A stretch of 64,000 nt of DNA, taken from assembly GCA_018674305.1 (NCBI GenBank), contig JABHAL010000004.1, positions 446 through 64,445 of the forward strand, written 5' to 3'. This DNA comes from Candidatus Falkowbacteria bacterium (GTDB taxonomy: Bacteria > Patescibacteriota > Patescibacteriia > UBA11705 > JABHMO01). Of this stretch, positions 1 to 64,000 are shown one piece after another. The position numbers were made by a program, and so were the translations under genes. The notes beneath the pieces are model-generated. The model did no database searches, was not told where the DNA came from, and worked only from the letters and a program-made list of their open reading frames with translations. How positions within the stretch are numbered: the stretch's first letter is position 1; each line of letters opens with the position of its first letter.

Positions 1-146
1 CACAACACGCCTCACAAAATCAACATCCTAGAACTGGAACTGCTTGTGCCCCGTTCACCTGCGCCGAGTTTGCAAGCTTCCGGCGGTCGAAAACCAAATC
101 TGGATCAACTGGAAGGCAACGTCGAAGAGTATTTCTAGAAAACCAA

Positions 147-179
147 AACGCTCCCCGCCATGCGGGAGAGCGTTTTTTA
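147..179. terminator. GC hairpin (gctccccgcc...gcgggagagc) with T-run on one side and A-run on the other. Likely a bidirectional intrinsic terminator.
   Basis: Inverted repeat followed by TTTTTTAT, read directly from the sequence. It lies just downstream of minus-strand gene 199..720. Confidence 0.5.
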
Positions 180-198
180 TTTACTCCAATTTTTATAA

Positions 199-720
199 TT
201 ATCTTTTTCTCCTAATTATATTCGGAATCAAAAATTTTCTTTTGTTATCACTCAAATTTTCAAAACTATCAACAACTTCCATTAGTTTAGCGCTGGCAGA
301 TTCTGCAAAAGCTACCACTTCAACACGACAACCGTTTGTGTTCTGAACATATTCAACCAAAGGAATATAATCACCATCACCAGAAACTAAAATTATTACA
401 TCAAGACTTTGGGACAGCTTAACTGCATCCATAGCAATACCCACATCCCAATCACCTTTTTTAGCGCCACCAGGAAAAATTTGCAAATCTTTTGTTTTAA
501 CTTCATAGCCAACTTTTTCCAATGCTTCAAAAAAATTCTTTTCTAAACCTTCCATTGTTTTAATACCATAAGCTATGGCGCGAATCAGTTTTCGATCACC
601 AACTGACTCTTTTAAAATGGCGCCAAAATTAACTTTCTTTTTGTACAAAACCTTACCACTATAATACAGGTTTTGAATGTCGACCAAAACGCCGACTCGT
701 TGTTCTTTGAAAATAGACAT
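199..720 (-). CDS. NYN/LabA-like domain protein (predicted RNase-like, DUF88 family)
   Basis: 173 aa. The ILVSGDGDY motif and overall pattern are typical of the LabA/NYN family. Confidence 0.6.
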   Translation of the reverse strand: MSIFKEQRVGVLVDIQNLYYSGKVLYKKKVNFGAILKESVGDRKLIRAIAYGIKTMEGLEKNFFEALEKVGYEVKTKDLQIFPGGAKKGDWDVGIAMDAVKLSQSLDVIILVSGDGDYIPLVEYVQNTNGCRVEVVAFAESASAKLMEVVDSFENLSDNKRKFLIPNIIRRKR

Positions 721-723
721 AAG

Positions 724-813
724 TTATATTGTTATATTGTTATATTGCTATATTGTTATATTGCTTGCCGTGAACTTAACAAAGTTATAGTTCATGGCTA
801 TATTGCTATATTG
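724..813. repeat. Tandem octamer repeats (TTATATTG/CTATATTG), 5 copies then 2 more. Located in the upstream region of the NYN gene.
   Basis: Direct reading: ttatattg x5 at 724-763 and ctatattg x2 at 798-813. Confidence 0.8.
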
Positions 814-920
814 TTTAAACAATTTAACAATCTGACAATTTACTATTCTATAGTATCATAATTAATCTGAAACTAAAACCATAACTGTTCGCTGAACAAT
901 AATCTGTAACTATAAAAAAA

Positions 921-954
921 TCCCCCGACAAACGTCGGGGGATTTTCTGCTTTT
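921..954. terminator. Intrinsic terminator hairpin (tcccccgacaaacgtcggggga) with flanking A/T runs. Bidirectional.
   Basis: Perfect 9-bp stem. It reads as hairpin plus T-run on the minus strand, downstream of gene 958..3252. Confidence 0.7.
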
Positions 955-957
955 CTA

Positions 958-3252
958 TTAAAACACTAATGTTCCAAAATATAAAGGAAAGTCATCATGC
1001 ACCAAAACATCCTCATTGGTCTCTACGTCCTTACCAACCACCATATAACTTGCTGGCATTGATAATTGTATAGTATCGTTAGTACTGGCAATGGTAGAAT
1101 CCGCATAAACATCAAAACTGTATGTTTGTCCTGCCGCTAAGTAATAATTGATGTTAGTTGTAAAAATTGACTTCAGGCTATTACTATAATATGTTGGCCA
1201 CATCACACCACTATTATTTGATAGTTCTATTCGCCAATCAACGAACTTAGATGGGACTGCAGAATTTACGTTAAAACCTAACTCCGAAAGCTCAACGTCC
1301 TTAGTTACCATAATATCAATAGTTGCTACTTTAAGACCTGTTGATGGTGTGGCTGTTCCTGTAGGTGAATTTGAACTAACGCTAACATAGATCCCTGCCT
1401 GTTCAACAACCTGTTCCACACACGCACCATTTACACAGGTTTTATTATTTGGACAAACCGTTCCTTCTGTTGAAATAGGTGGGGCTCCCGGGATTTGATT
1501 ATCTACTGCTATATATCCATCATTACAATAATATTCAATAACGTTCCCTGAACTAGTACAATAATCCTTCTTTGTTTCCCAACTACTATCATTCCAATTT
1601 ACACCTGTTGTTTCACCAGCTGACTCTAAATTAATTCCTCCGTCAGTGTCCTGACATTCTACTGCTGCACAACTTCCATCTTCATGACAAAATAACTGTG
1701 GTTCTCCACAAGCTACCCAAACTGCTCCTGGCTCAACTGGGTTACTACAATAACCATTACTATCACAAATTTCTTGTGTACATGGATTCATATCATTACA
1801 ATCATACTCATTTGTACACTTCACTATAGGACCATTCTGTCCCACACAAGAACCCTGACTACAAGCTGTTCCAGATGGACATTCAAAATAATGGCCATTA
1901 ACCCTGCCGTCAGGTAAACATTGTGATTCAACTACCCAGGCGCCAGTTTCAGTTTGTGCGCCGTTAACTTCTTCAGCGCAATAATCATCACTATAAACTA
2001 GCTGGCTAAAAGTATAATCCCAACCAAGAATAGTGGTAGATTGATAAATATCATTACCATCTGGATCATCACACATATCAGATAAAGCATCAGCTCCAGT
2101 AAATTCAGGGAAATCAATAGAGAAATCTCCAATAATATTTGCAGTTTCTAAAGAATTCAAGCTGTAAGCAACTACTGACTCCTCATCAATCATACTTAAC
2201 TGCAACTTCTGATTAACTCCTATCATCCCCTCTTTAATGAACACCACATACACACCTTTTTCAACTCCAGCTGGAAAAATATAATTATTACTAGATAAAT
2301 CAAAGCTAATTTGATCTGAACCACTGATTTGGCCTTGAACTAAGAAATCTCCGCTATCTTGATACAGTCTCCAATAAGCAGGTTTCATTATCAGTGGCCA
2401 ACCTTGTTTAATTTCAAAATTAAGTTGGTTAACCTTAATATCTTCATTTGCATTAAATTTTAATCTTGCAACAATATTCTTCTCCATATTCAAAGTACCA
2501 TTTGGCAAAGATGTATCTTGCTGTACACTTAATTCAGTACTTGCCAATACACACGCACCTTCTACACAAGAACCTGGACAATCATAACTATTCCAGCTTA
2601 CTTTACCGGTCTTTTCATTACAAAAATATTCTAATATTCTTCCCTCGTCCCAACATTTGTCATCCGCTTCATAAAACTCATCAGTTGTTGGGTGTAATCC
2701 TTTGATATGCCCCTTCATTCCTAAATTAGCAAATTTATAAGAATTAATAGGCAAACCAACATCATTTTTGTCAGTTACGTCACTATCAAGACAAGCGCCT
2801 TCTGTCTCACCTGGAATACCGACTCCGATTATTCTTTTCTTCAAAACTTTCCTGGCTCTACCCATTTTGTACCATGCTTTAAGTAAGGTTTTGTACCGCT
2901 TGGCATCCTTTGGTTTAAATACAACCGTAACTCGACAAGTTTCTTGTGGTCTCAGCTGAGACTTACAAGTTGTCTTATTTCTATCAAAGGTAAAACCGTT
3001 TGCCAATTTAGAAAAACTGAACTTGATAGTTCTACGTTTTTCAACATTTTTCACTACAAAAGTTTTACTAACTGAATCACCCACCATTACTGAACCGAGA
3101 TTCTCGGTCCCCATGTCAATAAATTGCAATCCAGTGTTAACTGCGTTATTCGCCATCATGGCGGCAGCAGCTACTGCAATAATTCCAGCAACTACAACCT
3201 TGGTGGTTGATTTAGTGCTAGTTTTACTTTGTGTTTGTGTCATTGTTTTCAT
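958..3252 (-). CDS. Large secreted/anchored surface protein. N-terminal TM/signal, conserved beta-sandwich-like N-module, then three Cys-rich repeat modules.
   Basis: 764 aa. N-terminal hydrophobic segment VVVAGIIAVAAAAMMA. The ~250-aa N-module is highly similar to the neighbouring gene. Repeated Cys-rich motifs end in G.CV. Confidence 0.6.
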   Translation of the reverse strand: MKTMTQTQSKTSTKSTTKVVVAGIIAVAAAAMMANNAVNTGLQFIDMGTENLGSVMVGDSVSKTFVVKNVEKRRTIKFSFSKLANGFTFDRNKTTCKSQLRPQETCRVTVVFKPKDAKRYKTLLKAWYKMGRARKVLKKRIIGVGIPGETEGACLDSDVTDKNDVGLPINSYKFANLGMKGHIKGLHPTTDEFYEADDKCWDEGRILEYFCNEKTGKVSWNSYDCPGSCVEGACVLASTELSVQQDTSLPNGTLNMEKNIVARLKFNANEDIKVNQLNFEIKQGWPLIMKPAYWRLYQDSGDFLVQGQISGSDQISFDLSSNNYIFPAGVEKGVYVVFIKEGMIGVNQKLQLSMIDEESVVAYSLNSLETANIIGDFSIDFPEFTGADALSDMCDDPDGNDIYQSTTILGWDYTFSQLVYSDDYCAEEVNGAQTETGAWVVESQCLPDGRVNGHYFECPSGTACSQGSCVGQNGPIVKCTNEYDCNDMNPCTQEICDSNGYCSNPVEPGAVWVACGEPQLFCHEDGSCAAVECQDTDGGINLESAGETTGVNWNDSSWETKKDYCTSSGNVIEYYCNDGYIAVDNQIPGAPPISTEGTVCPNNKTCVNGACVEQVVEQAGIYVSVSSNSPTGTATPSTGLKVATIDIMVTKDVELSELGFNVNSAVPSKFVDWRIELSNNSGVMWPTYYSNSLKSIFTTNINYYLAAGQTYSFDVYADSTIASTNDTIQLSMPASYMVVGKDVETNEDVLVHDDFPLYFGTLVF

Positions 3253-3261
3253 AATTTTAAA

Positions 3262-5310
3262 TTAATTTTGAGGGACACATTGCTTTAATGTATTATCCCA
3301 TAATATATTATTATTATTTTCTGTTTTACCGCAAAAACAACCAGCACCAAAAGCAATTTCTCCGAGACCGCTATATGAAATCAAATCTGGATTACACTCA
3401 CAACCGTTACTGGGATTATTATCAAAATCCATCCAACCATCACCACATTCCCACTGACACTGAAACTCATCCGCATATATTATACCATTATTGGTATTAT
3501 AACTGTAGTCTGGCTCTATATATGCTTTGATGTTTGGCTTGGTTAAACTAACTAACACTCTACAACCACTGACAATTGTATTTCCATTTAATTGAACTTT
3601 ATTCAGTCCAGAAATAGCATCTAAAACACTCACATCAGTTACTTGGTTATTTCTAAAATCAAGTTCTTTCAAATTAGACAAATTATCTAAACCTGACAAA
3701 TTATTAATATTATTATTTTCAGCCCAAAGCTTTTCTAGCTTAGTTATATTTTGAATCGGGCTTAAGGACTGAATTACATTATCTCCAATATCTAAATATT
3801 TAACATTAGTACTATTTTCTAAACCGACTAAACTACTAATAAAATTATTATTTAATCCCAACCTACCTTCTATTTTTGTTAAATTGGCTAAAGCAGAAAT
3901 ATTCTGGATATTATTATATCCCAGTCGGAGTGTTTTAAGTTCAGATAAATTGGTTAAAGCTGAAATGTCACTAATATTATTGTTTTCAGCATACAAAGCT
4001 ACAATATTAGTCAAGTTCGCCAAAGCAGAGAGATTACTAATACTGTTTTGACCAATGGTCAAAACCCACATATCTGGGAAATTTGCTAAAACTGAAATAT
4101 CAGAAAGACCGCTATTACTGGAAATATCTAACGTTTTTAATTTAATTAAATTTTCCAGTGAAGATATATCAACTACACTATTATTCGCTAAATAAAGTGA
4201 TTTCAAATTAATCAAGTTTTCCAATGGTTTAACATTAGTAATACCATTAAATCTCAAGTCAAGCGTTTCTAAATTGACTAAATTTGTCAGTGGCGCCAAA
4301 TCAAGATTAGTGATGTTGGAATTATAGCCGACCATACATAATTTTTTCAATTTAGACAAATACTCAAGACCACTTAAATTTGCCACCGGTTTATCCACCT
4401 TCGTGATAAAAGGTTGAGCAAAACAACCAGCTTGAATTAACTCTTCTATGTCCTGAACATCTGAAACTATGATATCTTCATCAAGTTTATCAATTTTTTG
4501 TCTTATAATTGTTTCTAAATTTTCATCTGGGAAAGTTATAACAGAATTTGGGTCTATAATTGGATCCGCCGCTGGAACCACTTCCGGCTCAACCGAAACC
4601 AATACACATCGCCCCTCTAAACAACTACCTGGACAATCATAACTGTTCCAACTAACTTTACCGGTATTTTCATTACAAAAATATTCCAATATGCGTCCTT
4701 CATTCCAACACTTATCATCAGCTTCATAAAACTCGTCCGTTGTCGGATGAATACCGCTAATATGTCCTCTTTTAGTCAGATTAGCAAATTTATATGTCTT
4801 GTATGGTAATCCCACATCATTTTTATCTTTTTCATCACTATCTATACAAGCCCGATCACTTTCTGCCGACATGCCAAAACCTACCAATCTTTTTCTTAGC
4901 GATTTTTTTGTTCTTCCTTTTCTGCTTATTACATTAAGTTCAGCTTTATACCTTTTAACTTCCTGTGGCTTGAAAACAACTGTAACCCTACAAGTTTCTC
5001 GTGGTTTCAAAACATGCTTACAAGTTGTCTTGTTAGTATTAATTGTGAAACCCTTAGCTAAACTTTTGATAGCAAAGTTAATAGGCTGTCGCTTTTCCAT
5101 GTTTTTTACCACAAAAGTTTTGCTAGCTAAATCACCAACCATAACAGTCCCAAATTTATATGTCCCACGATCAAGAAATTGCAAGCCTGTATTATTAGCT
5201 GCATTAACCCCAATCATTGCTGCTGCCACGGCTGCAATAATTCCTGCCACTACTACTTTAGTAACTGCCTTAGTATTGGTTTTTATCTCTGTTCGTGTCT
5301 TTGTTTGCAT
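3262..5310 (-). CDS. Large secreted/anchored surface protein. Same N-module as 958..3252, followed by ~15 leucine-rich repeats (internalin-like) and a Cys-rich C-terminus.
   Basis: Paralog of the upstream gene. LRR motifs L..L..L.L..N.I.D.S.L. Start chosen at MQTKTR with an AAGGA RBS. The 9-bp gap to the next gene suggests an operon. Confidence 0.65.
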   Translation of the reverse strand: MQTKTRTEIKTNTKAVTKVVVAGIIAAVAAAMIGVNAANNTGLQFLDRGTYKFGTVMVGDLASKTFVVKNMEKRQPINFAIKSLAKGFTINTNKTTCKHVLKPRETCRVTVVFKPQEVKRYKAELNVISRKGRTKKSLRKRLVGFGMSAESDRACIDSDEKDKNDVGLPYKTYKFANLTKRGHISGIHPTTDEFYEADDKCWNEGRILEYFCNENTGKVSWNSYDCPGSCLEGRCVLVSVEPEVVPAADPIIDPNSVITFPDENLETIIRQKIDKLDEDIIVSDVQDIEELIQAGCFAQPFITKVDKPVANLSGLEYLSKLKKLCMVGYNSNITNLDLAPLTNLVNLETLDLRFNGITNVKPLENLINLKSLYLANNSVVDISSLENLIKLKTLDISSNSGLSDISVLANFPDMWVLTIGQNSISNLSALANLTNIVALYAENNNISDISALTNLSELKTLRLGYNNIQNISALANLTKIEGRLGLNNNFISSLVGLENSTNVKYLDIGDNVIQSLSPIQNITKLEKLWAENNNINNLSGLDNLSNLKELDFRNNQVTDVSVLDAISGLNKVQLNGNTIVSGCRVLVSLTKPNIKAYIEPDYSYNTNNGIIYADEFQCQWECGDGWMDFDNNPSNGCECNPDLISYSGLGEIAFGAGCFCGKTENNNNILWDNTLKQCVPQN

Positions 5311-5399
5311 AAAACTATCCTTAATAAACAATAAATGTTAAACCATAAACTAATTTATTAAGTTTTAAATTATATATTTATTTTTACTTTAACAAATTA

Positions 5400-6392
5400 C
5401 TAGTTTTTCAATTCCAATTCTTGCTCAAAAATATCTTTATGTTTATCTAATTCACCTACTGCCGCTAAATAAAGTTGTTTTACTTTTTCTTGATCACTTA
5501 ATCTTTCTTCGACTAAACTACGTAAAATTTCAATTGTCTGTTCATGGGTCTTGGTTCCACGGATACGAAAAGCCTGATATTTATCAGCAATAACTAAGCG
5601 CACTCGAAAGGCCTGATATTTATCAGCTAATTCCAGAGAAGCCATCTGAGGATCCACATTTTCTATTCCTACCCTAGCTGGATCATGGCCATCAATCATG
5701 TGATGACTAGCTGCCACTTCCACAACCCGATTATCAACACCTTGATCTCTTAAAATATCATATGACCAATAAACATGCGCTGACCACAAAAGTCCCATGC
5801 GGATTTTTTTTCCTATTTTTGTTTCAAATCTTTTTTCTTGTTGTTTTTTTCCTGCTGAAACAATTCTTGTTAATATTTCATCCGCTCTCTCTTCAGTCAA
5901 ATCACCTTCATCAACCTTAATTTGCAAAGCTTGCTGTAAAGTCAATTCTTGTGGTGTGACTTCATGATTATTAACTGTGTAAATTATTTGATTAAAATCT
6001 AAATTGAACACATCCACAAACGCTTGTTGCTCTTCCGGTGTGGCTTCAGCTGGCCCAGACTTGCCTACATCATGAACCAAGCAAGCAAACCGCAGTTCAT
6101 TCATTTCACTTTCGTCCATTTCAATATCCTCAACCAAATTATCAATAATCTCGGAAATTTCTACTGCATCCTGAAAATGAGAATTGCGTTTTTGAAGATT
6201 TAATCCTTCAATGTTTGACAATTTACTCAAACGATTCAAAATTGTTTGTGATACATTTTCATAACCCAAAGCACCAAACAATTCCTGAATTTGTTCTGGG
6301 CTTCTTTTGTCATTATGAAAATCTCTTTTTAATTTTTGTTCATACAGATTATGCATGAACATATCATTTTCAAACGGCATAACAAAAACCAA
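5400..6392 (-). CDS. HD-domain phosphohydrolase
   Basis: 330 aa with the motif ACLVHDVGK. Contains an in-frame internal duplication (ADKYQAFR x2). Confidence 0.55.
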   Translation of the reverse strand: MVFVMPFENDMFMHNLYEQKLKRDFHNDKRSPEQIQELFGALGYENVSQTILNRLSKLSNIEGLNLQKRNSHFQDAVEISEIIDNLVEDIEMDESEMNELRFACLVHDVGKSGPAEATPEEQQAFVDVFNLDFNQIIYTVNNHEVTPQELTLQQALQIKVDEGDLTEERADEILTRIVSAGKKQQEKRFETKIGKKIRMGLLWSAHVYWSYDILRDQGVDNRVVEVAASHHMIDGHDPARVGIENVDPQMASLELADKYQAFRVRLVIADKYQAFRIRGTKTHEQTIEILRSLVEERLSDQEKVKQLYLAAVGELDKHKDIFEQELELKN

Positions 6393-6444
6393 AATAAGAA
6401 CTTCTTAAGTGAAGCTAATTTATTCATAGAAATTATACCATATT

Positions 6445-7773
6445 TTATCTTTTTCTCCTATTACTTTTAATTATATAAAACAAAATCAAATACATCACAA
6501 CCATCACCCACCAGCTAATATTAACTTCCACTGACGCCCATTTAAATGCTGAAAATATTTCGACTACTTTGATTACATACCCCAAGACCAACCACGAGAA
6601 CCAACCAATTATTTGACCAAGAAACAAATATACAGATGAAGAGATAAACTGCAAAAAACCAACTAACATAGCGATTGGAATCACTGGCAAAACCAACAGA
6701 TTAACAACTGGTGCCACAATTGAAAGTCGGCCGAACTGAAATAGGATTAACGGTAGAGTAAAAATTATTGCGGATAACGTTGAAGTTAAATTTTCCTGCA
6801 AACCAAATTTCCTTGGCACCCATTTAAATCCTTTAATCAACTTTGGAGATAAATAAACTAAACCTATTGTTGCCAAAAATGAGAGCTGAAAACCAGCATC
6901 CCAAATCAAAATTTTTGGATTAAACAATGCCATCACTACGGCTGACAAAATTAAAACATTACTTACCTTACTTTTTCTGCCTAAATGTTTAGCCAACAAA
7001 ACTATACTACCCATTATAGCGGCCCGAATCACCGACGCGCTGGCACCAGTTAAAATCACAAAGAAAAATAACGCAATTAATATCCCCCATATTGATTTTT
7101 TGCGATTAATTGAAAGTGAAGTGAAAAAATTCAAAAGTAAAATCACGATAATCGTAATATTATAACCAGAAATAGCGATAATATGCGTTATCCCGGTAAC
7201 ATTGAACTTATTTAACAGATCCTGCGGGATCCCCTGTCGTGCCCCCACCAATATCCCACCAACTAAAGCTGCTTGCGGTTCCGCCACTGTACGATTAATT
7301 TTTGTTTGCATCAGCCACTTTAACTTGAGTATGCCGGCAATAAGGATATTGCCGCTTCCGGTTCGTAATGAACGGATTTGTGGCTGATAACACACTGAAT
7401 AAATTCCGTAACGTGCCAAATATCTATCATATTTAAAATTCTCAATTTGCTCGGGAGTTTGCAATTTACATTTAACTTCCAATAAATCACCATATTCAAA
7501 CTCTGGATATAATTGAGTCCGAAGCAAAACTTTTCCTCTAAGTTCTGTCGGTTTAACGGTTAGCTTCTGGTGATCCAATCGAACATCCGGCTCTGTGGAA
7601 ATCACAGCCTGAAAAGTCATCTGTTTATTATTATAAAAAGAAATATGTTTTTCATTAAACTTGGGAGAATAAAATATCGCCCAACTCAATTGAAACAGTA
7701 GGATAACAAAACAAATCAGGAAAAACTTTTGCGACTTTTTAAGTTTCATAAATTCATTATAACAAAAAAGCAC
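6445..7773 (-). CDS. comEC: ComEC/Rec2-family DNA internalization channel (DUF4131 plus competence domain, no beta-lactamase domain)
   Basis: 442 aa. N-terminal TM plus OB-like region, polytopic membrane core with an IIAISGYNI motif. Confidence 0.65.
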   Translation of the reverse strand: MLFCYNEFMKLKKSQKFFLICFVILLFQLSWAIFYSPKFNEKHISFYNNKQMTFQAVISTEPDVRLDHQKLTVKPTELRGKVLLRTQLYPEFEYGDLLEVKCKLQTPEQIENFKYDRYLARYGIYSVCYQPQIRSLRTGSGNILIAGILKLKWLMQTKINRTVAEPQAALVGGILVGARQGIPQDLLNKFNVTGITHIIAISGYNITIIVILLLNFFTSLSINRKKSIWGILIALFFFVILTGASASVIRAAIMGSIVLLAKHLGRKSKVSNVLILSAVVMALFNPKILIWDAGFQLSFLATIGLVYLSPKLIKGFKWVPRKFGLQENLTSTLSAIIFTLPLILFQFGRLSIVAPVVNLLVLPVIPIAMLVGFLQFISSSVYLFLGQIIGWFSWLVLGYVIKVVEIFSAFKWASVEVNISWWVMVVMYLILFYIIKSNRRKR

Positions 7774-7794
7774 CCTTATTAAGAGTGCTGTGTT

Positions 7795-8400
7795 CTACTT
7801 AGTCGGACAAGTCTTGATTTTCTGAACCACATATAACCACAATAAATTCAAACTTCCCTTAGCGTATTTGTAGTTGACTTTAAGTTTCCGGAACTGTTTA
7901 TTTACCGTTGTTGGGATAAAAGGAACTCGGTCACTAACAACCTTGGCCACGAGCACCGGCACATTATATTTCTTCGCCAATGCAGTTACGTGATAAGTTT
8001 CCTGATCAACAGCAACAACTCCACGTGAAATACCGAAGCGATGCCGGACCATTCCGTGAAAAGTTTGAAAAACTCCCTTTTCAACTCCCTTTTTCAGATT
8101 AATTGTTCTTGGAAAAATCCTTGTTGTATCAATGTCGAGTCGCTGAGTCATCAATGTCCCTGGTTTTCTGTAACGTACTTGAGTTGCGATGACAGTATTG
8201 CCAACTTTTAAATTTCTATTGACCGAACCGCAAAGCCCAAAACAGATTATCATATCCGGGACTTCTTTTTCCAGCTCAACACCTAAATTTTCAATGGTTT
8301 TGGAACAACCGATCCCAGTCACAATAATTTTCGACACAAACCCATTATCTGCACCGAAAGGAATCTCACCTTCATCAGCAACAACCAGCCAGATATTCAT
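7795..8400 (-). CDS. Purine nucleoside phosphorylase/MTA-SAH nucleosidase family (PNP_UDP_1)
   Basis: 201 aa. Fold-family pattern IIVTGIGCSK...VVAVDQETYHV. Confidence 0.45.
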   Translation of the reverse strand: MNIWLVVADEGEIPFGADNGFVSKIIVTGIGCSKTIENLGVELEKEVPDMIICFGLCGSVNRNLKVGNTVIATQVRYRKPGTLMTQRLDIDTTRIFPRTINLKKGVEKGVFQTFHGMVRHRFGISRGVVAVDQETYHVTALAKKYNVPVLVAKVVSDRVPFIPTTVNKQFRKLKVNYKYAKGSLNLLWLYVVQKIKTCPTK

Positions 8401-8530
8401 TCCTTCCTCCCTTTTATTTACTTTCTTTTCATTAAATATTATCCTATGAAACGTGTTTTGTCAAGGCTGTCCCAGTTGCCAAACTTGCTTAATTGCATTA
8501 TGCTTGGCATATAAACATTAAACAAAATAT

Positions 8531-9025
8531 ATGCAAGTACCAACCAGGCGCTATGATGCCAAAGCCAAAGCAACTGACCCACTGATAACTCAGCAAAAGT
8601 TTGATGAGCTAAATAATAATCTTGAAAAGTTACAAAAAAAATTGCCAAATGCCATGTCTGAAGTTTCCCGGTTAGCAGAGATGGGTGATTTCTCAGAAAA
8701 CGCAGCTTATCAAATGGCCAAAGGCCGCTTGCGTGGTATCCATAGACGAATTCAGGAAATTGAAACGCAACTAAAACATTCAGCAATTATTGAAGCCAAA
8801 CAAAACACTGATTCAGTTCACTTGGGACAAAAAGTTACTGTCAAAAGCGACGGTCAAACAAAAACTTTTCAAATTCTGGGACAAACTGAAACCAATCCCA
8901 GCGCAGGAATCATTTCCCGCTATTCCCCACTGGGGACTTTGCTTTTAGGTAAAAAAATCGGTGACATTGTTGAAGTACAATCAGAAAATAAACTCATTAA
9001 ATATCAGATAGTTAGTATTGATTAA
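8531..9025 (+). CDS. greA: Transcription elongation factor GreA
   Basis: 164 aa. GDFSENAAYQMAKGRL and the C-terminal FKBP-like region align with GreA. The antisense ORF 8439..8786 is judged spurious. Confidence 0.85.
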   Translation: MQVPTRRYDAKAKATDPLITQQKFDELNNNLEKLQKKLPNAMSEVSRLAEMGDFSENAAYQMAKGRLRGIHRRIQEIETQLKHSAIIEAKQNTDSVHLGQKVTVKSDGQTKTFQILGQTETNPSAGIISRYSPLGTLLLGKKIGDIVEVQSENKLIKYQIVSID

Positions 9026-9187
9026 TGTTTATTCTGTTTTTAAAAAAATGCTTAGTATTTACTGAGTTTTTTTGATTTTCTATTTACAATATAAGACCAA
9101 AACAACCTATTGACATACTCCAAAGAACTTGTTAATCTACTCTATTGAGCCTACTATCTAGGCACAAAAGACTAAACGGAGGATATT

Positions 9188-9622
9188 ATGAGTGGTCAAA
9201 CATTCAGTATTTTGTGGGGAACCAACGATGTAGGACAATTTGCCATACAAAAAACGTTAGCTAAGCTCCAGGAACTTGGGCACAAATTGTTCTTCACTGA
9301 AGACCCAACTGAGCTGCTAAACGCACTGGGTTCACCAGACAGAACCTTTGATCTGGTGGTCATTGAACCTGAGCATCTGAAAAAGTCAGACGACTGGCCA
9401 GAAGCCGAAGGTAGTAATCAACCACGGGTTCACACCGGCTATGCGCTAGCCGCAGAAATCAGAAAAAATTACGCCCGGCTGCGGATTATGATTCTCACTT
9501 CTTTTACCCCACAAGAAGAAACACTAGAACAATGCGGTCTAACTGCTATTGAAAACTGGGGCACAATTGTTCGCAAGCCCTGCCTGAGCGAAGACCTTAT
9601 TCAGGCTATTGAAACCGGTTAA
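9188..9622 (+). CDS. Receiver-like (CheY-fold) domain protein, probably degenerate
   Basis: 144 aa. DLVVIEPE, ILTS and RKP follow the receiver pattern, but the acidic pocket is not canonical. Confidence 0.35.
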   Translation: MSGQTFSILWGTNDVGQFAIQKTLAKLQELGHKLFFTEDPTELLNALGSPDRTFDLVVIEPEHLKKSDDWPEAEGSNQPRVHTGYALAAEIRKNYARLRIMILTSFTPQEETLEQCGLTAIENWGTIVRKPCLSEDLIQAIETG

Positions 9623-9628
9623 TAATCA

Positions 9629-9664
9629 CAAACGCTCCAATTCAATTTTGGAGCGTTTTTTTAT
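9629..9664. terminator. Intrinsic terminator (aaacgctccaa...ttggagcgttttttt)
   Basis: Perfect hairpin plus T-run between convergent genes. Confidence 0.8.
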
Positions 9665-9684
9665 CAGAATAAATTATTTGATTA

Positions 9685-11610
9685 TTATTCAACCAAAACA
9701 TCCTGTTCCAAAACCTCATCTGTAGATTTTACCAAGTCACTGATTAATTTAATCCACAACTTTTCTTCCACCGTGCTTAAATTTTCTTTACTTGTCATTA
9801 CTCTATAAATATCGGATTTAGCATTACCCTGAATAATTAAATCCTGATTTTTGAAGTAAATTTTACCCAAGCACTTATTTAGGATTGGTGAATTGTACTG
9901 TTTTGTGAATAGACTGGTGCCCCAAAAATTTTCTCGTGGTACATAATCAGACTGTTCAATCAAATTTAAAATAGTTGGAGAAATATCCATGTGACTGGCT
10001 TGCGTAACGATTTCCCCCTTGAACCCTTGCGGAAAAACAATGGTCATCGGAAGCTGATTATAAGAATCAAAAACTAGTTGTTCATTACTACCATCAAAAC
10101 TATAATATCTATGATCACTATAAATAACCACAATTGTATTTTTATCTAACCCTTTATTTTTCAAGCTGATCATCAAATTTTCCAAAGCGTCGTCAGAAGA
10201 TTTCAGGAAACCAAAGAATAAACGCATTTGCTCTTCATTTATTTCCGAACTGTTAACCAACCAAGGATTAATTTTTCCGACAAAAGGTTTTATTTCTAAA
10301 TTATTGGCATCTAATTGATAGTCAATTTGTTCCTGGTCATGAGGAGCATGAGAAGTAAAACTCAAAACATATCCGAAGAATGGTTTTGATTCTTTATTTA
10401 ATTCAGTCAAAGCTCGCTGAAAAACTTGGTCATCATTTAACTTTTGCCTTAAATCAGGCGCAAAATATGTATTATCAAAGCCCCACCGAGGAATCAAAGT
10501 TTCACGATCCCAAAATTCCGGTACATTAGAATGAAAAAAATGGGTTGAATAATTGTAATCATCCTTCAAAATTTCTGGCAAACAGTTAAATTTATTTTCT
10601 TTATGAGAATAACCAATTGGCTCAAATGAATTTGGCCAAAAACTACACAAAGAAGCAAACTCAGCGTTTATGGTTTCACAACTATTTGCATGAAAATCGC
10701 CAATCGTAACATTGTTCTGCATTAATTTTTTGAGATATGGCATTGGTGACGGATCATTATCAACAGCCCAACTGCCGACCGACTCCAACTGTACAACTAA
10801 AATATTTGGACGCTCCTTGAACTTCGGTAAATATAATTGGCTCTCTGTCTCTGGGTTGAATTTTTTAATCTCCAACCAACTATCCTCAGCAACTTGCAAT
10901 GCTGTGCGATCATCATCCTGATTGTCATCTTTGTTTTTGGCATTCGCATAAAGCTGAGAATAAAAATGACCCAAAAACCCCACATCTGAAAGTTGTTTTT
11001 TTATATCCCACCAGGTTTCTCTAGGATTATTATATAAATATGAACAAGTGCTAAAAGCCACTGTGTTAATAATCGCAAAAACAACAATCAAAAACACCAA
11101 ATTACGCATTGGGCGTTTTTTATAATGAAAAATTAGTTTTAATGGCTGTGAATTAAAAAGTAAGTGCTCAACCTTTTTATCTATAATAAGTAAATATACT
11201 ATTGAGTTTAATATTGCTGCCAAATATACTACTATTGCTAAAACATACAATTTAACTGGCACCAAGCTAGCAAAATCTTGCAAAAAAGTAATCATACTTA
11301 AGTCCAGCTGAGAAGCCTGGCGCATACTAAAATCTACAAAAGATTTAAATACTCCGAAATATGCAAAGTTAAACAATGAAACTAAATATACTGCTCCCAA
11401 AAATAATAAGCTGAGCGCCCTCCACCAACGAAAACGTAAAAAATTAAACATCAAAAAATAACTCAAAGTAGCGATCGAAACAAAAAATAAATGCAACCAG
11501 GTGAAACTAAAATCTAATAATGAAAAGTAAATAAAAAAGTATATTACATTAAAAAAAAGTAATATGAAGTAAAAAATTACTGCTATTATTAACCTCCTTT
11601 GATTAAGCAT
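9685..11610 (-). CDS. LtaS-like/sulfatase-family membrane protein (alkaline-phosphatase superfamily phosphoglycerol transferase)
   Basis: 641 aa. Multi-TM N-terminus plus an extracytoplasmic sulfatase-like domain. Confidence 0.55.
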   Translation of the reverse strand: MLNQRRLIIAVIFYFILLFFNVIYFFIYFSLLDFSFTWLHLFFVSIATLSYFLMFNFLRFRWWRALSLLFLGAVYLVSLFNFAYFGVFKSFVDFSMRQASQLDLSMITFLQDFASLVPVKLYVLAIVVYLAAILNSIVYLLIIDKKVEHLLFNSQPLKLIFHYKKRPMRNLVFLIVVFAIINTVAFSTCSYLYNNPRETWWDIKKQLSDVGFLGHFYSQLYANAKNKDDNQDDDRTALQVAEDSWLEIKKFNPETESQLYLPKFKERPNILVVQLESVGSWAVDNDPSPMPYLKKLMQNNVTIGDFHANSCETINAEFASLCSFWPNSFEPIGYSHKENKFNCLPEILKDDYNYSTHFFHSNVPEFWDRETLIPRWGFDNTYFAPDLRQKLNDDQVFQRALTELNKESKPFFGYVLSFTSHAPHDQEQIDYQLDANNLEIKPFVGKINPWLVNSSEINEEQMRLFFGFLKSSDDALENLMISLKNKGLDKNTIVVIYSDHRYYSFDGSNEQLVFDSYNQLPMTIVFPQGFKGEIVTQASHMDISPTILNLIEQSDYVPRENFWGTSLFTKQYNSPILNKCLGKIYFKNQDLIIQGNAKSDIYRVMTSKENLSTVEEKLWIKLISDLVKSTDEVLEQDVLVE

Positions 11611-12682
11611 TATTATCTAAGTGTAATAAAAAGTCTTGTACTGTTTGATAAAACCGTTTTAATCCGAGTAACGAGACCCATTCATTTTTTTTATGATTAC
11701 CAGAACCAGTTGGTTGGAAATTAATTGCCGGAATATTGTAGGCTGACAAATACCGAGCATCAGAAGAGCCAAACTGTTTTGTAAATGGCAGCTCTTTGGC
11801 AAAATGCTTTTCGGCAGTAGATTTAAATGCTTGCAAATATTCATTATCTGGCTCAATATTAAAAACATCAGCTGCGACACCACACTCACACTCAATTCCC
11901 TGCTCATTAATGCACGAAAAATAACTCTTAATTTTCTCCTTATCATCCATTGAATAATAACGAAAATCCAACTCCATTTCTGCCCACTCAGGGATAGAAT
12001 TAAACTTATCTCCTCCTCGCATAACCCCAAGGTTAACAGTTAATCCAAAATCTTGATATTCATTTTTTATCTGTAAGTCATTTAACAATGTCTGATATAA
12101 CTGGTATAGCTTTTCGACTTGATTCTCACCTTCCCATGGCCTTGATGAATGGCCACCAGTACCACGAGATTTTAATTTATAAATACTCACACCTTTTTCA
12201 GCAATGACAATACTGTCACCAAATCCCCCGTCCGGAACAACCGCGACTTTAGCAGTATAACCAGCTTCCAAAACTTTATTTAAACCATTTTGCCCACCAA
12301 CTTCTTCATCAGGAACTAAAACCAAAGCAACTTTTAAATTATTTAAACCAACCTTTTTAATTAATTCAACTTCAACAGCAATGGACGCCTTCATATCAAA
12401 TCCACCACGACCCAGTAATTTACCTTCATTCACTTTGGGCTTGAAACTTTCGACTTCTCCAGGAACCACGTCCAAATGACCATATAAAAATACGTCAAAA
12501 TCTTTGACTAAATGTCGACTTATAACATATGAAGTAAATCCTTCGGATTCAATTGTTTGCACTTGAAAATCAGCGCCCAAATAATCAATAATAACTTGGG
12601 CACAAAGTTTTACTTTGGCTTGATCTTGTGTCACTGAAGGCACTGCCATTAATTGTTTAGCTAAATCTAAATAGTCTGTCAT
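11603..12682 (-). CDS. M20-family metallopeptidase (ArgE/DapE-like)
   Basis: 359 aa. Motifs GHLDVVP, GRGGFDMK, DEEVGG. Confidence 0.7.
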   Translation of the reverse strand: MTDYLDLAKQLMAVPSVTQDQAKVKLCAQVIIDYLGADFQVQTIESEGFTSYVISRHLVKDFDVFLYGHLDVVPGEVESFKPKVNEGKLLGRGGFDMKASIAVEVELIKKVGLNNLKVALVLVPDEEVGGQNGLNKVLEAGYTAKVAVVPDGGFGDSIVIAEKGVSIYKLKSRGTGGHSSRPWEGENQVEKLYQLYQTLLNDLQIKNEYQDFGLTVNLGVMRGGDKFNSIPEWAEMELDFRYYSMDDKEKIKSYFSCINEQGIECECGVAADVFNIEPDNEYLQAFKSTAEKHFAKELPFTKQFGSSDARYLSAYNIPAINFQPTGSGNHKKNEWVSLLGLKRFYQTVQDFLLHLDNNA

Positions 12683-12721
12683 ATATTTATTAGGGACAAA
12701 GGTTCAGGAGCCTTATTTTTT

Positions 12722-13759
12722 TTAACTATACGTCGCAACAACTTGATCAACTTTTTTTAATATTCTCCGATTATCTTGACGAGGATATTTCTTTACTTTT
12801 CTTCTATATTTCGGTAAACTCTTTAAGAATTTTTTAATTGTAATCATATCAAGTTGATCAGCATGCAAACCATAACCTGATTTCTCAATATACAAAGCAT
12901 TCAAAATTTGTTCAAACTGCGATCGTACTGGCCAGGCTAAATATGGTTTTCCCAAATGCAAAGCTTCACCAATTAAAGTAAACCCTGTATTGGCAATTAC
13001 GGCCTTAGAATTTGCCAAATCTAGGAAAAACTTATCTTTGCTTGGTTTTTTGAATAAAAGATTTTTTTGTTTGCCTTCTTTATTAAATCCATAACAAATA
13101 AATTTGCAATTCACCTCCAGCAATACTTTTTCCAAATCGTGACTTGGAGAAGTTACATAAACTAATATATAATCACCTTGCTTTGGTTTAGCTTGTAAAA
13201 CTTCTGATCTCAAAATTGGTGAAAATACAAAAGTTTTTTTATTCTTAGGCTTGGTTTTGAAAAATGATATTACTAGATTAATTTTCGTATTAAAAATTAA
13301 AAGTTTTGTAACGGCCTTAGCCAGAGTTGCGTCTTTTTCATGTTCCCGCGGATATTTTACGATTGTATCAGTTAGGGCATGTTGATTATCAATAGAAACT
13401 AACGGTACTCTCTTTAAATTTGCAGCGATACAAGCCAACGGCTCGAAATCAGTGATAATTAGATCCGGTTTAAAACTATTAATCAACTTTAGAATCTTTT
13501 GTAAACTAGCTTTTGCTTGTGGCAAACGTAAAGCGTTCTTATATACTGTCGGCAAAATTCGGACTTGATTATCATGGTAATCAAAAGTTAAACCAAAAAT
13601 CTTTTCAACTTTAAAAAACTTTTTTAACAAATCATAACCTTGATTATACGAGAGTATTTTCAATTCATGCCCCTCTCCCACCAAATGAGCAATAATTTCT
13701 TTTGATCTGGAACCATGACCAGCGCCCTGGCCGGCCAAGCTGTAAATAATTTTTGCCAT
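12722..13759 (-). CDS. GT-B glycosyltransferase (MurG/GT28-like)
   Basis: 345 aa. N-terminal GQGAGHGSR glycine-rich loop. Confidence 0.45.
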   Translation of the reverse strand: MAKIIYSLAGQGAGHGSRSKEIIAHLVGEGHELKILSYNQGYDLLKKFFKVEKIFGLTFDYHDNQVRILPTVYKNALRLPQAKASLQKILKLINSFKPDLIITDFEPLACIAANLKRVPLVSIDNQHALTDTIVKYPREHEKDATLAKAVTKLLIFNTKINLVISFFKTKPKNKKTFVFSPILRSEVLQAKPKQGDYILVYVTSPSHDLEKVLLEVNCKFICYGFNKEGKQKNLLFKKPSKDKFFLDLANSKAVIANTGFTLIGEALHLGKPYLAWPVRSQFEQILNALYIEKSGYGLHADQLDMITIKKFLKSLPKYRRKVKKYPRQDNRRILKKVDQVVATYS

Positions 13760-13765
13760 ATTTCT

Positions 13766-14782
13766 TTATTTTTTAAAACGCCCTCGAATAAATCGATATA
13801 AACCGAGTTTTATGGGCATATAAACTTTTTCATAGGTGCCAATATACTCAGTAATTTCTGCATCTGGAGAAAAGCCCATTTTGAATTTGGTAAACCCTGC
13901 CCATTTGGACTCTCTGCCCTCAGCTCCAGCTGGGGCAGCTCCCCAAAAATCATAAAACCATAAACCATCATCTTTTGCATCTTTAATCGCCTGCCACTGA
14001 AGTAAATGCGGGGCCATTAAATTACGATATTCATAATCCGAAGCTCCAAATAAATATGTTACCGTATCATTCCAGAAAACCATTATGTTCGCCGCAATAA
14101 CTTTACCTTCATGTTTAGCAAAATATAGTTTCACAAATGGCAATTCTAATAATTTTTTGTAATACTCTTGAGAGTAAAAAGTTATTCCTTGACGTTGTGT
14201 AGTTTTTTTAAGTAGTTCATAAAACTCCTTGAACTTGCTATTGTCAACTTCAACTTCAACTCCCTTTTTTCTGGCTAAATTAATATTGTAACGCGTTTTT
14301 TGATGCATACCAGCTAAAATTTCTTCTTCTTTCTGACGAATATCTAAAATTAATGTGTGGCGAGGCTGGATATCTGATTCAGATTTTTCAAACCCTTTTT
14401 CTGATAAAACATTCGCCCATTCTTGATCATTTGTGTATGGATCAACTTGCAAATACAAACATTTATTGTACTTAGCCAATTTATCAATTTCCTGCATTAT
14501 TAATTGGAGAATTTTATCTTTGCCAACTGTCGCCTGATCATTAATAACTGGGCCACGCGGGGAATACAAAATTGATTGATTAATCTTTAATATTGTTTTG
14601 AATACAAATATTGAAGCTACCCAAGTATCGCCCTCAGTTATTACAAAACGCCAGACCTGGTCTTTTTGAGTCGCCATAAATTCGCTCCATTCCCAGGATT
14701 GTAAAAATGAACCTCCCTCGTTGGTACGGATAAATTCATTCCATTTTTGTTTATCATTAATTGTGGCTTCGCGAATTTGCAT
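13766..14782 (-). CDS. FemAB-family peptidoglycan interpeptide bridge aminoacyltransferase
   Basis: 338 aa. The N-terminal GGSFLQSWEWSEF signature is typical of FemX/FemAB. Confidence 0.7.
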   Translation of the reverse strand: MQIREATINDKQKWNEFIRTNEGGSFLQSWEWSEFMATQKDQVWRFVITEGDTWVASIFVFKTILKINQSILYSPRGPVINDQATVGKDKILQLIMQEIDKLAKYNKCLYLQVDPYTNDQEWANVLSEKGFEKSESDIQPRHTLILDIRQKEEEILAGMHQKTRYNINLARKKGVEVEVDNSKFKEFYELLKKTTQRQGITFYSQEYYKKLLELPFVKLYFAKHEGKVIAANIMVFWNDTVTYLFGASDYEYRNLMAPHLLQWQAIKDAKDDGLWFYDFWGAAPAGAEGRESKWAGFTKFKMGFSPDAEITEYIGTYEKVYMPIKLGLYRFIRGRFKK

Positions 14783-14786
14783 ATAA

Positions 14787-15362
14787 CTAAATATTTTTTA
14801 ATACTTCCCTCACCTTTTCACTCACATCTTTTATACTCGGATCAACTTTTTTCAATGCTTCCTTGGATTGATACACTGAATAGCCCAACGAAACCAAAGC
14901 TTCAATCACCTCTGTATCTTCTCCCATTTCTTCCCTAGACTTGAGGCCATCCAATTTAACTGAAGCAGTAATTTTATTTTTTAATTCTAATACAATTCGC
15001 TCAGCAGTTTTCGCTCCAATACCAGAAACTCGTTTCAAAACTGAAGCATCGCCATTCACAATTGCAGAAACAATATCACCAACACTAGCTTCAGTAAATA
15101 CGCCTAAAGCAGTTTTAGGACCAATCCCGGAAATTGAAATTAATTGCTCAAACAACTTTAGCTCTTCGTATTTTACAAATCCAAAAAGTAGTAATGCGTC
15201 CTCTCTCACATGCTGATATGTATACAATTCAACGTCATTACCTATTTTTACATTTAACAAAACTTCCGCTGGAACAAAAACCTTGTATCCGATTCCGTTA
15301 TTCTCCACGACCAGGAAAGTACCATCTTTTTGTTTGATTTTACCACTAATAAATGCAATCAT
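14787..15362 (-). CDS. ruvA: Holliday junction branch migration protein RuvA
   Basis: 191 aa. HhH motifs ISGIGPKTA / SGIGAKTA and an OB-like N-terminal domain. Confidence 0.9.
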   Translation of the reverse strand: MIAFISGKIKQKDGTFLVVENNGIGYKVFVPAEVLLNVKIGNDVELYTYQHVREDALLLFGFVKYEELKLFEQLISISGIGPKTALGVFTEASVGDIVSAIVNGDASVLKRVSGIGAKTAERIVLELKNKITASVKLDGLKSREEMGEDTEVIEALVSLGYSVYQSKEALKKVDPSIKDVSEKVREVLKNI

Positions 15363-15427
15363 AATTCATTCTTTGTTATTCTTACGTCATAATCAATGAT
15401 ACCGTATTTTCTCTAAAATTTCAACTA

Positions 15428-15466
15428 CAAAAAAACTCCGCTGTTTACTAACAACGGAGTTGTATG
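15428..15466. terminator. Intrinsic terminator (ctccgctgtttactaacaacggag plus T-run on the minus strand)
   Basis: Hairpin immediately downstream of the minus-strand gene 15469..15933. Confidence 0.6.
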
Positions 15467-15468
15467 TT

Positions 15469-15933
15469 TTATTTCAATACCCACCTATCTGGGTATTTCT
15501 TGGTTGGTCTTATCATTGCTCGAAGCCCAAGAACAGCCGCAAGAACAGGAACAAATCCTTGCACAGTAAACCTCAAATTACCCTTTAATTCTGGATCATA
15601 TTGCCTGAAACGGTTACTCAAAATCGACTTGACCCATCGGCCACTTTTAAAGAGCCAAATTCTTTGCCTTCCCCGAAAAAACTGCAAACATTCCTTATCA
15701 TCATAATCATAAATAATCACATCACCCGCCTGAAGACCAGTCGCAGCAAATGGAGCTTTATCCATAATCTTCATTCCAAACGGAAGATCTGGCTTTGTCT
15801 TTTCGCCTCCACCATTTTTTATCTCGCCGCAATGAGGACAACAGTTCTCTATATCTTTGTACTCTGTAAAGCATTTCCAACAAACAATCATTCGCACCAT
15901 GATAAGTTCCTCCAGTCCATGAGAAAAGGCCAT
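15469..15933 (-). CDS. Hypothetical protein with a C4 zinc ribbon
   Basis: 154 aa, CWKC...CPHC. Confidence 0.4.
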   Translation of the reverse strand: MAFSHGLEELIMVRMIVCWKCFTEYKDIENCCPHCGEIKNGGGEKTKPDLPFGMKIMDKAPFAATGLQAGDVIIYDYDDKECLQFFRGRQRIWLFKSGRWVKSILSNRFRQYDPELKGNLRFTVQGFVPVLAAVLGLRAMIRPTKKYPDRWVLK

Positions 15934-16071
15934 TAATTACATTTAAACCTACCATCTATAAATCATTTTGTCAATATTGATTATTTGTGTTTCCTTGCGA
16001 GGAATCTCGGGCAAGTCGAAGGATGACGAAGTAAAAAAATCCCAGCCAAAATGCAGGCTGAGATTTATTTT

Positions 16072-16446
16072 TCATGAAGCAAAGTACCAAGTCGCATTAT
16101 TCGTAATAATCAGAGCGATTTGTTTCAATAATTCAGGAGGAATCACCCGCTCTCTGTCCGTTAATGAACAATCGTTATTTACAGCCCAAGCAGCATCCTG
16201 CCTCATCGTACGTAACGATCTTTCACGATATCGGCCACCACCAATGCATTGTTCAAGAGTAAACCCAAGCGCTTTTTTGATTTTGTAAAATGGAGCTAGA
16301 TGAAACATATGCCCCGCTTCATCAATAATCAACGTTAACTTTCCACTTCCATCATCATACAGAAGAAAAACACCATTCGTTTTGTCCCGCATGGTAGGAT
16401 TAAAAAATCTTATCTCTCCGCTCTTTTTCACTGCCTTAACATTCAT
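16072..16446 (-). CDS. Hypothetical protein
   Basis: 124-aa ORF in line with the operon. No recognisable motif. Confidence 0.35.
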   Translation of the reverse strand: MNVKAVKKSGEIRFFNPTMRDKTNGVFLLYDDGSGKLTLIIDEAGHMFHLAPFYKIKKALGFTLEQCIGGGRYRERSLRTMRQDAAWAVNNDCSLTDRERVIPPELLKQIALIITNNATWYFAS

Positions 16447-16459
16447 TTCATTCTCCCTG

Positions 16460-17821
16460 TTAAATTATTTTCAACTTTCTTCTTAACAAAGTATGTTCTG
16501 GTAATTCTTTTTCTATTGGTAAATATATATTTTTATCTTGCCCACCATGAGCTTCGGAAATTTCATTTTTCTCTTCATCTAATATTTTTTCAACCTTATA
16601 TTTTAAATTTTCTCCGACAGGAACCACAAATTCAACGTCATCTCCAACTTTGATCTGATTATGAACTTTCACACATGCCATTTTGTGGTTGGCAGACTGG
16701 GCAGAATTTAATTTTGCCCCGACCTCAATTACTTGCCCACAAAATTCCCAATCACAATCTTCATGACATTTATCAATTTTTTGTTCACACTCATCTTTAC
16801 CAAATAAAAATCCGGCTGTGAATCCTCGGTTTTGGGCTTTTTTCAATTCAACTAAATATTTCTCATTATCTTTATTCTTTATTCTTTGATCCTTCCCCTT
16901 TCCTTGATATTTGCCCTTTGATTCTTGCTCCTTAAGCGCGTCAATGGCGCGACGATAAACGCGCGTAGTGTTGCCAACATAATATATACTTTTCGCGCGT
17001 CCTTCAATCTTGAATGACATTACTCCTGCATCTTTTAATTCCTGCAAATGCTCAACTAAACATAAATCTTTAGAATTCATAATATAACTACCATGTTGAT
17101 CTTCTTCTATTATTAATAAATCATCCGGCCGCTTCATTTCTTCAATAATTACTTTTTGTATTTCTTTCTTTTTTTCTTTTTTAATTTTATATTGCCATCT
17201 ACACGGTTGAGTGCAATCTCCTAAATTGGCACTACGATCATTAAAATATTTTGACAATAAACAACGACCAGAATAAGACATGCACATTGCGCCATGAACA
17301 AAAGTTTCCAGTTCCACTTCCGGAACCTTAGCGTGAATTTCTTTAATTTCTTCAAGTGTTACTTCGCGACCGAGAATAATTCGCTTCACTCCCTGGTCAT
17401 ACCAAAATTTTGCTGATTGCCAGTTTGTACAATTGGCCTGAGTGGACAAATGAATTGCAATACCTGGTTTACCATCCGAAGCTTTAGCGTAGGATGGCCA
17501 AATATTTTTCACGACCGACAACACACCAGGATCGGAAATAATCAAACCATCGGGCTTTAGTTGCTTTAATTTATCAATATATTTATCTAAATTTAGCAAA
17601 TGCTTATTATGAGCATAGATATTAATTGTTACATAAACCTTTTTACCTAAAGCATGAGCATACTCAATTCCTTCACTTAATTTAGCCAAATCGAACTGGT
17701 TAATTCTAACACGTAAAGAAAAATCTGGCAGACCACAATAAACTGCATCTGCACCAAAGGCAAATGCTATTTTTAGCTTGTTTAAGTCGCCTGCTGGGGC
17801 TAATAATTCAATTTGTTTCAT
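16460..17821 (-). CDS. Peptidase U32 family (collagenase-like, PrtC/RlhA-type) with a C-terminal extension
   Basis: N-terminus MKQIELLAPAGDL plus the U32 core. The start was adjusted to MKQ. Confidence 0.75.
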   Translation of the reverse strand: MKQIELLAPAGDLNKLKIAFAFGADAVYCGLPDFSLRVRINQFDLAKLSEGIEYAHALGKKVYVTINIYAHNKHLLNLDKYIDKLKQLKPDGLIISDPGVLSVVKNIWPSYAKASDGKPGIAIHLSTQANCTNWQSAKFWYDQGVKRIILGREVTLEEIKEIHAKVPEVELETFVHGAMCMSYSGRCLLSKYFNDRSANLGDCTQPCRWQYKIKKEKKKEIQKVIIEEMKRPDDLLIIEEDQHGSYIMNSKDLCLVEHLQELKDAGVMSFKIEGRAKSIYYVGNTTRVYRRAIDALKEQESKGKYQGKGKDQRIKNKDNEKYLVELKKAQNRGFTAGFLFGKDECEQKIDKCHEDCDWEFCGQVIEVGAKLNSAQSANHKMACVKVHNQIKVGDDVEFVVPVGENLKYKVEKILDEEKNEISEAHGGQDKNIYLPIEKELPEHTLLRRKLKII

Positions 17822-17874
17822 ATAACCTAATTTTAGCAGAAATATACAATAATTCAAGTCCTTATTGAAAAACA

Positions 17875-17903
17875 TTGACAAATCTAATAAAATAAGCTAT
17901 AAT
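17875..17903 (+). promoter_or_regulatory. Consensus sigma70 promoter TTGACA-17-TATAAT
   Basis: ttgacaaatctaataaaataagctataat read directly. It lies ~50 nt upstream of the MEPTT start, which has a GGGGGAAAG RBS. Confidence 0.7.
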
Positions 17904-17950
17904 AGAACCTTATAATATTGAACATTTACATTTTATTTTTGGGGGAAAGA

Positions 17951-19471
17951 ATGGAACCGACAACAAGATACGTACTGGTCAATCACGGAGGACCGGATAC
18001 AGACTCTGCTGTAATTAGTTATCTTTGGCACCTTACTTACAAGAAAAGAATCGGCGCTGAAGACGTGGAGTATGTTTTTGTTCCTTCAGGCAAAAGACTA
18101 GAACCACATCTGGTTGAGCCTGGCGACATCGTATTTCATTTGGACACTGGGTATCGCTTTGATCCCGGGACAAATGATTATGATCATCATCAGGATCGAA
18201 AACGCTGGCCAAGTGCAGCTCGAACTATGTTTGAAACATTTACCAAACTGCAAGAAGATCCTATCATCGCAGAGATGGTGGACCTAGCCGATCGAGTTGA
18301 TAGTGGCAACACTGTTAATCAAGAAGATCCCGATGCTCGTTCGACTCGACAAAGTTTCAACGGGGAAGTTACATCTTTCAACACTGGACGAGAAGATAGC
18401 CCAGTTATTCTGATCACCGAACAATCAGGCCCTTGGCAAATTGTAGACCTACTGTCCAACATGGAAGTAGAAAGTAACGAACTCCAAGATCGAGACAAAC
18501 TGATTGTCAGTATGATGATGTTGGAGTCCTGGTACAACAACGAAAAGAAGAGACGGGAAACCAAACAGGCTGACTTCAAGCCGACTCTGGATATTGAAAT
18601 ATTTGATCGTGTAGCTGCCACATTTATCCAGCTTGTTGCTAAAGATAAATGGCTCTATGATGTTGACTTCCGAGAAGTAGAAGATTCTTACATGAGAGCC
18701 ACCCAGGATCGTTTCACTAGCATGACGGAAGCTGCTTTCCAAAGCTTTCAGCATATCCAAGGAGAACCAGTTTTTGAAGAACTTGTATATTTGGTAAATC
18801 TGCTTCGCACATCGAACTCCACGGTTAACAAGAGTGAAGAAGCGGATATGTTCAAAACTCAACTAACTGAGATGTTAGCCGAGTTTAACCAAGGACGTGA
18901 TCATAAAGTTATCCCAATCACCCTTCGAAAGGGACCCTGGGAGGTGGCTGAACTATTTCCAAGTGAGGGATATAGCTTAACTGCCAGAATTCTGTCTGGC
19001 TTGATTATGTTCAAAGCTTGGTACAACAAAAAAACCGTACGAAAAAGAATCAACACTCTGCTAAGTACATCAAACTGGTTTGAGTATAGCGGAATTAAGT
19101 ACGTAGTTGTTCCTGAAACTACTTTTACCACCAAGGTAATTCGTTACCAACTCCGCCGCTATCTTCGCGATGAAGTTGATGTAGCGATAGTGACCTATCT
19201 GGAGTGCGGTACTGGGAAAAAAAGCATTGGCATTACCAGAGTCCAAGATGACGTTGTCAACGGAATGGACGATCTATATCACCAGCTCAAACGAATTGAT
19301 CCACGAGCTGATGTATTCATGTTTCGACCTTCCAAGTTTGTCATTTACATCAAGGACAAGCTAGATATCCTGACGCCACAACGAGTTAGCCAGGAAACAG
19401 TCCGAACGCTGAAACCACTCATTGAGTACTCCGATCACAACTCGGAAAACGCCTTAGCGGTTTCTTCGTGA
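17951..19471 (+). CDS. Large hypothetical protein with N-terminal DHH-phosphoesterase-like motifs
   Basis: NHGGPDTDSAV, LDTG and YDHHQD resemble DHH motifs I-III. No DHHA1 GGGH was found. Confidence 0.4.
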   Translation: MEPTTRYVLVNHGGPDTDSAVISYLWHLTYKKRIGAEDVEYVFVPSGKRLEPHLVEPGDIVFHLDTGYRFDPGTNDYDHHQDRKRWPSAARTMFETFTKLQEDPIIAEMVDLADRVDSGNTVNQEDPDARSTRQSFNGEVTSFNTGREDSPVILITEQSGPWQIVDLLSNMEVESNELQDRDKLIVSMMMLESWYNNEKKRRETKQADFKPTLDIEIFDRVAATFIQLVAKDKWLYDVDFREVEDSYMRATQDRFTSMTEAAFQSFQHIQGEPVFEELVYLVNLLRTSNSTVNKSEEADMFKTQLTEMLAEFNQGRDHKVIPITLRKGPWEVAELFPSEGYSLTARILSGLIMFKAWYNKKTVRKRINTLLSTSNWFEYSGIKYVVVPETTFTTKVIRYQLRRYLRDEVDVAIVTYLECGTGKKSIGITRVQDDVVNGMDDLYHQLKRIDPRADVFMFRPSKFVIYIKDKLDILTPQRVSQETVRTLKPLIEYSDHNSENALAVSS

Positions 19472-19539
19472 CAAAGTAAATATTTCTAACCATAAAGGAC
19501 ATAGTCTCATTGCAGACTATGTCCTTTTCTTTTTTAAAC

Positions 19540-20718
19540 TTATTTCAGGCGCCAGAGAATCCGAGGAATGAATATTAAACAAATCACTCCCGCCACCAAC
19601 CAAACAATTGATACATCCAGCCACTGGGAAATATACCCACTCCCTAGCCAACCAATTGCTGCTCCTGCCTTGACTATCATTGAATTGAAGGAGCCAATTG
19701 TTGCCCTCTCTTTGGACGGAATATTTTCATGGAGATACCCCATATGAGCGGGATTAAAGACTCCACGGCCAATTTCATGCAGCCAAAACGCCCATAAAAT
19801 CAACCAGCCAGATGCGAAAATTGAGGCTACTAAAACAAAAACGCCAACCTCAATTGCTCCATAAATCATCAATATCCTTTCTGAAACACCCCTATCGATT
19901 AATCGACCACAAACAAAGTTACCTAACATTTCGAATAGTTTAATGCCAATCCAAGCAATAGAAATAATCCAAAGGCCAATCTTTTTTTCAAAAACAATTG
20001 ACCAATTCATGTTTAGTGGTTGAATAATTAATATTAGCAAGCTACCTGCTATAATCAAGCGCCAAACGTTTTTGTTCTGATAGCCGTAGTGAACACTTTT
20101 TTTTATTATTACACCCATACCACGGAAACTTTTTTTCCATCCCAGTTTTTGCTTTTCAAAATAACTCTCGTCAATAATAAATATTGACAAACCTGCAGCA
20201 ACAATAACGCCTATACCGGAAATTAAAAATGGTAATCGCAAACTACTAATGGCAACAAAGGCTCCTAATGATCCACCCAACAGAGAAGCTGCTCTAATGA
20301 CAACTTCACCGTGAGAAAACACACCACCGATTTTTTCTTTATAGCCGTTCATGTCTAATGAATCTTTGACCCAAGCATCGAGCGCACCAGAGATCATACT
20401 AACACCAAATGCAACTAACACTTCGGACAAAACAAAGAACCAGAAACTATAGCTTAAAAAATATACTATCGTTGCCAATCCAGTGATAAAGGATCCCAGA
20501 ACCACTGAGAACTTTCTTCCGAGAAAATCAGCCACCACCCCTGTTGGTACTTCAAACAAGAACACTGCAACCATAAAGGAAAAATTAATCAGACCGACTT
20601 GGTACATGTCCATGCCATTATCAAGCAAAAACAAAACGTAAATTGCATGATGAAAAGCAAATGGAAAACCATACAAAAATTTAAAGAACAAGTAACTGCG
20701 AATAATTTTCTTCGTCAT
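19540..20718 (-). CDS. MFS transporter
   Basis: 392 aa, ~12 TM segments, MFS-like loop motifs. Confidence 0.65.
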   Translation of the reverse strand: MTKKIIRSYLFFKFLYGFPFAFHHAIYVLFLLDNGMDMYQVGLINFSFMVAVFLFEVPTGVVADFLGRKFSVVLGSFITGLATIVYFLSYSFWFFVLSEVLVAFGVSMISGALDAWVKDSLDMNGYKEKIGGVFSHGEVVIRAASLLGGSLGAFVAISSLRLPFLISGIGVIVAAGLSIFIIDESYFEKQKLGWKKSFRGMGVIIKKSVHYGYQNKNVWRLIIAGSLLILIIQPLNMNWSIVFEKKIGLWIISIAWIGIKLFEMLGNFVCGRLIDRGVSERILMIYGAIEVGVFVLVASIFASGWLILWAFWLHEIGRGVFNPAHMGYLHENIPSKERATIGSFNSMIVKAGAAIGWLGSGYISQWLDVSIVWLVAGVICLIFIPRILWRLK

Positions 20719-20724
20719 AACAAA

Positions 20725-20787
20725 ACCTCCAAGGTTTTAAAATTAAATACGCCCAGCTGATCTGGCCGGACGTACTATTGGAGGTTT
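20725..20787 (-). promoter_or_regulatory. Leader structure sequestering the RBS of the MFS transporter gene
   Basis: A perfect 12-bp inverted repeat caaaacctccaa / ttggaggttttg pairs the GGAGG Shine-Dalgarno with a site ~50 nt upstream in the mRNA. Confidence 0.4.
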
Positions 20788-21035
20788 TGATAATCTATTT
20801 TATATATAAGTAAATACAACTATCTCAATAGGACTACTGGTCAAATCAGATTGAACTGAAGTTGGCGAGATGCCAAAATCAGCACCTGATGTAAAATCAG
20901 TGCCTCGCATATTAAGACAATTGTTACAATTTTTATTCATATGTTTCCCTCTACTCTTTATGACGTAAGATTAGCCAAATTGTTACACTTTTTCAAAAAA
21001 AAGAACTGACCCTAGTGAAGGTCAGTTTTCTTTTG

Positions 21036-21323
21036 CTACTTAAGTGGACTTGCTGCGACATTTCCGCAACTTGGAAGGGACAATAGCCCACTTGTTATCA
21101 ATCGTTCTTTCTCTTTTTTAAGAAAATCACGACAAGGAACACATAATTTGAAAGCCACTCTAACTGGAGCAGTTTGACACTCAGAACAACGATGCCTTAA
21201 ATGGCTCATTATAACATTTGTACTACCACAAACACAGACAATATCTCCATTTTTGGCAATATCAAAATTGTGGTCGTACTCCTTCAGATCACAGTCTTGA
21301 CAAAATACGACAATCTCTGCCAT
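21036..21323 (-). CDS. Small double zinc-ribbon protein
   Basis: 95 aa with four CxxC pairs. A terminator hairpin lies downstream. Confidence 0.45.
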   Translation of the reverse strand: MAEIVVFCQDCDLKEYDHNFDIAKNGDIVCVCGSTNVIMSHLRHRCSECQTAPVRVAFKLCVPCRDFLKKEKERLITSGLLSLPSCGNVAASPLK

Positions 21324-21437
21324 GGGCCCCCCTTCTTTATTTCATGAGAAAACAACGATGAGATTATCATAAATAAAAAGCTATGCTTTGTCAAGAAAAA
21401 ACTGACCCACATTTAAGCCAGTTTACGTTTGTATTTA

Positions 21438-21731
21438 TTATATTCCTGGGCCGTCAAAACCATCTTCTCCATCTTGCACATCCAATGCGGCTTTGTTCAT
21501 AAACCAATGATATGACTGTTCTGTTTTGTAACCAATAATCCAGGCCACCAAGGCAATACTACCAGCAAGCACATGCGCCAAAACAGGATGACTTGATCCG
21601 CCAAAAATGGTTAGACAAATTGCATCAATCAGCAAAAAAAACCAAGCACATAGAACAAAAACTCCAATGGCGTAAACAAAAGAAGCTAATAAATTTAAAA
21701 CCAGGCTAACTGGTTCTTTCTCTTTTGTCAT
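21438..21731 (-). CDS. Small membrane protein
   Basis: Two predicted TM helices. The start was trimmed to MTKEK. Confidence 0.35.
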   Translation of the reverse strand: MTKEKEPVSLVLNLLASFVYAIGVFVLCAWFFLLIDAICLTIFGGSSHPVLAHVLAGSIALVAWIIGYKTEQSYHWFMNKAALDVQDGEDGFDGPGI

Positions 21732-22105
21732 CTCGGGACCTCCGATAGCGTTGGATAACGAAAGGCTATAAGCTGGATATAGATTGTCCATTTTCCGTTT
21801 AGCTTTCCTACATGCAAAAAGCCCGGGTCACGAAACTGGATCAAGCCGTCTGTTCTTTTTTCCACTACAAACTCTTCCCAGACACCCTTTTCCAACTCCA
21901 CAGAAACCAAGATGGTTCCAGCTTCATCTTCCTCTCTCTGCCCCAAATGAACGCACTCATACCGCTCAATCTTAGAAGTCCTATCAAAAATACCCAGTCC
22001 CACCAATTCTTCGTTCGTATGGACAAAATTTTCTTTACCAAACAAAGTTATTGGTTTGCGACCATGAAGCTCACAACGTACTGGTCCTATCATGACTCCC
22101 TCCAC
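21728..22105 (-). CDS. Hypothetical protein
   Basis: 125-aa ORF with no recognisable motif. Confidence 0.35.
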   Translation of the reverse strand: MEGVMIGPVRCELHGRKPITLFGKENFVHTNEELVGLGIFDRTSKIERYECVHLGQREEDEAGTILVSVELEKGVWEEFVVEKRTDGLIQFRDPGFLHVGKLNGKWTIYIQLIAFRYPTLSEVPR

Positions 22106-22164
22106 CTTTCAATGAACAATAAAATATATTAATTTAAATCAACAATTGTGTCAACTATATTTTT

Positions 22165-23112
22165 TTATTTATTGGATCTTTTCACTCTCATCAATCCTGA
22201 ACAGGTGACAACTTCAATTCCTTTTTTTTCTAATTCATCCAAAAATAAATTAACACCAACTGAATCTGAAGAGATGTGTCCAGCAATTACAACATTGAGG
22301 TGATGTTTTTCTGCTTCTTTCTTATGTTCCTCACTCATATGCATTCCAATAATTGTTCCAATTCCTGCCTGAGCTAGCTTCTCAAAAATTTCCTTTGCGC
22401 CACTAGTTCCACCAGTGATTTCTGTTAGTGCAATCTTTCCACAAAAATTTTCTGGGCTGCCAGCAAAAAGTTTTGGGCCTGCACCTCGTTTTTTGGCCTC
22501 CGCATATTCCGGAATCTCCTCAAAAAATTCTATAACTTCACTAACATATTCGAACTTTTTACGCGCCATTTTTTTCTTCAAAAAGTTTGCAACTAAGTTG
22601 TCACACGGGGTATGTACATTGATCAAACTAGTTTTTAGAAGTCTAGCTGCATCTACTACTTTATAATGATTTATCGGACTAACTCCACGTCCAACTTCTG
22701 CAATACGCATTCTTAAACATCCTTGAGCAATATTAATCGGGATTCCATAGCCTGCTAAAACCTCAACTTGCATTTCCATTACATCATGAAGATTCGCTAG
22801 CGCTTTTCCAATGGGGTGATGTCCAATAACTAAATCAATTCCGCCAAGTTCTTTTGCCAAAAGCATTTCTGAAGTATCAATATCAATTCCGCAAAGAACC
22901 TTTTTTACTTCTTTTTTGCTGTCGAAATGAATTCCACTATCTAAAAATGGATTATCTAAACTTTCTCTATTGAAATCTTTACGTTTATCTTTCGGTAATT
23001 TATCATACTGTTCTTTTTTCTTTTTTTGTAATTGCAAAACTCGCTTTTCTCCACGTAAATCAGACTTAATTCCTAATTTTAAAGCTAAGTTGAAAATTTC
23101 TTGTACATTCAT
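22165..23112 (-). CDS. Nif3-family dinuclear metal-centre protein (GTP cyclohydrolase 1 type 2 homolog)
   Basis: DLVIGHHP and C-terminal AGHISSD motifs. Confidence 0.65.
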   Translation of the reverse strand: MNVQEIFNLALKLGIKSDLRGEKRVLQLQKKKKEQYDKLPKDKRKDFNRESLDNPFLDSGIHFDSKKEVKKVLCGIDIDTSEMLLAKELGGIDLVIGHHPIGKALANLHDVMEMQVEVLAGYGIPINIAQGCLRMRIAEVGRGVSPINHYKVVDAARLLKTSLINVHTPCDNLVANFLKKKMARKKFEYVSEVIEFFEEIPEYAEAKKRGAGPKLFAGSPENFCGKIALTEITGGTSGAKEIFEKLAQAGIGTIIGMHMSEEHKKEAEKHHLNVVIAGHISSDSVGVNLFLDELEKKGIEVVTCSGLMRVKRSNK

Positions 23113-23143
23113 ATGAATAAATAATGAATTATGAATTATGTTA

Positions 23144-23779
23144 TCACTTAATAATTAAATCAAACCACGCTTGAAAACTTGCGCCCCATTCTCGAACTGT
23201 AAACTTAAACTGTTTACCGTAACCTGTATTTTGAGCTATTACCCCAACTGCATCTACACCAAGTTCATTACAAATATATAACGCTCTACGTAAATGATAT
23301 TTCTGAGTAATTAAAACAACGCTATTTAACTCAAACTGCTCTTTTATGTTTTTACAACTGTCGTAAGTACTTAATCCCGCATGGTCAAACAACATCATCT
23401 CTTCAGGTAAACCATTATCCAATGCAAAATTTTTCATGGCCTGAACTTCATTATGATTAGCTGTACTATTATCTCCGCTCATTATGAAGCGACCGACTCG
23501 CCCCTCCTGATAAAGTCTAATGGCTGATATAACTCTATCTTGAAGCACAACTCCAGGAACACCACGAGCTTTTAATCCTGCACCAAATACTAACGCCACG
23601 TTTGGTGGAGATAAACTTTCAGGATTAACTATTTTCGAACCATACTTAAACTGAACTCGTGCCATGATCAAGAAAACAAACAAACAAAATAATAATAAAA
23701 CAAAAATAATTGTTCTAGTTGTTTTTCTGAATTCACTTGATCCACTATTTGTGCTTCCTCTTTCTATTCCAATGTCCAT
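23144..23779 (-). CDS. DUF218/YdcF-SanA-like protein
   Basis: VALVFGAGL...GDNS pattern with an N-terminal TM segment. Confidence 0.65.
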   Translation of the reverse strand: MDIGIERGSTNSGSSEFRKTTRTIIFVLLLFCLFVFLIMARVQFKYGSKIVNPESLSPPNVALVFGAGLKARGVPGVVLQDRVISAIRLYQEGRVGRFIMSGDNSTANHNEVQAMKNFALDNGLPEEMMLFDHAGLSTYDSCKNIKEQFELNSVVLITQKYHLRRALYICNELGVDAVGVIAQNTGYGKQFKFTVREWGASFQAWFDLIIK

Positions 23780-23849
23780 GTTGTAAAATCCTAAACTCTA
23801 ATATCTAAATTCTAAATAAATTCAAATGCTCAAAACCTGAATCTTTAAA

Positions 23850-25190
23850 TCACAAATTCAAAATTCCGCGAGCGACAATCAAACCTGTAGCCGCCGCCCC
23901 AGTAATATTTCCAGAAAGACCTGCACCGTCACCAGCTACATACAAACCCTTAATATTGGTTTGTAGATCTTTTTCTGTTTTTAACTTTGAAGAACGAAGT
24001 TTAATTTCTGGCGCATATAATAAAGTATGTGGCGAAGCAATGCCTGGTAAAACTTGATCCAACATTTCTAAACCTTCTTTAATGTTTTTTACAATTCTAT
24101 GAGGTAAAGCCATAGAAATATCACCCGGTGTTACATCTTTTAGACTTGGAATAACAAAACTTTTACTAATTCTTTCCCAAGTACTACGCCTTCCCTTATA
24201 TAAATCAGCCATTCTCTGCACAATTGGTTTACCTCCTCCAATTGTGGTCGCCAACTTGGCAATTGATTTAGCATAAGCAATTGTATTTTCTACCGGCTCC
24301 GTTAAAGTCACCTCACTCACAAAAGCAAAATTAGAATTTAATGAATTATGATCTGAATTTGAATGTCCATTCACACAAACAAAATCCTTGTATTGTTCTG
24401 CCGCTACATGACCTTTTGGACAAGGACAAAAAGTTCTTACCACATCATCAAAAGTTGGCGTCCTCATCATAAATACCGTTTCATACATTAAATCTGCATG
24501 TTTTTTTAAAACAGCTTCTGGAAATTCTACTCTTACACCCACTTCAACTTTTTCATAGGTGTATGGCAAATTATATTTTTCCGATATTTTTTGTAACCAG
24601 CGAGCCTTAATTCGTCCGGGCGCTAAAATAACTTTGTCGGCAAAAATGTCACCTTTATCTGTTTTCACACCCGTTACACTTGTTCCACTTATAATAATAT
24701 CAATCACTTCAGTTTGATCTTTTATAATCAGCCCTTTATTTAATAAATGATTTTCAAAATTCTCAATTACCTGTGGTAATTTATCACTACCAACATGTCG
24801 CGCTTTGCGCACAAATAATTTAATACTTTTTTTCTTGGCGTCATCTGCTAATCGATTTGCCTCATCAATATCTTTTGGATAATATTCTGCAGTTACACCA
24901 AATCTGGTAAATAATTCATCAACATAATCCAAATACTTTTGATATTCTGCTTCATTATATAAATGTAGCATTTTTTCATGACTTAAAACAGGTGTGTAAT
25001 GCAATTTACCGTCAGAAAAAGAACCAGCTCCACCAATGCCTGACATAACCTCACTTCTTTGTCGATTTTTTATTAAATTACCAAGCTCGATTAAACAAAC
25101 CTTTAGATCTGGCTTTTGATTAACCAATTCATATGCAGCAAACATTCCTGCCGGCCCTCCGCCAACAATGATCACATCAAATTTTTCCAT
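23850..25190 (-). CDS. FAD-dependent oxidoreductase (COG2509-like)
   Basis: VIIVGGGPAGMFAA Rossmann motif. Confidence 0.6.
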   Translation of the reverse strand: MEKFDVIIVGGGPAGMFAAYELVNQKPDLKVCLIELGNLIKNRQRSEVMSGIGGAGSFSDGKLHYTPVLSHEKMLHLYNEAEYQKYLDYVDELFTRFGVTAEYYPKDIDEANRLADDAKKKSIKLFVRKARHVGSDKLPQVIENFENHLLNKGLIIKDQTEVIDIIISGTSVTGVKTDKGDIFADKVILAPGRIKARWLQKISEKYNLPYTYEKVEVGVRVEFPEAVLKKHADLMYETVFMMRTPTFDDVVRTFCPCPKGHVAAEQYKDFVCVNGHSNSDHNSLNSNFAFVSEVTLTEPVENTIAYAKSIAKLATTIGGGKPIVQRMADLYKGRRSTWERISKSFVIPSLKDVTPGDISMALPHRIVKNIKEGLEMLDQVLPGIASPHTLLYAPEIKLRSSKLKTEKDLQTNIKGLYVAGDGAGLSGNITGAAATGLIVARGILNL

Positions 25191-25290
25191 AAATAATATA
25201 ATATTATTTAACACTCTTATTATACTACCACACTAATTTTCGAACCACAACAAAAAAGAGCCTTACAGTGTAGTAAGACTCTTGGTGCGG

Positions 25291-25845
25291 CTAAAAGTGG
25301 CCGCAGTATCCGTCCCAGTTGTCGACTGGGTATTGACTTTCGTCTAAGTTCCACTCACCTGTGTCCTCATCTTCCCAACCTTCACCGCAAGCGTAGCGGT
25401 AGGCCTGTCCTTCCTTCATCCCGAAGTAGAACTGGTGTGAGGCGTTGCGGCCCACCTGGTAAAACATTACCCCTTCCCGCTCCATTGAATACGGTTCAAG
25501 GCTGTCTTCAAACTCCAGATGCATGCGGATCATGGACTCAGCTCTTTCGTCGCCACCGTGCAACTTCTCAGCAAAGTCCTTAGCTGTGGCGTCACGCTTC
25601 GCGTCAACAATCTGATCATCAGCATACATTGCTTTCATCTGATCAATAATTGCCTGGTCTGTGACCAGCTCACGATCACCGAAGCTATTCTTGCGAAAAA
25701 ACACCATGCCGAAAAACGAACCTTCCGAGGTGACCATCTCGTGCTCAACCTGCCAGCCTTCTCCGATCTTGAACCCCTGGGTCTCCAGCGACTGACCATC
25801 GATCTCCACACCGGACCAAAAACTCACGTTCTTCTGCTGATTCAT
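25291..25845 (-). CDS. Hypothetical protein encoded in the GC-rich island
   Basis: 184 aa after trimming to MNQQKN with a GGAGG RBS. No family recognised. A terminator hairpin lies downstream at ~25255-25290. Confidence 0.45.
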   Translation of the reverse strand: MNQQKNVSFWSGVEIDGQSLETQGFKIGEGWQVEHEMVTSEGSFFGMVFFRKNSFGDRELVTDQAIIDQMKAMYADDQIVDAKRDATAKDFAEKLHGGDERAESMIRMHLEFEDSLEPYSMEREGVMFYQVGRNASHQFYFGMKEGQAYRYACGEGWEDEDTGEWNLDESQYPVDNWDGYCGHF

Positions 25846-25952
25846 GGTGAACCTCCAATGTATTATTAAATTTATTCTCTTCAAAAGTCAATCTTGCAAT
25901 TGACTGCTCAAGAGAGTCACCGTTGTCTGACAACGGATCATCTTTGCGTGAG

Positions 25953-26129
25953 TCACCTCTTTTTGACCCTTCCCATTCTGGGCATCCCCCCAGTGGGTTG
26001 CGAACGCATTGCCCGCTCGAACAGGTACTGCTCACGGGTTACGCTTCCACGCTCCCGACCACCAGCAGTAAACCCATTCTGACGAAGAAAACTCGTCGCC
26101 TCAGCCACCAGATTCCGCGCGTTCCGCAT
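25953..26129 (-). CDS. Small basic ORF (58 aa) directly downstream of promoter module 1
   Basis: Hand-translated as MRNARNLVAEATSFLRQNGF...GRVKKR with a GGAG RBS 8 nt upstream. It falls below the ORF-track length cutoff. Confidence 0.3.
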   Translation of the reverse strand: MRNARNLVAEATSFLRQNGFTAGGRERGSVTREQYLFERAMRSQPTGGMPRMGRVKKR

Positions 26130-26150
26130 TGGCTATCTCCTTTTGTTAAG

Positions 26151-26218
26151 CCATCAGAAAAATTAATTTTCATTAATTGCTCTGATGAATGCACAAGTAA
26201 ATGTTACTTATGCACAAG
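26151..26218 (-). promoter_or_regulatory. Promoter-like module copy 1 (conserved core plus direct repeat TGCACAAG x2)
   Basis: Shares catca...ttaattgctctgatga with copies 2-4. An RBS and ORF follow on the minus strand. Confidence 0.45.
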
Positions 26219-26812
26219 AAACGCAATGACAAGGGTTATCCACTTTACCGAGACATTTTCCCCATAATAGTATGACTTAACAACAATGGCTCACTAAAAG
26301 TCCATTGTCCCCTGTCTGAAAGGTTTGTCGCTAAGACTTTACCTTCCTTTTTAAAGAACCCTTTATAACCATAGAACGTGTATGGCTGGTTCTTTTCGTA
26401 ATGGTGCTTGCGTACACCTACGATCGTCCTAATGAACTCAACACTACCTTTTACTAGTGCTGTCTCACCCCATAGCCGGTTGAGCAATATGCTCCCGGCC
26501 TGCCCCTGAGCAACCCTTACACAATTTTTACTGCAAGTTATTGGTCATGTCGACTTAACAAATTACTTACACACTATTTTTTCGCAGTGAACTAGAATCT
26601 CAAATCTATGGCCCTTATCCCATAGACCCTCTAGCTCTGAAGAATAATATTTTCCAACGCTCCTAAGAGTCTGTTAGAAAAATTACTCTTCTCTTCAGGC
26701 TCCCCAGAAAACAACCATTGTCATGTGTTAGACAATAATCGTTTGTGAGTTCTGCCCTCGGTACTGGCTGCTGCGAACAACCTATCCCAGTGGTTTTAGA
26801 CTTTTCGCAAAG

Positions 26813-26878
26813 TCATCACAATAATCAATAAACATAATTACTCTAATGAGCACGCAAACACCTGCTACATGCGCTCGC
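26813..26878 (-). promoter_or_regulatory. Promoter-like module copy 2 (core plus imperfect palindrome gagcacgca...tgcgctc)
   Basis: gtcatcacaataatcaataaacataattactctaatga core. Sits just downstream of the small gene 26882..27064. Confidence 0.4.
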
Positions 26879-26881
26879 TAA

Positions 26882-27064
26882 CTATTTACTTGCACTTGGA
26901 GCCTTACACTCCTTACAACCTAGGCAAGGCGGGCGCCCAAACGGGTATTTTGGACAGTCTACCCGAACAGCAACCTCTCTCAAATACCTCTCATGCTCGT
27001 CTTCAATACTGAAAGGCTCGTCGGTCTCAAAATCCCAACCACTAATCATTTCGCCTTTTCTCAT
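26882..27064 (-). CDS. Small Cys-rich (zinc-ribbon) protein
   Basis: 60 aa from MRKGEM with an AAGGAG RBS. C-terminus CPKYPFGRPPCLGCKEC. Confidence 0.45.
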   Translation of the reverse strand: MRKGEMISGWDFETDEPFSIEDEHERYLREVAVRVDCPKYPFGRPPCLGCKECKAPSASK

Positions 27065-27080
27065 CACTATCTCCTTTATT

Positions 27081-27150
27081 AGAGTCATCAAAATAATCAA
27101 TTTTTATTAATTACTCTGATGATTGCACAAGCTCTAGGAGCTTGTGCAAG
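27081..27150 (-). promoter_or_regulatory. Promoter-like module copy 3 with the perfect palindrome GCACAAGCTC-TAG-GAGCTTGTGC
   Basis: Read on the minus strand as TTGTGC ... TAATTAAT ... AAGGAG ... ATG directly upstream of 26882..27064. Confidence 0.5.
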
Positions 27151-27837
27151 TAGGGAGATGACTGTAGGTGGACAATCATCAGTGCGACACTCACTCCCGA
27201 TCAAGAGAGTCTCCACCACCGCTGCTTAACGGCTGTCGCTTTGACCACACATCCTGGATTCTTGGCCACCCGCCTTGACCGCCCGAAGGCGAGGCAGGAG
27301 GCCTCCATCCAAGTTTCAAGTTAAGGGAGTGTGCGCCCCCTATAGCCTCAGTCAGTTTCTTGCATCTCCGCCCGGCCAAAGGCTTTGACACATGCGAGGG
27401 GTTGGCCTCGCTTCCGCTTTACATCGTATAAGACCCTTCCCCTGGGCCAAACACGCATTGCGGCATGGCCCGACACTGACTGATTTGCTCTACCTTTACC
27501 TTTAACATAGAATTTTATGTTAAATTCCCTGTGCTGGTAGCAGAGCGGGTCCCCTCCCGTAAGCTTGCGACTCACGACAGACAACCACCAACTTTACCGA
27601 CTCCACCTTATTGGCGTAAGGCAAGCCACTAACTTCCTTTGCTCCGACCAAGAGCTTGGACCACATCTTCTCAAGGTGACTCCCCCTGTCATTAGGGGCC
27701 CTGTTCACGATAACTCCGAAGAGCTTCTCGCTAGAAAATGTGGTGGAGATTTGGATAACAGGCAAGCCTGATACCCTGCCTTCCCCGGGATAGGGTAGAC
27801 ATATCGTTCCTTACGGAACTATCAGGCACTCCACAGC

Positions 27838-27902
27838 CATCGTAATAATCAAAGCTTTATTTAATTGCTACGATAGGTGCGCGAATATTTTTATTCACGC
27901 AA
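27838..27902 (-). promoter_or_regulatory. Promoter-like module copy 4 with the palindrome TGCGCGAATA-TTTTT-TATTCACGCA
   Basis: ccatcgtaataatcaaagctttatttaattgctacgata core. Upstream (on the minus strand) of the ORF-poor GC-rich core. Confidence 0.4.
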
Positions 27903-28519
27903 GAGTTTATTTGCGCAGTGGTAAAATGCTTTCATTTACCTGTCTAGGTTCTCGCTAAGAGTAGCCTAGACTTTTTGTATTTTGTTCTACAAAACCTTTA
28001 CTTCCTCGTATCACCTCCAATGGACGTTATCGATCTTTGTTTGGTGAGGTCAGCCAAGGCTTCAACCTGGGAAAGCAGCTGCGCGCTACCAACCGGTGCA
28101 ATATAGAACATAAATTGATAATGACCACATCTCATCCCCCAAGCCCCGAAGAACTTTAGGAAATGAGTCTAGTCTCATTAAGTTTATCTCTAAATCCCTC
28201 TGTAATATGTTGCCAGATAAATAAATTTGAATTAATGGCATTTATATAAGCGAGGGATATATTTCCGGAAACAAGGGTTCAGTTGTTACACCTACATCCT
28301 TATTTCTAGAATACAAGCAAATTGCCTGTACTGGTCGAGAACAAAAAACTTTTTTTTACTCAACATAGAAGTATAGCATGCATTTTAAAACTTGTCAAGT
28401 ACCGTCAACAAAAGTTTACTCGTTTCTACTTTTTTTATTTAATTTTAGCTAAATCATAACACTGAAAACTGTTGAAACGCTTCGTCGTAAATCGCGAGCA
28501 GAATCGCTTTAATTTTCCT

Positions 28520-28556
28520 AAAACAAAAACAGCCCCTTTAACAGGGCTGTTTTTAG
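28520..28556. terminator. Intrinsic terminator downstream of ileS (cagccctgttaaaggggctg plus T-run)
   Basis: Hairpin with run read directly. Confidence 0.7.
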
Positions 28557-28568
28557 AATATGCTTATC

Positions 28569-31454
28569 TTATTTTTCAAGAGTTATCTTAATTGTTTCAT
28601 CATTAACCTTAACTTCGGTTTCTCCGCCCCCTTCTTCAACTTCAGTTAATAATGTAGCTTGTTTTAATTTTTCAACCATATCTTCATTAGCGAATAATTT
28701 TTTAAGTTGTTCCCCTTTTGTAGAATAAACTAATTTAACTTGATCCGTTCGAGTTAAACCCTGATTTTTACGAAGATTGTTTATTTGCCTGGTTAACTCA
28801 CGAACTAAACATTCAAGTTTTAATTCATCCGTTAATTCAATGTTTAATCCCACCTTTACGTTTGAAGCTTCTTTAACAACACGATCTGCTTGTTCTCTCA
28901 CCTCTTTGGTGTGTTTTACTTCTTTGACATTAAGTTCTTCCGCAATAATATTTTCTAATTGGTTATCAAGTTTTGTACCTTGATAACGAAGATACTGTAA
29001 TGGCTGTCGAACCTTAATTTGTTTTTCATCACGCGCAGACAATCCAAGCTCCACAACTTGCCGAGCTAATTCCATATCTTTCAAAACATTTTCATCAATT
29101 AATTTTTTATCAGACACTGGCCATTCTGCTAAATGCACTGATTCCTTTTCGCCATCAAGCTTTTGATAAAAACTATCCGCTGCAAACGGCATAAAAGGTG
29201 CGATTAATTTCACAAATTCATTTAAGACATAATTTAAAGTCGCTACTGCATTTTCTTTATCTGCTCCTTCAGTTTTGAATCTATCTCGTGAACGACGAAC
29301 ATACCAAGTAGATAGCTCATCAATAAAATCCATAATCTTTCGCCCACTTTCAAAAACATGATATTCCTCCAAATCTTTCGTCACATCCCGAATTAGTAAA
29401 TTTAACTTTGAAACAATCCAAACATCCAAAACATTCTTACTTTTCACTTTTAACTTTTCACTTTTAACTTCTCCATACATTCCATAAAAATTAACAACGT
29501 TACCGAGCAACATTACAGTCTTACGAAGGACATCTTTAACTGCATTCTCATCAAAATTCTTTGGCTCTCCCGGTTGATTAATTGTATACAAATGCATACG
29601 CAGAGCATCAACTCCATACTTATCAGCAATCATCCATGGATCTATAACGTTTCCTTTTGACTTACTCATTTTCTTTCCATCTTTATCACGAATATGTCCA
29701 AGGCAAATCACATTTTTATAACTAGCACCTTTACCAAGAAAAGTTGAAACTGCCAGCAACGTATAAAACCAACCACGAGTTTGATCAATCGCCTCAGAAA
29801 TATATTCAGCTGGATATTGCTCTCCACTATCAACTAATTCCTTGTTTTCAAAAGGATAATGATGCTGAGCAAATGGCATTGACCCTGCATCAAACCAACA
29901 ATCACAAACATCAGAAGTTCTCTTCATCTGACCGCCACAACCACAACCATATTCTAAAGTATCAACGTATGGTCGATGAAAATCCAACTCACCCTTACCA
30001 TTTTTTGGTAATGCACCTGTCTTTTTCTCAAGCTCGGCAAAGTCACCAATCACTTCAAACTTTTCACACTTATCACATTCCCAAATCGGAAGTGGTGTGC
30101 CCCAATATCGTTGTCTGGAAATAGCCCAATCTTTAACGTTTTCTAACCACTCACCAAATCTTCCAGTTTTAATATGGTCAGGCACCCAATTTATCTTTGC
30201 ATTATTTTTTATTAACTCATCTTTCAACGCAGACATTTTTATAAACCAAGAATCCTTTGCGTAATAAAGCAATGGGCTATCACAGCGCCAACAAAACGGA
30301 TAATCATGTTCATACATTCGTTCTTTCAATAACAAACTACGTTCTTCTAAATCTTCAACAATTTCTTTTTCAACTTTAGAACTTTTAACAAACTTTCCGG
30401 CCCACTTCTGAACGCTTTCAACAAATTTTCCACCTTCATCAACAGTATGAACAAACGGTAAATCATTTTCTAGACCAAATTGAAAATCATCTTCACCATA
30501 CATTACTGCAGTATGCACAATTCCAGTTCCGTCTTCGGTAGTGACAAAATCTGCCTTACCCACGAACCAGGCCTTTTTATCGCCAGCATCCACCGCACCA
30601 GGAAATAATGGTTCATATTCTATTCCCAATAAATCTTTTCCTATTAATTTTTCAACAACTTCAACCTTGTCTTCAAAAACTTCGCCAAGCAATGATTCAG
30701 CCAGAATATAAAATTCATTTTCAACTTTAACTTTCACATAACTGATACTTTCACCAACCGCAAGAGCAATATTTCCCGGCAAAGTCCAAGGAGTTGTCGT
30801 CCAAGAAAGAATGAAGGTGTCTTTTTGATCTTTGACTTTAAATTTGATATAGATTGAAGTTTCCTCCACATTTTTGTAACCTTGCGCAACTTCGTGAGAA
30901 GATAGTGCAGTTCCACAGCGCGGGCATTGCGGGACAACTTTATATCCTTTGTAAACTAAACCCTTCTCATGCGCCTGATTAAAAATCCACCACAATGATT
31001 CAATATAATCATTAGAATAAGTTGTATATGGGTTTTCCATGTCCACCCAGAATGCAATTCTTCGAGTCAGTTCTTCCCAATCTTTTTTGTATCGCCAAAC
31101 GCTTTCTTTGCATTTAACATTAAATTCTTCAATTCCAAATTTTTCAATGTCCGGTTTACCAGAAATTTTTAATTCTTTTTCAACCTGAAGTTCAACAGGC
31201 AACCCATGAGTATCCCAGCCCGCTTTTCTTTCCACATGAAAACCCTGCATTGTTTTGTAGCGTGGAATTACATCTTTGAACGCTCGTGCTAATACATGGT
31301 GAATACCAGGCTTACCGTTAGCAGTTGGTGGGCCTTCAAAAAAAACAAAATTACCTTTAGTCGATTTTTTGTCTAAAGTTTTTTGGAAAATATTTTTTTC
31401 TTCCCATTTTTCTATTAATTTTTCTTCATTTTGAGCGAATTGTGATTTAGCCAT
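28569..31454 (-). CDS. ileS: Isoleucine--tRNA ligase
   Basis: 961 aa. HIGH-like GIHHVLAR, KMSKSKGN, and the IleRS-specific DWAISRQRYWGTPLP. Confidence 0.85.
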   Translation of the reverse strand: MAKSQFAQNEEKLIEKWEEKNIFQKTLDKKSTKGNFVFFEGPPTANGKPGIHHVLARAFKDVIPRYKTMQGFHVERKAGWDTHGLPVELQVEKELKISGKPDIEKFGIEEFNVKCKESVWRYKKDWEELTRRIAFWVDMENPYTTYSNDYIESLWWIFNQAHEKGLVYKGYKVVPQCPRCGTALSSHEVAQGYKNVEETSIYIKFKVKDQKDTFILSWTTTPWTLPGNIALAVGESISYVKVKVENEFYILAESLLGEVFEDKVEVVEKLIGKDLLGIEYEPLFPGAVDAGDKKAWFVGKADFVTTEDGTGIVHTAVMYGEDDFQFGLENDLPFVHTVDEGGKFVESVQKWAGKFVKSSKVEKEIVEDLEERSLLLKERMYEHDYPFCWRCDSPLLYYAKDSWFIKMSALKDELIKNNAKINWVPDHIKTGRFGEWLENVKDWAISRQRYWGTPLPIWECDKCEKFEVIGDFAELEKKTGALPKNGKGELDFHRPYVDTLEYGCGCGGQMKRTSDVCDCWFDAGSMPFAQHHYPFENKELVDSGEQYPAEYISEAIDQTRGWFYTLLAVSTFLGKGASYKNVICLGHIRDKDGKKMSKSKGNVIDPWMIADKYGVDALRMHLYTINQPGEPKNFDENAVKDVLRKTVMLLGNVVNFYGMYGEVKSEKLKVKSKNVLDVWIVSKLNLLIRDVTKDLEEYHVFESGRKIMDFIDELSTWYVRRSRDRFKTEGADKENAVATLNYVLNEFVKLIAPFMPFAADSFYQKLDGEKESVHLAEWPVSDKKLIDENVLKDMELARQVVELGLSARDEKQIKVRQPLQYLRYQGTKLDNQLENIIAEELNVKEVKHTKEVREQADRVVKEASNVKVGLNIELTDELKLECLVRELTRQINNLRKNQGLTRTDQVKLVYSTKGEQLKKLFANEDMVEKLKQATLLTEVEEGGGETEVKVNDETIKITLEK

Positions 31455-31469
31455 ATTCTATATTATATA

Positions 31470-32060
31470 TTATTTATTTCTTATTTTTTGAAAATGATGA
31501 TAATCTACCTTGCCAATCAATTCCGCTCCCCAAAGCCAACCCAGAGATTCAAATATTTTCACTACCGGACAATCTTTAGTTAAAACACCCGGTTTAGTTG
31601 GATCATATACCGCACCTTGTGGTTGAATTAATTTAGGACTGATATATGGATTAATTTTGGGATTAATATCAACGGCTAACCCAGAAGCGTGCGTTGACAA
31701 ATTATCTGTACCAATAATTTTACGATAATTAAATCCTGATGAATTATTATCTTGCATTGATAACTCATCATCCCAATTTCCATTTTTATAATATTTTTTA
31801 TTAGAAATTGGAATAACCTTAGCAATAGGAAATTTATTTTCCAAAATCACCTCAAATATTTTTTTTATATCTTCTATAACAATTTCGTTCACTACTATTT
31901 GACCTGCATGAATTAAATTATCAAAAGAATAATATAATACTCTTACAACTTTTTGAGAGTTCAAAATACTCTCCGGACAATCATTGTTTAAATTAAAAGC
32001 AACTGCATCTTGAGATGTCATTTGACTATCTATAATTGGATTTTCTATTGTTCCAAGCAT
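31470..32060 (-). CDS. M15-family peptidase (VanY/D-Ala-D-Ala carboxypeptidase-like)
   Basis: HASGLAVDINP metal-binding motif. Confidence 0.55.
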   Translation of the reverse strand: MLGTIENPIIDSQMTSQDAVAFNLNNDCPESILNSQKVVRVLYYSFDNLIHAGQIVVNEIVIEDIKKIFEVILENKFPIAKVIPISNKKYYKNGNWDDELSMQDNNSSGFNYRKIIGTDNLSTHASGLAVDINPKINPYISPKLIQPQGAVYDPTKPGVLTKDCPVVKIFESLGWLWGAELIGKVDYHHFQKIRNK

Positions 32061-32289
32061 AAAAAAAAAGCGAAATTCTGCAAGAGCCTAAATTCAAGGC
32101 GGTACCATCTTGCTTTTTTCACTTAATTCACAGCGATTACAGGCTTACCCGGCCAGGTCTACTAACCATTCTCGGTTTTCTTCTGGCAGCGCGTCCTTCG
32201 AAACCTTGGTAAAGAAGGACTTTCTTAGCGATAACTAAGATCAAACGCTTTTGTAATTGTGGTCTAATAATAGCAATAAAATATATTTC

Positions 32290-32330
32290 CGTCAATAAAA
32301 AACGCGCTTCAGTTGTGAAACGCGCTATGT
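32290..32330. terminator. Intrinsic terminator downstream of 32336..33259
   Basis: agcgcgtttcacaactgaagcgcg plus T-run on the minus strand. Confidence 0.55.
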
Positions 32331-32335
32331 TTAGT

Positions 32336-33259
32336 CTACAGGCCAAACTCTTTTGCTTTTGCCAAATATTCTGGCAAAGTACAATCGTAATGAACTGACC
32401 AATTAATCAATCTTAGAAACAATTGAAATTGATTTTGATCTGCCACAATCTCTTGCAATCGTTGGTGATTAGCCTCTACACCTGCTTTCAACTTGGGTAG
32501 ATTTGATTGGTCCCAAATTGGGTCATCTTCATGCTCCCATTTATCTGACATAATCTGAAAAACTGAACCATTCAAACACTCAAAAAGATGGGGGAAGAAA
32601 AAACCAAGTTGACCTTTGACAATCCAATCTTCTGGAGTCATTCCCAACTCCATCCACAAAGCACCACTTTCGAACATATTAATCAAAAATGGATCTGCTG
32701 GCTCATCAAGTCCCAGTGACTCACTGCTCGTCGCCCCAGCTGCCACTCGCAATGTATCCAGAACCCGAAGAAAATTGACCCAATCTTCTGGAGATTCTTC
32801 ATCCAACGTGTAAGGAAATTTTGTCCGTAGAATATCTTTAAAATACTCAGGAAGATAATGACTAGTAAGACCTATCTTGAGTGGAGAAAAGATTCCATTA
32901 AATTCATCTATTGAAATCCCCAAACTTTTTTCTTCTGGAGATTCTACTGCGTTGCCATTATGACTAGCATCATGTCCAAGCCATCTCAAACAAATATCAA
33001 ACAAAATACTCCCATCACAATCTTTTTGATTTTCAAGCAAATAGCACAATCCATACAAAACATGGATTGGACCATGATAAGGAACTTTCTCATCATAGTG
33101 CTTATCTAGAAACTTTTTCACCAGGTTGACAGCTCTAATGCTATTGTAAGAAATACAAGTTTCTGGATCATCAAAAAGCTCTTTCAACAGATAAGCAACA
33201 TGGAGCCAAATTCGATATTTTTCTCTAATTCGACCAGCAAAATTCGGAAAGTTACTCAT
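32336..33259 (-). CDS. Hypothetical protein (possible divergent HD-like metal-dependent hydrolase)
   Basis: 307 aa with H...HD-like spacing (GPIHVLYG...WLGHDASH). Weak. Confidence 0.35.
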   Translation of the reverse strand: MSNFPNFAGRIREKYRIWLHVAYLLKELFDDPETCISYNSIRAVNLVKKFLDKHYDEKVPYHGPIHVLYGLCYLLENQKDCDGSILFDICLRWLGHDASHNGNAVESPEEKSLGISIDEFNGIFSPLKIGLTSHYLPEYFKDILRTKFPYTLDEESPEDWVNFLRVLDTLRVAAGATSSESLGLDEPADPFLINMFESGALWMELGMTPEDWIVKGQLGFFFPHLFECLNGSVFQIMSDKWEHEDDPIWDQSNLPKLKAGVEANHQRLQEIVADQNQFQLFLRLINWSVHYDCTLPEYLAKAKEFGL

Positions 33260-33423
33260 TGAAGACCTCCACTATGTTTAAGAACAATTTCTCTTACGTA
33301 CGGTAAGATTAAACTAATTTATCACTCAAAAACCATCCTGTCAACCCTACTGTTGACAAAAAGAGAAATTCATGATAAGTTTATTGGTAATTTAATGTAT
33401 AATAAAAAAAAGGAGAACTGAAA

Positions 33424-34608
33424 ATGACGACTGAACTGGTAAGAAAAGAACCTAGTTCGTTGACAACTTTAACTGAAGAAGAACAACCCAGTATTTTTTG
33501 GAAATTTAGGCAAATTTTCGAAGCTGATTGGTGTACTGATAGAAAAATCTACTGGTATGATGTCCGCTTCAATCGTACTCGTCTCTGGCAAATTACTCAA
33601 CTGAATCGAGTATCCAAGAAACAAGACAAACTGTTGGGTATTTTTCCTGGTGAACCGGATGTCGACGTTCTTAAGCTAGCAATTGCTGGAGCAAACATTG
33701 AACGTATTTTAACTGGCGTACGCTGGGAGATTTACTCTGACTTTGCCTGCAATCAACTGGTCACTATGGGCCGCTTTGATGTGATTGATTTGGTACCCGC
33801 TGATCGAAGTAAATTGGAACAGCTGTTCAGATCAAATCATGTTGGCGTAAAATCATCAATCAAAGACTGGGACTTTGATGGGATCTTCCGAACTCATATT
33901 TGTCCTAAATGTCAAAAGGCCTACAGTCAAGATCTGCTAATGTTTATCCCTGATTGGATGCACTGTAGCAGTTGTGGTTTTTCTCTAAGTAAAGATAGCG
34001 GAGCCTTTTCTGCTCTGCTTAAAAACTTACTCGTTCAACTAGCCAGATCAAATGAATTCCGCTTTCCCGTTGAAGACAAAACAAATATTCCAGTGGCTAT
34101 TCAACTGATTGACGTACTTCCTACTCCGCTGATTGCCCATATTATTGGTGAACTTCTTGGCGGTGCACCTTTATCACATTCGTATGGTATGGGTTTAGGG
34201 ATGGAGCCTAATGATTTAATCACTTGCTTGGAAATGAGCCTTTTTCACAAAATAAGAATTCCAATCATTCGTGATGGGTTCATTGATTTTGTATCAGTTT
34301 TCTTTGATGAGCAAATTGCGCATTATCAAAATGGTGGCTCATTACCCAAAATGCCTATGCCCGAAATGACAGAGAGTCAACATCGGGAGTATCTTACCAA
34401 AAACTGGAGCGAGACAAAGCAACATTTCGTTGATCAAACCATGTTGCTATCTAGTTTATCTGACTGGTTTCTTGGCCGTAAGGTGACTAAGGCTGAAGAG
34501 TTCCAAAATACTGGCGCTTTTAAGAAAGCTTTACACGGATATGCTTATAATCTGGAAACACTAATTGAATTACTATGGCAAGAAAAAATGGAGGCTAGCC
34601 ATGAATGA
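33424..34608 (+). CDS. Hypothetical Zn-ribbon protein, paralog A
   Basis: 394 aa with shared GRFD and WDFDG plus CxxC...CxxC modules also found in the downstream gene. Confidence 0.5.
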   Translation: MTTELVRKEPSSLTTLTEEEQPSIFWKFRQIFEADWCTDRKIYWYDVRFNRTRLWQITQLNRVSKKQDKLLGIFPGEPDVDVLKLAIAGANIERILTGVRWEIYSDFACNQLVTMGRFDVIDLVPADRSKLEQLFRSNHVGVKSSIKDWDFDGIFRTHICPKCQKAYSQDLLMFIPDWMHCSSCGFSLSKDSGAFSALLKNLLVQLARSNEFRFPVEDKTNIPVAIQLIDVLPTPLIAHIIGELLGGAPLSHSYGMGLGMEPNDLITCLEMSLFHKIRIPIIRDGFIDFVSVFFDEQIAHYQNGGSLPKMPMPEMTESQHREYLTKNWSETKQHFVDQTMLLSSLSDWFLGRKVTKAEEFQNTGAFKKALHGYAYNLETLIELLWQEKMEASHE

Positions 34609-35653
34609 TCTGATTCGTTTGAAGGATGTACGTTTGCCAGCTGTGCCCGTGGAACTTCCACCTCTTGAAGGTGAAGGTTTGAACCATGGTAAATTAATTC
34701 TCGCACCTGGAGCTAGGAGCGCCGAACAAGTTATTGCGAATTACCGAAACAAGTTTTCACCAGAATCGCAACGTTGGTTCAGGCGTTACTACCTAAAAGC
34801 ACATCGCAATCGAGATCGTACTTCGATTCGCTATGCTTGGAACCTTGATGCGCCGTTGACTGATCGCACCGTCGGGGTTTTCAAGGGTGATGACTTGGCC
34901 GCTGCGCAGATTCTGATCGGTAACAACATGGCCGGCACGTCGATGGGTTCTATTTCCTGGCACTTGTGCGAAGATCGAGACGGAGAAGAACCGATTGCTC
35001 TCGGTCGCTTCGACCCCTGGAGCTTGCTTCAGGACATTTCGCCTGCTGATATTGTCCGCTTGCGTGATCAACGAGGCTTAGTCCCTGATCTTGATCGTTG
35101 GGACTTTGACGGTTTCTACATGCGCCGAACTTGTCCTCAGTGCAACACCAAGATTTCTATCAACATGTTTGCTTTCAACATAGACTCTGCGCAATGTGAC
35201 AAGTGTGGCGTTCGGCCCTTCCTATCAAGGGCACTTGGCAACATGCTTCGAATGGCTCTTCCGGCAGTGACCGGGAAAGGCAATCAAATCCTTTCCGCTG
35301 ATGATGCCTTACTCCATACTGTTGAATGGCTTGGCGGAGTTCATGCCGGAACTGAGCATTTGCACCAGGAAGAATTGCCCGATGAGATTACTCCACAAAT
35401 CATGATTGATGGACTACTGAAAAATTCTCGACTTCTGGCTTCTGCGCCAGAAGGACGATTTGCTCTATCTCCGGTTGTAACGGCTCATCTAGCTGATGAT
35501 CATGATTCACGTTCCCTGGTTATCGGTGCAGCCAACACTTTGGCTCGAGTCATCCAGGAAGGTGGCCCATTTACTGACACCCATGCAGCGACTGCACGCC
35601 TACTTCAATTAGTAGAACGTGATGCGCTAAAGGCGCAAAGAGAACTTACCTAA
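34601..35653 (+). CDS. Hypothetical Zn-ribbon protein, paralog B (translationally coupled, higher GC)
   Basis: Start MNDLIRL with a GGAGG RBS, overlapping the upstream stop (ATGAATGA). Shares LGRFD, WDFDG and CPQC...CDKC with paralog A. Confidence 0.5.
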   Translation: MNDLIRLKDVRLPAVPVELPPLEGEGLNHGKLILAPGARSAEQVIANYRNKFSPESQRWFRRYYLKAHRNRDRTSIRYAWNLDAPLTDRTVGVFKGDDLAAAQILIGNNMAGTSMGSISWHLCEDRDGEEPIALGRFDPWSLLQDISPADIVRLRDQRGLVPDLDRWDFDGFYMRRTCPQCNTKISINMFAFNIDSAQCDKCGVRPFLSRALGNMLRMALPAVTGKGNQILSADDALLHTVEWLGGVHAGTEHLHQEELPDEITPQIMIDGLLKNSRLLASAPEGRFALSPVVTAHLADDHDSRSLVIGAANTLARVIQEGGPFTDTHAATARLLQLVERDALKAQRELT

Positions 35654-35659
35654 AATAAT

Positions 35660-35690
35660 AGCGTGAACCACATTGGTTCACGCTTTTTTA
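35660..35690. terminator. Bidirectional intrinsic terminator (agcgtgaacca cat tggttcacgct TTTTTT)
   Basis: Perfect 11-bp stem between convergent genes. Confidence 0.85.
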
Positions 35691-36263
35691 TTACTTTGAA
35701 AACTCTTGGCCTAGCCAAATCTTATTGTCTCGATCATCTTGGTCAGTATGCGATTCTAGCTTTCTCATCAACTTCGTAATTGTGTCAAAATGAACTGGAC
35801 TAAACTCCCAAGAATCAACATCAATCGGACAAGACAAACCATGTGGCTCAAGTAGGCCATGTGAATGACCAAATAAATGCCAGGACCCCTTAAAAGCATG
35901 GTTCCAAGTCCGCATTGCATAGTGATTGAGAAAAATTCGCTGCCTTTTCACTCGAATCTCTTTTTGCTGGCAAATCCATTCCCAGGGCAACTTTTTCATT
36001 TGATGCATTTTGTCATGGTTGCCAATGATCAAAAATTTTCTGCCTGGCATTAGTCTAAACATCGCTTCCATGCGAGCAAAGGCAATCCGCCAATAGAACA
36101 CATCACCCAGACAGTAGACGAAATCTTTTGGCTTAATAACTGCATTCAGATTTTCTAAAATTGCTTCGTTCATTTGCTTAACATTATCAAATGGACGATT
36201 GCAATATTCAATAATCTTTTCATGAAAAAAATGTGGATCAGAATAAAACCAAGTCTCTGACAT
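35691..36263 (-). CDS. Calcineurin-like metallophosphoesterase
   Basis: GDVFYW, GNHD, GHSHG motifs. Confidence 0.75.
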   Translation of the reverse strand: MSETWFYSDPHFFHEKIIEYCNRPFDNVKQMNEAILENLNAVIKPKDFVYCLGDVFYWRIAFARMEAMFRLMPGRKFLIIGNHDKMHQMKKLPWEWICQQKEIRVKRQRIFLNHYAMRTWNHAFKGSWHLFGHSHGLLEPHGLSCPIDVDSWEFSPVHFDTITKLMRKLESHTDQDDRDNKIWLGQEFSK

Positions 36264-36324
36264 TACTTCCTCCTAGGGTAAATGTTTTCATTACAATTTA
36301 TATTAATTTAATTATCTTGTCAAC

Positions 36325-36358
36325 AAGGCATTCAAAAAAAACGTCCTGGAATTATCCA
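36325..36358. terminator. Intrinsic terminator downstream of the CYTH gene
   Basis: acgtcttggataattccaggacgt plus an 8-T run on the minus strand. Confidence 0.65.
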
Positions 36359-36375
36359 AGACGTTGTATTTCTTT

Positions 36376-36981
36376 CTACAAATATTCAGCCAGAAGTTCT
36401 TGCAACTGCGACTGATTCAAAGTTGCGAGATGAACATTAGAAAAACGCTCATCGGTACTTACATCAATTACTCCACACTCCTTCATCCATTCAGGTAATT
36501 CATTTGGAAATCGATTTGGGCGCGGATCACCTGAATCATCTCCCAATTCTATCTCGACCATATACAAGCCCTCAAGCTCGCCACGAAAAACATCGACCTC
36601 AAAAAACCAACCACCAAAGCAAACAACGTAACGAACCTTTTCAACGAAGCAAGTACAACCTTCCACCAGCTCATTGAAAAGTACATCATCAATGTGATTT
36701 TCAAATTCCAGACGAGAAATGATTCCTCTCCCAAGATCATTCTTTTGCCGAGCACCCTTTACCGTCAAGAAACCTTGGTCATCCTGCCGACGTAAACGAA
36801 TAATCCTGCCCTTGCCCACAACATCAAGATAGTACTGCTTAATCTTCTTTCCCAAGCTGAGCTTTTCATTTGGCAAAGAATGCAAAAGGAACTTCTTTTC
36901 ACTTTCTAGCTTCATAATTTCCCCCAATTTAATGAACACTTTCGAACAGACTAATATAACAACTAAAAATTGTATTGTCAA
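36376..36981 (-). CDS. CYTH-domain protein (CyaB/inorganic triphosphatase-like)
   Basis: N-terminal EKKFLL and an E.E.K pattern characteristic of CYTH. Confidence 0.55.
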   Translation of the reverse strand: MTIQFLVVILVCSKVFIKLGEIMKLESEKKFLLHSLPNEKLSLGKKIKQYYLDVVGKGRIIRLRRQDDQGFLTVKGARQKNDLGRGIISRLEFENHIDDVLFNELVEGCTCFVEKVRYVVCFGGWFFEVDVFRGELEGLYMVEIELGDDSGDPRPNRFPNELPEWMKECGVIDVSTDERFSNVHLATLNQSQLQELLAEYL

Positions 36982-37024
36982 TAGTTAGTAAACAAAAACA
37001 CACCAACCTTAATTGATGTATTTT

Positions 37025-37101
37025 TGGTGGACCCGGCAGGGATCGAACCTGTGACCTCCTCGGTGCAAGCGAGGCGCTCTAGCCAACTGAGCTACGGGCC
37101 C
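37025..37101 (-). tRNA. tRNA-Ala (anticodon UGC)
   Basis: A hand-folded cloverleaf gives the anticodon loop CTTGCAC, a G3:U70 pair and a GTTCGATCC T-loop. CCA is encoded. Confidence 0.85.
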
Positions 37102-37267
37102 TTATAGCTCACATCACCATAACGCTATGTTAGGGAGTGGTGAGCAAGACAACATACAAAATGAAATGTTGTATAGAAATACTAACAAAAACATAATACA
37201 TTGTCAAGTTGAAAACTCAAAATAAGATATACACATCTTGCTTTATTATGCTAAAATGTAAATAACT

Positions 37268-38428
37268 ATGGACAAACAATCAGACAAATTTTGCCTCAAC
37301 TGCGAGCTGCCCAGATCGCACCATCAAGATAATTGGCTAAATGAAATTGTTAACCATTTTTTTATTCCGAAATCATTAGTTTACTTAAGTCAAAAGTTTA
37401 ATCAAAAAATCGACCCGACACTAGAAAAGTTTTTTTTATTCTTTAACGAAAATCACTTTGCTGAGCCACAAATAAATGATTTAAAATTACGCACACAACT
37501 ATTTATTAATGAAGCAACTAAATATGGGGCCAAGATCTCGGTTCTAAAAACTAAAGGTAAACAAACCAATAATTTTAAAATACTACTTAATGACAAAATA
37601 ATTCGCTTTAATTCCCTACCTCTAGCTGAGCATAAAAGTGGAAAATTGTTTCATCAGATTGACGACAAACTCAAGTGTAAACAAATCTTACAAAAAAACA
37701 ATTTTCCAGCTGCAGCTGGCCGTGGATTTTGGTTCTGGCAAAAAGGCAAAGCCCTGTCTTACGGCCAGCAAATAGGGTTCCCTTTGGTGGTAAAACCCAG
37801 AAACGGCTCTGTAAGTCGACATGTAACCACTGATATTCAAAATCTTGATGAATTAAAACAGGCAATCAATTTTGCAATTGAATATGCCCCAACTTTTATG
37901 ATCGAGAAGTATTTAGCTGAAGGTTTTGTGCATCGGATAACCATAATAGACCATGAAAAAATATTTTGTGCCAAACAAATACCAGCAAACGTTGTTGGTG
38001 ACGGGAATTTAACCATTGATCAACTGGTTGCAATTAAAAATGCAGACCCAGCAAGAGATGGTTCTTTTTATTATCCATTAAAACTAAACTCAGATACAGA
38101 TTTAAATTTCATTCCGAAAAATAACGAGACTGTTTACTTACAAAAAAATCCCTTCATGAAATTAGGCGGTGATATAGAAGAAGTTACTCAAAAAGTCTCT
38201 GAGGAAAATCTTAATTTATTTAAAAAACTTTCTGAAAATTTAAACATTAAAGTTCTAGGCCTGGATTTTATTTGCCAAGACATTTCTCTTCCGTGGAATC
38301 AACAAACCTGTGGAATCCTGGAAGTAAATACTCTACCTTGCATCGAAATTCATCATTTACCAACTTCTGGCGAAGCGCAAAATCCAGCCAAAGCTATATT
38401 GCAAATGATTAAAAAATATTATTTATGA
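37268..38428 (+). CDS. ATP-grasp ligase (RimK/GshB-like) with an N-terminal extension
   Basis: LVVKPRNGSVSRHV and the downstream ATP-grasp pattern. Confidence 0.5.
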   Translation: MDKQSDKFCLNCELPRSHHQDNWLNEIVNHFFIPKSLVYLSQKFNQKIDPTLEKFFLFFNENHFAEPQINDLKLRTQLFINEATKYGAKISVLKTKGKQTNNFKILLNDKIIRFNSLPLAEHKSGKLFHQIDDKLKCKQILQKNNFPAAAGRGFWFWQKGKALSYGQQIGFPLVVKPRNGSVSRHVTTDIQNLDELKQAINFAIEYAPTFMIEKYLAEGFVHRITIIDHEKIFCAKQIPANVVGDGNLTIDQLVAIKNADPARDGSFYYPLKLNSDTDLNFIPKNNETVYLQKNPFMKLGGDIEEVTQKVSEENLNLFKKLSENLNIKVLGLDFICQDISLPWNQQTCGILEVNTLPCIEIHHLPTSGEAQNPAKAILQMIKKYYL

Positions 38429-38970
38429 TTTATTTAGCAATTGTTCTGTTGATTTTACTTTTCATTGCAATTATTTTTTTGTTTACAATAATATTTAATT
38501 CTCTGATTTTTGGACACGGTATCACCAGTCACTCAAACGCAATTGAACTTCTTTATAAAATAATTAAAGCCAACAACTTGGAAGAAAAAAAATTTTATGA
38601 TTTGGGTAGTGCCTGGGGCCGACTATCAATCAAAACTCAAAAAAAATTCCCCAAATTACAAATATTAGCAATTGAAGATGACCGTCTGAGAATTTTTGTC
38701 TCCAAATTGCTGCAAATAATATTTCGCACAAAAGTACAGTTTTTCCATGACGATCTCTTCAATATTGACTTTAAAAATGCTGATATACTTTTCGCTTATC
38801 TCTGGCATACTCTTCTACCTCAACTGGAAAAAAAATTTCTTGAACAAGCTAAGCCTGGTACAATAATAATCACGCATGAAACATTTTTCCCGAACTTAAA
38901 ACCAAATAAAATAATCACGCTTCATCCAAACAAAAAAAATTCTGAAAAGCTTTTTATTTACAAAAAGTAA
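38425..38970 (+). CDS. Membrane-anchored class I SAM-dependent methyltransferase
   Basis: N-terminal TM plus the YDLGSAWGRL glycine motif. Overlapping start and stop (ATGA). A paralog lies at 42807..43349. Confidence 0.45.
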   Translation: MIYLAIVLLILLFIAIIFLFTIIFNSLIFGHGITSHSNAIELLYKIIKANNLEEKKFYDLGSAWGRLSIKTQKKFPKLQILAIEDDRLRIFVSKLLQIIFRTKVQFFHDDLFNIDFKNADILFAYLWHTLLPQLEKKFLEQAKPGTIIITHETFFPNLKPNKIITLHPNKKNSEKLFIYKK

Positions 38971-39190
38971 TTGTTACATGCTACATGTTTCATGTTTCAT
39001 GATTTAAAGTTATCCCCAATAATCTTTTTTTTTGCTAATCACTATTGTTTGTTTTGCGAAAAAGATCTATAATTTAAATGGAAAGCTACATTTGTATTTT
39101 AAAAATAAAAAATAATAAAAATAAAATCTTTTAAAACTTTCTAAGCAAAAATAAATTTCTGTTTAAAAAGTTTTTAGGAGGACAATTATT

Positions 39191-39514
39191 ATGCCAGCTA
39201 AAAAACGAAAAGCTGCTCCAAAGAAACGAAAGGCAGCTCCAAAAAAGCGAAAGGCAGCTCCAAAGAAACGAAAGGCTGCTCCAAAGAAGCGAAAAGCTGC
39301 TCCAAAGAAAAAGAAGAGAGTAGTTAAGAAGAAAAAAGCTGCTCCAAAGAAACGAAAGGCTGCTCCAAAGAAGCGAAAGGCTGCTCCAAAGAAAAAGAAG
39401 AGAGTAGTTAAAAAGAAAAAGGCAGCTCCAAAGAAACGAAAAGCTGCTCCAAAGAAACGAAAGGCAGCTCCAAAGAAACGAAAGGCAGCTCCAAAGAAAC
39501 GAAAGAGAAAATAA
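39191..39514 (+). CDS. Histone H1-like / KAAPKKR-repeat nucleoid-associated basic protein
   Basis: 107 aa composed almost entirely of KAAPKKR heptads. AGGAGG RBS. A terminator follows. Confidence 0.6.
   Translation: MPAKKRKAAPKKRKAAPKKRKAAPKKRKAAPKKRKAAPKKKKRVVKKKKAAPKKRKAAPKKRKAAPKKKKRVVKKKKAAPKKRKAAPKKRKAAPKKRKAAPKKRKRK
39197..39510 (+). repeat. ~15 tandem 21-bp coding repeats (aaagctgctccaaagaaacga and variants)
   Basis: Read directly. Confidence 0.85.
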
Positions 39515-39523
39515 GCCTATATA

Positions 39524-39556
39524 AAACAGCCCCGCACTGCGGAGCTGTTTTGGTTT
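39524..39556. terminator. Intrinsic terminator (cagccccgc actgc ggagctg TTTT)
   Basis: Hairpin plus T-run. Confidence 0.6.
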
Positions 39557-39614
39557 ACAATAATAAACTAGATTGTACTACAATCGAGGCCAAACGTTAA
39601 TATAATTCAAAAGA

Positions 39615-40367
39615 TTATTTTTGATAATCTCGACATGCGGACAGCAACGCATCACCAAACTGCGAACTTTTCTTATCTTTATAAGCAAACATAAGTTCAT
39701 CCATGAATGGAAACACCGGAAAAACTTTCTTTTCTATTTCTTCCTGGTTACTAGCATCAAATTCCAAAGTTCTGGCAAATTTATAAAAGAATCCCACAAC
39801 CGCGCCTTGACGTTTGTCTGGAGTTAGACTGGTGACCTCACTTTTTGCCAAATCATCCAAATCAACGTCTACTTCCTGTTGCGCAATTTTCAATAAAGCA
39901 TCTTTCAACTCCAGAAAAGTATAATTTGAGTTTACTCGATGTGCCTGTTTCATTGCTTGATCGAGCAGTTCAATTCCACCCTTTTGTGCATTTTTCGAGC
40001 CGATAGCTTCCAAATATATCATAATACTACTCACCACCGCTCTGGCATTTCGATAAACTCTACCCTGTTTGACCACGAATTGATCTTCGGACAACATCTC
40101 CTTTTCACTATTTGCAAAAAAATCTTCCACTAACATTCGACCATAGTCATGAGGAATTTCAATAAGGTCTTCATTTGATAACAAATACTCGCTCTTTCTA
40201 CCAACGACAAGAAGGCCGGCTTCATTGTCATACTCCATAAAACTTCTCTCCGGCGGACAAGTTCCTATATATCGGCCATCAACAAAAGTAGCGCCTTCTG
40301 ACATTTTTAATTTTTTTGGTTGAGGCTTTTCTTCATTTTCAACCTTTTGACTTGATTTTTCCTGCAT
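39615..40367 (-). CDS. Hypothetical protein
   Basis: Start trimmed to MQEKSSQ to remove the overlap with the upstream gene. Confidence 0.35.
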   Translation of the reverse strand: MQEKSSQKVENEEKPQPKKLKMSEGATFVDGRYIGTCPPERSFMEYDNEAGLLVVGRKSEYLLSNEDLIEIPHDYGRMLVEDFFANSEKEMLSEDQFVVKQGRVYRNARAVVSSIMIYLEAIGSKNAQKGGIELLDQAMKQAHRVNSNYTFLELKDALLKIAQQEVDVDLDDLAKSEVTSLTPDKRQGAVVGFFYKFARTLEFDASNQEEIEKKVFPVFPFMDELMFAYKDKKSSQFGDALLSACRDYQK

Positions 40368-40371
40368 AAAA

Positions 40372-41631
40372 TTACAATTGTTTATTTTTTTGTAATTGTT
40401 TATTAATATCCGTCTCATCAAAAACTTTCACAGTCCCATATTCCCCATCATAACCAGGTTGAGTGTAAACTTTGCCTTCCCGGACACGGATAATTGCTTC
40501 AGCGATTATTTCACTGGAAATTAATTCGATTTCTTTACGAGTTAGATCTAATAATATTTCAAATTCAGTTTTCTTTTCTAACATTTCTTCAAAAACTGTT
40601 TGCACGGTCTTTGTGAGCTTACCTTTTTGATAACATTCAGCAATAATTTCTTGAAGTGGGACTAAACTTTTGAAAGGAGTTGCATTTTTCGGTCTGAATC
40701 CAAGTTTCCGATCCGCTAGATCATCAACTCGATGTTCAACTCCTAAAACTAACTCTTTTTTACAAACTGGACAAATATTCTTATGCTTATTTTTACTTTC
40801 CTGTGGAGTGCAAACGAATTTACATTTACTGTGGCCATCAAAATGGTATCTGCCCTCTTGCGGATAAAATTCAATAGTATATAAAAACTTTTTCAAATCT
40901 TTGGTTTTAATAATATTATAAATTTCATCGTAATTAACTTCTTCTAAATCAAAAACATTAGCTTCCCTGCCAATGTTTTTTGGACTATGCGCGTCTGAAT
41001 TAGAAAGCATAGTTAAATTGTCCAAAGCGGACAGTCGCCAATTCATTTCTGGATCAGAACTAAGACCAGTTTCTACTGCGTAAATGTGCGGCGTTAATTC
41101 TTCATAGCATTCTTCTATTGAATCATAGCCCGACTTGGAACCAAACAAGGAAAACCAAGGAGTCCAAATATGCGCCGGGATCACCAAAGTTTTTTCATTA
41201 GCCTCAAAACAAATCTGAGCAAGTCTTTTTGCACTCAATCCAATTATAGGTCGACCATCAGATTTTAAATTACAACCAAGCTTATTTAATTCCGCATTTA
41301 TCTTGTCAACGGTTTCAAAATCCGGCACTAATAAACAAACATGCTGACGCCTTGTCTTATCTTTATCTTTGTAAATACAACTTATTTCCCCACTTAAAAT
41401 AAACCTAACAGGGTTGTCATTCTGAGCTTGCCGAAGAACCAACAAGCCTGAACCATCTTCAGTTAATTTTTCTTTAAGTTCTTTCAAGTACTGCGGATGA
41501 GTAAAATCACCAGTCGCCATTACCCCAATCCCTTTTTTACTTGCCCATACAGCCAAGGTCACCACTTCCATTTGGGGTGAAGTAGCACGGGAGTATTTAG
41601 AATGAATGTGGAGGTCGGCTATTGTTCGCAT
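40372..41631 (-). CDS. PHP-domain phosphoesterase with a C-terminal Zn ribbon (COG1379/Endonuclease Q-like)
   Basis: N-terminal ADLHIHSKYS PHP motif and a CPVCKK zinc ribbon. Confidence 0.6.
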   Translation of the reverse strand: MRTIADLHIHSKYSRATSPQMEVVTLAVWASKKGIGVMATGDFTHPQYLKELKEKLTEDGSGLLVLRQAQNDNPVRFILSGEISCIYKDKDKTRRQHVCLLVPDFETVDKINAELNKLGCNLKSDGRPIIGLSAKRLAQICFEANEKTLVIPAHIWTPWFSLFGSKSGYDSIEECYEELTPHIYAVETGLSSDPEMNWRLSALDNLTMLSNSDAHSPKNIGREANVFDLEEVNYDEIYNIIKTKDLKKFLYTIEFYPQEGRYHFDGHSKCKFVCTPQESKNKHKNICPVCKKELVLGVEHRVDDLADRKLGFRPKNATPFKSLVPLQEIIAECYQKGKLTKTVQTVFEEMLEKKTEFEILLDLTRKEIELISSEIIAEAIIRVREGKVYTQPGYDGEYGTVKVFDETDINKQLQKNKQL

Positions 41632-41654
41632 GACACAGTGAATTAGTTAATTTG

Positions 41655-42023
41655 TTAATTAGTTAATTGGCTCTTCAAGTTATTAATATAACTATTCAAA
41701 CCAACCAATAATCCTTGATAACTATCATCAAGATGTTTCCATTTTTCTTCTGAAATATATTTCAAACTCATGGCAACGCACAAATGACTTCTTACTTCTT
41801 CCAATTCACCACGAGAAATATACAACACTCGAACTTTGTCTTTAAAAAAATATCTCCCTTGACTTTCGGCAATATTAGCAATGACGGAGTTTGCCGCCCT
41901 GATCAATTGCTGAATCAAACAAAACTTCTCCCAAGATGGAAAACCTTTTGTGATCTCATAAATTTCAATTAGCAACTCATGACCTTGTTGCCAAATTCTC
42001 AACTCACTGAATGATTTTGCCAT
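41655..42023 (-). CDS. Four-helix-bundle protein (23S rRNA intervening-sequence protein family, TIGR02436-like)
   Basis: 122 aa, pattern SELRIWQ...LIRAANSVIANIAEG. Confidence 0.7.
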   Translation of the reverse strand: MAKSFSELRIWQQGHELLIEIYEITKGFPSWEKFCLIQQLIRAANSVIANIAESQGRYFFKDKVRVLYISRGELEEVRSHLCVAMSLKYISEEKWKHLDDSYQGLLVGLNSYINNLKSQLTN

Positions 42024-42051
42024 ACTAATAACTAATTAACCAATTCGCTAA

Positions 42052-42810
42052 TTAACTAGTTCGCTCTCTAATCAACTTCTCAACTAATTCTAAATGATCC
42101 GGCGTATTAATTCCTAAACACTCAATCGGATGAATTTTAATTGAGTTAATCGTTTTGTTCTGTTGTACTGCCATTTCCACCAAATCTGTTAAATAATATT
42201 CTTGCTGTTTATTTTCATTTTTAATTTTATCAATATTTTGCCACAGCCAGTCGGAATTAAAACAATAATAACCTGGGTTTAACTCTTTAACTTGCTTTTC
42301 GTTCTCTAAACAATCTTTCATTTCCCGAATTGCTTGAATAGAATTATCACCATTACGTAAAATCCTACCAAAGTTGTAAAAAGTCTGACGCCAGTCATCA
42401 AAATCTTCCACTTCCGTAGTCATCATAGTAAGAACTGACCTTTCACTGTGATGTAATTCAAATAAATTTTCAATTGTTTTATGAGAAATCAAAGGATGAT
42501 CACCATATAAAACTAAAATTGAGCCCACAAAATTATTCAAATGCTCTTGAGTACAAGCTAAAGCATGTCCAGTCCCAAATTGATTTTGCTGCCATACATG
42601 ATCAGCTCGTTCTCGGACTTGATTACGAACTAAATTTCCTTTATACCCAACGACTACAACCGGTCTCCTACCTAAATTAACTTTATAAACGGCGTCTAAC
42701 ACATGCTCAATCATAGGCCTATCCAAAACAGGGGCCAAAACCTTTGGATGCTCACTATTCATCCTAGTCCCCTTACCTCCAGCTAAAATTACAACTTGTC
42801 GTTCGCTCAT
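42052..42810 (-). CDS. Sugar-phosphate nucleotidyltransferase (GlmU N-terminal-domain-like)
   Basis: VVILAGGKGTRM signature. Confidence 0.6.
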   Translation of the reverse strand: MSERQVVILAGGKGTRMNSEHPKVLAPVLDRPMIEHVLDAVYKVNLGRRPVVVVGYKGNLVRNQVRERADHVWQQNQFGTGHALACTQEHLNNFVGSILVLYGDHPLISHKTIENLFELHHSERSVLTMMTTEVEDFDDWRQTFYNFGRILRNGDNSIQAIREMKDCLENEKQVKELNPGYYCFNSDWLWQNIDKIKNENKQQEYYLTDLVEMAVQQNKTINSIKIHPIECLGINTPDHLELVEKLIRERTS

Positions 42811-43349
42811 ATCTCGTAAATAAAAATCTTGTGTTTTTCATTTCTTATAATTTGTACTGGCTCCCTCCAATCCTTAATCTTAAATGAAAAACAGATAACT
42901 TTAGTGCCCGGCCTTAGTTCTTTATCAAACTTTTCACGTAGGCGTACTAAATATTCTTCTAATAAATAACAAAAAACAATATTATACTTACCTATATTTA
43001 TTGTATTAAAATTCTGATGATAAATATTTACTTTAGACTTATAAATCCTATTTTTTACTTTCGCTAAAAAACATGCCCACAAGTTAACTTCATAACCATC
43101 CAAGACTTTGACGCCTTGCTTTTCGAACAATCGCAAAACTCGTCCCTCTCCACAACCCAGATCAACAACTTTATCTTCTGGTTTTAGTTTAACACTTTCA
43201 TTCAAATATGCAATTTGTTTTTTTGTCAAAGGCACAAAGGGCACTCCCCTGGCACGAATTACACCAACTAAAGTAGCAACTGTATAAAAAGTCATCACCA
43301 ACATGACCACGACAACGAAACCTAAGACGATACTGTAAAAAATTATCAT
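42807..43349 (-). CDS. Membrane-anchored class I SAM-dependent methyltransferase (paralog of 38425..38970)
   Basis: N-terminal TM plus VVDLGCGEGRV. Confidence 0.5.
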   Translation of the reverse strand: MIIFYSIVLGFVVVVMLVMTFYTVATLVGVIRARGVPFVPLTKKQIAYLNESVKLKPEDKVVDLGCGEGRVLRLFEKQGVKVLDGYEVNLWACFLAKVKNRIYKSKVNIYHQNFNTINIGKYNIVFCYLLEEYLVRLREKFDKELRPGTKVICFSFKIKDWREPVQIIRNEKHKIFIYEI

Positions 43350-43350
43350 A

Positions 43351-43779
43351 TTACCATTTTAAAATTGAATCATTATTAATTTGATATTGAGTCGCCATTC
43401 CTGCTGGGACTTCCAAGACATATTTAATGGCTGTATTTTTTGATTGAATTATTGGACACTCATTTATGGTTTGACAAGGAACCTCATTTGCTCGAATTTC
43501 TAAAACTTTTTTATTTTCGTCTAAAAAAATAATGTCCAAATCAAACATCATCTCTTTCATCCAAAAATTAGCTTGCTTCGGCTTATCAAAAATAAAAAGC
43601 ATGCCCTGAAAAGCTTCTAAACTGGGGACTTTGCTCAAGCCCTTGGCTAGCTCATTTGAACTTACAGATACTTTCACCTTTATTTGATCGCCAGAAGGAA
43701 CCCGTAAGTCTATGAATTGGGAAAAACCACAACTTGAGAACAAAAACACCATCAAAATTATAAGAATAATCCTGAACAT
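43351..43779 (-). CDS. DUF192 (COG1430) family secreted protein
   Basis: GLM...G.LF.F...FWMK.M..DLDIIFLD pattern. Confidence 0.65.
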   Translation of the reverse strand: MFRIILIILMVFLFSSCGFSQFIDLRVPSGDQIKVKVSVSSNELAKGLSKVPSLEAFQGMLFIFDKPKQANFWMKEMMFDLDIIFLDENKKVLEIRANEVPCQTINECPIIQSKNTAIKYVLEVPAGMATQYQINNDSILKW

Positions 43780-43837
43780 AACAGTTATATTTTAACACTC
43801 AGAGAAAAATTTTTCAAATCGTTTTAAAATAAAAAAC

Positions 43838-43925
43838 AGAGACATAGTCCTGGCGACCTGCCTCGACTGCCTGACGCAGTCGGGCAAGGCGGGCGACCTT
43901 CCCTCTATCAGAAACCATACTTAAA
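43838..43925 (-). terminator. rRNA operon terminator region. A strong GC hairpin (cgactgc gtcag gcagtcg, extended) sits between two copies of the 5S-trailer element gtcgccaggactatgtctctgttttttatttt.
   Basis: Direct reading. The element occurs immediately 3' of the 5S gene and again ~100 nt further downstream. Confidence 0.5.
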
Positions 43926-43963
43926 GTAGCTCGTCAAAATTTAAAATAAAAAACAGAGACATA

Positions 43964-44074
43964 GTCCTGGCGACGACCTACTTTCCCACTGTGTAGTATC
44001 ATCGGCGCTACAGGGCTTAACTGCTGTGTTCGGGATGGGAACAGGTGTGGCCCCTGCGCTAGAGTCACCAGGAC
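43964..44074 (-). rRNA. rrf: 5S ribosomal RNA
   Basis: The reverse complement matches 5S conserved blocks (CCTGGCGAC...CATCGGCGCTAC...TTCGGGATGGGAACAGGTG). A flanking processing stem cagagacatagtcctgg / ccaggactatgtctctg is present. Confidence 0.85.
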
Positions 44075-44159
44075 TATGTCTCTGTTTAAATAGAATATTT
44101 GATTCAAGTATAATAATTACAATTTGTAATCCGAAAATGTGAATATTAACATTATAGTG

Positions 44160-47140
<2,981 letters not shown>

Positions 47141-47351
47141 CAATAATACTAATATTATTGTCTTATAATTTTAATTTTTCGTATTTTTTCGTTTGACAAA
47201 ATTGCTATATTGTTAAAACATTTTTTTACTTAAATCTAACTTAGATTGTCAATGATCTTCGGTGTCATTTTTTATTTAGCCCCACGGTATTTTGGCTCTT
47301 GTGGTTAGTTGGTCTGTATTTTGCAACAGACACTTTTGCAAATAAAAAATA

Positions 47352-47392
47352 TCCCGACTTGATTTTCCATCCATCCCAGGAGAAAATCAAGT
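47352..47392 (-). promoter_or_regulatory. Perfect 13-bp inverted repeat in the rRNA leader (cgacttgattttc...gaaaatcaagtcg)
   Basis: Direct reading. Lies between the putative promoter and the 23S 5' end. Confidence 0.4.
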
Positions 47393-47439
47393 CGAAATAC
47401 TTTGTGTGGGAAATTGTTAACTCAATCAATGTGCCTTCT

Positions 47440-47467
47440 ATTATATAGGAATTTAAAATTATGTCAA
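47440..47467 (-). promoter_or_regulatory. Sigma70-like promoter TTGACA-16-TATAAT on the minus strand, ~300 nt upstream of 23S
   Basis: Reverse complement of tgtcaa at 47462-47467 and of attata at 47440-47445. Confidence 0.5.
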
Positions 47468-47552
47468 GGATAAGCTATGCACAAGTTATATACAATATTT
47501 TTTTGTTTAATTTTACGAAAAAAGCACCCTTTTTAGAGTGCTTGTATTTATT

Positions 47553-48050
47553 CTATGTTTTAGCCTTGGCATTCATTAATGCGTCGCTGATTTCATAGCA
47601 CCAAGGCGTTTTCTTTGTGTTTACAAGAACCACATACTTATCCCCGGAAAGAATAATCAAGCCCTGTTCAACCATTTCATAAATACGTTCGCAATCACCA
47701 TATAATATGCCATTCAAAGCTGGCATTTCTGATTCGGAAACAACTCTTGTTAAATGAACTTTTTTTTCTCCATCAACGTAACGGAAAAAACTCAATGTGT
47801 AGACACCCGGTTTTTTAGTGCCTGTAATAGAGACATGCAAAATTCCTGCATCCCTGTAAAGTTCTTTCAGTCTCGAGCTAACTTCCCAATCTTGACGGTC
47901 AAGCTTTGTCCGATCCTCCTCTATCTGATAAATCCTTTTACGCAATTCATTCGCTTCATCAATCAACGCCAACTTCTTTTCTGTGAAGGATTTATGATCT
48001 ACAAATTTTTCTTCAAACTCTTTTCGTAAGGTTTCTTCTTTTGTTGCCAT
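47553..48050 (-). CDS. Hypothetical protein
   Basis: 165-aa ORF. A terminator hairpin lies downstream at ~47527-47550. Confidence 0.4.
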   Translation of the reverse strand: MATKEETLRKEFEEKFVDHKSFTEKKLALIDEANELRKRIYQIEEDRTKLDRQDWEVSSRLKELYRDAGILHVSITGTKKPGVYTLSFFRYVDGEKKVHLTRVVSESEMPALNGILYGDCERIYEMVEQGLIILSGDKYVVLVNTKKTPWCYEISDALMNAKAKT

Positions 48051-48068
48051 TCATTTCTCCTTTTTAAT

Positions 48069-48536
48069 CTATATTGAATTTGCCATTTGAATTGCCAAAT
48101 TAACTGTTCCTTTTAAAGTATCTGCAATTGGTACGCCATGCTTTTTCGCATAATGGCGAATGTAACCCATCTTCTTCGCTTCAGGTGGAGAACCAAGGAC
48201 AACCTTACCAGAATTCTCCCAACGTCCCCATTCTACATTAGTTGTAAAACCAGGCATGGTTTCAAGCACACGCGGAATCCAGAACAAAATGCAATCTGCT
48301 GCATTCATCTGTTCGTCTTCCCAGTCAACTTGATACTCCCAATTAAATGTTTCTAGATCACGACTCTCAGGAATAAAAATATTTCCATCAAACCCAAATT
48401 GTTCAAAAAGCCTAATTGCTTCTGGTCGCCAAGACGAAACAATTGGTTCAACCCAAGGCCTTGGAGTTGGCCCAGCTAGAAAAATTCTTTTTTCCGCATC
48501 ATCAACCAGCGGATCATCTACGTGAAAGACTCTCAC
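48069..48536 (-). CDS. Nucleoside 2-deoxyribosyltransferase-like protein
   Basis: IFLAGP Rossmann-like motif typical of the NDT superfamily. Paralogous to 52186..52680. Confidence 0.45.
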   Translation of the reverse strand: MRVFHVDDPLVDDAEKRIFLAGPTPRPWVEPIVSSWRPEAIRLFEQFGFDGNIFIPESRDLETFNWEYQVDWEDEQMNAADCILFWIPRVLETMPGFTTNVEWGRWENSGKVVLGSPPEAKKMGYIRHYAKKHGVPIADTLKGTVNLAIQMANSI

Positions 48537-48616
48537 TTAAACCTCCGAATTACAAATTGAAAATGAACCGTTAAGAATTTACATTATATAAAATATACTC
48601 TTTTGTCAACAAAAAC

Positions 48617-48652
48617 CCCGCCTGCTACATTATAGCGGCGGAGCTGTTTTTT
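48617..48652. terminator. Bidirectional terminator hairpin (cccgcc...ggcgg plus T-run)
   Basis: Direct reading. Confidence 0.45.
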
Positions 48653-49445
48653 ATTTCTGTACTCTCAAAGCTTCTCGCAAATAATCACCTGCTTCATCTA
48701 AATTGAGTCTGTCTTCTTCGTCACGCAAAAGCCCTTCCGTATCAATACAAATATCTGGATACCTTTTCACGATTTCAGGAATCAAATGAAAAGTTCCCGC
48801 GGACAAACCACCAGCTACCCCATAACCAATTCCCAAACTTGGTTGGTAAATTGATTCAAGATAATAAAGTAACTGTGCTTGATTTAATGGTTGACCAAAT
48901 CCACAACTTGGATCAAGTAGCACATAATCAATGTGCCGGGAGTAGGCATTAATCAAACTAGCCATCACGTCTGGGTTTCTTACTCTTTCAAAAGCTCTTG
49001 ATCCAATCTGTAAAACAATTACAACGTTAGGATACTCATTTCTGAATAGTCTAAGTTCATCAAGACTTGGCCAAGGAATGTTCAATTGAAAACCATGACA
49101 GGCTGGGCCAGCAATATTCATTAAAATTGCCATTTCATCAGACAGTTTGCCGCCCAGATCTTTTTTAAAATTGAAATGAATCAAATTCAAGGCACACGGA
49201 TGATCCACGAAAATACTTTGAATTTCCTCTACCTCCGAATAACGATTAGGCCACCTGTTTGCAACTCCACATAAAGACTTTGAGCTGACCAGAACGCCAA
49301 CCATTAATTTGTGTCTACCTTCCGCTGGCATCAAGGCCAACATTGCTTCAACTTCCTGCCGGCTCACGAATCCAGTAATTCCGATGTACGGCTTATTCAC
49401 GCTCCCCCTCCATTTAAAGGAACACCCACGTAGGTAATTTAGCAC
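48651..49445 (-). CDS. Hypothetical TIM-barrel-like protein (weak resemblance to phosphoribosylanthranilate isomerase)
   Basis: IGITGF at the N-terminus and DYVLLDPSCGFG near the C-terminus resemble TrpF patterns. Low confidence. Confidence 0.3.
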   Translation of the reverse strand: MLNYLRGCSFKWRGSVNKPYIGITGFVSRQEVEAMLALMPAEGRHKLMVGVLVSSKSLCGVANRWPNRYSEVEEIQSIFVDHPCALNLIHFNFKKDLGGKLSDEMAILMNIAGPACHGFQLNIPWPSLDELRLFRNEYPNVVIVLQIGSRAFERVRNPDVMASLINAYSRHIDYVLLDPSCGFGQPLNQAQLLYYLESIYQPSLGIGYGVAGGLSAGTFHLIPEIVKRYPDICIDTEGLLRDEEDRLNLDEAGDYLREALRVQK

Positions 49446-49495
49446 TTATATATGTTTTGTAAAGTCTAAAATTATGAAAAAAAATAACACGCTCA

Positions 49496-49580
49496 TGGTG
49501 GGCGGGAAAGGACTTGAACCTTCACGGCCGAAGCCACCAGTTCCTAAGACTGGCGTGTCTACCAATTTCACCACCCGCCC
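49496..49580 (-). tRNA. tRNA-Leu (anticodon UAG)
   Basis: A hand fold gives acceptor GGGCGGG/CCCGCCC, anticodon loop CTTAGGA, a long variable arm and encoded CCA. Confidence 0.8.
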
Positions 49581-49735
49581 ATCATGAACGTGTTATTTGC
49601 AATTTTTACCCTCCAAGAATATCATACCCCAATTAGTTAGTCAATATTTAAGGTTATTTTACTAACAAAACAAGGTAAGACCTTGACAAATTTTGTAAAT
49701 TAAGCTAAAATATAATGTTTTAGACCCAAAAGGGC

Positions 49736-49764
49736 TTGACAGATGATAGTTTAGTGTGTATAAT
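49736..49764 (+). promoter_or_regulatory. Consensus sigma70 promoter TTGACA-17-TATAAT for nadK-pncB, with a GTGTG-N5-TACAC palindrome overlapping the -10
   Basis: ttgacagatgatagtttagtgtgtataatacac read directly. An AAGGAG RBS precedes the ATG at 49809. Confidence 0.7.
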
Positions 49765-49808
49765 ACACTTAGTAGGAACTTTGACAACTTTTTTATAAGG
49801 AGCCCCTA

Positions 49809-50687
49809 ATGGCTGACAAAAAAATTGCACTTGTTTGGTTCAAACCTCGCAATGTGCACACAAAAGAGGAAAGCTTTCAAAAATACATTGAAACACTAGC
49901 AGCAAAAGCTGCAAAAATTCGAAAGCAAATTGGCATCAACTATTTGCCACATCAGTCAGAATACATTGGAGTGGTTGGCGGTGATGGTCCTCAGATTGAA
50001 AGAGCAAAAGAGTTTGCCCATCTAGGAATTCCGATTTACGGAATCAATATGGGAACATATGGATTTCTTCTCAATAACCACGGTGATAACGATGATATTC
50101 GTGCAGCGATTGAAGCTGCCGTCTGGATCAAATTCCCTTTGCTGGATATTGAAATTGAATACCTTGATGGCTCAATTGATAAGACTCTGGCTTTTAACGA
50201 CCTATACACAAAAACCTCTGGGGTTCAAACCGCAAAACACAGAGTTTTTGTGAATGGTGAAAACATTATTCCTCAGGTCTTTGATGATCGGGAAACTTTC
50301 GCCATGGGTGACGCTGTAATTGTTTGCTCTGCAGGTGGTTCGACTGCCTACAACCGAGCAGCCGGTGGAAAAGTTTTTTCTCCCAACGCTAAGGTTTTTG
50401 GCATTACCATTGCATCTCCGTTTCCGATTCCATTCAAACCGATTCAAGTGCCTGATACCAGTGAAGTTGTCATTGAAGTTCTGGAAGATGAAAAGCGTCA
50501 ACACATGATTATTGCGGATAATGAAGCCTACACCGATGTACGAAAAGTTACTATCCGCAAGTCTGAATTGACGGTTACCCTGGGCTTCAAGCCTGGTGAA
50601 ACGCATCAGGACAAAGTCAAGAAAATGGAACAAAACCTAAGAGCTTGGAAAAAGAAAGCTCAAGAAAACGGAGGCCAAAATGCTTGA
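49809..50687 (+). CDS. nadK: NAD+ kinase
   Basis: GGDG motif and AGGSTAY. Confidence 0.65.
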   Translation: MADKKIALVWFKPRNVHTKEESFQKYIETLAAKAAKIRKQIGINYLPHQSEYIGVVGGDGPQIERAKEFAHLGIPIYGINMGTYGFLLNNHGDNDDIRAAIEAAVWIKFPLLDIEIEYLDGSIDKTLAFNDLYTKTSGVQTAKHRVFVNGENIIPQVFDDRETFAMGDAVIVCSAGGSTAYNRAAGGKVFSPNAKVFGITIASPFPIPFKPIQVPDTSEVVIEVLEDEKRQHMIIADNEAYTDVRKVTIRKSELTVTLGFKPGETHQDKVKKMEQNLRAWKKKAQENGGQNA

Positions 50688-51969
50688 CATGAAGCGCCTC
50701 AAAGAAGAGCGCAAAAAGATCAAGAAGATTCTCTACACACCTGATGAAGTCAAGGCAATCATTGCCGGAATCAAGCCGATCATTCAGGGAATTTCCGATG
50801 AAGATGTGTACAAGTTCACGATGCAACAGGGCGCCTATCTCGGACAGTCTTTCAATGGCTCAAAGAACTTTTGCGATCTGGATGTAGAGTACGACTTTAA
50901 CGATCGGAAAGGTACGGTTTACCCAGAAGGCTTTGCCGATGCAGTTACGCGCCAGGTCCGACTCATGGGCAATATGCGTCTCCAAGACTGGGAACGAAAA
51001 GGCTTTGAAAGCATGTCCTGGTTCAAGCGAAGCTATCTTGATTTTCTCAGTAGCTATCGCTATGACCCGAGTGAAGTTACAGTTCGACAAGACAGAAAGG
51101 GGCGCCTTTTTATCAAAGTAAACGGCCCCTGGTATCGTACGATCCTGTGGGAAGTTCCCATCCTGGCGATTGTCAGCGAGCTGTACTTCCACATGACCGG
51201 ACAGACTCCGAACGTTGAAACTTTTGAGACCAACCTGGTCAACAAGACCTTCAACTTCAATCGTCCTGGCTTCACTTACATCGACTTTGGTACCCGTCGT
51301 CGAGTTTCTTACCTGACCCAGGAAGCAGTTTGTCTCTATATGGCACAGACCATTCCTGACAACTTCCTTGGTACGAGCAATTGCTATATTGCTTTCAAGA
51401 ATGGACTCAAGGCGTTCGGTACTCATGCTCATGAATGGTTCATGGCACACCAAGCGATGTTTGGTACTCGCATGGCCAACGAAATGGGTTTAGAATCCTG
51501 GGTTCGTATGTACGATGGTGCACTGGGCATTGCCCTTACCGACACTTTCACCACTGCGAACTTCCTTGAGGCTTTTGGTAAGCGTTACGCTGAGCTTTTC
51601 ACTGGAGTTCGTCACGACAGTGGCTGTCCATTTGAATTTGGTGAAGCGATAATCAAACATTACGAAAGGCTGGGAATTGACCCCAAAAGCAAGGCCATCG
51701 TCTTTAGCGATGGACTGGATGACAAGCTGGCCGTTGAACTTCACGAAAAGTTCTATGGCCGTATCGGCGTATCCTTTGGTATCGGAACATTCTTATCCAA
51801 TGACGTTGGATTTAAGCCCCTATCCATTGTGATCAAAATCAGCAAATGTCGATGGTTAGGAACTGAACGCTGGATCTACGTAGTCAAACTGTCCGACAAT
51901 CCAGCCAAACACCACGGTCCGCCAGAGGCTATTACCAATACTCAGTATGACATTGGTTTAGCAGCTTAA
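50680..51969 (+). CDS. pncB: Nicotinate phosphoribosyltransferase
   Basis: DFGTRRR, VRHDSG, and C-terminal GIGTFL motifs. Confidence 0.8.
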   Translation: MLDMKRLKEERKKIKKILYTPDEVKAIIAGIKPIIQGISDEDVYKFTMQQGAYLGQSFNGSKNFCDLDVEYDFNDRKGTVYPEGFADAVTRQVRLMGNMRLQDWERKGFESMSWFKRSYLDFLSSYRYDPSEVTVRQDRKGRLFIKVNGPWYRTILWEVPILAIVSELYFHMTGQTPNVETFETNLVNKTFNFNRPGFTYIDFGTRRRVSYLTQEAVCLYMAQTIPDNFLGTSNCYIAFKNGLKAFGTHAHEWFMAHQAMFGTRMANEMGLESWVRMYDGALGIALTDTFTTANFLEAFGKRYAELFTGVRHDSGCPFEFGEAIIKHYERLGIDPKSKAIVFSDGLDDKLAVELHEKFYGRIGVSFGIGTFLSNDVGFKPLSIVIKISKCRWLGTERWIYVVKLSDNPAKHHGPPEAITNTQYDIGLAA

Positions 51970-52185
51970 ACTTAAACATAACCCTACTTTCACACTTGGA
52001 AGTAGGGTTTTTTTGTCACAAACAAACGACTTTGTTTTCCCAAAGGGACCAGATTGTGGTAAATTAAAACAAAAACTACACAAAACAGTTGACTTTATGT
52101 GAAAAGTATGTTGTAATTATTAATCGTTTACTAGGTACCTACTACCTTAGACTAGATATCTAAAAAGTAGGGAAGGAGTTCTTTT

Positions 52186-52680
52186 ATGAGTACCGTAACA
52201 ATTGGCCTGTTTGGAACTTGTGGTGGCAGTGTTTGGCGGGATACTTTCATGAAACGCTATGAACAAGAAGGTATCGCCTTTTTCAACCCAGTGGTTGAAG
52301 ACTGGGATCCCAGCATGGCCGAGGTGGAAGCTGAACATCTGGCAAACGATGAAATCATCCTGTTCCCTGTAACCAAAGAGTCCTATGGCTCTGGTTCATT
52401 GGCAGAGGTTGGTTTCTCCATTCTCCAGGCCATTCGCCTGGATGACCGGCGCGACTTTGTCATCCTGATCGACATGGACCTGGATGAAAGCTTGGATGAC
52501 CCGATTGCACGGAAAGACTCTATCAGGGCCCGCGCCCTGGTCAAGCAACATCTGAAGAAGCAACGGCTCAAGAACGTGTACTTGGTTGAGTCGTTGGAAG
52601 AAATGCTGGAAGTAAGTGTGCAACTGCACGAAGCCGCCAGCATCCACAGTGGACTGAGGAGATTCAATCCTCACCGCTAG
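52186..52680 (+). CDS. Nucleoside 2-deoxyribosyltransferase-like protein (paralog of 48069..48536)
   Basis: Shares the W..E...DEIILFPV..ES.GS..E.G pattern. Confidence 0.4.
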   Translation: MSTVTIGLFGTCGGSVWRDTFMKRYEQEGIAFFNPVVEDWDPSMAEVEAEHLANDEIILFPVTKESYGSGSLAEVGFSILQAIRLDDRRDFVILIDMDLDESLDDPIARKDSIRARALVKQHLKKQRLKNVYLVESLEEMLEVSVQLHEAASIHSGLRRFNPHR

Positions 52681-52689
52681 ACAACCATG

Positions 52690-52728
52690 AACCGCATCAA
52701 CATCTTAATGTTGATGCGGTTTTTCATT
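52690..52728. terminator. Intrinsic terminator (accgcatcaacat ctta atgttgatgcggt TTTT)
   Basis: Perfect 13-bp stem. Confidence 0.85.
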
Positions 52729-52776
52729 ATTATACAATTATAAAAAGTCCTGGTAGTTACCAAGACTTTTATGTTT

Positions 52777-53838
52777 TTATTTCCTTCCAGCAAACGTGTC
52801 AAAGAATTCAACTCCCAACGCTTTAGCGTCTCGGAAAGTTCGATTAAACTCCTGCCATTCCACAGGTATTGATTCCAACCCAACATTGGCTCCAATTAAC
52901 GCACCCACAATTGCCGCATTAGTATCAGTGTCACCGCCAGCGTTAACTGCTTCCAGTACACCTGCTCGGAAGTTAGTTGGATTACGAAAGAAAATTGCAA
53001 TGGCAAAAGGAATTGATTCCAAGGAATAACAACTACAACCGTTTTGTTGAATCAAGCCATTTAGATTCGACAGCAAACCATTCTCATGAATCTTTTGTAA
53101 CCGGTCTGAAATTTTATCAGTATAATCATGGTAAGCTGAATACAATTTTTCAGCAGCCCTGACCGTTTTGACCAAAGCCTTGAACTTCAAATCTACCTTT
53201 CTAGAACCAACGTCCATTTCATCCTTAACCGATGAGGACATTAACCAGCAAATTGCATAAGCAGCAATCGAAGCACGAATATCTGAATGAGTGGCCATAC
53301 CCTGCTCCACACATATAGACATCATTTTACCACCAGTTACTCCACCATTAGCTAGGGCAACATACATAGCCAGTGGCGCAATTTTCATAGCTACGCCATT
53401 GCCACAACCCTGATTCGGCGCTGGTCGATTACTATGATTTCTCGGATCCTTGCCTTCCCGACCATCAGTCTGAAAAAAACGTTGGATCTGAAAAATAGAA
53501 TTCCGCGTTGAGCCTCCCCAACCAGCAGTACTTTCATTAGCTTCACGAATCTGCTCTTTGAGCATATCCTCAAAATCATAACCCTTACAACGAATCAATG
53601 ATTTTGCCAACGCTCGAGTCAACTGCCAGTCATCAGTAGTTTCACCAGCTTTAAAATTACTAATGCTATCAAAACGAGTTTGCTTAGCATCAAGAAAACC
53701 AGTAACACCACCTGGTACAGCTTTTTCTATCTGATCATCAGTCATAGTTTCAACGGGCATGCCCATTGCATCGCCAATGGCAACGCCAAGAAAGCAAGCC
53801 TGAACTTTACTGCGGAATAATTCATTCAAGTCCTGCAT
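52777..53838 (-). CDS. ADP-ribosylglycohydrolase family protein
   Basis: FLGVAIGDAMGMPVE signature and C-terminal acidic metal-site residues. Confidence 0.75.
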   Translation of the reverse strand: MQDLNELFRSKVQACFLGVAIGDAMGMPVETMTDDQIEKAVPGGVTGFLDAKQTRFDSISNFKAGETTDDWQLTRALAKSLIRCKGYDFEDMLKEQIREANESTAGWGGSTRNSIFQIQRFFQTDGREGKDPRNHSNRPAPNQGCGNGVAMKIAPLAMYVALANGGVTGGKMMSICVEQGMATHSDIRASIAAYAICWLMSSSVKDEMDVGSRKVDLKFKALVKTVRAAEKLYSAYHDYTDKISDRLQKIHENGLLSNLNGLIQQNGCSCYSLESIPFAIAIFFRNPTNFRAGVLEAVNAGGDTDTNAAIVGALIGANVGLESIPVEWQEFNRTFRDAKALGVEFFDTFAGRK

Positions 53839-54006
53839 GAGAACCTCCATATATTTATTTTTTACAAAGAACCGTTCATAGACATTATATATTATAGTAT
53901 TAATAATTTTTAGTCAATGATAAAAAACATATATATTAATTGACAATTTGGCTTAATTTTCATACAATTAAGTATAAATATGTTCATTCAACAAAGGAGA
54001 AAATAA

Positions 54007-54470
54007 TGAAGAACTCATCTTGGATTGTTGTTTTTATGTTTTCATGTTTTTATGTTTTTATGTTCAATGGTTGTTCAATCATTAAAAAACAATGCGAAGC
54101 CCCACCAGGACCTTGCGACATCGCCGACTGGCAAACGCATTGCAAGCAAAGCATTGATGATTTGGACTGGCTAAGGGCTCATTACTTCAACAACACTTAT
54201 TGCTTTTGCCAAGATCTAAAAACCACAGCAATTATTGTTTCAGATGAATGTTTACAATTAGCTGACAAAGCTGAAACCGAAAGAGACAAACGAGAATATC
54301 TAGTCACAGCTGGTCATCTTATCCTCTACTATGCATTTGACGAGTGCGATAAACTTGGCTCAGTTGTTTATGACAGATTAACCAAAGCCAAATTACATAA
54401 ACAAGCCAAGCAGTTTGCTAAAGAATGCAAGATTGCACATTACCAACTCTCAGAAGAAGAGTTACCATGA
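54007..54470 (+). CDS. Putative lipoprotein (signal peptide plus lipobox-like NGC)
   Basis: AAAGGAG RBS. A TTGACA-17-TACAAT promoter lies upstream at ~53940. Confidence 0.45.
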
Positions 54471-54482
54471 AAAAATATTAAA

Positions 54483-54517
54483 CCCCACCTTCTATTAAAG
54501 GTGGGGCTTTTTCTTTA
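54483..54517. terminator. Bidirectional intrinsic terminator (ccccacct...aggtgggg TTTTT)
   Basis: Perfect 8-bp stem between convergent genes. Confidence 0.8.
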
Positions 54518-55300
54518 CGGAGTAAAGAAATTGTTTTGAGCACTCTTCGGATTAACCTTGGCCTGTGATGCGCGGATCACAGACTGACTAACCAGTTGGA
54601 AAACCCGACGAACATCAGACGGGGTATCACCAGCTTCAAGAACTGCACCAGCCGGAATACCCATGTCCTTGGCCACATCTTTGAATCCGTGATTTCCCAA
54701 TCCAACCATAGCCAGAACAAAGGTTTCAGAATCCAGAAGATCCTTGGCCAAAGTTGCACAATCCGCAGCAGTGTGCTGACGAGAGCCATAATCCTGACCA
54801 TCAGTAATCACTACAGCAATGCTACGCACAGTTGTTCCAGAGTCGCGAAGCTGCTGAGCATAAGTAACATTAGCAGACAAAGTCTCAACCCACTTGTCAT
54901 AAAGAGGAGTGCAACCACCAGGATGGTAACTTTTATTATCCAATTTTTCAGCATCCACAACTTTCAGATAAGAGTGATAAGGGTTGTCTCTGTTCAAGGC
55001 CCACATTCCAAGCAAAAATGAATCCTTCTGTTTGGAATCAACCAGCGCTTCAATCAAAGCATTCTGGCCATCAATAACCGCACCAACAACATCCCACATA
55101 GAACTTGAGTCATCAATCAAGAGACTTACCAAGGCAACTTCAGTTGCATCGATCTCATCAAGGTCCAATCCATCGCAACCCATGAGAACATTATCATCAA
55201 GACTTACGCACATTAGGTCACGCGATGGCAAAGAGATGATCCCATGATCAGCTGCATCACCTAGAACACTTTTTACAGTACCAATATCAGGTTTACTCAT
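54515..55300 (-). CDS. von Willebrand factor A domain protein (TerY-like)
   Basis: MIDAS DDSSSM and VVITDGQD motifs. Confidence 0.6.
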   Translation of the reverse strand: MSKPDIGTVKSVLGDAADHGIISLPSRDLMCVSLDDNVLMGCDGLDLDEIDATEVALVSLLIDDSSSMWDVVGAVIDGQNALIEALVDSKQKDSFLLGMWALNRDNPYHSYLKVVDAEKLDNKSYHPGGCTPLYDKWVETLSANVTYAQQLRDSGTTVRSIAVVITDGQDYGSRQHTAADCATLAKDLLDSETFVLAMVGLGNHGFKDVAKDMGIPAGAVLEAGDTPSDVRRVFQLVSQSVIRASQAKVNPKSAQNNFFTP

Positions 55301-55416
55301 AATAATCTCCTATGAGTTAAAAGATTAAAGTTGAAAGTTAAACACAAGAAATTAACTCAGACAAAGACGGTTCCCTCCTCCGACTTAAGTCGGAGGAGGG
55401 TTTGTTATTTTTAGGT

Positions 55417-56412
55417 TTACGCAGCGATGTCGATAACGTCAGTAGACTTGACTACGTGCATACCCGCAGCGCGGAAATCATCCAGCGCATCCTTGGCCAT
55501 CTGCGGGAAGTCAACGATAACTGCACCAGTATTAGGATCAGTCACGGCCGGAACCGGAGACATGCAATCCTCCAGAATATAAACCTTGTCCACCAGACTA
55601 GGATCAACAGCGTTAATTTCACGCAGCAAGTCTTCAATCGTGGTCTTAACGCAATGACTGGAAGCCTGACCAGCAATGTAGATCCGATCATTTTCCATCA
55701 AAGCCTTGAAGAACTTGGTATTGAACTGGCCAACCACTCGACCAGCCACATCCTTCACTTCAGGCGAAAGAACTGAATAGTTCTCAGTCAGAGGATGAAC
55801 ACCCTTGGTCTCAAACTTGGTCTGCTTGCGACGAGCTACTGCATGGAACATAGCTGCTTCAAAAACTGCCGGAACCATCGCATGCCCAACACAACCAAGC
55901 ATGGTGTGATACGGCCAAACGCAAAGCATATATTTGCCAGTTTTCTCAAGCTCCTCGCAATATGCAATGCACTCATGCGGATAAAGTGCTGGCACATACT
56001 TGCCACTCTTAATATCCGCAACAGAAATGAGCGTGAACGGAGCAGGGTGCTTGCCGGTTGCACTCTCAATCCAGAAAGAAGGATGGAAAATCTGGTAAGC
56101 TTTGTGCGTATCCAGAGAAAAATGCATCTCTGTGATCAGCCCCAGATTTTTGTAAATGAACTCACACAATCTGGCACTGTCTTCCATTGCGCCAGGGACA
56201 GACAAACTACCAGAAGTCAAACAAAAATCATTCTGTACATCAATACCGAAAAGTGCAATTTTGAATTTATCATCTACTGACGGCTTCAAGCCATGCACCT
56301 TGGCAAAATCAGTTGCCTCCTCAGCAACCATCGCCTTACGAGAAAGATACAGATCGCCAACCTTGCTAGCGTCATAAAAACTCGGAAACGGAAAAATTTT
56401 AGCATTACTCAT
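55417..56412 (-). CDS. Isochorismatase-family hydrolase (divergent nicotinamidase-like) with an N-terminal extension
   Basis: IALFGIDVQNDFC motif. GGAG RBS. Confidence 0.5.
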   Translation of the reverse strand: MSNAKIFPFPSFYDASKVGDLYLSRKAMVAEEATDFAKVHGLKPSVDDKFKIALFGIDVQNDFCLTSGSLSVPGAMEDSARLCEFIYKNLGLITEMHFSLDTHKAYQIFHPSFWIESATGKHPAPFTLISVADIKSGKYVPALYPHECIAYCEELEKTGKYMLCVWPYHTMLGCVGHAMVPAVFEAAMFHAVARRKQTKFETKGVHPLTENYSVLSPEVKDVAGRVVGQFNTKFFKALMENDRIYIAGQASSHCVKTTIEDLLREINAVDPSLVDKVYILEDCMSPVPAVTDPNTGAVIVDFPQMAKDALDDFRAAGMHVVKSTDVIDIAA

Positions 56413-56451
56413 AATAGGCTCCTAAAAAGTTAAAAGGTAAAAGTAATAACA

Positions 56452-58269
56452 TTAACTCAAGCGAAGAAGACGAATCTCCTTTTCAGAAATTACGTAAACT
56501 CCTCCTGCTGCTGAAATTAATTCACATGATTCATCAACAAACTTTTCTGTGTCAGAAAAAAGTTTAGCTTCAACAAAGTAACCATTTTCAGGATTTAGTA
56601 AAAGCAAACCCTCATCAGTTGCACATAGTACATTGTTACCACCAAGTGCTTTGCCACGAATTGTCTTTAACGATCGACTATTGTCTGCCTCCTCTTCTCT
56701 TTCAGCAATTAACTTACCGTTCTTATCGAGAAGGTAAATAACGTTAATAGTCTTACCATTTTCTACCCGAGACAAAGTGAATAAAACTGAATCATGAGTA
56801 AAATAGCATTCCGCGTCAACCAACTGTCCTTTAATCTCAGGTAACTTCACGTTGTCATTAAGAAACCCCTTGTGAGCATCAAAGACAAAGTAAACAGTCT
56901 TAAGTCCGACTCGGTAAAAACCAAAGCCGAAATCTGGTCCAACTTTGAACCAAGTCTGATTTTCCAGAATCTGTCCCACGATTTCCTGATCATTTTCAGC
57001 TAGGTAATCACCGGAGAGGGTAAAAAAATCAGATTGATTACTGGTAAACATTGGCAACTTACCAAGACCACCAACGGGAATTATCTGTTCAACCTTTTCA
57101 TTACGAATTACAGCAATCTTTTTACCGGAGCCAATCAAAGTACGGTCTCCCATCAAGGCAAAACGCATTGTTCGATCAGCTTTTTCCAAAATCACTTTTT
57201 GTTGGGTTTCCCGGCGAAGAGTATCACCTTCTTCGTAAAGATAACGCAGTTTAGGTCCCTGCAATTCGGCTAAAATAATTCTACCTCTGGTTTGAAACAC
57301 CCTCGTCGCAGTACAACTACCGTTTATTACTGTAGCTTGTACTAATGCCGGGTCCCTTTGCACACAAGTCGGACAAACACGACGAGCATGATAAACTCCG
57401 CACTTAGCACACTCCGTCCACCGAATACTTTTCAGTAGATTAAGATCTAGCTTAGCTCTTTGTTTATCGTCAAAGAGCAAGCTAAAGTAGTTAAGTAACT
57501 CATCCGGCAAAACCCCATAATGAATTGCCGCTTTGGGATACTTTACTTGGTCATCAAAAACTGAAACTGCTGCTTCAGCTCGACGAAGCATGGTTTTGAA
57601 TCCTTTATGAATGCCACCGTAAGGATGAACATACAAAAGGCTTTGAAAAAGCATGACCGCAAAAGCATAGTAATCACTTTCGCAAGTAAAAACTGCTCTA
57701 GAAGAAAAGTCCTGTCCGAACAAAAGAGGATCCAGAAACCTTTCTGTGGCCATAACACAGGGCAAACCAGCAAACTGCATACTGTCAGTGTCAATCAAGT
57801 AACTTTTTTGATCTTTGAATAGAACATTCAAATCATTAAAGTCACCAATAATCACACTTCGAGTATGCAAACCATCAACTGCCTGACCTAAGTCACCGAA
57901 AATTTCCATTACTTCAGAGTTATCAATTCCACCTTGGCGAAATTTCTTTTGCGAAAGCATATAAGCTACTTCAGCGCCAGAAACTTTAGGCATTACATAG
58001 CCGACAATTTCACCTTTTACATCTTTGGCAAGAGCGATAGGTGAAATTACATTTTTCGGCAAATTCTGAGGAAACTTTCTCAGTTTTTCAAGCTTGATCC
58101 TATGCATCATTTGCCACAGATCTTTACGATCTTGCTCCCAACCTTTCTCTGGTTTATGAAAAATCTTTACTGCTTTGTCTCGCCAGTTGAAAACCTGAGC
58201 CTCACCGCCAGTTCCCAAAATATCTTTGGGAGACAGACGGACTTTTTTACCTTCTATGTAAACATCCAT
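56452..58269 (-). CDS. Atypical protein kinase-like protein (RIO/Bud32-like core) with a C-terminal Zn ribbon
   Basis: LGTGGEAQVF...AVKIF glycine loop and lysine. IGDFNDLNVLF...YLIDTDS resembles the catalytic and DFG regions. CAKC...CPTC. Confidence 0.45.
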   Translation of the reverse strand: MDVYIEGKKVRLSPKDILGTGGEAQVFNWRDKAVKIFHKPEKGWEQDRKDLWQMMHRIKLEKLRKFPQNLPKNVISPIALAKDVKGEIVGYVMPKVSGAEVAYMLSQKKFRQGGIDNSEVMEIFGDLGQAVDGLHTRSVIIGDFNDLNVLFKDQKSYLIDTDSMQFAGLPCVMATERFLDPLLFGQDFSSRAVFTCESDYYAFAVMLFQSLLYVHPYGGIHKGFKTMLRRAEAAVSVFDDQVKYPKAAIHYGVLPDELLNYFSLLFDDKQRAKLDLNLLKSIRWTECAKCGVYHARRVCPTCVQRDPALVQATVINGSCTATRVFQTRGRIILAELQGPKLRYLYEEGDTLRRETQQKVILEKADRTMRFALMGDRTLIGSGKKIAVIRNEKVEQIIPVGGLGKLPMFTSNQSDFFTLSGDYLAENDQEIVGQILENQTWFKVGPDFGFGFYRVGLKTVYFVFDAHKGFLNDNVKLPEIKGQLVDAECYFTHDSVLFTLSRVENGKTINVIYLLDKNGKLIAEREEEADNSRSLKTIRGKALGGNNVLCATDEGLLLLNPENGYFVEAKLFSDTEKFVDESCELISAAGGVYVISEKEIRLLRLS

Positions 58270-58374
58270 TGCTTCCTCCGGAAGAAATTCTAATTTCCTA
58301 AATCCTAAACATCAAATAATATCAAATGTTCAAACCAATAAATTTAAATTTTGAACTTTGTATTTGTTTAGAAT

Positions 58375-59154
58375 TTAGATATTAGTGATTGGGATTTGTA
58401 ATTCTTGCTTTCTAACAAGAATTACCGTTGTATCGTCATGTAAAAGTTTATGATTATTACCAAGAACGTTCAGTCGCTTTTGAACCAAAGCTTTATTTTT
58501 CAAATACTTTGACCCAGTTTCAAAATCTAGCAAGTCTCCAACTTTCATTTCTTTGCCAAGCAAAGAAATATCTTCCTCACTTCTTTCAAATAACTCACTA
58601 AAGCCATCGGTGGCAATTAGCAAACTGTCGACTTCAGAAGTTGGTAGGTCATGCTGAATTTTAACTTTTGCTGAACCATAAGTTAAATATTCAGGTTCAT
58701 TATTTTGATCAATTTCTGTAACTTCTCCATTCAGAGAAATCACCCCATCACCAAAGCTAAAGATAATCGTTCTTTCTTCGGTCAAAATAAATCCGACCAA
58801 AGTAAAAAGCCAATAACTATAGGTGTCAGGAGCTTCTACTATCCCTAAACACTGATTAAAGCGACGCAGACTAAGCAAAAATTGCCTGGCCGCATCGTTC
58901 AAAAAGTACTCCCAATCATTTGGCAATTCATCTGGACAAATTTCAATCATCTGTCGTAAATGATTAGCCATAAATCGGACTCCTAACTTCGCTCCTACTT
59001 CAGAATGCCTCCCTGAGCCACAACCATCACTAACTAAACCAATAACTACTCGTTCAGTTGTGGCAATAGTTAAAGCATCTTGATTGTTCTTGAAACCTTT
59101 GTGATGATAAGATCCAATGACGCTTCCACCTTGAATAGCGAATTTATCCAACAT
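58375..59154 (-). CDS. PP2C-family Ser/Thr protein phosphatase
   Basis: LVSDGCGSG and LLIATDGFSE motifs. Confidence 0.6.
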   Translation of the reverse strand: MLDKFAIQGGSVIGSYHHKGFKNNQDALTIATTERVVIGLVSDGCGSGRHSEVGAKLGVRFMANHLRQMIEICPDELPNDWEYFLNDAARQFLLSLRRFNQCLGIVEAPDTYSYWLFTLVGFILTEERTIIFSFGDGVISLNGEVTEIDQNNEPEYLTYGSAKVKIQHDLPTSEVDSLLIATDGFSELFERSEEDISLLGKEMKVGDLLDFETGSKYLKNKALVQKRLNVLGNNHKLLHDDTTVILVRKQELQIPITNI

Positions 59155-59291
59155 TATATTTCTCCTATTTATGTAACTATGATTGTCAAAGTTCTATACT
59201 CACTATGAATTCTTCCTTGTAAAAAGCCGAAGCAAATCACAGAGAAGAAAAACGCAAGATGTAATTTCCCCACAATATGTTTTTAGGAAAT

Positions 59292-59353
59292 AGTGTAATG
59301 AATACACTTTTGTCTTACAGTTTAATCATAGTGTACTTTTTACACATTGTCAA
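59292..59353 (-). promoter_or_regulatory. Minus-strand sigma70 promoter TTGACA-17-TATGAT with GTGTA-N5-TACAC in the spacer, plus a second GTGTA-N5-TACAC copy 40 bp away
   Basis: Reverse complement: cttgacaatgtgtaaaaagtacactatgat. The second palindrome is agtgtaatgaatacact at 59292-59308. Confidence 0.6.
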
Positions 59354-59511
59354 GTCTTTTTGTTAATTTAAAACAAAAACTAGCTAAAGTTAGCTAATAA
59401 TTCCTGTGGGCAAAGGGTTAAAAATGACACTTATGTTTAAATTGAATCCTTGTAATCTCGTAAACAAAAAAACGTCTACTTAACTTTGTAAGTAGACGCT
59501 TATGATTTCAG

Positions 59512-60525
59512 TTAAAGAACAATGTCTTCAATGTGCGGCAGACCAAGGTCTTCTCGACCCAGATTCAGCGTACCTCGCCGCTTGAAGGCTCCGTTCAACG
59601 CTCTTTCCGCCAAACTGTGAATCAGTTCATACGGATAATCATCGATGATGGGAAGATCATTCAACTGATTTTTGTCTCCATCCGGATCAAAGCCAACCTG
59701 AATCAGCTTGATCATAACCTCATCGATCACGTCGTAATTTGCACGGAGTTCATCTTCATCATTCTTGCTGATTCCGAGATCAGCATCCGGCTTGCGGTTG
59801 ATTACCTCTTCCGGAACACAAAGCCGCCTGGCAAAGGCCTTCATCTCCTTTCCCTTGAGAACATTCTGGATCATTCCGAAATCACCAACATCACCGCAGA
59901 TAGTCCAGAAGGCCATCCAGAATTCCGACAGATTGTCGGTCGAAAGAACAAGTCCCTTCATAAGCCTGGCAATGTGGTACGCAGTAATCATGCGCAGACG
60001 CGCCTTGATATTTCCCTGCGCAACCTTGCGAGACCAGTCCCACTGATCAAGAGCAGCCTGATTCTGTGTTTTCACCAGAATCTCTTTTACCTGCTCATTA
60101 ATACTGGCAACTGGCGAACGAGGAAGATCATTGAGTAGATGCTCAAATCGACTTTCCTCAACATAGTGCTCAAGTAGAGCTCTCCAGTCGTAGCTACCGT
60201 TTGCAATACGGAATACTTCAGTCCATTCAACCTTGATCTGATGAACACCAAATTGATTGATAACATCAAGAGCCAAACGCTCTGCATCAGGACTGGACTC
60301 AATGGGAATCATCACTGCTGTAACATCCAGACGATAACCGTCCATCTTTGCCATGTCGCGTGCATACGCCGCCGCTCCCGTAGTTACAGCACTGTCTAGA
60401 CCTCCGGATTCAGGAATAATCAAATCATGAATACCGCTGGCTTTACAATAATCATACAGGTGCAGGGCCATCGCATCAATAGCCCGGTCAATCTGCTTAG
60501 TCGTCAATCTATACTCAGTCGTCAT
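59512..60525 (-). CDS. nadE: NH3-dependent NAD+ synthetase
   Basis: PP-loop SGGLDSAV. Start trimmed to MTTEYR. Confidence 0.65.
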   Translation of the reverse strand: MTTEYRLTTKQIDRAIDAMALHLYDYCKASGIHDLIIPESGGLDSAVTTGAAAYARDMAKMDGYRLDVTAVMIPIESSPDAERLALDVINQFGVHQIKVEWTEVFRIANGSYDWRALLEHYVEESRFEHLLNDLPRSPVASINEQVKEILVKTQNQAALDQWDWSRKVAQGNIKARLRMITAYHIARLMKGLVLSTDNLSEFWMAFWTICGDVGDFGMIQNVLKGKEMKAFARRLCVPEEVINRKPDADLGISKNDEDELRANYDVIDEVMIKLIQVGFDPDGDKNQLNDLPIIDDYPYELIHSLAERALNGAFKRRGTLNLGREDLGLPHIEDIVL

Positions 60526-61123
60526 TTTCGCCTCCGTAAAGGTCATTTGCAATAATAAACTTTTCGACAATAGGGACTACCAATCCTGTAATTGGATTTC
60601 CTGCTTTTAGTCGTGCACGGACTTCAGTACTTGAACCTGCAAGTTCTTGCACCGACAAGACCTCAGCTTTAGAAGGAAGGTCCTTCTCGTTGAGAGGAAA
60701 CCCAGCCCTACTGTTGATCACAAAGTTCAAGTTTTCCCAAACTTCCTGACCGCGATACCAGCATCTCTGAATCTCAGATTCCCCAGTAGCGCCGCCTATA
60801 ATTAGATCAGTTCCAATAACGTGGAAAACCTGACCATTAATTTGCTCTCGCAAACGGCGATCCAGATCGTAAGTACGAGTAAAGGTTTGATTCGTAACGT
60901 CACTCAAGTCAACCTTCACATTTTTCAATTCTCCGAAAGTCATAATAACCATTTCTGATCTTTCCAGTGGTGTCACTGTACCAAAGTCTTTTTTGACTCT
61001 TCCCCCACAAGGCACCACTAACACTTGATCGAAAATCTCAGAAAGAGTTTTGGCAATATCAAAGTGAGCCATTGTAGGTGGATCAAAACTACCACCAAAA
61101 ATCACAACCTTTTTGTCGTTCAT
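60515..61123 (-). CDS. nadD: Nicotinate/nicotinamide mononucleotide adenylyltransferase
   Basis: GGSFDPPTMAH motif. Confidence 0.8.
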   Translation of the reverse strand: MNDKKVVIFGGSFDPPTMAHFDIAKTLSEIFDQVLVVPCGGRVKKDFGTVTPLERSEMVIMTFGELKNVKVDLSDVTNQTFTRTYDLDRRLREQINGQVFHVIGTDLIIGGATGESEIQRCWYRGQEVWENLNFVINSRAGFPLNEKDLPSKAEVLSVQELAGSSTEVRARLKAGNPITGLVVPIVEKFIIANDLYGGENDD

Positions 61124-61226
61124 TTTGCAACCTCATTGTAAAGATCTATTATTCAATAAAATTCATAAATATATTCTGAACTTTATTGAATGGGAATTAG
61201 CTATGAGCTAATTCCCATGTGTTTAT

Positions 61227-61868
61227 TTATCGAACAACTACCACTTCAGCGGCTTCCAACTCCTGGATAATTTGTTCATCGTTCTCAGGAAATACTGAAG
61301 CGCAATATTCCTTAAGTACTCTTACTTCTGCCTCAGGAAATTCCATCTTAGCATCTTTCGCAGAGTCTTTCACACAAACATCAAAGGCCAAACAAACAAC
61401 ATCAATGCCTTCGAAATCATATGCAGAAAGACTTTCCGCGAGACCGGTCGTAATCCGTTCACCATTTTCATTAACTCCCGAGAAAAACGCGGAATGGCTA
61501 GCAACATCCGGATCCATTCCCTTCCGAACGATAAGAGCAACTTTACTCATATCAAGTAAGGGATGAATCATTGCACCGGACGAATTCTGCTTGCAATGGT
61601 CAAAAAAGACCATCTGCTCAACTCCGTTCCTTTTAACCATTGCGAACGGAGCAACACCATGTCTCGAAGCAAATTCGTAATGTCCTTCCGGATGCCAATC
61701 CTGGGTAACGATAATCAAATCGTATTCACCAGTGGCCATCAACGCATTGATCATCTTCATTAAAGCTGAGCCACCCGTAACAGCCAGGGCTCCACTTTCC
61801 ATGAAATCAAGCTGGGGATCAACAATTATCAGGATTCTGCCGATCTTAATCTTGCGAATAGTTTTCAT
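61227..61868 (-). CDS. pncA: Nicotinamidase
   Basis: IVDPQLDF...LAVTGG...TQDWHP pattern. Confidence 0.75.
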   Translation of the reverse strand: MKTIRKIKIGRILIIVDPQLDFMESGALAVTGGSALMKMINALMATGEYDLIIVTQDWHPEGHYEFASRHGVAPFAMVKRNGVEQMVFFDHCKQNSSGAMIHPLLDMSKVALIVRKGMDPDVASHSAFFSGVNENGERITTGLAESLSAYDFEGIDVVCLAFDVCVKDSAKDAKMEFPEAEVRVLKEYCASVFPENDEQIIQELEAAEVVVVR

Positions 61869-62117
61869 CTTTCACCTCTTAAATTGGTTGTAAAATAACT
61901 CAATATAGTATCACACCTACTGCTCATTGTCAAGGTCTAAATCCTCATCTTCTTTATCTATCATCAAACGCATGGCCAACTTGTAATGTTCATCTTTTAG
62001 GTCGTCTAAATTATCACGAATTTTCTTTTTATCCATATAATTGATTACTGAATTGTACTGATCTACTGAACATTTAGTATATCAGTAATTATCAGCACTC
62101 ACTTCACTTTCACAGGT

Positions 62118-62146
62118 ATTATAGTGTATTTATTACACTCTGTCAA
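62118..62146 (-). promoter_or_regulatory. Minus-strand consensus promoter TTGACA-17-TATAAT for pncA with GTGTA-N5-TACAC in the spacer
   Basis: Reverse complement: cttgacagagtgtaataaatacactataat. Confidence 0.65.
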
Positions 62147-62279
62147 GTGTTTTTAGGTGTTTTGTCGTAAAATTAGTCAAAACCATAAAAAAACATCCAC
62201 CCTATTCTAGCATATATATGTATATTTATATTCCCAGTCTTTGCCAAAAGCTATTCTATTGCTATGATTAAGTAAATGT

Positions 62280-64000
62280 ATGAAATTCAATCTCCACGCC
62301 AAATTCAAACCAGCCGGTGATCAACCACAGGCGATCGAAAAACTTGTTCAGGGCATCAAGTCTGATTTTGATAAACAGACACTACTTGGTGTAACTGGGT
62401 CTGGTAAAACTTTTACCATTGCCAACGTAATTAAAAAAACTCAATTACCTACTCTTATAATTGCTCACAATAAAACTCTAGCCGCTCAACTATGTAGTGA
62501 GTTTCGTCAGTTCTTTCCAGACAACGCAGTGGAATATTTTGTCAGCTATTATGATTATTATCAACCAGAAGCTTATCTACCGTCATCTGATACTTACATA
62601 GAAAAAGAAGCCCAAATTAATGAAGAGATTGAACGACTTCGTCACGCCTGCACGCAATCACTCTTAACTCGCAAAGATGTAATTATTGTTGCTTCAGTTT
62701 CTGCCATCTATGGTTTAGGCTCACCAGAAGAATATAAAAAAATAACCTTGCACTTAACCAAGAATCAAAAACTAGATAGGCGTGAAATGCTGGAACAACT
62801 GATTGACATGCAATTTACTAGAACAAATTCTGATTTGAAACGCGGCACTTTCAGAATGCGTGGGCAAATATTTGAGATCATGCCGATTAACGAAAATATT
62901 ATCTTTCGCTTTGAAATTTCTGATAAAATCGACCTAATTGAATCACTCGATCCGATTACCCGAAAAGTTAAACGCGAACTACCAGGTATCTGGCTTTTCC
63001 CAGCCGTGCATTATGTAATTAATGAAGACATTAAACAAAAAGCTTTTCAAACAATTCGCGCTGAACTAAAAGAACAGCTTGCTATATTCAAAAAACAAAA
63101 AAAATTATTGGAATATGAGAGATTGAAACGTCGAGTAAAATATGATTTAGAGATGATCAAAAATGTTGGTTACTGCAGTGGAATTGAAAATTACTCTCGG
63201 CATTTTGATAATAGAAAACCTGGAGAAGCGCCATTTAACCTAATGGATTATTTCAAAGCTAACAATAAAAAGTTTCTAACTGTAATTGACGAGTCTCATG
63301 TTGCGCTACCTCAAATCCGGGCCATGTATAACGGTGATCAGGCACGTAAAAGTACTTTAGTTGAACACGGGTTTAGACTACCCAGCGCCAAAGACAACCG
63401 ACCACTTAAGTTCGAGGAATTTGAAAGAAAAAACGATTCAACAATATACACCTCCGCCACTCCAACAGAATTTGAAACAAAAAGCTCGAATAAAGTCGTT
63501 GAACAGATCGTTCGCCCAACCGGCCTAATTGATCCAGAAGTTGACATCAGACCAATCTCTGGTAAGGAGCAAGAATCAAGGAGCAAGGAGCAAGGAAAAA
63601 TTAAAAAGGGAAAATTAAAAAATAAAACACACACAAAAACTCAGATTGAAGATTTAATATTAGAAATAGAAAAACAGATCAAGCTAAAAGAGAGAACGCT
63701 AGTTACGACATTAACAAAGAAAATGGCTGAAGACCTAGCTGAGTATCTGAAGAAAAAGAAAATACAAGTTTCATATCTACACAGTGATATCGACACCCTA
63801 GAAAGAATTCAAATCATCACAGATCTTAGGAACGGTAAAATTGATGTTTTAATCGGAGTAAATTTACTTCGTGAAGGACTGGACATCCCAGAAGTTTCAC
63901 TGGTTGCTATTCTTGATGCTGACAAAGAAGGGTTTTTAAGAAACGACACCAGCTTAATTCAAACCATTGGCCGAGCAGCTAGAAATGTAAACGGTAGAGT
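62280..64000 (+). CDS. uvrB: Excinuclease ABC subunit B (partial, runs off the window end)
   Basis: [22 protein letters not shown]...[10 protein letters not shown]. Contains a low-complexity insertion ([22 protein letters not shown]). Confidence 0.85.

Follow-up and report, generated by a model that had tools for sequence, protein, structure and literature searches.

Internalin-type LRR solenoids bind protein ligands on other cells, and the Listeria class-1 internalins (InlA, InlH/InlC2; PDB 4fmz, 2omt, 1o6s) are the closest solved relatives of the LRR part of protein B, one of the two proteins described here (E 3e-50 to 5e-47 in the PDB search), as well as its best NCBIfam matches. Residues about 255-590 of B likewise comprise an internalin-type cap followed by 12 LRRs, each 22-23 residues long, while its scores stayed far below the internalin family cutoffs (NF033188/NF033189): 169.3 against 1050 bits for InlH and 118.5 against 1600 bits for InlA. 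Unlike in the internalins, no inter-repeat Ig domain was detected in B, there was no LPxTG or GW anchor, the predicted anchor is N-terminal, the LRR part stands behind an Ig-like and six-cysteine stalk and closes in a Cys-rich tail, and the organism is a CPR bacterium. A different likeness is shared by B and its neighbour, protein A: residues about 40-148 of both match Ig-like domains of the ASH/HYDIN-VesB-CFA65-like/Cep192_D4 type (PapD-like beta-sandwich) and choice-of-anchor D. In an exhaustive profile search, this Ig-like domain was repeated in hundreds of very large proteins, whereas A and B have one copy each, directly after the putative membrane helix.

CPR bacteria are reported to encode large Cys-rich extracellular proteins with a proposed role in attachment (PMC4736985), and also extracytoplasmic disulfide machinery (bioRxiv 10.1101/335083). 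For the Cys-rich proteins of the CPR Peribacteria, a role in attaching to other cells has been suggested (Anantharaman et al. 2016, PMC4736985). A and B resemble the latter, by description and not by sequence comparison, in their origin from small-genome CPR bacteria, predicted export, richness in cysteine and lack of functional annotation. At about 1,655 aa the Peribacteria proteins exceed A and B in length; they contain about 7% Cys versus 3.7% in A and 2.6% in B, and form a strain-variable 14-gene array, whereas the A/B locus is invariant across assemblies.

Gene layout and transcription signals

The window, i.e. the whole 64-kb stretch of DNA that was analysed, comes from Candidatus Falkowbacteria, an uncultured CPR bacterium with a small genome. 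The sequence-only reading had guessed at a small-genome bacterium, and protein A was indeed identical (100% identity to P0001) to the NCBI entry 'hypothetical protein HOM83_02860, Candidatus Falkowbacteria'. We also confirmed the two adjoining minus-strand genes and the 9-bp gap between them (Table 1). The NCBI start of gene A is Met4, which gives 761 aa. The open reading frame of gene B reaches 5331, where a TTG would add seven codons, but the ATG at 5310 is the likely start, given the AAGGA 8 nt upstream and the agreement with public gene calls: eight public assemblies carry the gene B call at the same position. Protein B differed from P0003 by one residue.

The spacer contained neither a terminator, according to our scan, nor a Shine-Dalgarno sequence. 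The only terminator of the pair lies 3' of A, and a hairpin was also found at the equivalent position 3' of P0002, the ortholog of A, in locus L001. Spacing and terminators suggest that B and A are co-transcribed as a two-gene operon, and the region upstream of B, which gave only a weak promoter-like match, is its probable promoter/RBS region.

Table 1. Positions in the window of the genes, their flanking signals and the domains of proteins A and B (bS, beta-sandwich; A2, alignment of six-cysteine domains).
Feature	Position	Strand	Description
Gene A	958..3252	-	ORF, 764 aa; predicted anchor-Ig-6Cys-bS-6Cys-8Cys-6Cys-bS
Gene B	3262..5310	-	ORF, 682 aa; predicted anchor-Ig-6Cys-LRR
B-A spacer	3253..3261	-	9 bp from B stop to A start (sequence)
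Intrinsic terminator	917..946	.	GC-rich hairpin, T-runs on either side, directly 3' of gene A
Region upstream of B	5311..5399	-	AT-rich, 89 bp; AAGGA 8 nt before ATG
A tail and helix	3136..3252	-	aa 1-39; K/T-rich tail, Ala-rich hydrophobic helix; 95% identical to ortholog P0002
A Ig-like domain	2809..3135	-	aa 40-148; ASH/HYDIN/VesB; homologous to that of B
A six-cysteine copy 1	2539..2808	-	aa 149-238; within shared module
A beta-sandwich 1	2089..2538	-	aa 239-388; all-beta in model; fast-diverging
A six-cysteine copy 2	1837..2088	-	aa 389-472; divergent; all invariant Cys, Asp and Glu present (A2)
A 8-Cys segment	1663..1836	-	aa 473-530; Cys positions 479-528; 79% identical to P0002
A six-cysteine copy 3	1414..1662	-	aa 531-613; in A2; BLASTP vs B Cys domain E 2e-4
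A C-terminal beta-sandwich	961..1413	-	aa 614-764; terminal domain type of the family
B tail and helix	5191..5310	-	aa 1-40; K/T-rich, Ala-rich hydrophobic; putative signal-anchor or long signal peptide
B Ig-like domain	4864..5190	-	aa 41-149; ASH/HYDIN/VesB/Cep192_D4 (Pfam)
B six-cysteine domain	4594..4863	-	aa 150-239; C..D.D...D.C...E..C...C...C..G.C; in A2
B linker and cap	4345..4593	-	aa 240-322; internalin-type LRR cap (ITFPDENLETIIRQKI...)
B LRRs	3541..4344	-	aa 323-590; 12 leucine-rich repeats, 22-23 residues each
B Cys-rich tail	3265..3540	-	aa 591-682; contains CQWECGDGWMDFDNNPSNGCECN

Domain architecture of the two proteins

Proteins A and B share an N-terminal module (aa 1-244) with 66% identity and 79% positives (BLASTP, E 2e-102), encoded by DNA that is ~71% identical. 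The module of ~250 aa noticed by the sequence-only reading was thus common to both proteins, but the near-identity ascribed to it is limited to a ~50-aa stretch, HPTTDEFYEADDKCW..GSC. Three parts make up the module: first a Lys/Thr-rich tail with a hydrophobic, Ala-rich helix, then an Ig-like domain of the ASH/HYDIN/VesB type, and last a six-cysteine domain of ~85 residues. As had been described, both N-termini combine a K/T/S/Q-rich tail with a hydrophobic segment: 4-5 Lys/Arg occur in the first 18 residues, followed by 16-17 Ala/Val/Ile-rich residues (Kyte-Doolittle over 17 aa: 2.25 for A and 2.73 for B). A and B were the only proteins of the window with N-termini of this kind, and the tail-helix motif is kept in their relatives.

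The Ig-like domain of B scored above four Pfam cutoffs (score/cutoff in bits: PF22073, 42.2/35.5; PF22544, 30.7/25.5; PF15780, 30.3/27; PF24798, 29.9/28), that of A fell just under them (PF22544, 23.7; PF15780, 21.6; PF22073, 33.1; PF24798, 25.7), and both were below the 45-bit cutoff of the NCBIfam choice-of-anchor D family (NF012200; 30.5 bits for A and 36.8 bits for B). It was the only well-modelled part of the full-length A model (pLDDT about 80). The six-cysteine domain had no relative in Pfam or PDB searches and was modelled with confidence (pLDDT 90). Its invariant residues in alignment A2 (about 85 residues) are C6, D8, D10, D50, C52, E60, C63, C77, C81, G84 and C86, all of them present in the domains of A and B. 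In other proteins it was fused to CARDB or to a pectate-lyase-like beta-helix, which are extracellular-type modules, and there again it stood directly behind the same type of N-terminal anchor. Cysteine totals were even (28 in A and 18 in B) and arranged in conserved six-Cys patterns, and disulfide bonding is predicted for both proteins. The shared module is not an intracellular enzyme; its hydrophobic anchor is followed by an Ig-like domain and a Cys domain of the disulfide type.

Past this module a single weak BLASTP match remained (A 541-617 vs B 177-241, E 2e-4), which corresponds to the third six-cysteine copy of A; the C-termini are not homologous and the proteins are unrelated there, as the sequence-only reading had proposed. 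The three Cys domains ending in G.CV that it assigned to A were also recovered (149-238, 389-472 and 531-613), though the first lies inside the shared module. Protein A has further features beyond those noticed earlier, namely the 8-Cys segment (473-530) and the beta-sandwiches (239-388 and 614-764). Residues 239-388 weakly resemble residues 630-759, and residues 614-764 match P0004 and P0005 in their C-terminal domains (BLASTP, E about 3e-6). Because the full-length A model was poor (pLDDT 43), the beta-sandwiches were assigned from secondary structure and from weak similarities. Neither A nor B contained an LP.[TSA][GAN] (LPxTG) motif or a C-terminal hydrophobic segment.

The repeats of B were internalin-like, as had been suggested, and numbered 12 plus a cap instead of about 15 (aa 323-590). 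Pfam LRR_4 matched B in eight stretches (E 7e-33), the NCBIfam matches were internalin_A (aa 310-592) and inl_like_NEAT_1 (aa 313-521), the best PDB match (4fmz, internalin) started at aa 310, and a cap-like FPDENLETIIRQKI segment stands ahead of the LRRs. The motif of the B tail, CQWECGDGWMDFDNNPSNGCECN, matched P0004 aa 256-280 (E 2e-6). The nearest LRR relatives came from many phyla with 46% identity or less, and no donor of the LRR part was traced among them.

Family, duplication and synteny

Protein A belongs to a small family of Falkowbacteria, Kuenenbacteria and related lineages, in which it is the single-copy, syntenic ortholog, while gene B is confined to the present lineage. In every relative examined the syntenic position was occupied by one member of the family, and the closest relative had the order HD-X-NYN (X, family gene) without B. 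In the tree of the N-terminal module B was sister to A and P0002. Judged from sequence divergence, the A/B duplication is old and purifying selection acts on the shared module (pS 0.72, saturated synonymous sites, dN/dS about 0.1). Between A and its ortholog P0002 the framework domains were 79-95% identical and the beta-sandwiches 40% and 23%: beta-sandwich 1 had 40% identity between flanking domains with 80-86%, and the C-terminal one had 23%.

The anchor-Ig-six-Cys module was found with 41-86% identity in P0002, P0004 (Kuenenbacteria HQ571_06745), P0005-P0008 (Falkowbacteria RIFOXYC2_FULL_48_21 A2482_03370) and a 791-aa protein of locus L016. These proteins carry extra six-cysteine copies followed by terminal beta-sandwich domains, without an LRR part and without a tandem duplicate; their distal sets include a CxWEC...NGCEC motif, extra Cys modules, CARDB (L016) and one to three beta-sandwiches. 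All these syntenic family members are annotated as 'hypothetical protein'. The family is rare, with four species representatives and eight metagenome loci counted as matches to the motif patterns used. Across relatives the N-terminal module is retained and the distal modules vary (beta-sandwich, CARDB or LRR), so the earlier idea of a constant scaffold with swapped modules holds on an evolutionary time scale.

The conserved order in relatives was ComEC-N ... NYN ... X ... MBL ... NDK/NUDIX, where the MBL gene matches the ComEC C-terminus, which places the family gene between the halves of a split ComEC. Intervening genes and strands at this locus vary between genomes. The order in our window was PNP_UDP, ComEC-N, HD, B, A, NYN, with no MBL gene in the 64 kb. 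That A keeps its synteny from genus to genus would be as compatible with a housekeeping function in the envelope as with attachment to a host.

Proposed surface role and alternative readings

We consider it probable that the B-A operon encodes anchored or exported, disulfide-stabilised surface proteins with a conserved stalk and differing ligand-binding ends, B having arisen by old duplication; co-transcribed, membrane-anchored, adhesin-like proteins are the most likely identity of A and B. Both would be type-II-like membrane-anchored (or Sec-exported) on the Falkowbacteria (CPR) cell surface, the K/T-rich tail staying in the cytoplasm and one Ala-rich helix in the membrane, a topology predicted from the sequence. 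Outside, the conserved Ig-like ASH/VesB-type domain and the six-cysteine domain would form a membrane-proximal stalk holding out a distal ligand-binding part: beta-sandwich modules interleaved with further Cys domains in A, and an internalin-type LRR solenoid with a Cys-rich cap in B. A would be the ancestral gene, and B may have originated by an old tandem duplication of the 5' third of A joined to LRR-encoding sequence, giving the present lineage a second binding specificity on a common stalk. Both proteins may be exposed at the surface, with a putative adhesin or receptor-binding role towards a host cell or another ligand.

The sequence-only reading saw here a candidate variable surface-antigen locus, in which the shared 5' module would act as a recombination substrate for exchanging or switching C-terminal cassettes within populations. 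Two genes with a common 5' module and unlike 3' parts fit such a locus, as do the distal modules that differ between species and the Cys-rich extracellular proteins of Peribacteria, reported as strain-variable (PMC4736985). However, the locus was 100% identical in seven other assemblies (over 4.4-9 kb) and an eighth had one SNP in 7,973 bp, the duplicates being old and conserved. The ~71% identity of the shared DNA, with its saturated synonymous sites, argues against recent gene conversion. We found no silent cassettes or template/variable repeat pairs (as in DGR systems) in the 64-kb window, where the paralogous 5' module (71% identical) was the only repeat, no long inverted repeats or invertible segments in the same window, and no simple-sequence repeat tracts within or ahead of the two genes; the variable-antigen locus is thus unsupported. 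With a near-invariant locus and no switching elements, this reading is largely refuted for the sampled population, and we regard it as highly improbable. The gene pair goes back to an old duplication in which one end was replaced, and is not an antigen locus that switches fast.

Structural envelope proteins, i.e. a housekeeping wall or S-layer-like scaffold or spacers without a specific host ligand, would account for the single-copy, syntenic A ortholog in Falkowbacteria and Kuenenbacteria, for the strong purifying selection on the framework domains and for beta-rich domains of Ig, CARDB or sandwich types, all common in envelope proteins. We hold this to be rather unlikely: the beta-sandwiches diverge far faster than the framework, the domain set varies by species and B has an LRR solenoid, typically protein-binding, all of which are more in keeping with ligand binding than with a uniform lattice, and the rarity of the family by the motif patterns used also speaks against it. 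Release of soluble binding proteins after cleavage of a long Gram-positive-type signal peptide is decidedly unlikely in our judgement, although the hydrophobic stretch is short for a membrane-spanning helix, so that cleavage is possible, and the long charged n-region, the hydrophobic region and the small or polar residues behind it (AMMANNAV) look Gram-positive-like. The alignment showed no conserved AxA-type site common to family members and an alternative anchor such as LPxTG is absent, while the tail and helix are the best-conserved segment of A relative to its ortholog and recur ahead of the six-cysteine domain in other protein families, which would be unusual for a disposable signal peptide.

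The location of the family gene between split-ComEC halves in relatives, amid nuclease and nucleotide-metabolism genes, together with the gene order of the window, could instead point to an accessory surface part of a DNA-uptake or nucleotide-salvage apparatus that tethers DNA, or a donor cell, so that ComEC can mediate uptake. Against this, Pfam and NCBIfam searches of A and B found no domain that binds DNA, such as HhH, the intervening genes and strands are not constant, the window has no MBL gene, and the synteny may reflect common descent of these related small genomes and not function; we give it only an outside chance. A similarly long shot is that the tail, Ala-rich helix and six-cysteine domain form a CPR-specific display module with an undescribed disulfide-rich fold and interchangeable LRR, CARDB, beta-sandwich or beta-helix ends, maybe tied to the split-ComEC uptake/salvage neighbourhood of Falkowbacteria and Kuenenbacteria. 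In that case the two proteins would be cell-contact or DNA-capture receptors feeding an episymbiont without nucleotide synthesis.

Two adjacent genes with a shared N-terminal module

We found two adjacent minus-strand genes, A and B (B upstream of A), whose proteins share an N-terminal module far beyond chance: BLASTP aligned their residues 1–244 with 66% identity (E 2e-102). The sequence-only reading had picked out this pair, correctly, but its description of the module as near-identical was too strong at such an identity. Beyond residue 244 the sole A/B signal was a weak match of A 541–617 to B 177–241 (BLASTP, E 2e-4). The gap between the B stop and the A start spans 9 bases (3253–3261). 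The likely start of B, ATG at 5310, is preceded by AAGGA 8 nt upstream, aligns with the A start and is used by public gene calls. The terminator scan found no terminator between B and A, and a hairpin similar to the one after A lies behind P0002, the ortholog of A in the closest relative (locus L001); we infer that B and A form one operon. Inspection of the spacer revealed no Shine-Dalgarno sequence before A, so the two genes are possibly translationally coupled.

Features of the A/B locus (nucleotide positions in the window; residues in the proteins)
Feature	Position	Strand	Description
Gene A	958..3252	minus	ORF, 764 aa
Gene B	ORF 3262..5331	minus	likely start ATG at 5310, giving 682 aa
GC-rich hairpin	917-946		T-runs on flanks; directly after gene A
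Tail + helix, A and B	residues 1-39/40		Lys/Thr/Ser/Gln-rich, 4-5 basic residues, then hydrophobic stretch
Ig-like domain, A and B	residues ~40-148		ASH/HYDIN-VesB-CFA65/Cep192_D4 group (Pfam)
Six-Cys domain, A and B	residues ~149-238		found on its own in small proteins (exhaustive profile search)
A, beta-sandwich 1	aa 239-388		
A, six-Cys copy 2	aa 389-472		
A, 8-Cys segment	aa 473-530		
A, six-Cys copy 3	aa 531-613		
A, C-terminal beta-sandwich	aa 614-764		
B, distal part	LRRs aa 323-590		internalin-type cap, 12 LRRs, 92-residue Cys-rich tail

Protein A was 100% identical to 'hypothetical protein HOM83_02860 [Candidatus Falkowbacteria bacterium]', which bears out the guess of a small-genome bacterium, here a CPR (Patescibacteria) genome. 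Tandem octamer repeats (GTTATATT five times, GCTATATT twice and AACAATTT three times) occupy positions 723–842, between the A terminator and the start of a NYN-domain gene (ATG at 720, minus strand); they were not found in the corresponding spacer of L001. The window also carries 23S and 5S rRNA genes (43965–47140, minus) with no 16S, and only two tRNA genes, Ala-TGC (37025–37101) and Leu-TAG (49496–49580).

The hydrophobic stretch of both proteins reads VVVAGIIA(V/A)(A/V)AAAM, with Kyte-Doolittle values over 17 residues of 2.25 (A) and 2.73 (B), and no other ORF of the window had a comparable N-terminus. We rejected a type IV pilin-like N-terminus, as the sequence has no G/FTLIE-type motif. 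The Ig-like domain, a member of the ASH/HYDIN-VesB group, passed four Pfam gathering thresholds in B and fell just under them in A; both proteins matched the NCBIfam 'choice-of-anchor D' model below its cutoff. According to the exhaustive profile search against 1.84 billion representative proteins, the Ig-like part occurs widely as a repeat unit of very large proteins.

The six-Cys domain was confidently modelled and has neither a Pfam entry nor a solved structural relative, and thus represents a candidate new domain family. Invariant positions in the alignment of 20 copies were C6, D8, D10, D50, C52, E60, C63, C77, C81, G84 and C86. The PDB profile search with this alignment gave nothing beyond a Sushi/factor H match at chance level (E 0.21), which was discarded. 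Elsewhere the domain directly follows a similar T/K-rich and Ala-rich anchor and is followed by CARDB, a beta-sandwich or a pectate-lyase-like beta-helix, all of them typical extracytoplasmic modules; neither the domain nor its arrangement with the anchor is described in the domain libraries searched. A conserved N-terminal motif (approximately T-x-V-K-T-K-x-V-S-K-T-A-[ML]-A-[IV]-A-x-A-F-L-G-x-x-A-I-A-A) stands ahead of the six-Cys domain in several proteins that otherwise differ (P0060, P0085, P0091, P0093, P0115, P0132, P0136 and locus L018, 3767–5137), one of them with a named source (L018, Magasanikbacteria). The motif aligns to the A/B N-terminus separately from the Cys domain, and may serve as an anchoring or sorting signal specific to the lineage.

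Distal parts of A and B

Three Cys-rich repeats had been read in the C-terminal part of A; besides these, we identified two beta-sandwich domains and an 8-Cys segment. The two beta-sandwiches are weakly alike (25% identity, E 0.006), and the C-terminal one is homologous to the terminal domain of the family proteins P0004 and P0005 (E ~3e-6). The full-length AlphaFold2 model of A, built from a 9-sequence alignment, reached a pLDDT of 43 with only the Ig domain modelled well, and was unusable for fold search.

Protein B does carry an internalin-like LRR array, of 12 repeats of 22–23 residues and not the ~15 first counted. Among solved structures, Listeria internalins matched it best (4fmz, E 2.8e-50; InlA, E 5e-47). 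The likeness is confined to the LRR head: B lies far below the NCBIfam internalin cutoffs, no inter-repeat domain was detected in it, and the LPxTG motif of internalins is absent from both A and B. A search for an LRR donor recovered only generic LRR proteins from scattered phyla, at most 46% identical, and the LRR fusion is known from this lineage only. We set aside an interpretation as tail fibre or defence protein, PHROGs and PADLOC having returned only a generic LRR phrog.

The B tail contains CQWECGDGWMDFDNNPSNGCECN, which matches a motif that relatives carry immediately behind the shared module (P0004 256–280, E 2e-6). The claim that A and B diverge completely after the module is therefore slightly overstated, though their C-terminal parts are indeed not homologous to each other. 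The motif, C-x-W-E-C-x3-W-x9-N-G-C-E-C-N, occupies B aa 618–640 (window ~3391–3459) and P0004 aa 256–280; it was not present in A, and in other family members it adjoins the shared module. Both proteins have an even number of cysteines (28 in A, 18 in B), which fits complete disulfide pairing outside the cytoplasm. Disulfide machinery of the MdbA/VKOR type has been reported from CPR bacteria (bioRxiv 10.1101/335083).

The family in other genomes and the age of the duplication

The 239-aa shared module retrieved nothing as a word-indexed protein query, a sensitivity artefact and not an absence, since the full-length query recovered the family: P0002 (69% identical to A), P0004 (Kuenenbacteria) and P0005–P0009 (Falkowbacteria RIFOXYC2_FULL_48_21 and relatives). 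With alignment A4 we scanned the species representatives of GTDB and the metagenomes of JGI, which gave at least four genome loci and at least eight metagenome loci, lower bounds because the motif patterns were strict. These scans added locus L016, Magasanikbacteria proteins with the anchor and six-Cys domain and without the Ig domain, and few other loci. Every family member carries the annotation 'hypothetical'. L016 (CAZPYM010000003.1, a 172-kb contig) belongs to a MAG titled 'uncultured Gammaproteobacteria bacterium' and holds a CPR-type locus (ComEC-N, HD, NYN, family protein, MBL), whose 791-aa family protein contains CARDB and shares 67% identity with the six-Cys domain in the window; the MAG label or binning is probably wrong.

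Exactly one family member was present at each related locus examined, in the order ComEC-N, HD and/or NYN, family gene, MBL-fold gene, NDK/NUDIX. L001 reads HD, 31 bp, P0002, NYN and the window HD, B, A, NYN; therefore, B is the extra gene. In the shared-module tree B was sister to the pair of A and P0002 (identities: A–P0002 86%, A–B 67%, B–P0002 65%). Synonymous sites were saturated between A and B (pS 0.72), with dN/dS ~0.1 in every segment, while dS between A and P0002 was ~1; both module copies are under purifying selection. Given the tree and the saturation the duplication is old, probably older than the divergence from the lineage of L001, in which B would later have disappeared; a faster evolution of B is the alternative. 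We rejected a recent gene conversion between the two genes: even their best-matching 120 nt were ~85% identical, and pS was 0.62 for the corresponding Cys-domain segment (aa 186–240).

Sequence variation and proposed role

The locus had been proposed as a variable surface-antigen locus; it is not this hypervariable one. We recovered it from 8 public assemblies (NCBI, ENA, Logan, JGI), whose samples are possibly not from independent sites: 7 were 100% identical to the window over 4.4–9.0 kb and one differed at one base in 7,973. The lone residue difference between B and P0003, the matching JGI protein, was Ser378Ile in an LRR (codon 378, window 4177–4179), consistent with its being the single mismatch of the 7,973-bp alignment to JGI contig L007. 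We found no cassettes and no other signs of switching: no further copies or fragments of A or B in the window, no long inverted repeats at the locus and no simple-sequence tracts within the two genes or ahead of them. Antigenic or phase variation is thus essentially refuted for the sampled population. Between A and P0002, the anchor (95%), Ig domain (83%), six-Cys copies (86%, 80% and 80%) and 8-Cys segment (79%) were well conserved, with dN/dS of 0.06–0.18 across the framework domains, whereas beta-sandwich 1 was only 40% identical (dN 0.54) and the C-terminal region 23%, with large indels. Because identities are this uneven, and distal domain sets differ among other relatives (e.g. CARDB in L016), sequence comparison indicates that the family is a conserved framework with distal modules changing fast on an evolutionary time scale.

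We propose that A and B would be exported via the N-terminal basic tail and helix and most likely kept anchored, with the N-terminus inside. Secretion after signal cleavage is possible, but anchoring is likelier, because the tail and helix form the most conserved segment (95%) and recur in unrelated proteins ahead of the six-Cys domain, and because an AxA-type cleavage site is not common to the family alignment. The Ig and six-Cys domains would build a disulfide-stabilised stalk, and ligands would probably be bound by the LRR solenoid of B and the beta-sandwich modules of A. Such an adhesin-like or receptor-like role, possibly in contacting a host or partner cell, agrees with the attachment role that has been suggested for the Cys-rich extracellular proteins of CPR Peribacteria (PMC4736985). 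A purely structural envelope role suits the conserved synteny and accounts less well for the uneven divergence and for the LRR head.

Modular surface proteins evolving by duplication and domain replacement are a familiar phenomenon, and A and B appear to be an anchored variant of it in which one small domain is possibly new. To our knowledge, partner-cell recognition and attachment by CPR bacteria are largely unknown and most candidate proteins unannotated; our literature search found nothing relevant on LRR surface proteins of Patescibacteria or surface proteins of Falkowbacteria. The locus offers a compact candidate pair, with one defined stalk and two predicted binding heads that differ, one of them built of internalin-type LRRs, and the contrast between framework and fast-diverging beta-sandwich modules points to where specificity likely lies. 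As the function of both proteins is only predicted, its value is that of a lead for CPR cell-contact biology, not of a surprise.

Only the neighbourhood suggests a link of the family to DNA uptake: relatives have the family gene between the two parts of a split ComEC. In these genomes ComEC is divided into a ComEC-N of 434 aa and an MBL gene of its own, which matches the C-terminal end of the ComEC_Rec2 model; no MBL gene was found in the 64-kb window. The 434-aa protein comprises the N-terminal and competence parts only (TIGR00360, 104 bits); the loci concerned are 6445–7773 (minus) in the window and 640–1944 and 6111–7118 in L016. The separate MBL-fold protein has 335 aa and is signal-anchored, and the surface-protein gene between the halves sits amid NYN, HD, NDK, NUDIX and PNP genes.

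Follow-up and report, generated by a model that had tools for sequence, protein, structure and literature searches.

A GC-rich cassette locus of a Falkowbacteria-like CPR bacterium with repeated two-hairpin junctions and predicted large structured RNAs

The window analysed here, a 64-kb stretch of DNA from a Candidatus Falkowbacteria bacterium, carries between ileS and an FAD-oxidoreductase gene a GC-rich island (25220-28200). On the minus strand its units follow one another in the order RNA-A leader, RNA-B, p60, RNA-C, p58 and p184 (Table 1). The GC content of the island is 46.8%, as against a mean of 37.7% (sd 3.2, maximum 45.3) for the remaining 2,981-bp windows of the 64 kb, rRNA excepted (z = 2.8), and reaches local peaks of 54-58% in 200-bp windows. 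The compositionally foreign character proposed in the initial annotation is thus borne out. Its hand count of 39 G+C among the 60 positions 27241-27300 becomes 38 on recounting, and the roughly 33% GC that it ascribed to the surrounding genome applies to the immediate flanks only, where the two genes have 34.7% and 35.6%, the window as a whole having 38%.

Signals for transcription lie at both ends of the island. The top match of a promoter scan is a σ70 promoter that is also kept in three of the related loci (L001, L005 and L021), while a terminator scan revealed an intrinsic terminator that closes the locus. The arrangement suggests a single minus-strand transcription unit running from the one to the other, in which all the units would be co-transcribed. 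The ileS-FAD slot is common to three related Falkowbacteria-like lineages, and in two more the locus adjoins ileS or DUF218, which points to a slot that is fixed within a small clade of Falkowbacteria-like CPR bacteria. The synteny in relatives that had been named beforehand as speaking against a foreign island is, to this extent, partly present.

Table 1. Features of the island and its borders in the window, listed in the direction of the minus strand (bit scores from an H2 covariance model without window sequence)
Feature	Position	Strand	Remarks
Predicted σ70 promoter of the locus, TTGACA-17-TATACT	28370..28398	-	top promoter-scan match, 11/12 positions, with TG
RNA-A, predicted structured leader RNA of ~460 nt, AT-rich (38.5% GC)	27902..28363	-	RNAalifold
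Module 4	27836..27901	-	H1 27901-27878, H2 27877-27836; 30.8 bits
RNA-B, predicted structured non-coding RNA of ~690 nt, 53.5% GC	27150..27835	-	alignment A3 with L001 and L005
Module 3	27084..27147	-	H1 27147-27125, H2 27123-27084; 40.7 bits
p60, Cys-rich 60-aa ORF	26882..27064	-	AGGAG 6 nt before ATG
Module 2	26812..26878	-	H1 26878-26853, H2 26850-26812; 25.5 bits
RNA-C, probable structured RNA of ~595 nt, 42% GC	26217..26811	-	holds only a doubtful 80-aa TTG ORF
Module 1	26150..26216	-	H1 26216-26190, H2 26189-26150; 43.8 bits
p58, basic 58-aa ORF	25953..26129	-	homologues in L001 and L021 (alignment A9)
Module 5	25875..25936 (copy as a whole up to 25945)	-	H1 25936-25920, H2 25916-25875; overlooked in the initial annotation
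p184, 184-aa protein, constant 3' gene of the locus	25291..25845	-	orthologues in L001, L005, L021 and L023
Predicted intrinsic terminator closing the locus	25246..25283	-	terminator scan: stem of 11 bp, then TTTTTGTTGTG

The three protein-coding cassettes, with their ribosome-binding sites, lie where they had been placed by the initial annotation. Neither p60, which is seen in the window/L007 lineage only, nor p58, whose homologues stand before the p184 homologue in L001 and L021, belongs to a Pfam, PHROG or PADLOC family. For p184 we found 234 remote relatives that have the C-terminal ~130 residues in common; comparisons of its sequence and fold (AlphaFold2 model, pLDDT 76) returned no match.

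The ORF-free GC-rich stretches of the island are predicted to be large structured RNAs, a feature overlooked in the initial annotation. An alignment of RNA-B from the window, L001 and L005 shows a column identity of 88%, and its conservation is far above that of the neighbouring proteins. Codon periodicity is absent from it, and its indels are mostly not multiples of three. The predicted fold is multi-branched, closed by a helix between the 5' and 3' ends, and comprises 220 pairs, with 96.5% of the cells paired as opposed to 41-46% when the partners are slid. Compensatory changes affect 22 pairs, a result equalled by none of 500 shuffles (z = -7.4); this covariation is based on three sequences because the searched databases hold only 3-5 lineages. 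RNA-B is narrowly distributed (three lineages) and deleted in one lineage. In L021 it has shrunk to a ~45-nt remnant between intact modules and is followed by a different structured unit of 650 nt, and a motif, UGUGGUCAAAG-helix-GCC-hairpin-GGUGG, is common to RNA-B and this unit. Public protein databases contain two spurious 'proteins' (P0004 and P0005) called on RNA-B.

RNA-A is 74-78% identical to its counterparts in L005 and L021, in the latter of which its ORFs are disrupted; RNAalifold predicts 124 pairs, 13 of them compensatory (z = -5.4). RNA-C has z-scores of -8.3 on the sense and -2.2 on the antisense strand, on account of which it is probably a third structured RNA; a z-score by itself is not specific, since a clearly coding MYG1 segment of L005 also reaches -6.6. 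No homologue of RNA-C was found in the other loci, and its 80-aa ORF has no Pfam match. We compared the island with Rfam, including the OLE, GOLLD, ROOL, HEARO, raiA, group I/II intron, RNase P, tmRNA, 6S and riboswitch models: there was no match at the gathering score and nothing credible at E ≤ 10 in 25150-28650, nor any match at E ≤ 1 in the islands of L001, L005, L021 and L023. ARAGORN likewise detected no tmRNA. RNA-B would hence be a previously undescribed large structured RNA.

The units of the locus are set apart by a repeated module of ~65-70 nt. On the gene-sense (minus) strand it consists of two adjacent hairpins, of which H1 is variable and GC-rich and H2 is conserved; their stems are separated by 0-3 nt. 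The four copies reported in the initial annotation are all at the positions given there; the count, however, was incomplete, as the window holds five, with the additional one directly upstream of the 184-aa ORF. We searched both strands of the 64 kb, with filters off, using an H2 covariance model trained only on the copies of other genomes. The top five matches are the five H2 copies of the window, all on the minus strand (43.8 to 25.5 bits). As they include 25916-25875 and there are none at other sites, this establishes the fifth copy and confines the element to the island: beyond the five sites nothing was detected at E < 0.4, the next unrelated site having E = 0.42. The fifth copy scores 29.3 bits, or 28.9 bits with the model lacking window sequence, and in L001 and L021 a module of its type likewise precedes the p184 homologue. 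Across seven sources, all H2 matches fall inside islands. Weaker plus-strand matches to the model are seen at two of the five module sites.

This distribution bears on the possibility that the modules are selfish dispersed elements (REP-, MITE- or Correia-like) that happen to have accumulated in what would be a common, horizontally acquired cluster of genes or the decayed remains of a prophage or plasmid. Short, palindromic, repeated units in an island of foreign composition are what such elements would present. However, neither the remainder of the 64 kb nor the flanking DNA of four related loci contains a copy, the modules keep a constant position with respect to Shine-Dalgarno sequences and the borders of cassettes, and the same chromosomal site is occupied in several lineages. 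The phage or plasmid remnant envisaged in the initial annotation also finds no backing, as comparisons of DNA, profiles and folds revealed no likeness of the island to either, and it has no replication or structural genes. We therefore regard an origin as selfish repeats as very improbable.

The conserved half of the module has the features expected of an RNA hairpin. H2 is ~40 nt long, with a stem of 14-19 pairs, a conserved apex (RAUUAAU/AUURAUU) and a base that covaries freely. Across 21 copies from five lineages, 92.5% of the cells are paired, whereas only 31-52% are when the partners are slid, and at 12 of the 18 pairs both partners have changed, as good a result being obtained in 0 of 500 shuffles. 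The wobble pair G10·U37 is kept in 20 of the 21 copies. In a set of 14 copies the sense strand forms 40 G·U pairs and the antisense strand 3, and in 13 of these copies the sense strand is the more stable. H2 stands 6-22 nt 5' of a Shine-Dalgarno sequence or directly 5' of a non-coding RNA. H1 also has sense-only G·U pairs (9 versus 0). Its palindromes, described earlier as different in each copy, turn out to be variants of two or three hairpin themes; at copy 1, for instance, what had been read as a twofold direct repeat of TGCACAAG is an imperfect palindrome that forms the hairpin GCAUAAGUAA/UUACUUGUGC.

These properties are difficult to reconcile with a set of early-type internal promoters, in which the conserved part would be the core promoter and each variable palindrome the operator of a distinct DNA-binding regulator. 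That part is indeed conserved, as the initial annotation had noted, yet it is itself a hairpin of 17-19 bp rather than a promoter core. A module does precede every unit, and read by eye most H1 hairpins have TTGYGC or TCGCGC at the end of their 3' arm, with TAATNA exactly 15 nt downstream; this weak TTGYGC-N15-TAATNA pattern has a constant position in most modules and could mark weak internal promoters. However, the candidate -10 element is without the invariant final T in most copies, and the σ70 scan of the window gave no match on the gene strand at any of the modules, although the same scan recovers the locus promoter and other canonical 17-nt-spaced promoters of these loci. The distance between the conserved half-sites of H2 varies from 4 to 10 nt, and the 40-to-3 asymmetry in G·U pairs speaks against a duplex DNA operator, since a duplex cannot show such an asymmetry. 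Moreover, in two relatives H2 lies downstream of real TTGACA-17-TATAAT promoters: in L005 the promoter occupies 9003-9031 and H2 9045-9090, and in L023 the canonical promoter at 2237-2265 is followed by H2 at 2306-2349. Covariation, strand asymmetry and placement 5' of Shine-Dalgarno sequences and 3' of promoters together argue that H2 is an RNA leader or junction element, and the module is, judging from sequence, an RNA junction of two hairpins and not a promoter. We accord the promoter reading a low probability. Thus the foreign island and the repeated module of the initial annotation stand, while its promoters with operators and its phage or plasmid remnant find no support.

A transcript with such junctions could also carry them as cis-acting transcription elements, with H1 acting as a pause or terminator and H2 as an antitermination or attenuation signal that sets the read-through for each cassette. 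Two stems 0-3 nt apart would be present in the nascent transcript at every junction, and H1 is a strong GC-rich stem. Nonetheless, none of the window modules has a U-tract at H1, which is therefore not a canonical intrinsic terminator, and the modules that directly follow a promoter (in L005 and L023) keep H2 and lack H1. We give this role of the module a low probability.

The content of the locus differs in a mosaic fashion between related loci: the cassettes share one orientation, are mostly devoid of promoters of their own and vary in identity. Blocks of homology between islands, as delimited by BLAST, begin or end at modules (704, 724, 1495, 1509, 2447 and 2686 in island coordinates, with H2 copies at 724-765, 1478-1517, 2412-2451 and 2685-2726). 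These ends are blurred because the H2 copies resemble each other, so that they place the crossover points only approximately. The phylogeny of p184 disagrees with that of the genes on either side of the locus: between the window and L005 the identity is 90% for IleRS and 94% for FAD but only 49% for p184, and between the window and L001 it is 50%, 79% and 72%, respectively. Together with the GC3 of the island genes (0.44-0.63 versus 0.20-0.27 in host genes), this makes them look exchanged rather than simply inherited, in agreement with the foreign nature first ascribed to the island.

Such a pattern raises the alternative that the hairpins are single-stranded DNA recombination sites, comparable to integron attC or HUH/Y1 sites, with the recombinase encoded elsewhere. 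The cassettes do lie in one orientation, mostly promoterless, behind a single promoter; the hairpins fall at their borders; and between close relatives the content is rapidly replaced. In addition, the GC skew on the plus strand is negative, i.e., the sense strand, on which the hairpin specifically folds, is G-rich and therefore probably the lagging-strand template, so that a single-stranded DNA hairpin would give an equal strand bias. Against this, neither the island nor the set of Pfam-annotated genes within ~10 kb of it includes an integrase, transposase or HUH gene; for integrases and transposases this agrees with the initial annotation. Conservation runs opposite to that of attC, the apex being kept while the base covaries, and there are no RYYYAAC/GTTRRRY boxes. 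The promoters just 5' of H2 in L005 and L023 are more in keeping with a 5'-UTR element than with the edge of a cassette, and recognition at the RNA level is the more usual setting for a conserved G·U wobble. We consider this reading unlikely.

Taken together, these observations favour, with a little better than an even chance in our estimation, a cassette operon with two-hairpin RNA junctions, in which H2 has a common factor, the transcript is processed and cassettes are exchanged at H2. In this cassette operon H1 would be the variable GC-rich stem closing the upstream cassette and H2 the stem heading the downstream one. H2 might be bound or cut by one common factor, for example a double-strand-specific nuclease of the RNase III type or an RNA-binding protein that recognises a particular sequence. 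By its action the precursor transcript would be cut or stabilised to give separate RNAs, each carrying H2 at its 5' end and H1 at its 3' end, and the cassettes would all come under joint control. At the DNA level the shared ~40 nt of H2 could supply the homology for swapping, gaining and losing cassettes; exchange at H2 would explain the mosaic, GC-rich and phylogenetically incongruent content. What the analysis shows is the hairpins with their strand and covariation, their placement with respect to promoters and Shine-Dalgarno sequences, the structured RNAs, and the synteny and mosaic make-up of the locus; cleavage or binding at H2, co-regulation, recombination at H2 and any function of RNA-A, RNA-B or RNA-C are matters that we infer. 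A bolder version, which we put forward as a speculation with a small chance of holding, is that the locus is a dedicated CPR cassette platform (an 'RNA integron'), with H2 as both the exchange point and the RNA leader for processing and expression, and that its cargo includes large ornate RNAs of a new class, to which RNA-B, RNA-C and the L021 unit would belong, with accessory, exchangeable functions, e.g., in symbiont-host or anti-phage interactions.

To our knowledge there are few bacterial non-coding RNAs of more than 500 nt with unassigned function, and such RNAs have repeatedly opened new biology. To these the locus contributes RNA-B, as at least one well-supported example, together with a structured leader of 460 nt and two additional candidates; none is in Rfam, and all stem from the CPR, which has been little explored. 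Protein and RNA cassettes behind one promoter, separated by the same covarying two-hairpin junction and apparently shuffled there, suggest how a reduced genome could, by simple means, maintain a small accessory locus of exchangeable content. H2, in turn, offers a concrete and testable RNA element with a putative processing or regulatory role in organisms that are still uncultured.

Several known systems share parts of this arrangement. The put RNAs of phage HK022, two adjacent stem-loops in the nascent RNA that modify RNA polymerase, may be comparable to the module, which has a two-stem outline. A leader hairpin bound by one post-transcriptional regulator is exemplified by the MS2 coat protein operator; shared leader hairpins of this type are like H2 in that one conserved stem-loop lies a few nt 5' of the ribosome-binding site in many genes, which would bring these genes under a single factor, whereas H2 also precedes non-coding RNAs. 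In integron attC sites, core sites (R''/R', RYYYAAC / GTTRRRY) form the base of the hairpin and the centre is variable. Like our locus, attC arrays have cassettes of the same orientation behind one promoter, imperfect palindromes that fold on one strand and rapid turnover; here, in contrast, there is no integrase and there are no R''/R' core sites, conservation is at the apex and not at the base, and large non-coding RNAs are among the cassettes.

The promoter-early stem-loops (PeSLs) of T4-like phages are composite terminator/promoter motifs (PMC2839356, PMC4122927), defined by a conserved early-promoter sequence joined to a stem-loop (PMC4122927). Both PeSLs and our modules are short, conserved, composite stem-loop motifs flanking small genes, variable and for the most part unknown, of a hyperplastic region (PMC2839356, PMC4122927); in both, insertions, deletions and replacements between close relatives have their borders at the motifs, and modular shuffling by homologous recombination has been proposed. 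PeSLs differ in being DNA-level early promoters of phage genomes, whereas the modules contain a covarying RNA hairpin with G·U pairs; at the modules the stem-loop is present and the PeSL promoter consensus was absent in the scan. Our locus is, moreover, chromosomal in a CPR bacterium, and several of its cassettes are non-coding RNAs.

Among large RNAs, ROOL has been described as an 'ornate' bacterial non-coding RNA (PMC12286853). RNA-B is comparable to OLE, GOLLD, ROOL, HEARO and raiA, whose functions are unassigned or have only lately come into view, in its length of over 600 nt, its predicted multi-branched fold with a 5'/3' helix, its conservation well beyond that of adjacent proteins, its accessory distribution and its mobile-flavoured locus; it matches none of their Rfam models even at E ≤ 10, however, and is known from three lineages only. 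Hairpins between cistrons are processed by RNase III in the early mRNAs of phage T7 and in the spacers of rRNA operons. Such sites need no conserved sequence, whereas H2 has a conserved apical stem and wobble. As in H2, however, they are long hairpins (~17-20 bp) between the units of one polycistronic transcript, and the stem of H2 attains the roughly two turns of double-stranded RNA expected of an intercistronic RNase III site, making it a putative one. After cutting, the products would in either case keep a terminal stem, and structured RNA would be bracketed as it is in rRNAs.

The GC-rich island between the genes for a FAD-dependent oxidoreductase and isoleucyl-tRNA synthetase (ileS) stands out as the initial annotation had proposed: the interval 25220-28200 has a GC content of 46.8%, as against 37.7 ± 3.2% (maximum 45.3%) in the other 2,981-bp non-rRNA windows, and reaches 54-58% in 200-bp windows, while the two flanking genes are at 34.7% and 35.6%. 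The segment 27241-27300, for which 39/60 G+C had been counted by hand, is likewise GC-rich, with a corrected count of 38/60. The GC3 of the island genes (0.44-0.63) differs from that of the host genes (0.20-0.27). All units of the island are read on the minus strand, framed by one promoter and one intrinsic terminator. From the former to the latter they run in the order of the table, with RNA-A and RNA-B lacking a conserved ORF and RNA-C having only a doubtful TTG ORF. Each module between them comprises two adjacent hairpins, H1 and H2.

Features of the island, of the remaining window and of related loci (L001, L005, L007, L021/L022 and L023 are contigs of other genomes carrying orthologues of the 184-aa protein, p184)
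Feature	Locus	Coordinates	Strand	Remark
ileS	window	28569-31454		flank; Pfam annotation of L007, 99.97% identical locus
Locus promoter TTGACA-17-TATACT	window	28398-28370	minus	top match of promoter scan, 11/12 positions
RNA-A	window	28363-27902	minus	~460 nt
Module 4, H2	window	27836-27877	minus	
RNA-B	window	27835-27150	minus	690 nt
Spurious ORFs on RNA-B	window	27520-27765	minus	P0004, P0005
Module 3, H2	window	27084-27123	minus	
p60 (60-aa ORF)	window		minus	
Module 2, H2	window	26812-26850	minus	
RNA-C	window	26811-26217	minus	595 nt
Module 1, H2	window	26150-26189	minus	
p58 (58-aa ORF)	window		minus	
Module 5, H2	window	25875-25916	minus	
p184	window		minus	
Intrinsic terminator	window	25283-25256	minus	promoter/terminator scan
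FAD-dependent oxidoreductase	window	23850-25214		flank; Pfam
GC-rich patches	window	17918-19471, 33424-35653, 49809-52680	plus	41-47% GC
tRNA-Ala	window	37025-37101		
23S and 5S rRNA genes	window	43965-47140		
tRNA-Leu	window	49496-49580		
RNA-B	L001	8928-9600		
RNA-B	L005	5965-6625		
Short ORF-free units	L005	6692-6935, 6998-7208		z = -4.2, -1.2
Short ORF-free units	L023	94-254, 600-808		z = 0.0, -4.0
Cys-rich protein	L005	7746-7961		
Cys-rich proteins	L023	387-602, 1575-1847		
Promoter TTGACA-17-TATAAT, then H2	L005	9003-9031, 9045-9090		no H1
Promoter TTGACA-17-TATAAT, then H2	L023	2237-2265, 2306-2349		no H1
MYG1/UPF0160 gene	L005	9597-10481		55% GC
Second canonical promoter	L021	about 7212-7240		
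H2-like hairpin	L021	7332-7370		31.9 bits
RNA-B remnant	L021	8298-8345		~45 nt
ORF-free unit	L021	8417-9072		650 nt; z = -9.0
Weak RNA-B signal	L021	8774-8899		9.4 bits

Elsewhere in the window, GC-rich patches correspond to plus-strand genes in a genome otherwise almost wholly coded on the minus strand; these comprise three large ORFs without a Pfam family as well as the genes of an NAD-salvage cluster, namely those for NAD kinase and NAPRTase and a deoxyribosyltransferase-like one. These patches may be further acquired DNA, and the module is absent from all of them. The window contains 23S and 5S rRNA genes and no 16S gene; hence, the rRNA operon is unlinked.

The four repeats initially described all lie at the positions given for them, though their total was one short. 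The conserved core was modelled from the copies in other genomes only, and the resulting covariance model, run on both strands of the 64 kb with filters off, returned as its top matches the five tabulated H2 sites, all on the minus strand and scoring from 43.8 to 25.5 bits, and beyond these no match with E < 0.4. Hence, the element has a fifth copy immediately ahead of the p184 ORF and does not occur outside the island. A single design recurs in all 14 modules folded from three genomes, namely two adjoining hairpins with 0-3 nt between them. The GC-rich H1 stem has 9-14 bp and a sequence that varies around two or three themes, GCRCAAG…CUUGYGC and GGCGAAUCA…UGAUUCGCC being examples. In H2 the stem comprises 14-19 pairs, with a conserved apical part (RAUUAAU / AUURAUU) and a basal part that varies by compensatory substitutions (CAUCAGAG/UUUUGAUG, UACCAGAG/CUUCUGGUA, CACUAAAG/UUUUAGUG and CUUGAG/UUCAAG). 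Across 21 aligned copies, 92.5% of the H2 cells are paired, compared with 31-52% when the partners are slid, 12 of the 18 pairs have changes on both sides, and the observed score was reached by none of 500 shuffles.

The initial annotation had read these modules as promoters with distinct operators. The promoter scan, which did detect the locus promoter, found no promoter-like site at any of them. Further, positions 10 and 37 of H2 form a G·U wobble in all but one of 21 copies; G·U pairs in 14 H2 copies number 40 on the gene-sense strand versus 3 on the antisense strand (9 versus 0 in H1); the sense-strand H2 fold is the more stable in 13/14 copies; and the spacing of the two conserved H2 half-sites ranges from 4 to 10 nt. 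A conserved G·U pair, such strand asymmetry and variable spacing are not compatible with an operator in duplex DNA. The object under selection is the sense strand, folded as a single strand. We therefore regard internal promoters with operators as a distinctly unlikely account of the modules.

The placement of the hairpins points in the same direction. The gap between the end of H2 and the Shine-Dalgarno sequence is 6-12 nt for most of the coding cassettes (22 nt at module 5), and the non-coding units begin directly after H2. In L005 and L023, a canonical promoter is followed by an H2 without an H1, which places this H2 in the 5' UTR; H1 forms part of the end of the preceding unit. This position, downstream of promoters and ahead of Shine-Dalgarno sequences or non-coding units, points to RNA rather than DNA. 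Covarying sense-strand hairpins occur at every junction, with H2 between promoter and Shine-Dalgarno sequence, and the "promoter-like modules" are RNA junction hairpins. That they might act as pause or antitermination elements is an option to which we assign only a small probability. L021 also has an H2-like hairpin that follows a second canonical promoter and precedes that of RNA-A, adjoining a gene for a TrmB-family regulator; it may be a decayed cassette. Arrays of the TIGR or CRISPR-like kind were rejected, as the units are spaced by hundreds of nucleotides and there is no associated protein.

The GC-rich "spacers" of the locus are undescribed structured RNAs, and its cargo includes RNAs of this kind. 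RNA-B aligns with its counterparts in L001 and L005 at 88% column identity, far exceeding the 49-72% that the neighbouring protein reaches at the amino-acid level. Its predicted fold (RNAalifold) has 220 pairs in 29 helices, with a helix closing the 5' and 3' ends; 96.5% of the cells are paired against 41-46% when slid, 22 pairs show compensatory double changes against 0-4, and none of 500 shuffles matched the observed values. The folding z-score of the window sequence is -7.4. A protein-coding gene was rejected on the grounds that the substitutions are without three-base periodicity (39/39/40 and 15/24/20), the indels are mostly not multiples of three and the longest open frames are not conserved. 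Public protein collections hold 73-81-aa "proteins" that are spurious ORFs on RNA-B, and a protein search with such an ORF recovered known lineages only. No Rfam 15 family matches the window or the related islands, even at permissive thresholds. Identification as RNase P RNA, tmRNA, an rRNA fragment or a group I/II intron was dismissed for want of an Rfam/ARAGORN match and in view of its deletion in L021. In this Kuenenbacteria-labelled contig, RNA-B is reduced to a remnant joining its 5' and 3' ends, apparently by deletions between short direct repeats, with the modules intact on either side, which indicates that it is accessory and not essential.

Searches for RNA-B, RNA-A and H2 yielded, besides chance matches, only the L001 contig among GTDB genomes, three chance matches in JGI metagenome contigs and nothing in the viral contigs of IMG/VR. 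Neither nhmmer nor the covariance model recovered a credible RNA-B homologue in L021, L023 or region C of the window, the sole signal being a weak one in L021. We found no description of RNA-B or of the locus in the literature.

RNA-A is 74-78% identical to its counterparts in L005 and L021; 13 of its 124 predicted pairs are compensatory, and it folds with z = -5.4. An ORF on it is open in the window and interrupted in L021. RNA-C folds with z = -8.3 in the sense and -2.2 in the antisense orientation and is probably a third large structured RNA; it is found only in the window lineage and, having no homologue in the other loci, is a candidate only. The z-score by itself is no proof of a structured RNA, because a genuinely coding 600-nt MYG1 segment of L005 has z = -6.6, unusually low for a coding region. 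After its RNA-B remnant, L021 has a different ORF-free unit that has a UGUGGUCAAAG-helix-GCC-hairpin-GGUGG motif in common with the 3' domain of RNA-B; with a covariance-model score of only 9.4 bits, their kinship is a lead rather than a result. Short GC-rich ORF-free units (160-250 nt) between modules in L005 and L023 may be small RNA cassettes, the L005 unit at 7000-7208 being homologous to that at 600-808 in L023.

For the proteins p60, p58 and p184, comparison with Pfam, PHROGs and PADLOC yielded no family above noise. Homologues of p58 precede that of p184 in L001 and L021. The C-terminal ~130 residues of p184 delimit a family with 234 metagenomic members, some fused to WG repeats; the genomic contexts of these distant relatives are uninformative, and its AlphaFold2 model (pLDDT 76) has no significant structural neighbour, nor its sequence a neighbour in PDB. 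The MYG1/UPF0160 (DHH-type exonuclease family) cassette protein of L005 has as its best named relatives a Magasanikbacteria protein (53% identity) and many gammaproteobacterial proteins (about 50%). In L005 and L023, some cassettes code for small proteins that are acidic and Cys-rich and share a CxCGSG…CC motif, which resembles the SEC-C metal-binding motif; the L005 member has no Pfam match. The proposed phage or plasmid origin found no backing: blastn of the island DNA against phage and plasmid collections gave no match, and neither the proteins, the viral contigs nor the p184 model provided any link.

Only a handful of p184 orthologues exist among about 15 billion proteins. We compared their contigs with the window lineage (labelled Candidatus Falkowbacteria, P0001), a comparison resting on three to five lineages. 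The orthologue is bracketed by ileS and the FAD gene in L001, L005 and L007 and by ileS and/or DUF218 in L021 and L023, always in a GC-rich interval on an AT-rich background. Hence, the locus is a stable chromosomal feature of a small clade and not a recent insertion. Its content is mosaic: relative to the window, L005 has 90% identity in IleRS and 94% in the FAD protein but 49% in p184, whereas L001 has 50%, 79% and 72%, respectively. The window and L005, although a close pair, have no cassettes in common other than RNA-A, RNA-B and p184, L005 having in addition two short non-coding units, a 141/71/99-aa operon, a 112-aa membrane protein and the MYG1-family protein. Thus, of the syntenic, ordinary chromosome that the initial annotation had set against a foreign island, the site is indeed kept across the clade, but the content does not follow the host. 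BLAST blocks common to the islands start or stop at modules, with ends at island coordinates 704, 724, 1495, 1509, 2447 and 2686 and H2 copies at 724-765, 1478-1517, 2412-2451 and 2685-2726; as the H2 copies resemble one another, these ends do not mark exact crossover points.

We lean, if only modestly, towards a model in which the locus would be transcribed as a long precursor, with each H2 recognised by a single factor, which could be a specific RNA-binding protein or else a double-strand-specific nuclease, for example RNase III. At every junction, H1 would shield the upstream product at its 3' end and H2 the downstream product at its 5' end, and the cassettes would be under common control, while they might recombine at the common H2 DNA sequence. 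The RNA and DNA-exchange roles of H2 do not exclude each other. We consider it unlikely that an unlinked recombinase instead uses the hairpins as single-stranded DNA recombination sites: unlike attC sites, they have no R boxes and no integrase in the island or in Pfam-annotated genes up to about 10 kb away, and their conservation pattern is inverted. It is very improbable that they are selfish repeats in an ordinary acquired cluster, as they do not conform to dispersed REP/MITE repeats.

The island is thus real and more interesting than first described, for a different reason: this CPR bacterium has a cassette-like locus with RNA junction hairpins and undescribed structured RNAs. Functionally, the modules are akin to the RNase III hairpins that lie between the early cistrons of T7. 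They are also similar in function to the PeSL motifs bordering swappable genes in T4-like phages (PMC2839356, PMC4122927), but lack the promoter consensus that defines these. By its size, conservation and accessory distribution, RNA-B belongs with the large ornate RNAs of bacteria, OLE, GOLLD and ROOL (PMC12286853) among them; it matches none of their models.

Follow-up and report, generated by a model that had tools for sequence, protein, structure and literature searches.

A predicted 690-nt structured RNA beside an uncharacterised protein gene in a hairpin-punctuated island of a candidate-phyla bacterium

Introduction

What is specified by a stretch of some 0.7 kb in a Candidatus Falkowbacteria genome that is rich in G and C by comparison with its surroundings and contains no convincing protein gene? 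The stretch lies within a window of 64 kb (the whole piece of DNA analysed, from contig JABHAL010000004.1). The original prediction, made from the letters alone, took it for either a large structured non-coding RNA or a decayed gene, transcribed from the minus strand and flanked by two promoter modules, and proposed an Infernal/Rfam scan, a covariation test on homologues and a protein search with the ORF fragments.

Few bacterial non-coding RNAs exceed approximately 500 nt and have an elaborate conserved fold; roughly a dozen such classes are known, among which GOLLD, ROOL and OLE are conserved large RNAs without a settled role. The candidate phyla radiation (CPR) is a huge, almost uncultured part of the bacterial tree in which genomes are tiny. 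Where the role of a large class is understood it is a core one, for example in making or localising proteins or in processing RNA (PMC10861870). A literature search turned up no relevant report of large non-coding RNAs in CPR, Patescibacteria or Falkowbacteria. The sequence comparisons presented here point to a core RNA family which no described RNA family matches and which a few uncultured bacteria of the candidate phyla have conserved, next to a gene for an uncharacterised protein.

Results

Composition and predicted fold of the core

27150-27838, minus strand: predicted large structured RNA core; 689 nt, approximately 30 helices and 18 hairpins
27838→27150, minus strand: ends of the core RNA, 5' GGCUGUGGAG ... 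CAUCUCCCUAC 3'
27266-27301, minus strand: UUCG-capped hairpin extension of approximately 34 nt, present in the alignments in the window copy only

The GC content of the core RNA (27150-27838) was found to be 53.7%, compared to approximately 35% for the genome, and in sliding windows it was 0.49-0.57 over positions 27050-27800 versus approximately 0.30-0.39 in the flanking genes. The stretch had been described as very GC-rich; the enrichment is real, but only relative to an AT-rich genome, and it spans the entire island in which the core lies (25250-28100), protein genes included. Minimum free energy (MFE) folding gave z = -5.6 for the minus strand and z = -2.5 for the plus strand. Among the loops of the predicted structure are GUAA/GCAA, UUCG (twice) and CGCAA. 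The hairpin extension stands where two homologues (L007 and L003, see below) have a GCAA/GUAA tetraloop, and variable stems of structured RNAs typically differ in this way, a tetraloop in one copy being a stem extension in another.

Homologues and base-pair covariation

Two related MAGs carry a homologue of the core RNA at the corresponding locus, with nucleotide identities of 85.5% (L007) and 78% (L003), and a distant copy was identified in a fourth genome (L033; nhmmer E 7e-18), which was reached only via its protein neighbour, a member of the 184-aa family described below. This conservation rivals that of the neighbouring genes in the same two MAGs (IleRS, 84.6% and 64%; FAD enzyme, 86.5% and 76.7%). 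Four lineages of the core RNA are thus known (window, L003, L007 and L033), three of which are close relatives.

When the four sequences were aligned, 60 of the 186 predicted pairs had changed on both sides and were still paired, compared to 4-12 in shifted-partner controls; none of 500 shuffles reached the observed number of double changes. The alignment of three sequences gave 25 pairs with changes on both sides (controls 0-4). The alignments were plain MAFFT alignments and the structure tested was derived from those same sequences, a circularity that was partly avoided in a test whose structure came from folding only the window sequence. With that structure, double changes preserved pairing in 11 of 12 cases for L007 and 16 of 16 for L003, with null means of 1.7 and 3.0 respectively, and the observed values were not reached in any of 2000 permutations. 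A long-range helix closing the 5' and 3' ends (GGCUGU/ACAGCC), proposed by the four-sequence alifold, was dropped; a local hairpin (CAGCCG/CGGUGG) has three compensatory changes in L033. A candidate pseudoknot (GUGGAG/CUCCAC) shows no variation among the known copies. Compensatory changes clearly above the shifted-partner controls, together with the minus-strand z score, uphold the structured-RNA alternative.

The core RNA is assigned to the minus strand because 17% of its pairs are G·U. In addition, 94.3% of alignment cells were paired when read as minus strand versus 78.8% as plus, and the alifold energy was -255 versus -185; like the MFE z scores, these values favour the orientation originally proposed. 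The comparisons indicate that purifying selection preserves the base pairs of the core RNA as read from the minus strand.

A 19-nt block which is invariant among the three close homologues was present in only one of 185,579 species-representative genomes. Beyond the L003 genome and its short contig, exact-block scans of these genomes and of JGI metagenome contigs returned nothing but chance matches; distant relatives such as L033 were missed by these scans because an exact 18-19-mer was required. Neither the 50,697 phage records searched by blastn nor the IMG/VR viral contigs, covered by six pattern scans, yielded a homologue; the sole match, of 23 nt (L032), was due to chance.

Coding potential of the core

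On its minus strand the core has only three short ORFs, which overlap and occupy one frame each, at 27520-27765 (81 aa), 27348-27584 (78 aa) and 27191-27391 (66 aa); the ORF-poor pattern first noticed is thus present. That ORFs of 66-81 aa succeed one another in three frames is what might be seen in a frameshifted pseudogene or in a stretch encoding small overlapping proteins, and the gene caller also placed a 73-aa gene within the L007 copy. However, substitutions across the homologues were evenly spread over codon positions (p 0.47-0.94), most indels were not multiples of three (1, 2, 4 and 7 nt) and the ORFs were not conserved, the longest ORF in both L003 and L007 being on the opposite strand. 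The protein search with the three fragments recovered no family: the concatenated fragments had no match among 5.8 billion protein clusters, nor did the fragments match Pfam or PHROGs. The core stretch is not coding. Decay would moreover be incompatible with conservation at the level of IleRS and with 60 compensatory pairs, and the decayed-gene alternative, like that of small overlapping proteins, is regarded as extremely unlikely.

Comparison with described RNA families

Rfam 15 at gathering thresholds gave no match in the window or at four loci. At E≤10, six chance matches to small unrelated families were obtained across 25000-28600, none of which was inside the core RNA, and the same negative outcome was obtained for the homologue L007 (4840-7400), such that the Infernal/Rfam scan identified no family.

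GOLLD was rejected as there was no covariance-model match (conserved multi-stem 3' half) in the window or in L007. Its genomic context was also missing: there was no adjoining tRNA (tRNAs occur in the 64-kb window only at 37025 and 49496, the nearest approximately 9 kb from the core RNA), no phage match by blastn or in viral contigs, and no PHROG match. ROOL had no Rfam covariance-model match. For HEARO/IscB ωRNA there was no Rfam match and the neighbouring ORFs were without HNH, RuvC or other Pfam domains, while for OLE RNA there was neither an Rfam match nor an adjoining oapA-type membrane protein gene. RNase P, tmRNA, SRP and 6S RNA were rejected on the basis of a cmscan that was empty at E≤10 and, for tmRNA, a negative ARAGORN result, in agreement with the initial failure to find RNase P or tmRNA motifs; a housekeeping RNA is in any case unlikely because of the occurrence of the 19-nt block in a single species-representative genome. 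Group I and II introns had no Rfam match, the stretch is intergenic, and no reverse transcriptase, maturase or homing-endonuclease ORF was found.

GOLLD, ROOL, HEARO or an unnamed class had been offered as possible affiliations. None of the three named classes was matched; as the core RNA also matches neither RNase P nor tmRNA, an unnamed class is indicated. The core stretch is accordingly described as a predicted multi-domain structured non-coding RNA of approximately 690 nt, read from the minus strand and unlike any Rfam family.

Layout of the island

28370-28398, minus strand: σ70-type promoter at the head of the island; TTGACA, 17 nt, TATACT, with TG before the -10 (11/12 consensus)
27906-28362, minus strand: 5' non-coding segment from the promoter to module 4; candidate second structured RNA or leader
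26882-27064, minus strand: small gene, 60 aa, Cys-rich C-terminus; AAAGGAGAUAG and ATG
26220-26808, minus strand: second ORF-poor cassette, candidate structured RNA; MFE z = -6.7, sole ORF a doubtful one of 80 aa
25953-26129, minus strand: small basic protein gene, 58 aa, net charge approximately +8
25291-25845, minus strand: 184-aa protein gene
25256-25283, minus strand: intrinsic terminator at the end of the island; 11-bp stem, then U-tract

The core RNA is carried on a same-strand island of approximately 3.1 kb between the promoter (28398-28370) and the terminator (25283-25256). The order is promoter, 5' segment, module, core RNA, module, 60-aa ORF, module, second cassette, module, 58-aa gene, 184-aa gene and terminator, with units of 170-700 nt; more than 1.7 kb of the 3.1 kb is non-coding, of which the core RNA makes up approximately 0.7 kb. 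The promoter (TTGACA-17-TGcTATACT) is conserved in all four lineages, being kept in L007, L003 (7970-7998) and L033 (approximately 3937-3967 by inspection of the sequence). Conservation of the terminator extends to two lineages, the L003 equivalent lying at 10552-10583. Given a promoter at the head of the island and a terminator at its end, the core RNA is probably cut from one long transcript. In L033 the core RNA homologue lies downstream of the same promoter without any module.

The 5' segment had an MFE z of -5.3 and, aligned together with its flanks, a mean column identity of 87% with L007; the L003 and L007 copies gave a weak nhmmer match to one another (E 1.7e-5). One-sided changes kept pairing in 25 cases and broke it in 10, while double changes kept it in six and broke it in three (null mean 2). 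A 51-aa ORF in this segment has mostly non-synonymous changes between the window and L007 (read from the alignment).

The proteins of the island had no match in Pfam, PHROGs, NCBIfam or PADLOC. This includes the 60-aa protein, which also has no homologue in L003 or L007. The second cassette is confined to the window lineage, nhmmer finding no homologue at the other loci. The 58-aa protein has a homologue in L003 (35% identity, E 6e-7), and in L031 a gene similar to its own precedes P0005. From one close relative to another the cassettes vary sharply, even with 85-87% identity in the housekeeping genes on either side: present in the window are the 60-aa gene, the second cassette and the 58-aa gene, and present in L007 are a membrane protein gene and a MYG1-like gene together with two different non-coding cassettes and three different small genes.

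Hairpin modules between the units

A module of approximately 70 nt, composed of two predicted hairpins (HP1 and HP2), occurs inside the island in four clear copies and a weak fifth.

27833-27906, minus strand: module 4, directly upstream of the core RNA; R1 58.5 bits (plus strand 15.9)
27900→27879, minus strand: module 4 HP1, GC-rich hairpin
27874→27839, minus strand: module 4 HP2, AU-rich hairpin of 15-16 bp
27081-27153, minus strand: module 3; R1 76.6 bits
27125-27147 (27147→27125), minus strand: module 3 HP1, 3' hairpin just after the core RNA; GCACAAGCUC-CUA-GAGCUUGUGC
27086-27121, minus strand: module 3 HP2, AU-rich hairpin of 16 bp, approximately 10 nt before the Shine-Dalgarno sequence of the 60-aa gene
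26809-26880, minus strand: module 2 (HP1 and HP2); R1 57.8 bits, no Shine-Dalgarno sequence after it
26147-26219, minus strand: module 1 (HP1 and HP2); R1 75.8 bits, followed by AAAGGAGAUAG and the 58-aa gene
25872-25945, minus strand: fifth module, weak and degenerate, upstream of the 184-aa gene; R1 28.2 bits, E 0.0016

A covariance model of the module (R1) was searched across the 64 kb. The clear modules scored 58-77 bits on the gene strand versus 16-30 bits on the other, and nothing convincing was found outside the island (a single match of 16 bits, E 0.55); an equivalent of the fifth module is present in L003 at 9899-9973 (27.2 bits). A strict 27-nt module pattern had no matches in 100 shuffles of the window.

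Across 14 copies of HP2, 92% of cells were paired and 10 of the 16 pairs showed double changes. One pair is G·U in all 14 copies, on account of which the modules are considered strand-specific. In module 3 all 16 HP2 positions are paired, three as G·U (counted on the sequence), and the arms of module 4 are compensatory relative to the other copies (CGUA/UACG there, CAGA/UUUG elsewhere). Wherever a protein gene comes next, 10-12 nt separate the end of HP2 from the Shine-Dalgarno sequence. The palindrome in module 3 had been suggested as a possible 3' hairpin of the RNA, and it is indeed a conserved hairpin with compensatory changes, at three pairs in the three-sequence alignment (helix 30) and four in the four-sequence alignment (helix 29); no U-tract follows it.

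The modules had initially been read as promoters, with module 4 serving the core RNA. On a promoter reading that RNA would be a transcription unit of its own, and each module might also include an operator palindrome. They are AT-rich, each has a conserved TTGATT/TTAATT hexamer resembling a -35 box, and a module precedes every unit. However, there is no -10 at a workable spacing (positions 17 nt past the TTGATT-like hexamer are unconserved) and no minus-strand σ70-like site was called in any module. Furthermore, the outer stem positions co-vary between copies within one genome, a pattern that fits hairpins but neither promoter boxes nor an operator common to the copies. Read on the opposite strand, the G·U pair seen in 14 of 14 copies would be mismatched, and the L033 homologue has no module. 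The promoter reading was therefore abandoned as very improbable, and the sequence evidence indicates that the modules are pairs of strand-specific hairpins, not promoters.

G·T wobble also forms in single-stranded DNA, and the modules could therefore act as DNA hairpins. On this basis the island could be a mobile cassette array in which the modules are single-stranded recombination sites, similar to attC or to IS200/IS605 hairpins, and the RNA is a cassette that chanced to be kept. The sharp variation in cassettes between relatives with 85-87% identical housekeeping flanks would fit such an array, as would a module bounding every cassette, a single promoter at the head (like integron Pc) and strand-specific hairpins, given that folded single-stranded DNA tolerates G·T pairs. 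On the other hand, no integrase, transposase or HUH nuclease was called at any locus, the AAC...GTT core triplets of attC were absent from the 14 aligned modules, and L033 keeps RNA and protein without modules. The fixed distance from HP2 to the ribosome-binding site points to a role in the transcript, and ordinary homologous recombination between 70-nt repeats could equally shuffle the cassettes. The attC identification was rejected, and a mobile array is considered improbable.

The 184-aa protein and its link to the RNA

Homologues of the 184-aa protein were found in L003 (72% identity), L007 (49%) and L033 (P0154, 38%), and the family comprises 234 representatives at E≤1e-3. In the assembly collection an identical 184-aa sequence is recorded in 69 blocks, JGI 3300024243 among them. 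The core RNA lies upstream of a gene of this family in the window, in L003 and L007 and in the distant L033/L034, and the gene is the sole protein partner adjoining the RNA in all four lineages. As the RNA is always found upstream of this family, a shared ribonucleoprotein role is the best guess. Co-location in one operon does not prove that the RNA and the 184-aa protein form a physical complex.

The AlphaFold2 model of the protein (pLDDT 94.9) has a β5-α-α-β5 layout. Foldseek against PDB and BFVD gave no match below E 0.03, and hence no nucleic-acid-binding match better than that value. PUR-α, PC4 and levivirus coat protein recurred as weak matches (TM ≤0.26), which are not evidence of relationship. 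Some members of the family are without such an RNA (L029, L035, L036 and L038), and the protein therefore does not need it.

These data also bear on the possibility that the RNA acts in cis, as a giant leader which, with the 5' segment and cassettes, folds co-transcriptionally and controls the 58-aa and 184-aa genes, whether through mRNA stability or in response to a ligand, a protein or temperature. The RNA is always on the same strand and upstream of the 184-aa-family gene, behind one promoter and with no canonical terminator between; the distant family member L038 has a long non-coding leader with a tandem repeat of approximately 250 nt; and existence of the protein family without the RNA is what a lineage-specific regulator would predict. 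Yet the RNA never directly adjoins the ribosome-binding site of the 184-aa gene, since hairpin modules, cassettes bearing ribosome-binding sites (window and L007) or approximately 1 kb of non-coding DNA (L033) intervene. In addition, 690 nt and approximately 30 helices are far above any known riboswitch or leader, and no expression platform is apparent beside the RNA. A cis-acting leader is thus regarded as unlikely, if less so than a mobile array.

Discussion

The explanation favoured here, that of a structured RNA family outside Rfam which is released from a hairpin-punctuated operon, is judged on balance to be probable when taken as a whole, the ribonucleoprotein guess included. The island would be transcribed as one precursor. 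The AU-rich HP2, whose G·U pair recurs in every one of the 14 copies, may be the recognition or cleavage site of an endoribonuclease or RNA-binding protein, and the variable GC-rich HP1 would stay behind as a protective 3' hairpin, freeing the RNA as a stable molecule. It is tentatively suggested that the mature RNA acts in trans within a ribonucleoprotein, as its RNA part or scaffold, alongside the 184-aa protein and possibly also the 58-aa protein, a proposal that is itself rather doubtful. Less likely still is a broader reading in which the RNA and the 184-aa protein form a hitherto unseen ribonucleoprotein, or the RNA alone a machine, in CPR bacteria on a horizontally acquired GC-rich operon, with HP2 tagging each RNA or mRNA unit for processing, packaging or exchange; were it true, it would represent a new organisation of a mixed RNA and protein cassette array.

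The expenditure of approximately 0.7 kb on one RNA, and of more than 1.7 kb of a 3.1-kb island on non-coding sequence, in a tiny genome implies a real function. The constant pairing of the RNA with a protein of unknown fold provides a concrete and testable RNA-protein hypothesis, while the operon, punctuated as it is by hairpins, would be a convenient system in which to study how mixed RNA/protein transcripts are dissected.

Several known systems resemble the island in part. In type III toxin-antitoxin systems (ToxIN) the protein processes and binds its RNA, and ToxI consists of tandem repeats of approximately 36 nt. The island would share with ToxIN the arrangement of a strong promoter, a non-coding RNA and then a protein gene of approximately 170-190 aa in one transcript. 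It differs in having a unique 690-nt RNA instead of short tandem repeats and a 184-aa AlphaFold2 model with no significant match to solved or viral structures; the ToxN, AbiQ and CptN models among the defence-system profiles had no match at the island. TIGR-Tas systems, which have short guide arrays and a Nop-domain protein, were rejected, the island having units of 170-700 nt and no Pfam domain in the proteins scanned. TIGR-Tas arrays are known in CPR bacteria (PMC12045711).

The island resembles integron arrays, including those without an integrase, in its promoterless cassettes, some of them non-coding, lying in the same orientation behind one strong promoter. As in attC arrays, strand-specific imperfect palindromes lie between the cassettes and content varies among close relatives. 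Unlike integrons, it has no integrase, R/L boxes or AAC/GTT core, its boundaries have two hairpins instead of one long one, with a fixed spacing to ribosome-binding sites, and the modules are missing from a distant locus that keeps RNA and protein.

Among the early genes of phage T7, RNase III sites lie between genes and cleavage leaves a 3' hairpin on the upstream product. The predicted transcript of the island would be similar in that like hairpins recur between consecutive units of one long RNA made from upstream promoter(s). It differs from T7 in having two hairpins per boundary (a variable HP1 and a conserved HP2), in an AU-rich HP2 of only approximately 16 bp, each of whose 14 copies contains a G·U pair, and in that some of the units are large non-coding RNAs.

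As regards the RNA itself, the core is like GOLLD, ROOL and OLE in being non-coding and several hundred nt long, with dozens of predicted helices, many GNRA/UUCG loops and strong covariation, and like GOLLD and ROOL in lying in a variable, apparently acquired genomic region. A further large RNA, raiA, is smaller than those three. Unlike these four classes, the core RNA had no model match at E≤10 (window and L007), is not beside a tRNA and was not found in phage contigs; unlike OLE, it has no oapA-like partner. Oligomeric cages have been reported for GOLLD, ROOL and OLE (PMC12286853). What distinguishes the core RNA from those three is its CPR host, its hairpin-punctuated operon and its co-conserved 184-aa protein family.

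Genomic context

The host genome, that of an uncultured candidate-phyla-radiation bacterium, is AT-rich (about 35% GC), and the RNA lies within a 3.1 kb island (25250-28400) of 44-57% GC. The island and both flanking genes are encoded on the minus strand:

28569-31454, minus strand: isoleucyl-tRNA synthetase (IleRS) gene, one flank of the island
28398-28370, minus strand: strong promoter (TTGACA, 17 nt, TGcTATACT), conserved in the related loci L007, L003 and L033
28362→27906, minus strand: 5' segment from the promoter to module 4, 457 nt, folding z = -5.3
26808→26220, minus strand: ORF-poor cassette bounded by modules 2 and 1, 590 nt, folding z = -6.7
25283-25256, minus strand: intrinsic terminator after the 184-aa gene, also in L003
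23850-25214, minus strand: gene for an FAD-dependent protein, other flank of the island

The original prediction, an ORF-poor, GC-rich stretch at 27170-27840 bounded by two promoter modules, almost coincides with the conserved core (27838→27150): GC content was 49-57%, the ORFs on the minus strand were limited to three that overlap, each in a different frame and 66-81 aa long, and copies of a repeated module of ~70 nt flank it. The locus was also found in GCA_018670895.1 and JGI sample 3300024243; the closest protein cluster is annotated "hypothetical protein [Candidatus Falkowbacteria bacterium]". Two observations suggest that the island was acquired horizontally: its GC content is high throughout, also in its protein-coding genes, compared with the AT-rich host, and the RNA and its neighbouring protein occur together in a genome of 52% GC.

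Elsewhere in the window, adjacent 23S and 5S rRNA genes (43965-47140) seem to be unlinked, as there is no 16S gene in the window and a tRNA-Ala gene (37025-37101) lies about 7 kb away. A 163-aa ORF inside the 23S gene (44914-45405) is spurious.

Homologues of the RNA

Two syntenic loci, L007 (ERZ24794647) and L003 (GCA_964434235.1), were reached through relatives of the neighbouring 184-aa protein, after which the contigs were fetched. Nucleotide identity of the RNA core (blastn) was 85.5% and 78%, respectively, which is comparable to IleRS (84.6% and 64%) and the FAD enzyme (86.5% and 76.7%), so the non-coding core is held as tightly as housekeeping genes; amino acid identity of the 184-aa protein was only 49% and 72%. 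A profile search with the 184-aa family led to L033 (GCA_964610305.1, ~52% GC genome), where a far more divergent RNA copy (4284-~4990; nhmmer E 7e-18) precedes a family member of 38% identity by about 1 kb, an arrangement also seen in L034. Exact-block scans, which are blind to divergent copies such as that of L033, recovered the RNA from a single genome out of 185,579 species representatives and from one JGI metagenome contig; they did not recover it from any viral contig. The family is rare, within the limits of such scans.

The MAG containing L003 and L011 (CAYSUN010000002.1) is labelled 'uncultured Gammaproteobacteria bacterium', a label which is probably wrong since this MAG agrees in gene order and in sequence with the Falkowbacteria-like locus of the window. 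Near-exact matches of 20-23 nt to GTGGTCAAAGCGACAGCCGTT of the RNA occur in three unrelated contigs (L013 896-915, L026 1457-1479 and L032 2008-2030) with no further similarity, and are probably due to chance or belong to an unrelated gene that is conserved.

Coding potential and known RNA families

A decayed gene had been proposed as an alternative. Substitutions in the core were spread evenly over the three codon positions, whether the core was taken as a whole or by individual ORF fragment (p 0.47-0.94); indels were mostly of 1, 2, 4 or 7 nt, and the longest ORF changes strand between homologues. The suggested protein search with the three ORF fragments, concatenated, gave no match among 5.8 billion protein clusters, nor did the fragments match Pfam or PHROGs, and the gene or pseudogene reading was rejected. 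Membership of a known large-RNA class (GOLLD, ROOL or HEARO) had also been considered; the Rfam 15 scan of the window and L007 returned no family match, either at gathering thresholds or with permissive filters at E≤10. No tRNA or tmRNA was detected at the RNA locus using ARAGORN, in line with the earlier failure to find tmRNA features.

Structure and strand of the RNA

The core was found to be a conserved structured RNA. Compared with shuffled sequences, the minus strand is predicted to fold much more stably as RNA (z = -5.6), and the plus strand shows a less clear advantage (z = -2.5). RNAalifold on the three close homologues gave 227 pairs in 30 helices, of which 25 pairs change on both sides yet stay paired, compared to 0-4 when the 3' partner was shifted by 1-3 columns; 25 was reached in 0/500 column shuffles. 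To limit circularity, a structure was derived from the window sequence alone and homologue substitutions were then scored on it: pairing survived double changes in 11/12 cases for L007 and 16/16 for L003 (null means 1.7 and 3.0), values reached in 0/2000 permutations. When L033 was added, the alignment gave 186 consensus pairs. Both partners had changed, with pairing kept, in 60 of them (controls 4-12); 94.3% of cells were paired, and G·U accounted for 17% of the paired cells. If the alignment is taken as the plus strand, pairing falls to 78.8% of cells and the alifold energy weakens from -255 to -185 kcal/mol, which places the RNA on the minus strand.

Among the hairpin loops are GUAA/GCAA, UUCG (twice) and CGCAA, and at one site where L007 and L003 have an apical GCAA/GUAA tetraloop, the window instead has a 34-nt UUCG-capped extension (27301→27266). 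GGCUGUGGAG, in the loop of the first hairpin at the RNA 5' end, and AAAUCUCCAC, about 70-80 nt downstream, are complementary and invariant across all four lineages, and could form a pseudoknot.

Flanking modules

Each module comprises two minus-strand hairpins: HP1, a GC-rich hairpin of 9-12 bp whose sequence varies between copies while pairing is kept, and HP2, an AU-rich hairpin of ~16 bp with the conserved inner sequence AGUAAUUAAU...AUUGAUUAUU and co-varying outer pairs (CAUCAGA/UCUGAUG, UAUCGUA/UACGAUA, UUCCUGA/UCAGGAA, UACCAAA/UUUGGUA). In a comparison of 14 module copies taken from four genomes, 92% of cells in HP2 are paired, 10/16 pairs show double changes and one pair is G·U in 14/14 copies. 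A module covariance model scored 58-77 bits on the gene strand versus 16-30 bits on the opposite strand; within the 64-kb window it was convincing only in the island, and it also matched L003, L007 (at least 8 modules), L028, L031 and L030. HP2 ends 10-12 nt ahead of the ribosome-binding site where a protein gene follows, and abuts GGCUGUGGAG where the RNA follows. The modules had been taken for promoters, a reading contradicted by these strand-specific, co-varying hairpins, by a σ70-like promoter scan that called no site in any module, and by L033, where the RNA is present and no module was found. A degenerate fifth module (27-28 bits) immediately precedes the 184-aa gene both in the window (25872-25945, minus strand) and in L003 (9899-9973).

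Proposed operon organisation and cassette turnover

HP1 downstream of the RNA has no U-tract and read-through is therefore expected; with the promoter and terminator, this leads us to interpret the whole island as one transcription unit, its modules being RNA elements that set the units apart. The 5' segment (27906-28362) is a candidate for a further structured RNA or a leader: columns of alignment A6 (segment plus flanks) average 87% identity with L007, substitutions tend to keep predicted pairing, changes in its 51-aa ORF are mostly non-synonymous, and the L003 and L007 copies share a weak nhmmer match. The 26220-26808 cassette, with no homologue in any fetched locus, may from its predicted folding be a lineage-specific structured RNA.

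Cassette content differs clearly between the window, L007 and L003, and turnover in the close relative L007 is much faster than in flanking genes. The cassettes of the L007 island (4840-10500; about 5 kb, at least eight modules) are different ones: two are non-coding (6690-6960 and 7000-7325), and the rest comprise a MYG1-like gene and genes for a membrane protein and for small acidic Cys-rich proteins. L033 has a gene-poor region of about 7 kb (3700-10600; gaps at 3697-6001, 6510-7310, 7762-9201 and 9389-10575) in its ~52% GC genome, with predicted hairpins throughout the 1 kb that follows the RNA homologue; this region may hold several more non-coding RNAs.

The 184-aa protein and proposed model

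At E≤1e-3, 234 of 1.84 billion cluster representatives belong to the 184-aa family, which had no match in Pfam, NCBIfam, PHROG or PADLOC. The AlphaFold2 model (55-sequence alignment) was very confident (pLDDT 94.9), with a β5-α-α-β5 layout, and Foldseek returned nothing significant in PDB or BFVD. In other loci, members of the family occur with no copy of the RNA. TrmB-type regulator genes adjoin the family in L033, L035 and L038, and in L038 (5700-6200) another operon of the family is preceded by a tandem duplicate of a ~250-nt non-coding sequence, which itself follows a promoter-like site.

The analysis shows that the minus strand encodes a new, conserved structured RNA, about 690 nt long and co-conserved with one protein family, within an island that runs from promoter to terminator and is divided by strand-specific hairpin modules. 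In the model proposed, the island would be transcribed as one precursor, cut at or near HP2, with HP1 retained as a protective 3' hairpin. We speculate that the RNA might act in trans, together with the proteins of 184 aa and 58 aa.

Follow-up and report, generated by a model that had tools for sequence, protein, structure and literature searches.

A gene pair for paralogous, probable zinc-ribbon proteins represents a Patescibacteria-specific protein family

Patescibacteria have very small genomes, in which a large share of the genes lacks an assigned function. Two adjacent genes in a 64,000-nucleotide stretch of a Candidatus Falkowbacteria genome (hereafter the window) raise the question of what kind of proteins they encode, how the pair has been inherited, and why its second gene is so rich in GC. 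The first-pass annotation had described them as translationally coupled paralogs with zinc ribbons and of no recognisable family, and had suggested a role in conflict, toxin or nucleic-acid-targeting systems.

Organisation of the gene pair

The pair, gene 1 (g1) and gene 2 (g2), and its associated features are as follows, in window coordinates.

33330..33423, plus strand: upstream control region of the operon (sequence; alignment with the upstream region of the Kuenenbacteria orthologous locus L001)
33424..34608, plus strand: g1, 394 aa (open reading frame)
33490..33981, plus strand: shared module of g1, aa 23–186 (hhalign; DSSP of the model)
33901..33975, plus strand: C4 zinc ribbon of g1, C160, C163, C181 and C184 (Cys conservation; weak, consistent zinc-ribbon profile matches)
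34590..34594, plus strand: Shine-Dalgarno GGAGG of g2, within the 3' end of g1 (sequence; counterparts in six orthologous loci)
34601..34608, plus strand: overlap of g2 start and g1 stop, ATGAATGA (sequence; overlaps in most orthologous loci)
34601..35653, plus strand: g2, 350 aa (open reading frame; orthologue starts)
34727..35212, plus strand: shared module of g2, aa 43–204, homologous to g1 aa 23–186 (hhalign)
35132..35206, plus strand: C4 zinc ribbon of g2, C178, C181, C199 and C202 (alignments; zinc-ribbon profile matches)
35660..35690, both strands: bidirectional intrinsic terminator (stem, loop and T-run scored on both strands)

At the junction, the ATG of g2 overlaps the TGA of g1 and lies 6 nt downstream of GGAGG. 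Each of the six orthologous loci inspected has GGAGG or GAGGA ahead of gene 2, and the junctions across loci are overlaps of 4, 8, 14 or 20 nt or gaps of 15 or 41 nt. The coordinates reported in the first-pass annotation for this arrangement are confirmed, and the conserved signals suggest that g1 and g2 are translationally coupled. The lengths given there were 394 and 351 aa; the former stands, while g2 is corrected to 350 aa, its 351 codons including the stop. A longer g2 reading frame with a TTG start at 34565 was rejected because all orthologues begin at the MNDL/MSDL position. The perfect terminator described behind the pair consists of a perfect 11-bp stem enclosing a loop of 3 nt (35660–35684) and a tail of TTTTTAT; on the opposite strand it scores as well, serving a convergent phosphoesterase gene that ends at 35691. 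Upstream of g1, about 95 nt are conserved with L001 and carry TTGACA (33353–33358), TATAAT (33398–33403) and the g1 Shine-Dalgarno sequence GGAG (33412–33415). With a TTGACA–TATAAT spacing of 39 nt, TTGACA is not taken as a true -35 element; the region as a whole probably acts as the promoter of the operon.

A shared module and its relation to known families

Comparison of g1 and g2 by BLASTP gave an E value of 5e-15 with 25% identity over 147 aa (g1 43–185, g2 63–203), and profile–profile alignment with hhalign gave a probability of 99.5 and an E value of 6e-23 (g2 43–204, g1 23–186), showing that the two proteins are true, ancient paralogs over about 160 residues; their C-terminal halves could not be aligned. 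The paralogous zinc-ribbon pair with a shared core is thus upheld, and the shared motifs, which might have disappeared in a proper alignment, persist across 97 family members: GRFD, WDFDG, CPxC and CxxCG vary little or not at all, and the zinc-ribbon Cys quartets of both proteins are 98–100% conserved. The universal signature comprises, in g2 numbering, R49, I106, W120, G135-R136-x-D138, L142, W167-D168-F169 and the four Cys. The invariants of the g1 class are D68, E102, G116-R117-F118-D119, D122, W149-D150-F151-D152 and H158, the last adjoining the first zinc knuckle. The carboxylate/His set among them (D68, E102, D119, D122, D150, D152 and H158) is complete in g1 and partly relaxed in g2, which has its own N-terminal extension (LP..P...G.NL, aa 10–40) and an invariant R205-P206 directly after the zinc ribbon. 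Conservation of g2 exceeded that of g1 in 78 of 78 pairwise comparisons; g1 is the more variable paralog and has the longer C-terminal helical domain.

AlphaFold models of both proteins were confident (pLDDT 81.5 and pTM 0.80 for g1; 91.1 and 0.84 for g2). DSSP analysis of the models laid out the module as a helix, three strands, a helix, two strands, two short helices and the C4 zinc ribbon, followed by helical domains that are unrelated between g1 and g2. In the g2 model, a hairpin loop of 7 residues connects strands 4 and 5. As soluble proteins, g1 and g2 have a pI of 5–8 and no membrane segment, and neither is basic overall. Foldseek searches of both models against the PDB, and of g2 against BFVD, returned nothing below an E value of 0.27, so that the proposed structure check yielded no structural match in either collection. 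Matches to HIV RT, ASKHA, TetR and vinculin-tail proteins were set aside as noise (TM ≤0.21 on the query; E ≥0.4 and TM ≤0.14 for HIV RT and ASKHA).

Searches of Pfam, NCBIfam, PHROGs and PADLOC with the single proteins and every alignment member gave zinc-ribbon noise only, PDB sequences searched with phmmer and three profiles gave nothing beyond generic zinc ribbons, and full-text literature searching turned up no account of this family. Many members match Zn_ribbon, S27e, YheV or RpoP models at E values of 1e-3 to 0.3, always below curated cut-offs and over only about 30 residues. These results agree with the earlier remark that nothing else in the proteins is recognisable; a characterised housekeeping family, which would have told against it, gave no significant match in Pfam, NCBIfam or solved structures. 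The g1/g2 proteins are a Patescibacteria-specific family without a relative among known families or solved structures.

Three groups of known proteins invite comparison. With classical C4 zinc ribbons (ribosomal S27e/S27ae/eL43, RNA polymerase subunit P/Rpo12, the TFIIB N-terminal ribbon, YheV and ZPR1), g1 and g2 share paired CxxC knuckles 17–18 residues apart, each on a beta-hairpin, as well as weak, repeated profile matches from many family members. The classical ribbons, however, are small stand-alone proteins or terminal domains, whereas the g1/g2 ribbon is internal and forms one chain with a conserved module of 120 residues and a helical domain. The second group is the OB-fold proteins with zinc fingers, represented by RecO, the OB – C4 finger – helical HhH part of NAD-dependent DNA ligase, RPA70 DBD-C and archaeal RPA. 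Like them, g1 and g2 run strand-strand-strand-helix-strand-strand and then C4 site and helices, with conserved aromatic/basic residues on the strands (RRYY, Y/W, RW); in linear order, the DSSP elements of both models fit the b1-b2-b3-helix-b4-b5 arrangement of a putative five-stranded OB barrel. Sequence, profile and Foldseek comparisons, on the other hand, found no similarity to these proteins, g1 and g2 are not basic, and hhalign of the family profile against the sequences of staphylococcal nuclease, E. coli SSB and E. coli pyrophosphatase gave probabilities below 0.1. Judged from the models, the likeness is one of layout, not of membership.

TnpB and Cas12-type RuvC nucleases, the third group, are like the pair in size (350–400 aa) and in combining a C4 finger with conserved D/E residues. 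In g1 and g2, however, the finger follows all conserved acidic residues, whereas theirs splits RuvC-II and RuvC-III, and strands 4 and 5 form a hairpin where the RNase H fold has a helix, which led us to reject RNase H/RuvC as a fold. Neither an OrfB_Zn_ribbon nor a RuvC profile matched g1 or g2, and the locus showed neither transposon ends nor an adjacent RNA. Toprim was considered as the spacing of 44 from E124 to D168xD170 equals that in E. coli DnaG, and was rejected because the DxD is not at a strand end and the fold is not Rossmann-like. Other candidates fell to wrong spacing (archaeo-eukaryotic primase DxD/sxH), to a helix where a hairpin is required and an absent lysine (PD-(D/E)xK), or to the lack of a conserved His or Asn inside the ribbon (HNH).

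Distribution and inheritance

The family comprises 82 clusters among 1.84 billion representatives. Among the 97 members aligned, g1-class and g2-class sequences occur in near-equal numbers (48 and 49); g1 has 11 close homologues. It was found only in Patescibacteria (Falkow-, Kuenen-, Uhr- and Taylorbacteria and Parcubacteria), and one strict motif matched only 6 of 185,579 GTDB species representatives. A degenerate DNA pattern recovered 13 metagenome stretches, of which eight proved to be genuine loci of the family. Wherever a locus offers sufficient DNA, a g1-like gene directly precedes a g2-like gene on the same strand. This holds for 16 distinct contig types showing both genes and for one more whose g1 is truncated by the end of the locus; they represent Falkow-, Kuenen-, Uhr- and Taylorbacteria as well as unbinned contigs from groundwater or sediment. 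Pairwise identity values for g1 track those for g2 (r 0.88, Mantel p about 2e-4); the two genes co-evolve as a strict pair, transmitted jointly throughout the few dozen Patescibacteria lineages that carry them.

Analysis of the neighbourhood, one of the checks suggested for the locus, revealed that the adjacency of g1 and g2 and their placement between an upstream IleRS gene and a downstream tRNA-Ala(UGC) are kept, the latter in the window, L001 and a third locus, L005, while other neighbours vary by lineage. Across about nine independent contexts, the immediate neighbours are housekeeping genes, including IleRS, S12/S7/EF-G, GatCA, LigA, TsaD, SMC, ClpB and a Mur ligase; a neighbour-conservation search found no conserved partner gene. 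Between the window and L001, the pair is 74–79% identical and IleRS 91%; between the window and L005, IleRS is 45% and g2 44% identical. The ATP-grasp and methyltransferase genes next to the pair are less well conserved than it is, and over deep divergence the pair keeps its position between IleRS and tRNA-Ala where its neighbours do not. Since the order IleRS, pair, tRNA-Ala is kept at 45% IleRS identity, with g2 diverging at the same pace, the chromosomal operon appears to be vertically inherited. The two-gene unit already existed when the Falkowbacteria and Parcubacteria groups diverged, and has been retained ever since.

Possible roles and the composition of gene 2

Our preferred reading, to which we give a probability of roughly 40%, is a vertically inherited two-gene operon of new-family paralogs whose products form a roughly 1:1 heteromeric cytoplasmic complex, possibly a metal- and nucleic-acid/nucleotide-directed one. 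In such a mechanism, g1 and g2 would cooperate as a physical heteromer of about 1:1, and the complex may bind a divalent metal together with a nucleic acid or a nucleotide. Gene 1 would supply the chemically active subunit and gene 2 a conserved partner or scaffold, and the shared module, going by the order of its elements, may be an OB/SNase-type barrel followed by the zinc ribbon. The Foldseek (PDB and BFVD) and hhalign searches gave no support for a barrel or any enzyme class. The invariant acidic residues could instead stabilise the fold through salt bridges to the invariant arginines; since neither protein is basic, both are atypical of general nucleic-acid binders, and the patchy distribution would fit an accessory role equally well. 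The metal- and nucleic-acid-directed role is put forward as a possible one. A bolder version, which we consider a long shot, makes the pair the first representative of a heterodimeric metalloenzyme that is new in structure and restricted to Patescibacteria, with a barrel and zinc-ribbon module not seen before, a carboxylate/His active site in g1 and a degenerate, constrained g2, carrying out a nucleic-acid or nucleotide transaction that replaces a function handled elsewhere by unrelated proteins. If true, it would be a lineage-specific replacement for a function apparently missing from reduced Patescibacteria genomes.

A non-enzymatic zinc-ribbon adaptor or regulator, either a structural scaffold binding another macromolecule (for example a translation or replication component) or a transcription factor, is a less probable but credible reading. 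The conserved Arg/Asp/Trp residues would then serve to hold barrel and ribbon together, and the complex would perform no chemistry itself. The residues common to both paralogs (R49, W120, G-R-x-D, W-D-F and the four Cys) resemble a fold signature, profile matches are confined to the zinc ribbons found in ribosomal proteins, RNA polymerase subunit P and TFIIB, and four of about nine independent contexts have translation-related immediate neighbours (IleRS, S12, GatC, TsaD). That enrichment is not significant, however (estimated binomial p roughly 0.2–0.3, with about 17% of the genes in such small genomes being translation-related), the invariant D/E/H set specific to g1 exceeds what a fold core usually needs, and no helix-turn-helix or other DNA-binding motif was detected.

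The conflict role suggested in the first-pass annotation would make the pair an autonomous anti-phage or toxin-antitoxin-like module, one paralog sensing or neutralising and the other acting on nucleic acid. The operon is indeed self-contained: it has a control region and a terminator of its own, and no conserved partner genes. Like the two-gene defence and toxin-antitoxin modules modelled in PADLOC, it is compact, with overlapping genes and a patchy phyletic distribution, here within Patescibacteria. Variable genes surround it in the window and L001, with a tRNA gene nearby, and over the short distance to L001 it diverges faster than IleRS. Against this stand its divergence in step with IleRS at long range, its better conservation than the adjacent ATP-grasp and methyltransferase genes, and its stable placement before tRNA-Ala over deep divergence. 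Unlike typical toxin-antitoxin pairs, both partners are large paralogs, of similar size. Moreover, neither g1 and g2 nor any of 34 family members matched a PADLOC model, searches of IMG/VR, INPHARED phages and PLSDB plasmids yielded no copies, the cassette is not bounded by terminal repeats, direct or inverted, and the neighbours are housekeeping genes in every lineage, with no defence-island or mobile context. No test supports the suggestion, and we regard a conflict module as improbable.

The composition of gene 2 bears on its origin. Its GC content (0.496) exceeds that of gene 1 (0.401) and the mean of the 51 other window ORFs (0.385; z 2.2), as had been noticed, and two other window ORFs reach 0.50–0.51. 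Examining codon usage and GC3 of the two genes separately, as had been advised, revealed that the first two codon positions carry most of the excess (z 2.4 and 2.6, vs 1.05 for the third) and that it tracks amino-acid composition, Gly, Ala, Arg and Pro making up 31% of g2 vs 19% of g1. Gene 2 GC3 is 0.427 where its amino-acid sequence predicts 0.328 (z 4.2), and 5 of 50 other window genes surpass it in synonymous GC excess. Each of the six orthologous loci measured, from different genomes, has higher GC in g2 than in g1, and GC in g1 at least as high as in the flank. The GC jump is thus a by-product of a Gly/Ala/Arg/Pro-rich composition with a modest synonymous GC excess, and it is a family trait, not a mark of recent acquisition. 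Of the two options left open by the first-pass annotation, recent acquisition falls and compositional constraint is retained, because of the pattern in six loci, the codon positions and the IleRS/tRNA-Ala synteny. Recent entry of the pair as foreign DNA or as a mobile element, for instance one of transposase-like genes, would explain a gene 11 GC points above the window average with GC3 above its amino-acid expectation, but is hardly credible given the recurrence of the pattern in orthologous loci, the host-like GC of the co-inherited gene 1, the window genes with larger GC3 excess, the conserved synteny, the single copy in the window, and the lack of terminal repeats and of any transposase, integrase or RuvC/OrfB signature.

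The novelty of g1 and g2 applies to the protein family, not to a mechanism. For a group of bacteria with so many genes of no assigned function, the pair is a tractable case, with confident structure predictions and clear invariant residues to mutate. If it is an enzyme or a nucleic-acid-handling complex, it adds a new fold-function pair and could account for a function seemingly absent in Patescibacteria; if it is a structural adaptor, g1 and g2 would still be a useful marker family for these lineages.

Organization and paralogy of the gene pair

The window, a piece of bacterial chromosome with a low GC content (38%), encodes IleRS along with two tRNAs, a 23S-5S rRNA unit, and numerous housekeeping functions. 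The 23S and 5S rRNA genes lie at 43,965-47,140 on the minus strand and no 16S rRNA gene was detected in the 64 kb; the rRNA genes appear to be unlinked. The two overlapping plus-strand genes under study, gene 1 (g1) and gene 2 (g2), are arranged as follows.

Features of the gene pair and its signals
33424..34608, plus strand: g1, 394 aa
34590-34594, plus strand: GGAGG ahead of g2
34601-34608, plus strand: overlap of g2 start and g1 stop; the g2 ATG lies within ATGAATGA and overlaps the g1 TGA
34601 (ATG) to 35653 (end), plus strand: g2, 350 aa
35660-35690, both directions: terminator, a perfect 11-bp hairpin with a T-run, common to the pair and the convergent gene

The factual parts of the first-pass annotation are all correct, including the gene coordinates, the overlap, the GGAGG, and the perfect terminator; only its length of 351 for g2 counted the stop codon. 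In NCBI, the exact match to the g1 product belongs to a Candidatus Falkowbacteria MAG and carries the annotation 'hypothetical protein'. Sequence conservation with the orthologous Kuenenbacteria locus extends over approximately 95 nt ahead of g1 and takes in a TATAAT as well as the ribosome-binding site of that gene. The divergent promoter region also contains a palindrome with 7-bp arms (TGTCAAC-CCTACT-GTTGACA, 33,339-33,358), whose right arm coincides with the TTGACA box; since the left arm is not kept in the Kuenenbacteria locus, the palindrome is unlikely to be a conserved operator. The divergent gene (32,336-33,259, minus strand) encodes a 307-aa protein that matched nothing in Pfam, PHROG, or PADLOC and was not found beside the pair in other genomes; this protein is another orphan.

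Comparison of g1 and g2 bore out the proposal that they are paralogs with a common core, with a BLASTP E of 5e-15 (25% identity over 147 residues) and, between the family profiles, an alignment of g2 43-204 with g1 23-186 (probability 99.5, E 6e-23). The C-terminal helical halves could not be aligned. In the family alignment of 97 sequences (49 g2-class and 48 g1-class), the shared motifs persist as a universal signature (g2 numbering) consisting of R49, I106, W120, G135-R136-x-D138, L142, W167-D168-F169, and the four cysteines C178, C181, C199, and C202. The g1 class additionally keeps D68, E102, D122, D152, and H158 (g1 numbering) at 96% or more, and the g2 equivalents of g1-class positions are relaxed (D88 71%, E121 65%, D170 84%, and Arg in place of His). 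Invariant in g2 only are G107-N108, D125, W140, D195-S196, and R205-P206.

Distribution, pairing, and genomic setting

Word-indexed searches recovered 6, later 11, relatives of g1 and 25 of g2. When 1.84 billion representatives were scanned in full by HMMER with a joint profile, 82 proteins were recovered, 80 of them at E <= 1e-10, with almost nothing beyond that value and, as the last match, a eukaryote-type C2H2 protein that shares the cysteines only. The family is thus small and isolated. Where a source is named, it is Candidatus Falkowbacteria, Kuenenbacteria, or Uhrbacteria or, for a divergent clade, Taylorbacteria or 'Parcubacteria'; the strict motif WxLCEDR[DEA]G occurs in 6 of 185,579 GTDB species representatives. 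Two pair-bearing MAGs are labelled 'uncultured Gammaproteobacteria' and one 'Planctomycetota' (L012/L013, CAYOMV010000026.1 and CAZSVL010000005.1; and L031/P0031); all other members are Patescibacteria, and these labels are probably binning or labelling errors.

In every locus with enough DNA, the two genes share a strand, with a g1-class gene directly upstream of a g2-class one. Sixteen distinct contig types show both genes, among them Taylorbacteria and the divergent clade (g1' 339-362 aa, g2' 330-343 aa); a further type has g1 truncated by the end of the locus. At the junction, the genes overlap by 4, 8, 14, or 20 nt or are separated by a short gap of 15 or 41 nt, and a GGAGG-type site precedes g2. 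The pairwise identities of g1 and g2 are correlated (r 0.88, Mantel p ~2e-4, 13 pairs), with g2 the more conserved in 78 of 78 comparisons. The duplication is therefore older than the split of ABY1-type and Parcubacteria-type lineages, and both genes have been co-inherited ever since.

Gene contexts of the pair (L numbers denote orthologous loci in other contigs; L001 is a Kuenenbacteria contig)
Window, L001, L005: IleRS ... pair ... tRNA-Ala
L003: NDK, pair, UvrD
L007: S12-S7-EF-G, pair, M50 peptidase
L008, L009: CDP-alcohol phosphatidyltransferase, pair, Mur ligase
L030 and a JGI contig: GatCA, pair, LigA
L017: radical-SAM, pair, SMC
L019: pair, TsaD
Taylorbacteria: ClpB-like, pair, HAD, SerRS (same downstream side in L022)

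Comparison of these loci revealed no neighbour that is kept from lineage to lineage. The flanking genes usually lie on the opposite strand, and the pair is therefore a transcription unit of its own. Immediate neighbours are translation-related in four contexts, which is not significant (p ~0.2-0.3 by our estimate), because such genes are abundant in genomes this small. In the Falkowbacteria/Kuenenbacteria group, the pair stays between IleRS and tRNA-Ala(UGC) even where IleRS identity drops to 45%; the intervals that separate it from the two anchors vary in gene content. Between the window and L005, identities are 45% for IleRS, 44% for g2, and 31% for g1; the values against L001 are 91%, 79%, and 74%. 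The pair thus behaves as stably inherited cellular genes, not as a rapidly exchanged accessory module.

The divergence between the window and L001 is unusually uneven, with IleRS at 91% against 49% for the syntenic ATP-grasp and 44% for the methyltransferase; possible causes are recombination, non-orthologous replacement, and inconsistent taxonomy of the MAGs. The interval from the pair to tRNA-Ala(UGC) is a small variable spot beside the tRNA gene: it holds a metallophosphoesterase and a 201-aa protein matching phrog_6660 in the window (35,691-37,101), a Na/Ca-exchanger-like protein and a 177-aa protein in L001 (9163-11383), and no gene in L005 (9123-9199).

GC content of g2

The GC content of g2 (0.496) exceeds that of g1 (0.401) and the mean of 51 other window ORFs (0.385; z 2.2), as the first-pass annotation had noticed. 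The excess has z values of 2.4, 2.6, and 1.05 at codon positions 1, 2, and 3, and Gly, Ala, Arg, and Pro make up 31% of g2 vs 19% of g1. Codon usage computed per gene gave g2 a GC3 of 0.427, vs 0.328 expected from its amino-acid sequence and the codon usage of the window (z 4.2); a larger excess was found in 5 of 50 other genes, mostly in an NAD-salvage cluster at 49.8-62 kb. All six orthologous loci examined show g2 > g1 >= flanks. The GC difference is therefore a conserved property of the g2 family and no trace of recent transfer, and the earlier suggestion of recent acquisition was wrong.

Two other regions of the window have raised GC. The NAD-salvage/NAD-synthesis cluster (49,809-61,868; NAD kinase, nicotinate phosphoribosyltransferase, a deoxyribosyltransferase-like, two isochorismatase-like, and NAD synthase genes) reaches a GC of 0.51 and a GC3 of 0.59, clearly above the rest of the window, and may be a horizontally acquired metabolic block. 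In the ~3.2 kb directly downstream of IleRS (25,250-28,560; GC 0.42-0.57), no reading frame has an ORF that exceeds 127 aa, also when TGA is translated, and Rfam gave no match at E <= 0.1. A gene-free Kuenenbacteria stretch (L001 1454-2363) is ~75% identical to parts of this region, and a 65-nt repeat lies at 26,133-26,197 and 27,067-27,131. The region may encode a large non-coding RNA or be what is left of a decayed gene; ORF 25291-25884 (GC3 0.62, no Pfam match) may be part of it.

Structural models and possible function

AlphaFold2 with the family alignments gave models with pLDDT 91.1 and pTM 0.84 for g2 and pLDDT 81.5 and pTM 0.80 for g1. Both consist of a helix, three strands, a helix, two strands with a short loop, two short helices, the zinc ribbon, and an all-helical C-terminal domain, and g2 alone has a well-ordered N-terminal extension with a conserved LP..P...G.NL. 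Neither protein has a membrane segment; both are soluble and mildly acidic to neutral. Pfam, NCBIfam, PHROGs, PADLOC, and PDB sequences, queried with individual proteins, with the full set of 34 family members, or with profiles, gave only sub-threshold, ~30-residue generic zinc-ribbon matches, in agreement with the earlier remark that nothing else was recognisable. Foldseek found no structural neighbours of the two confident models in PDB, nor of the g2 model in BFVD. Among the membership tests, only the zinc-ribbon domain agreed with the proteins; defence, OB, RuvC/RNase H nuclease, and housekeeping families each differed in at least one tested defining feature, and the first-pass annotation is thus not contradicted by a characterised housekeeping family. 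Since no published description was found in the full-text literature either, g1 and g2 represent a new protein family without known relatives, as far as Foldseek comparison with PDB and BFVD extends.

Established, then, are two ancient, strictly paired, and co-evolving paralogs whose arrangement suits translational coupling and which both have an invariant C4 site. The two products would assemble into a heteromeric complex in roughly equal amounts. The strand-strand-strand-helix-strand-strand order is that of OB or staphylococcal-nuclease-type barrels, and a barrel of this kind with a C4 finger after it is found in RecO, DNA ligase A, and RPA; the likeness of g1 and g2 to these proteins is one of element order, from which a putative barrel is predicted. 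In g1, the invariant carboxylates and the histidine beside the first zinc knuckle form a candidate active-site set. Together, these features suggest a metal-dependent action on nucleic acid or nucleotide, with g1 as the possible active subunit and g2 as its constrained partner. We tentatively assign this composite reading a probability of about 0.4, its heteromer part being much more secure than its chemistry part.

It is somewhat unlikely that the pair acts as an adaptor or regulator without enzymatic activity, its conserved polar residues only holding the fold together. A conflict module of the defence or toxin-antitoxin type, as first proposed, is rather improbable and finds no support: PADLOC gave no match, no relatives were found in IMG/VR, INPHARED phages, or PLSDB plasmids, and stable inheritance between IleRS and tRNA-Ala is unlike a fast-exchanged module. 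Recent foreign or mobile DNA is very improbable given the constant GC order and the lack of terminal repeats around the pair; the remaining probability falls to something else.

The observation is real and more than chance, and the pair forms an orphan operon that is ancient, well defined, and restricted to its lineage. Patescibacteria have many orphan families; this one is a good experimental target because of its strict pairing, its confident models without structural neighbours, and its clear candidate active-site set.
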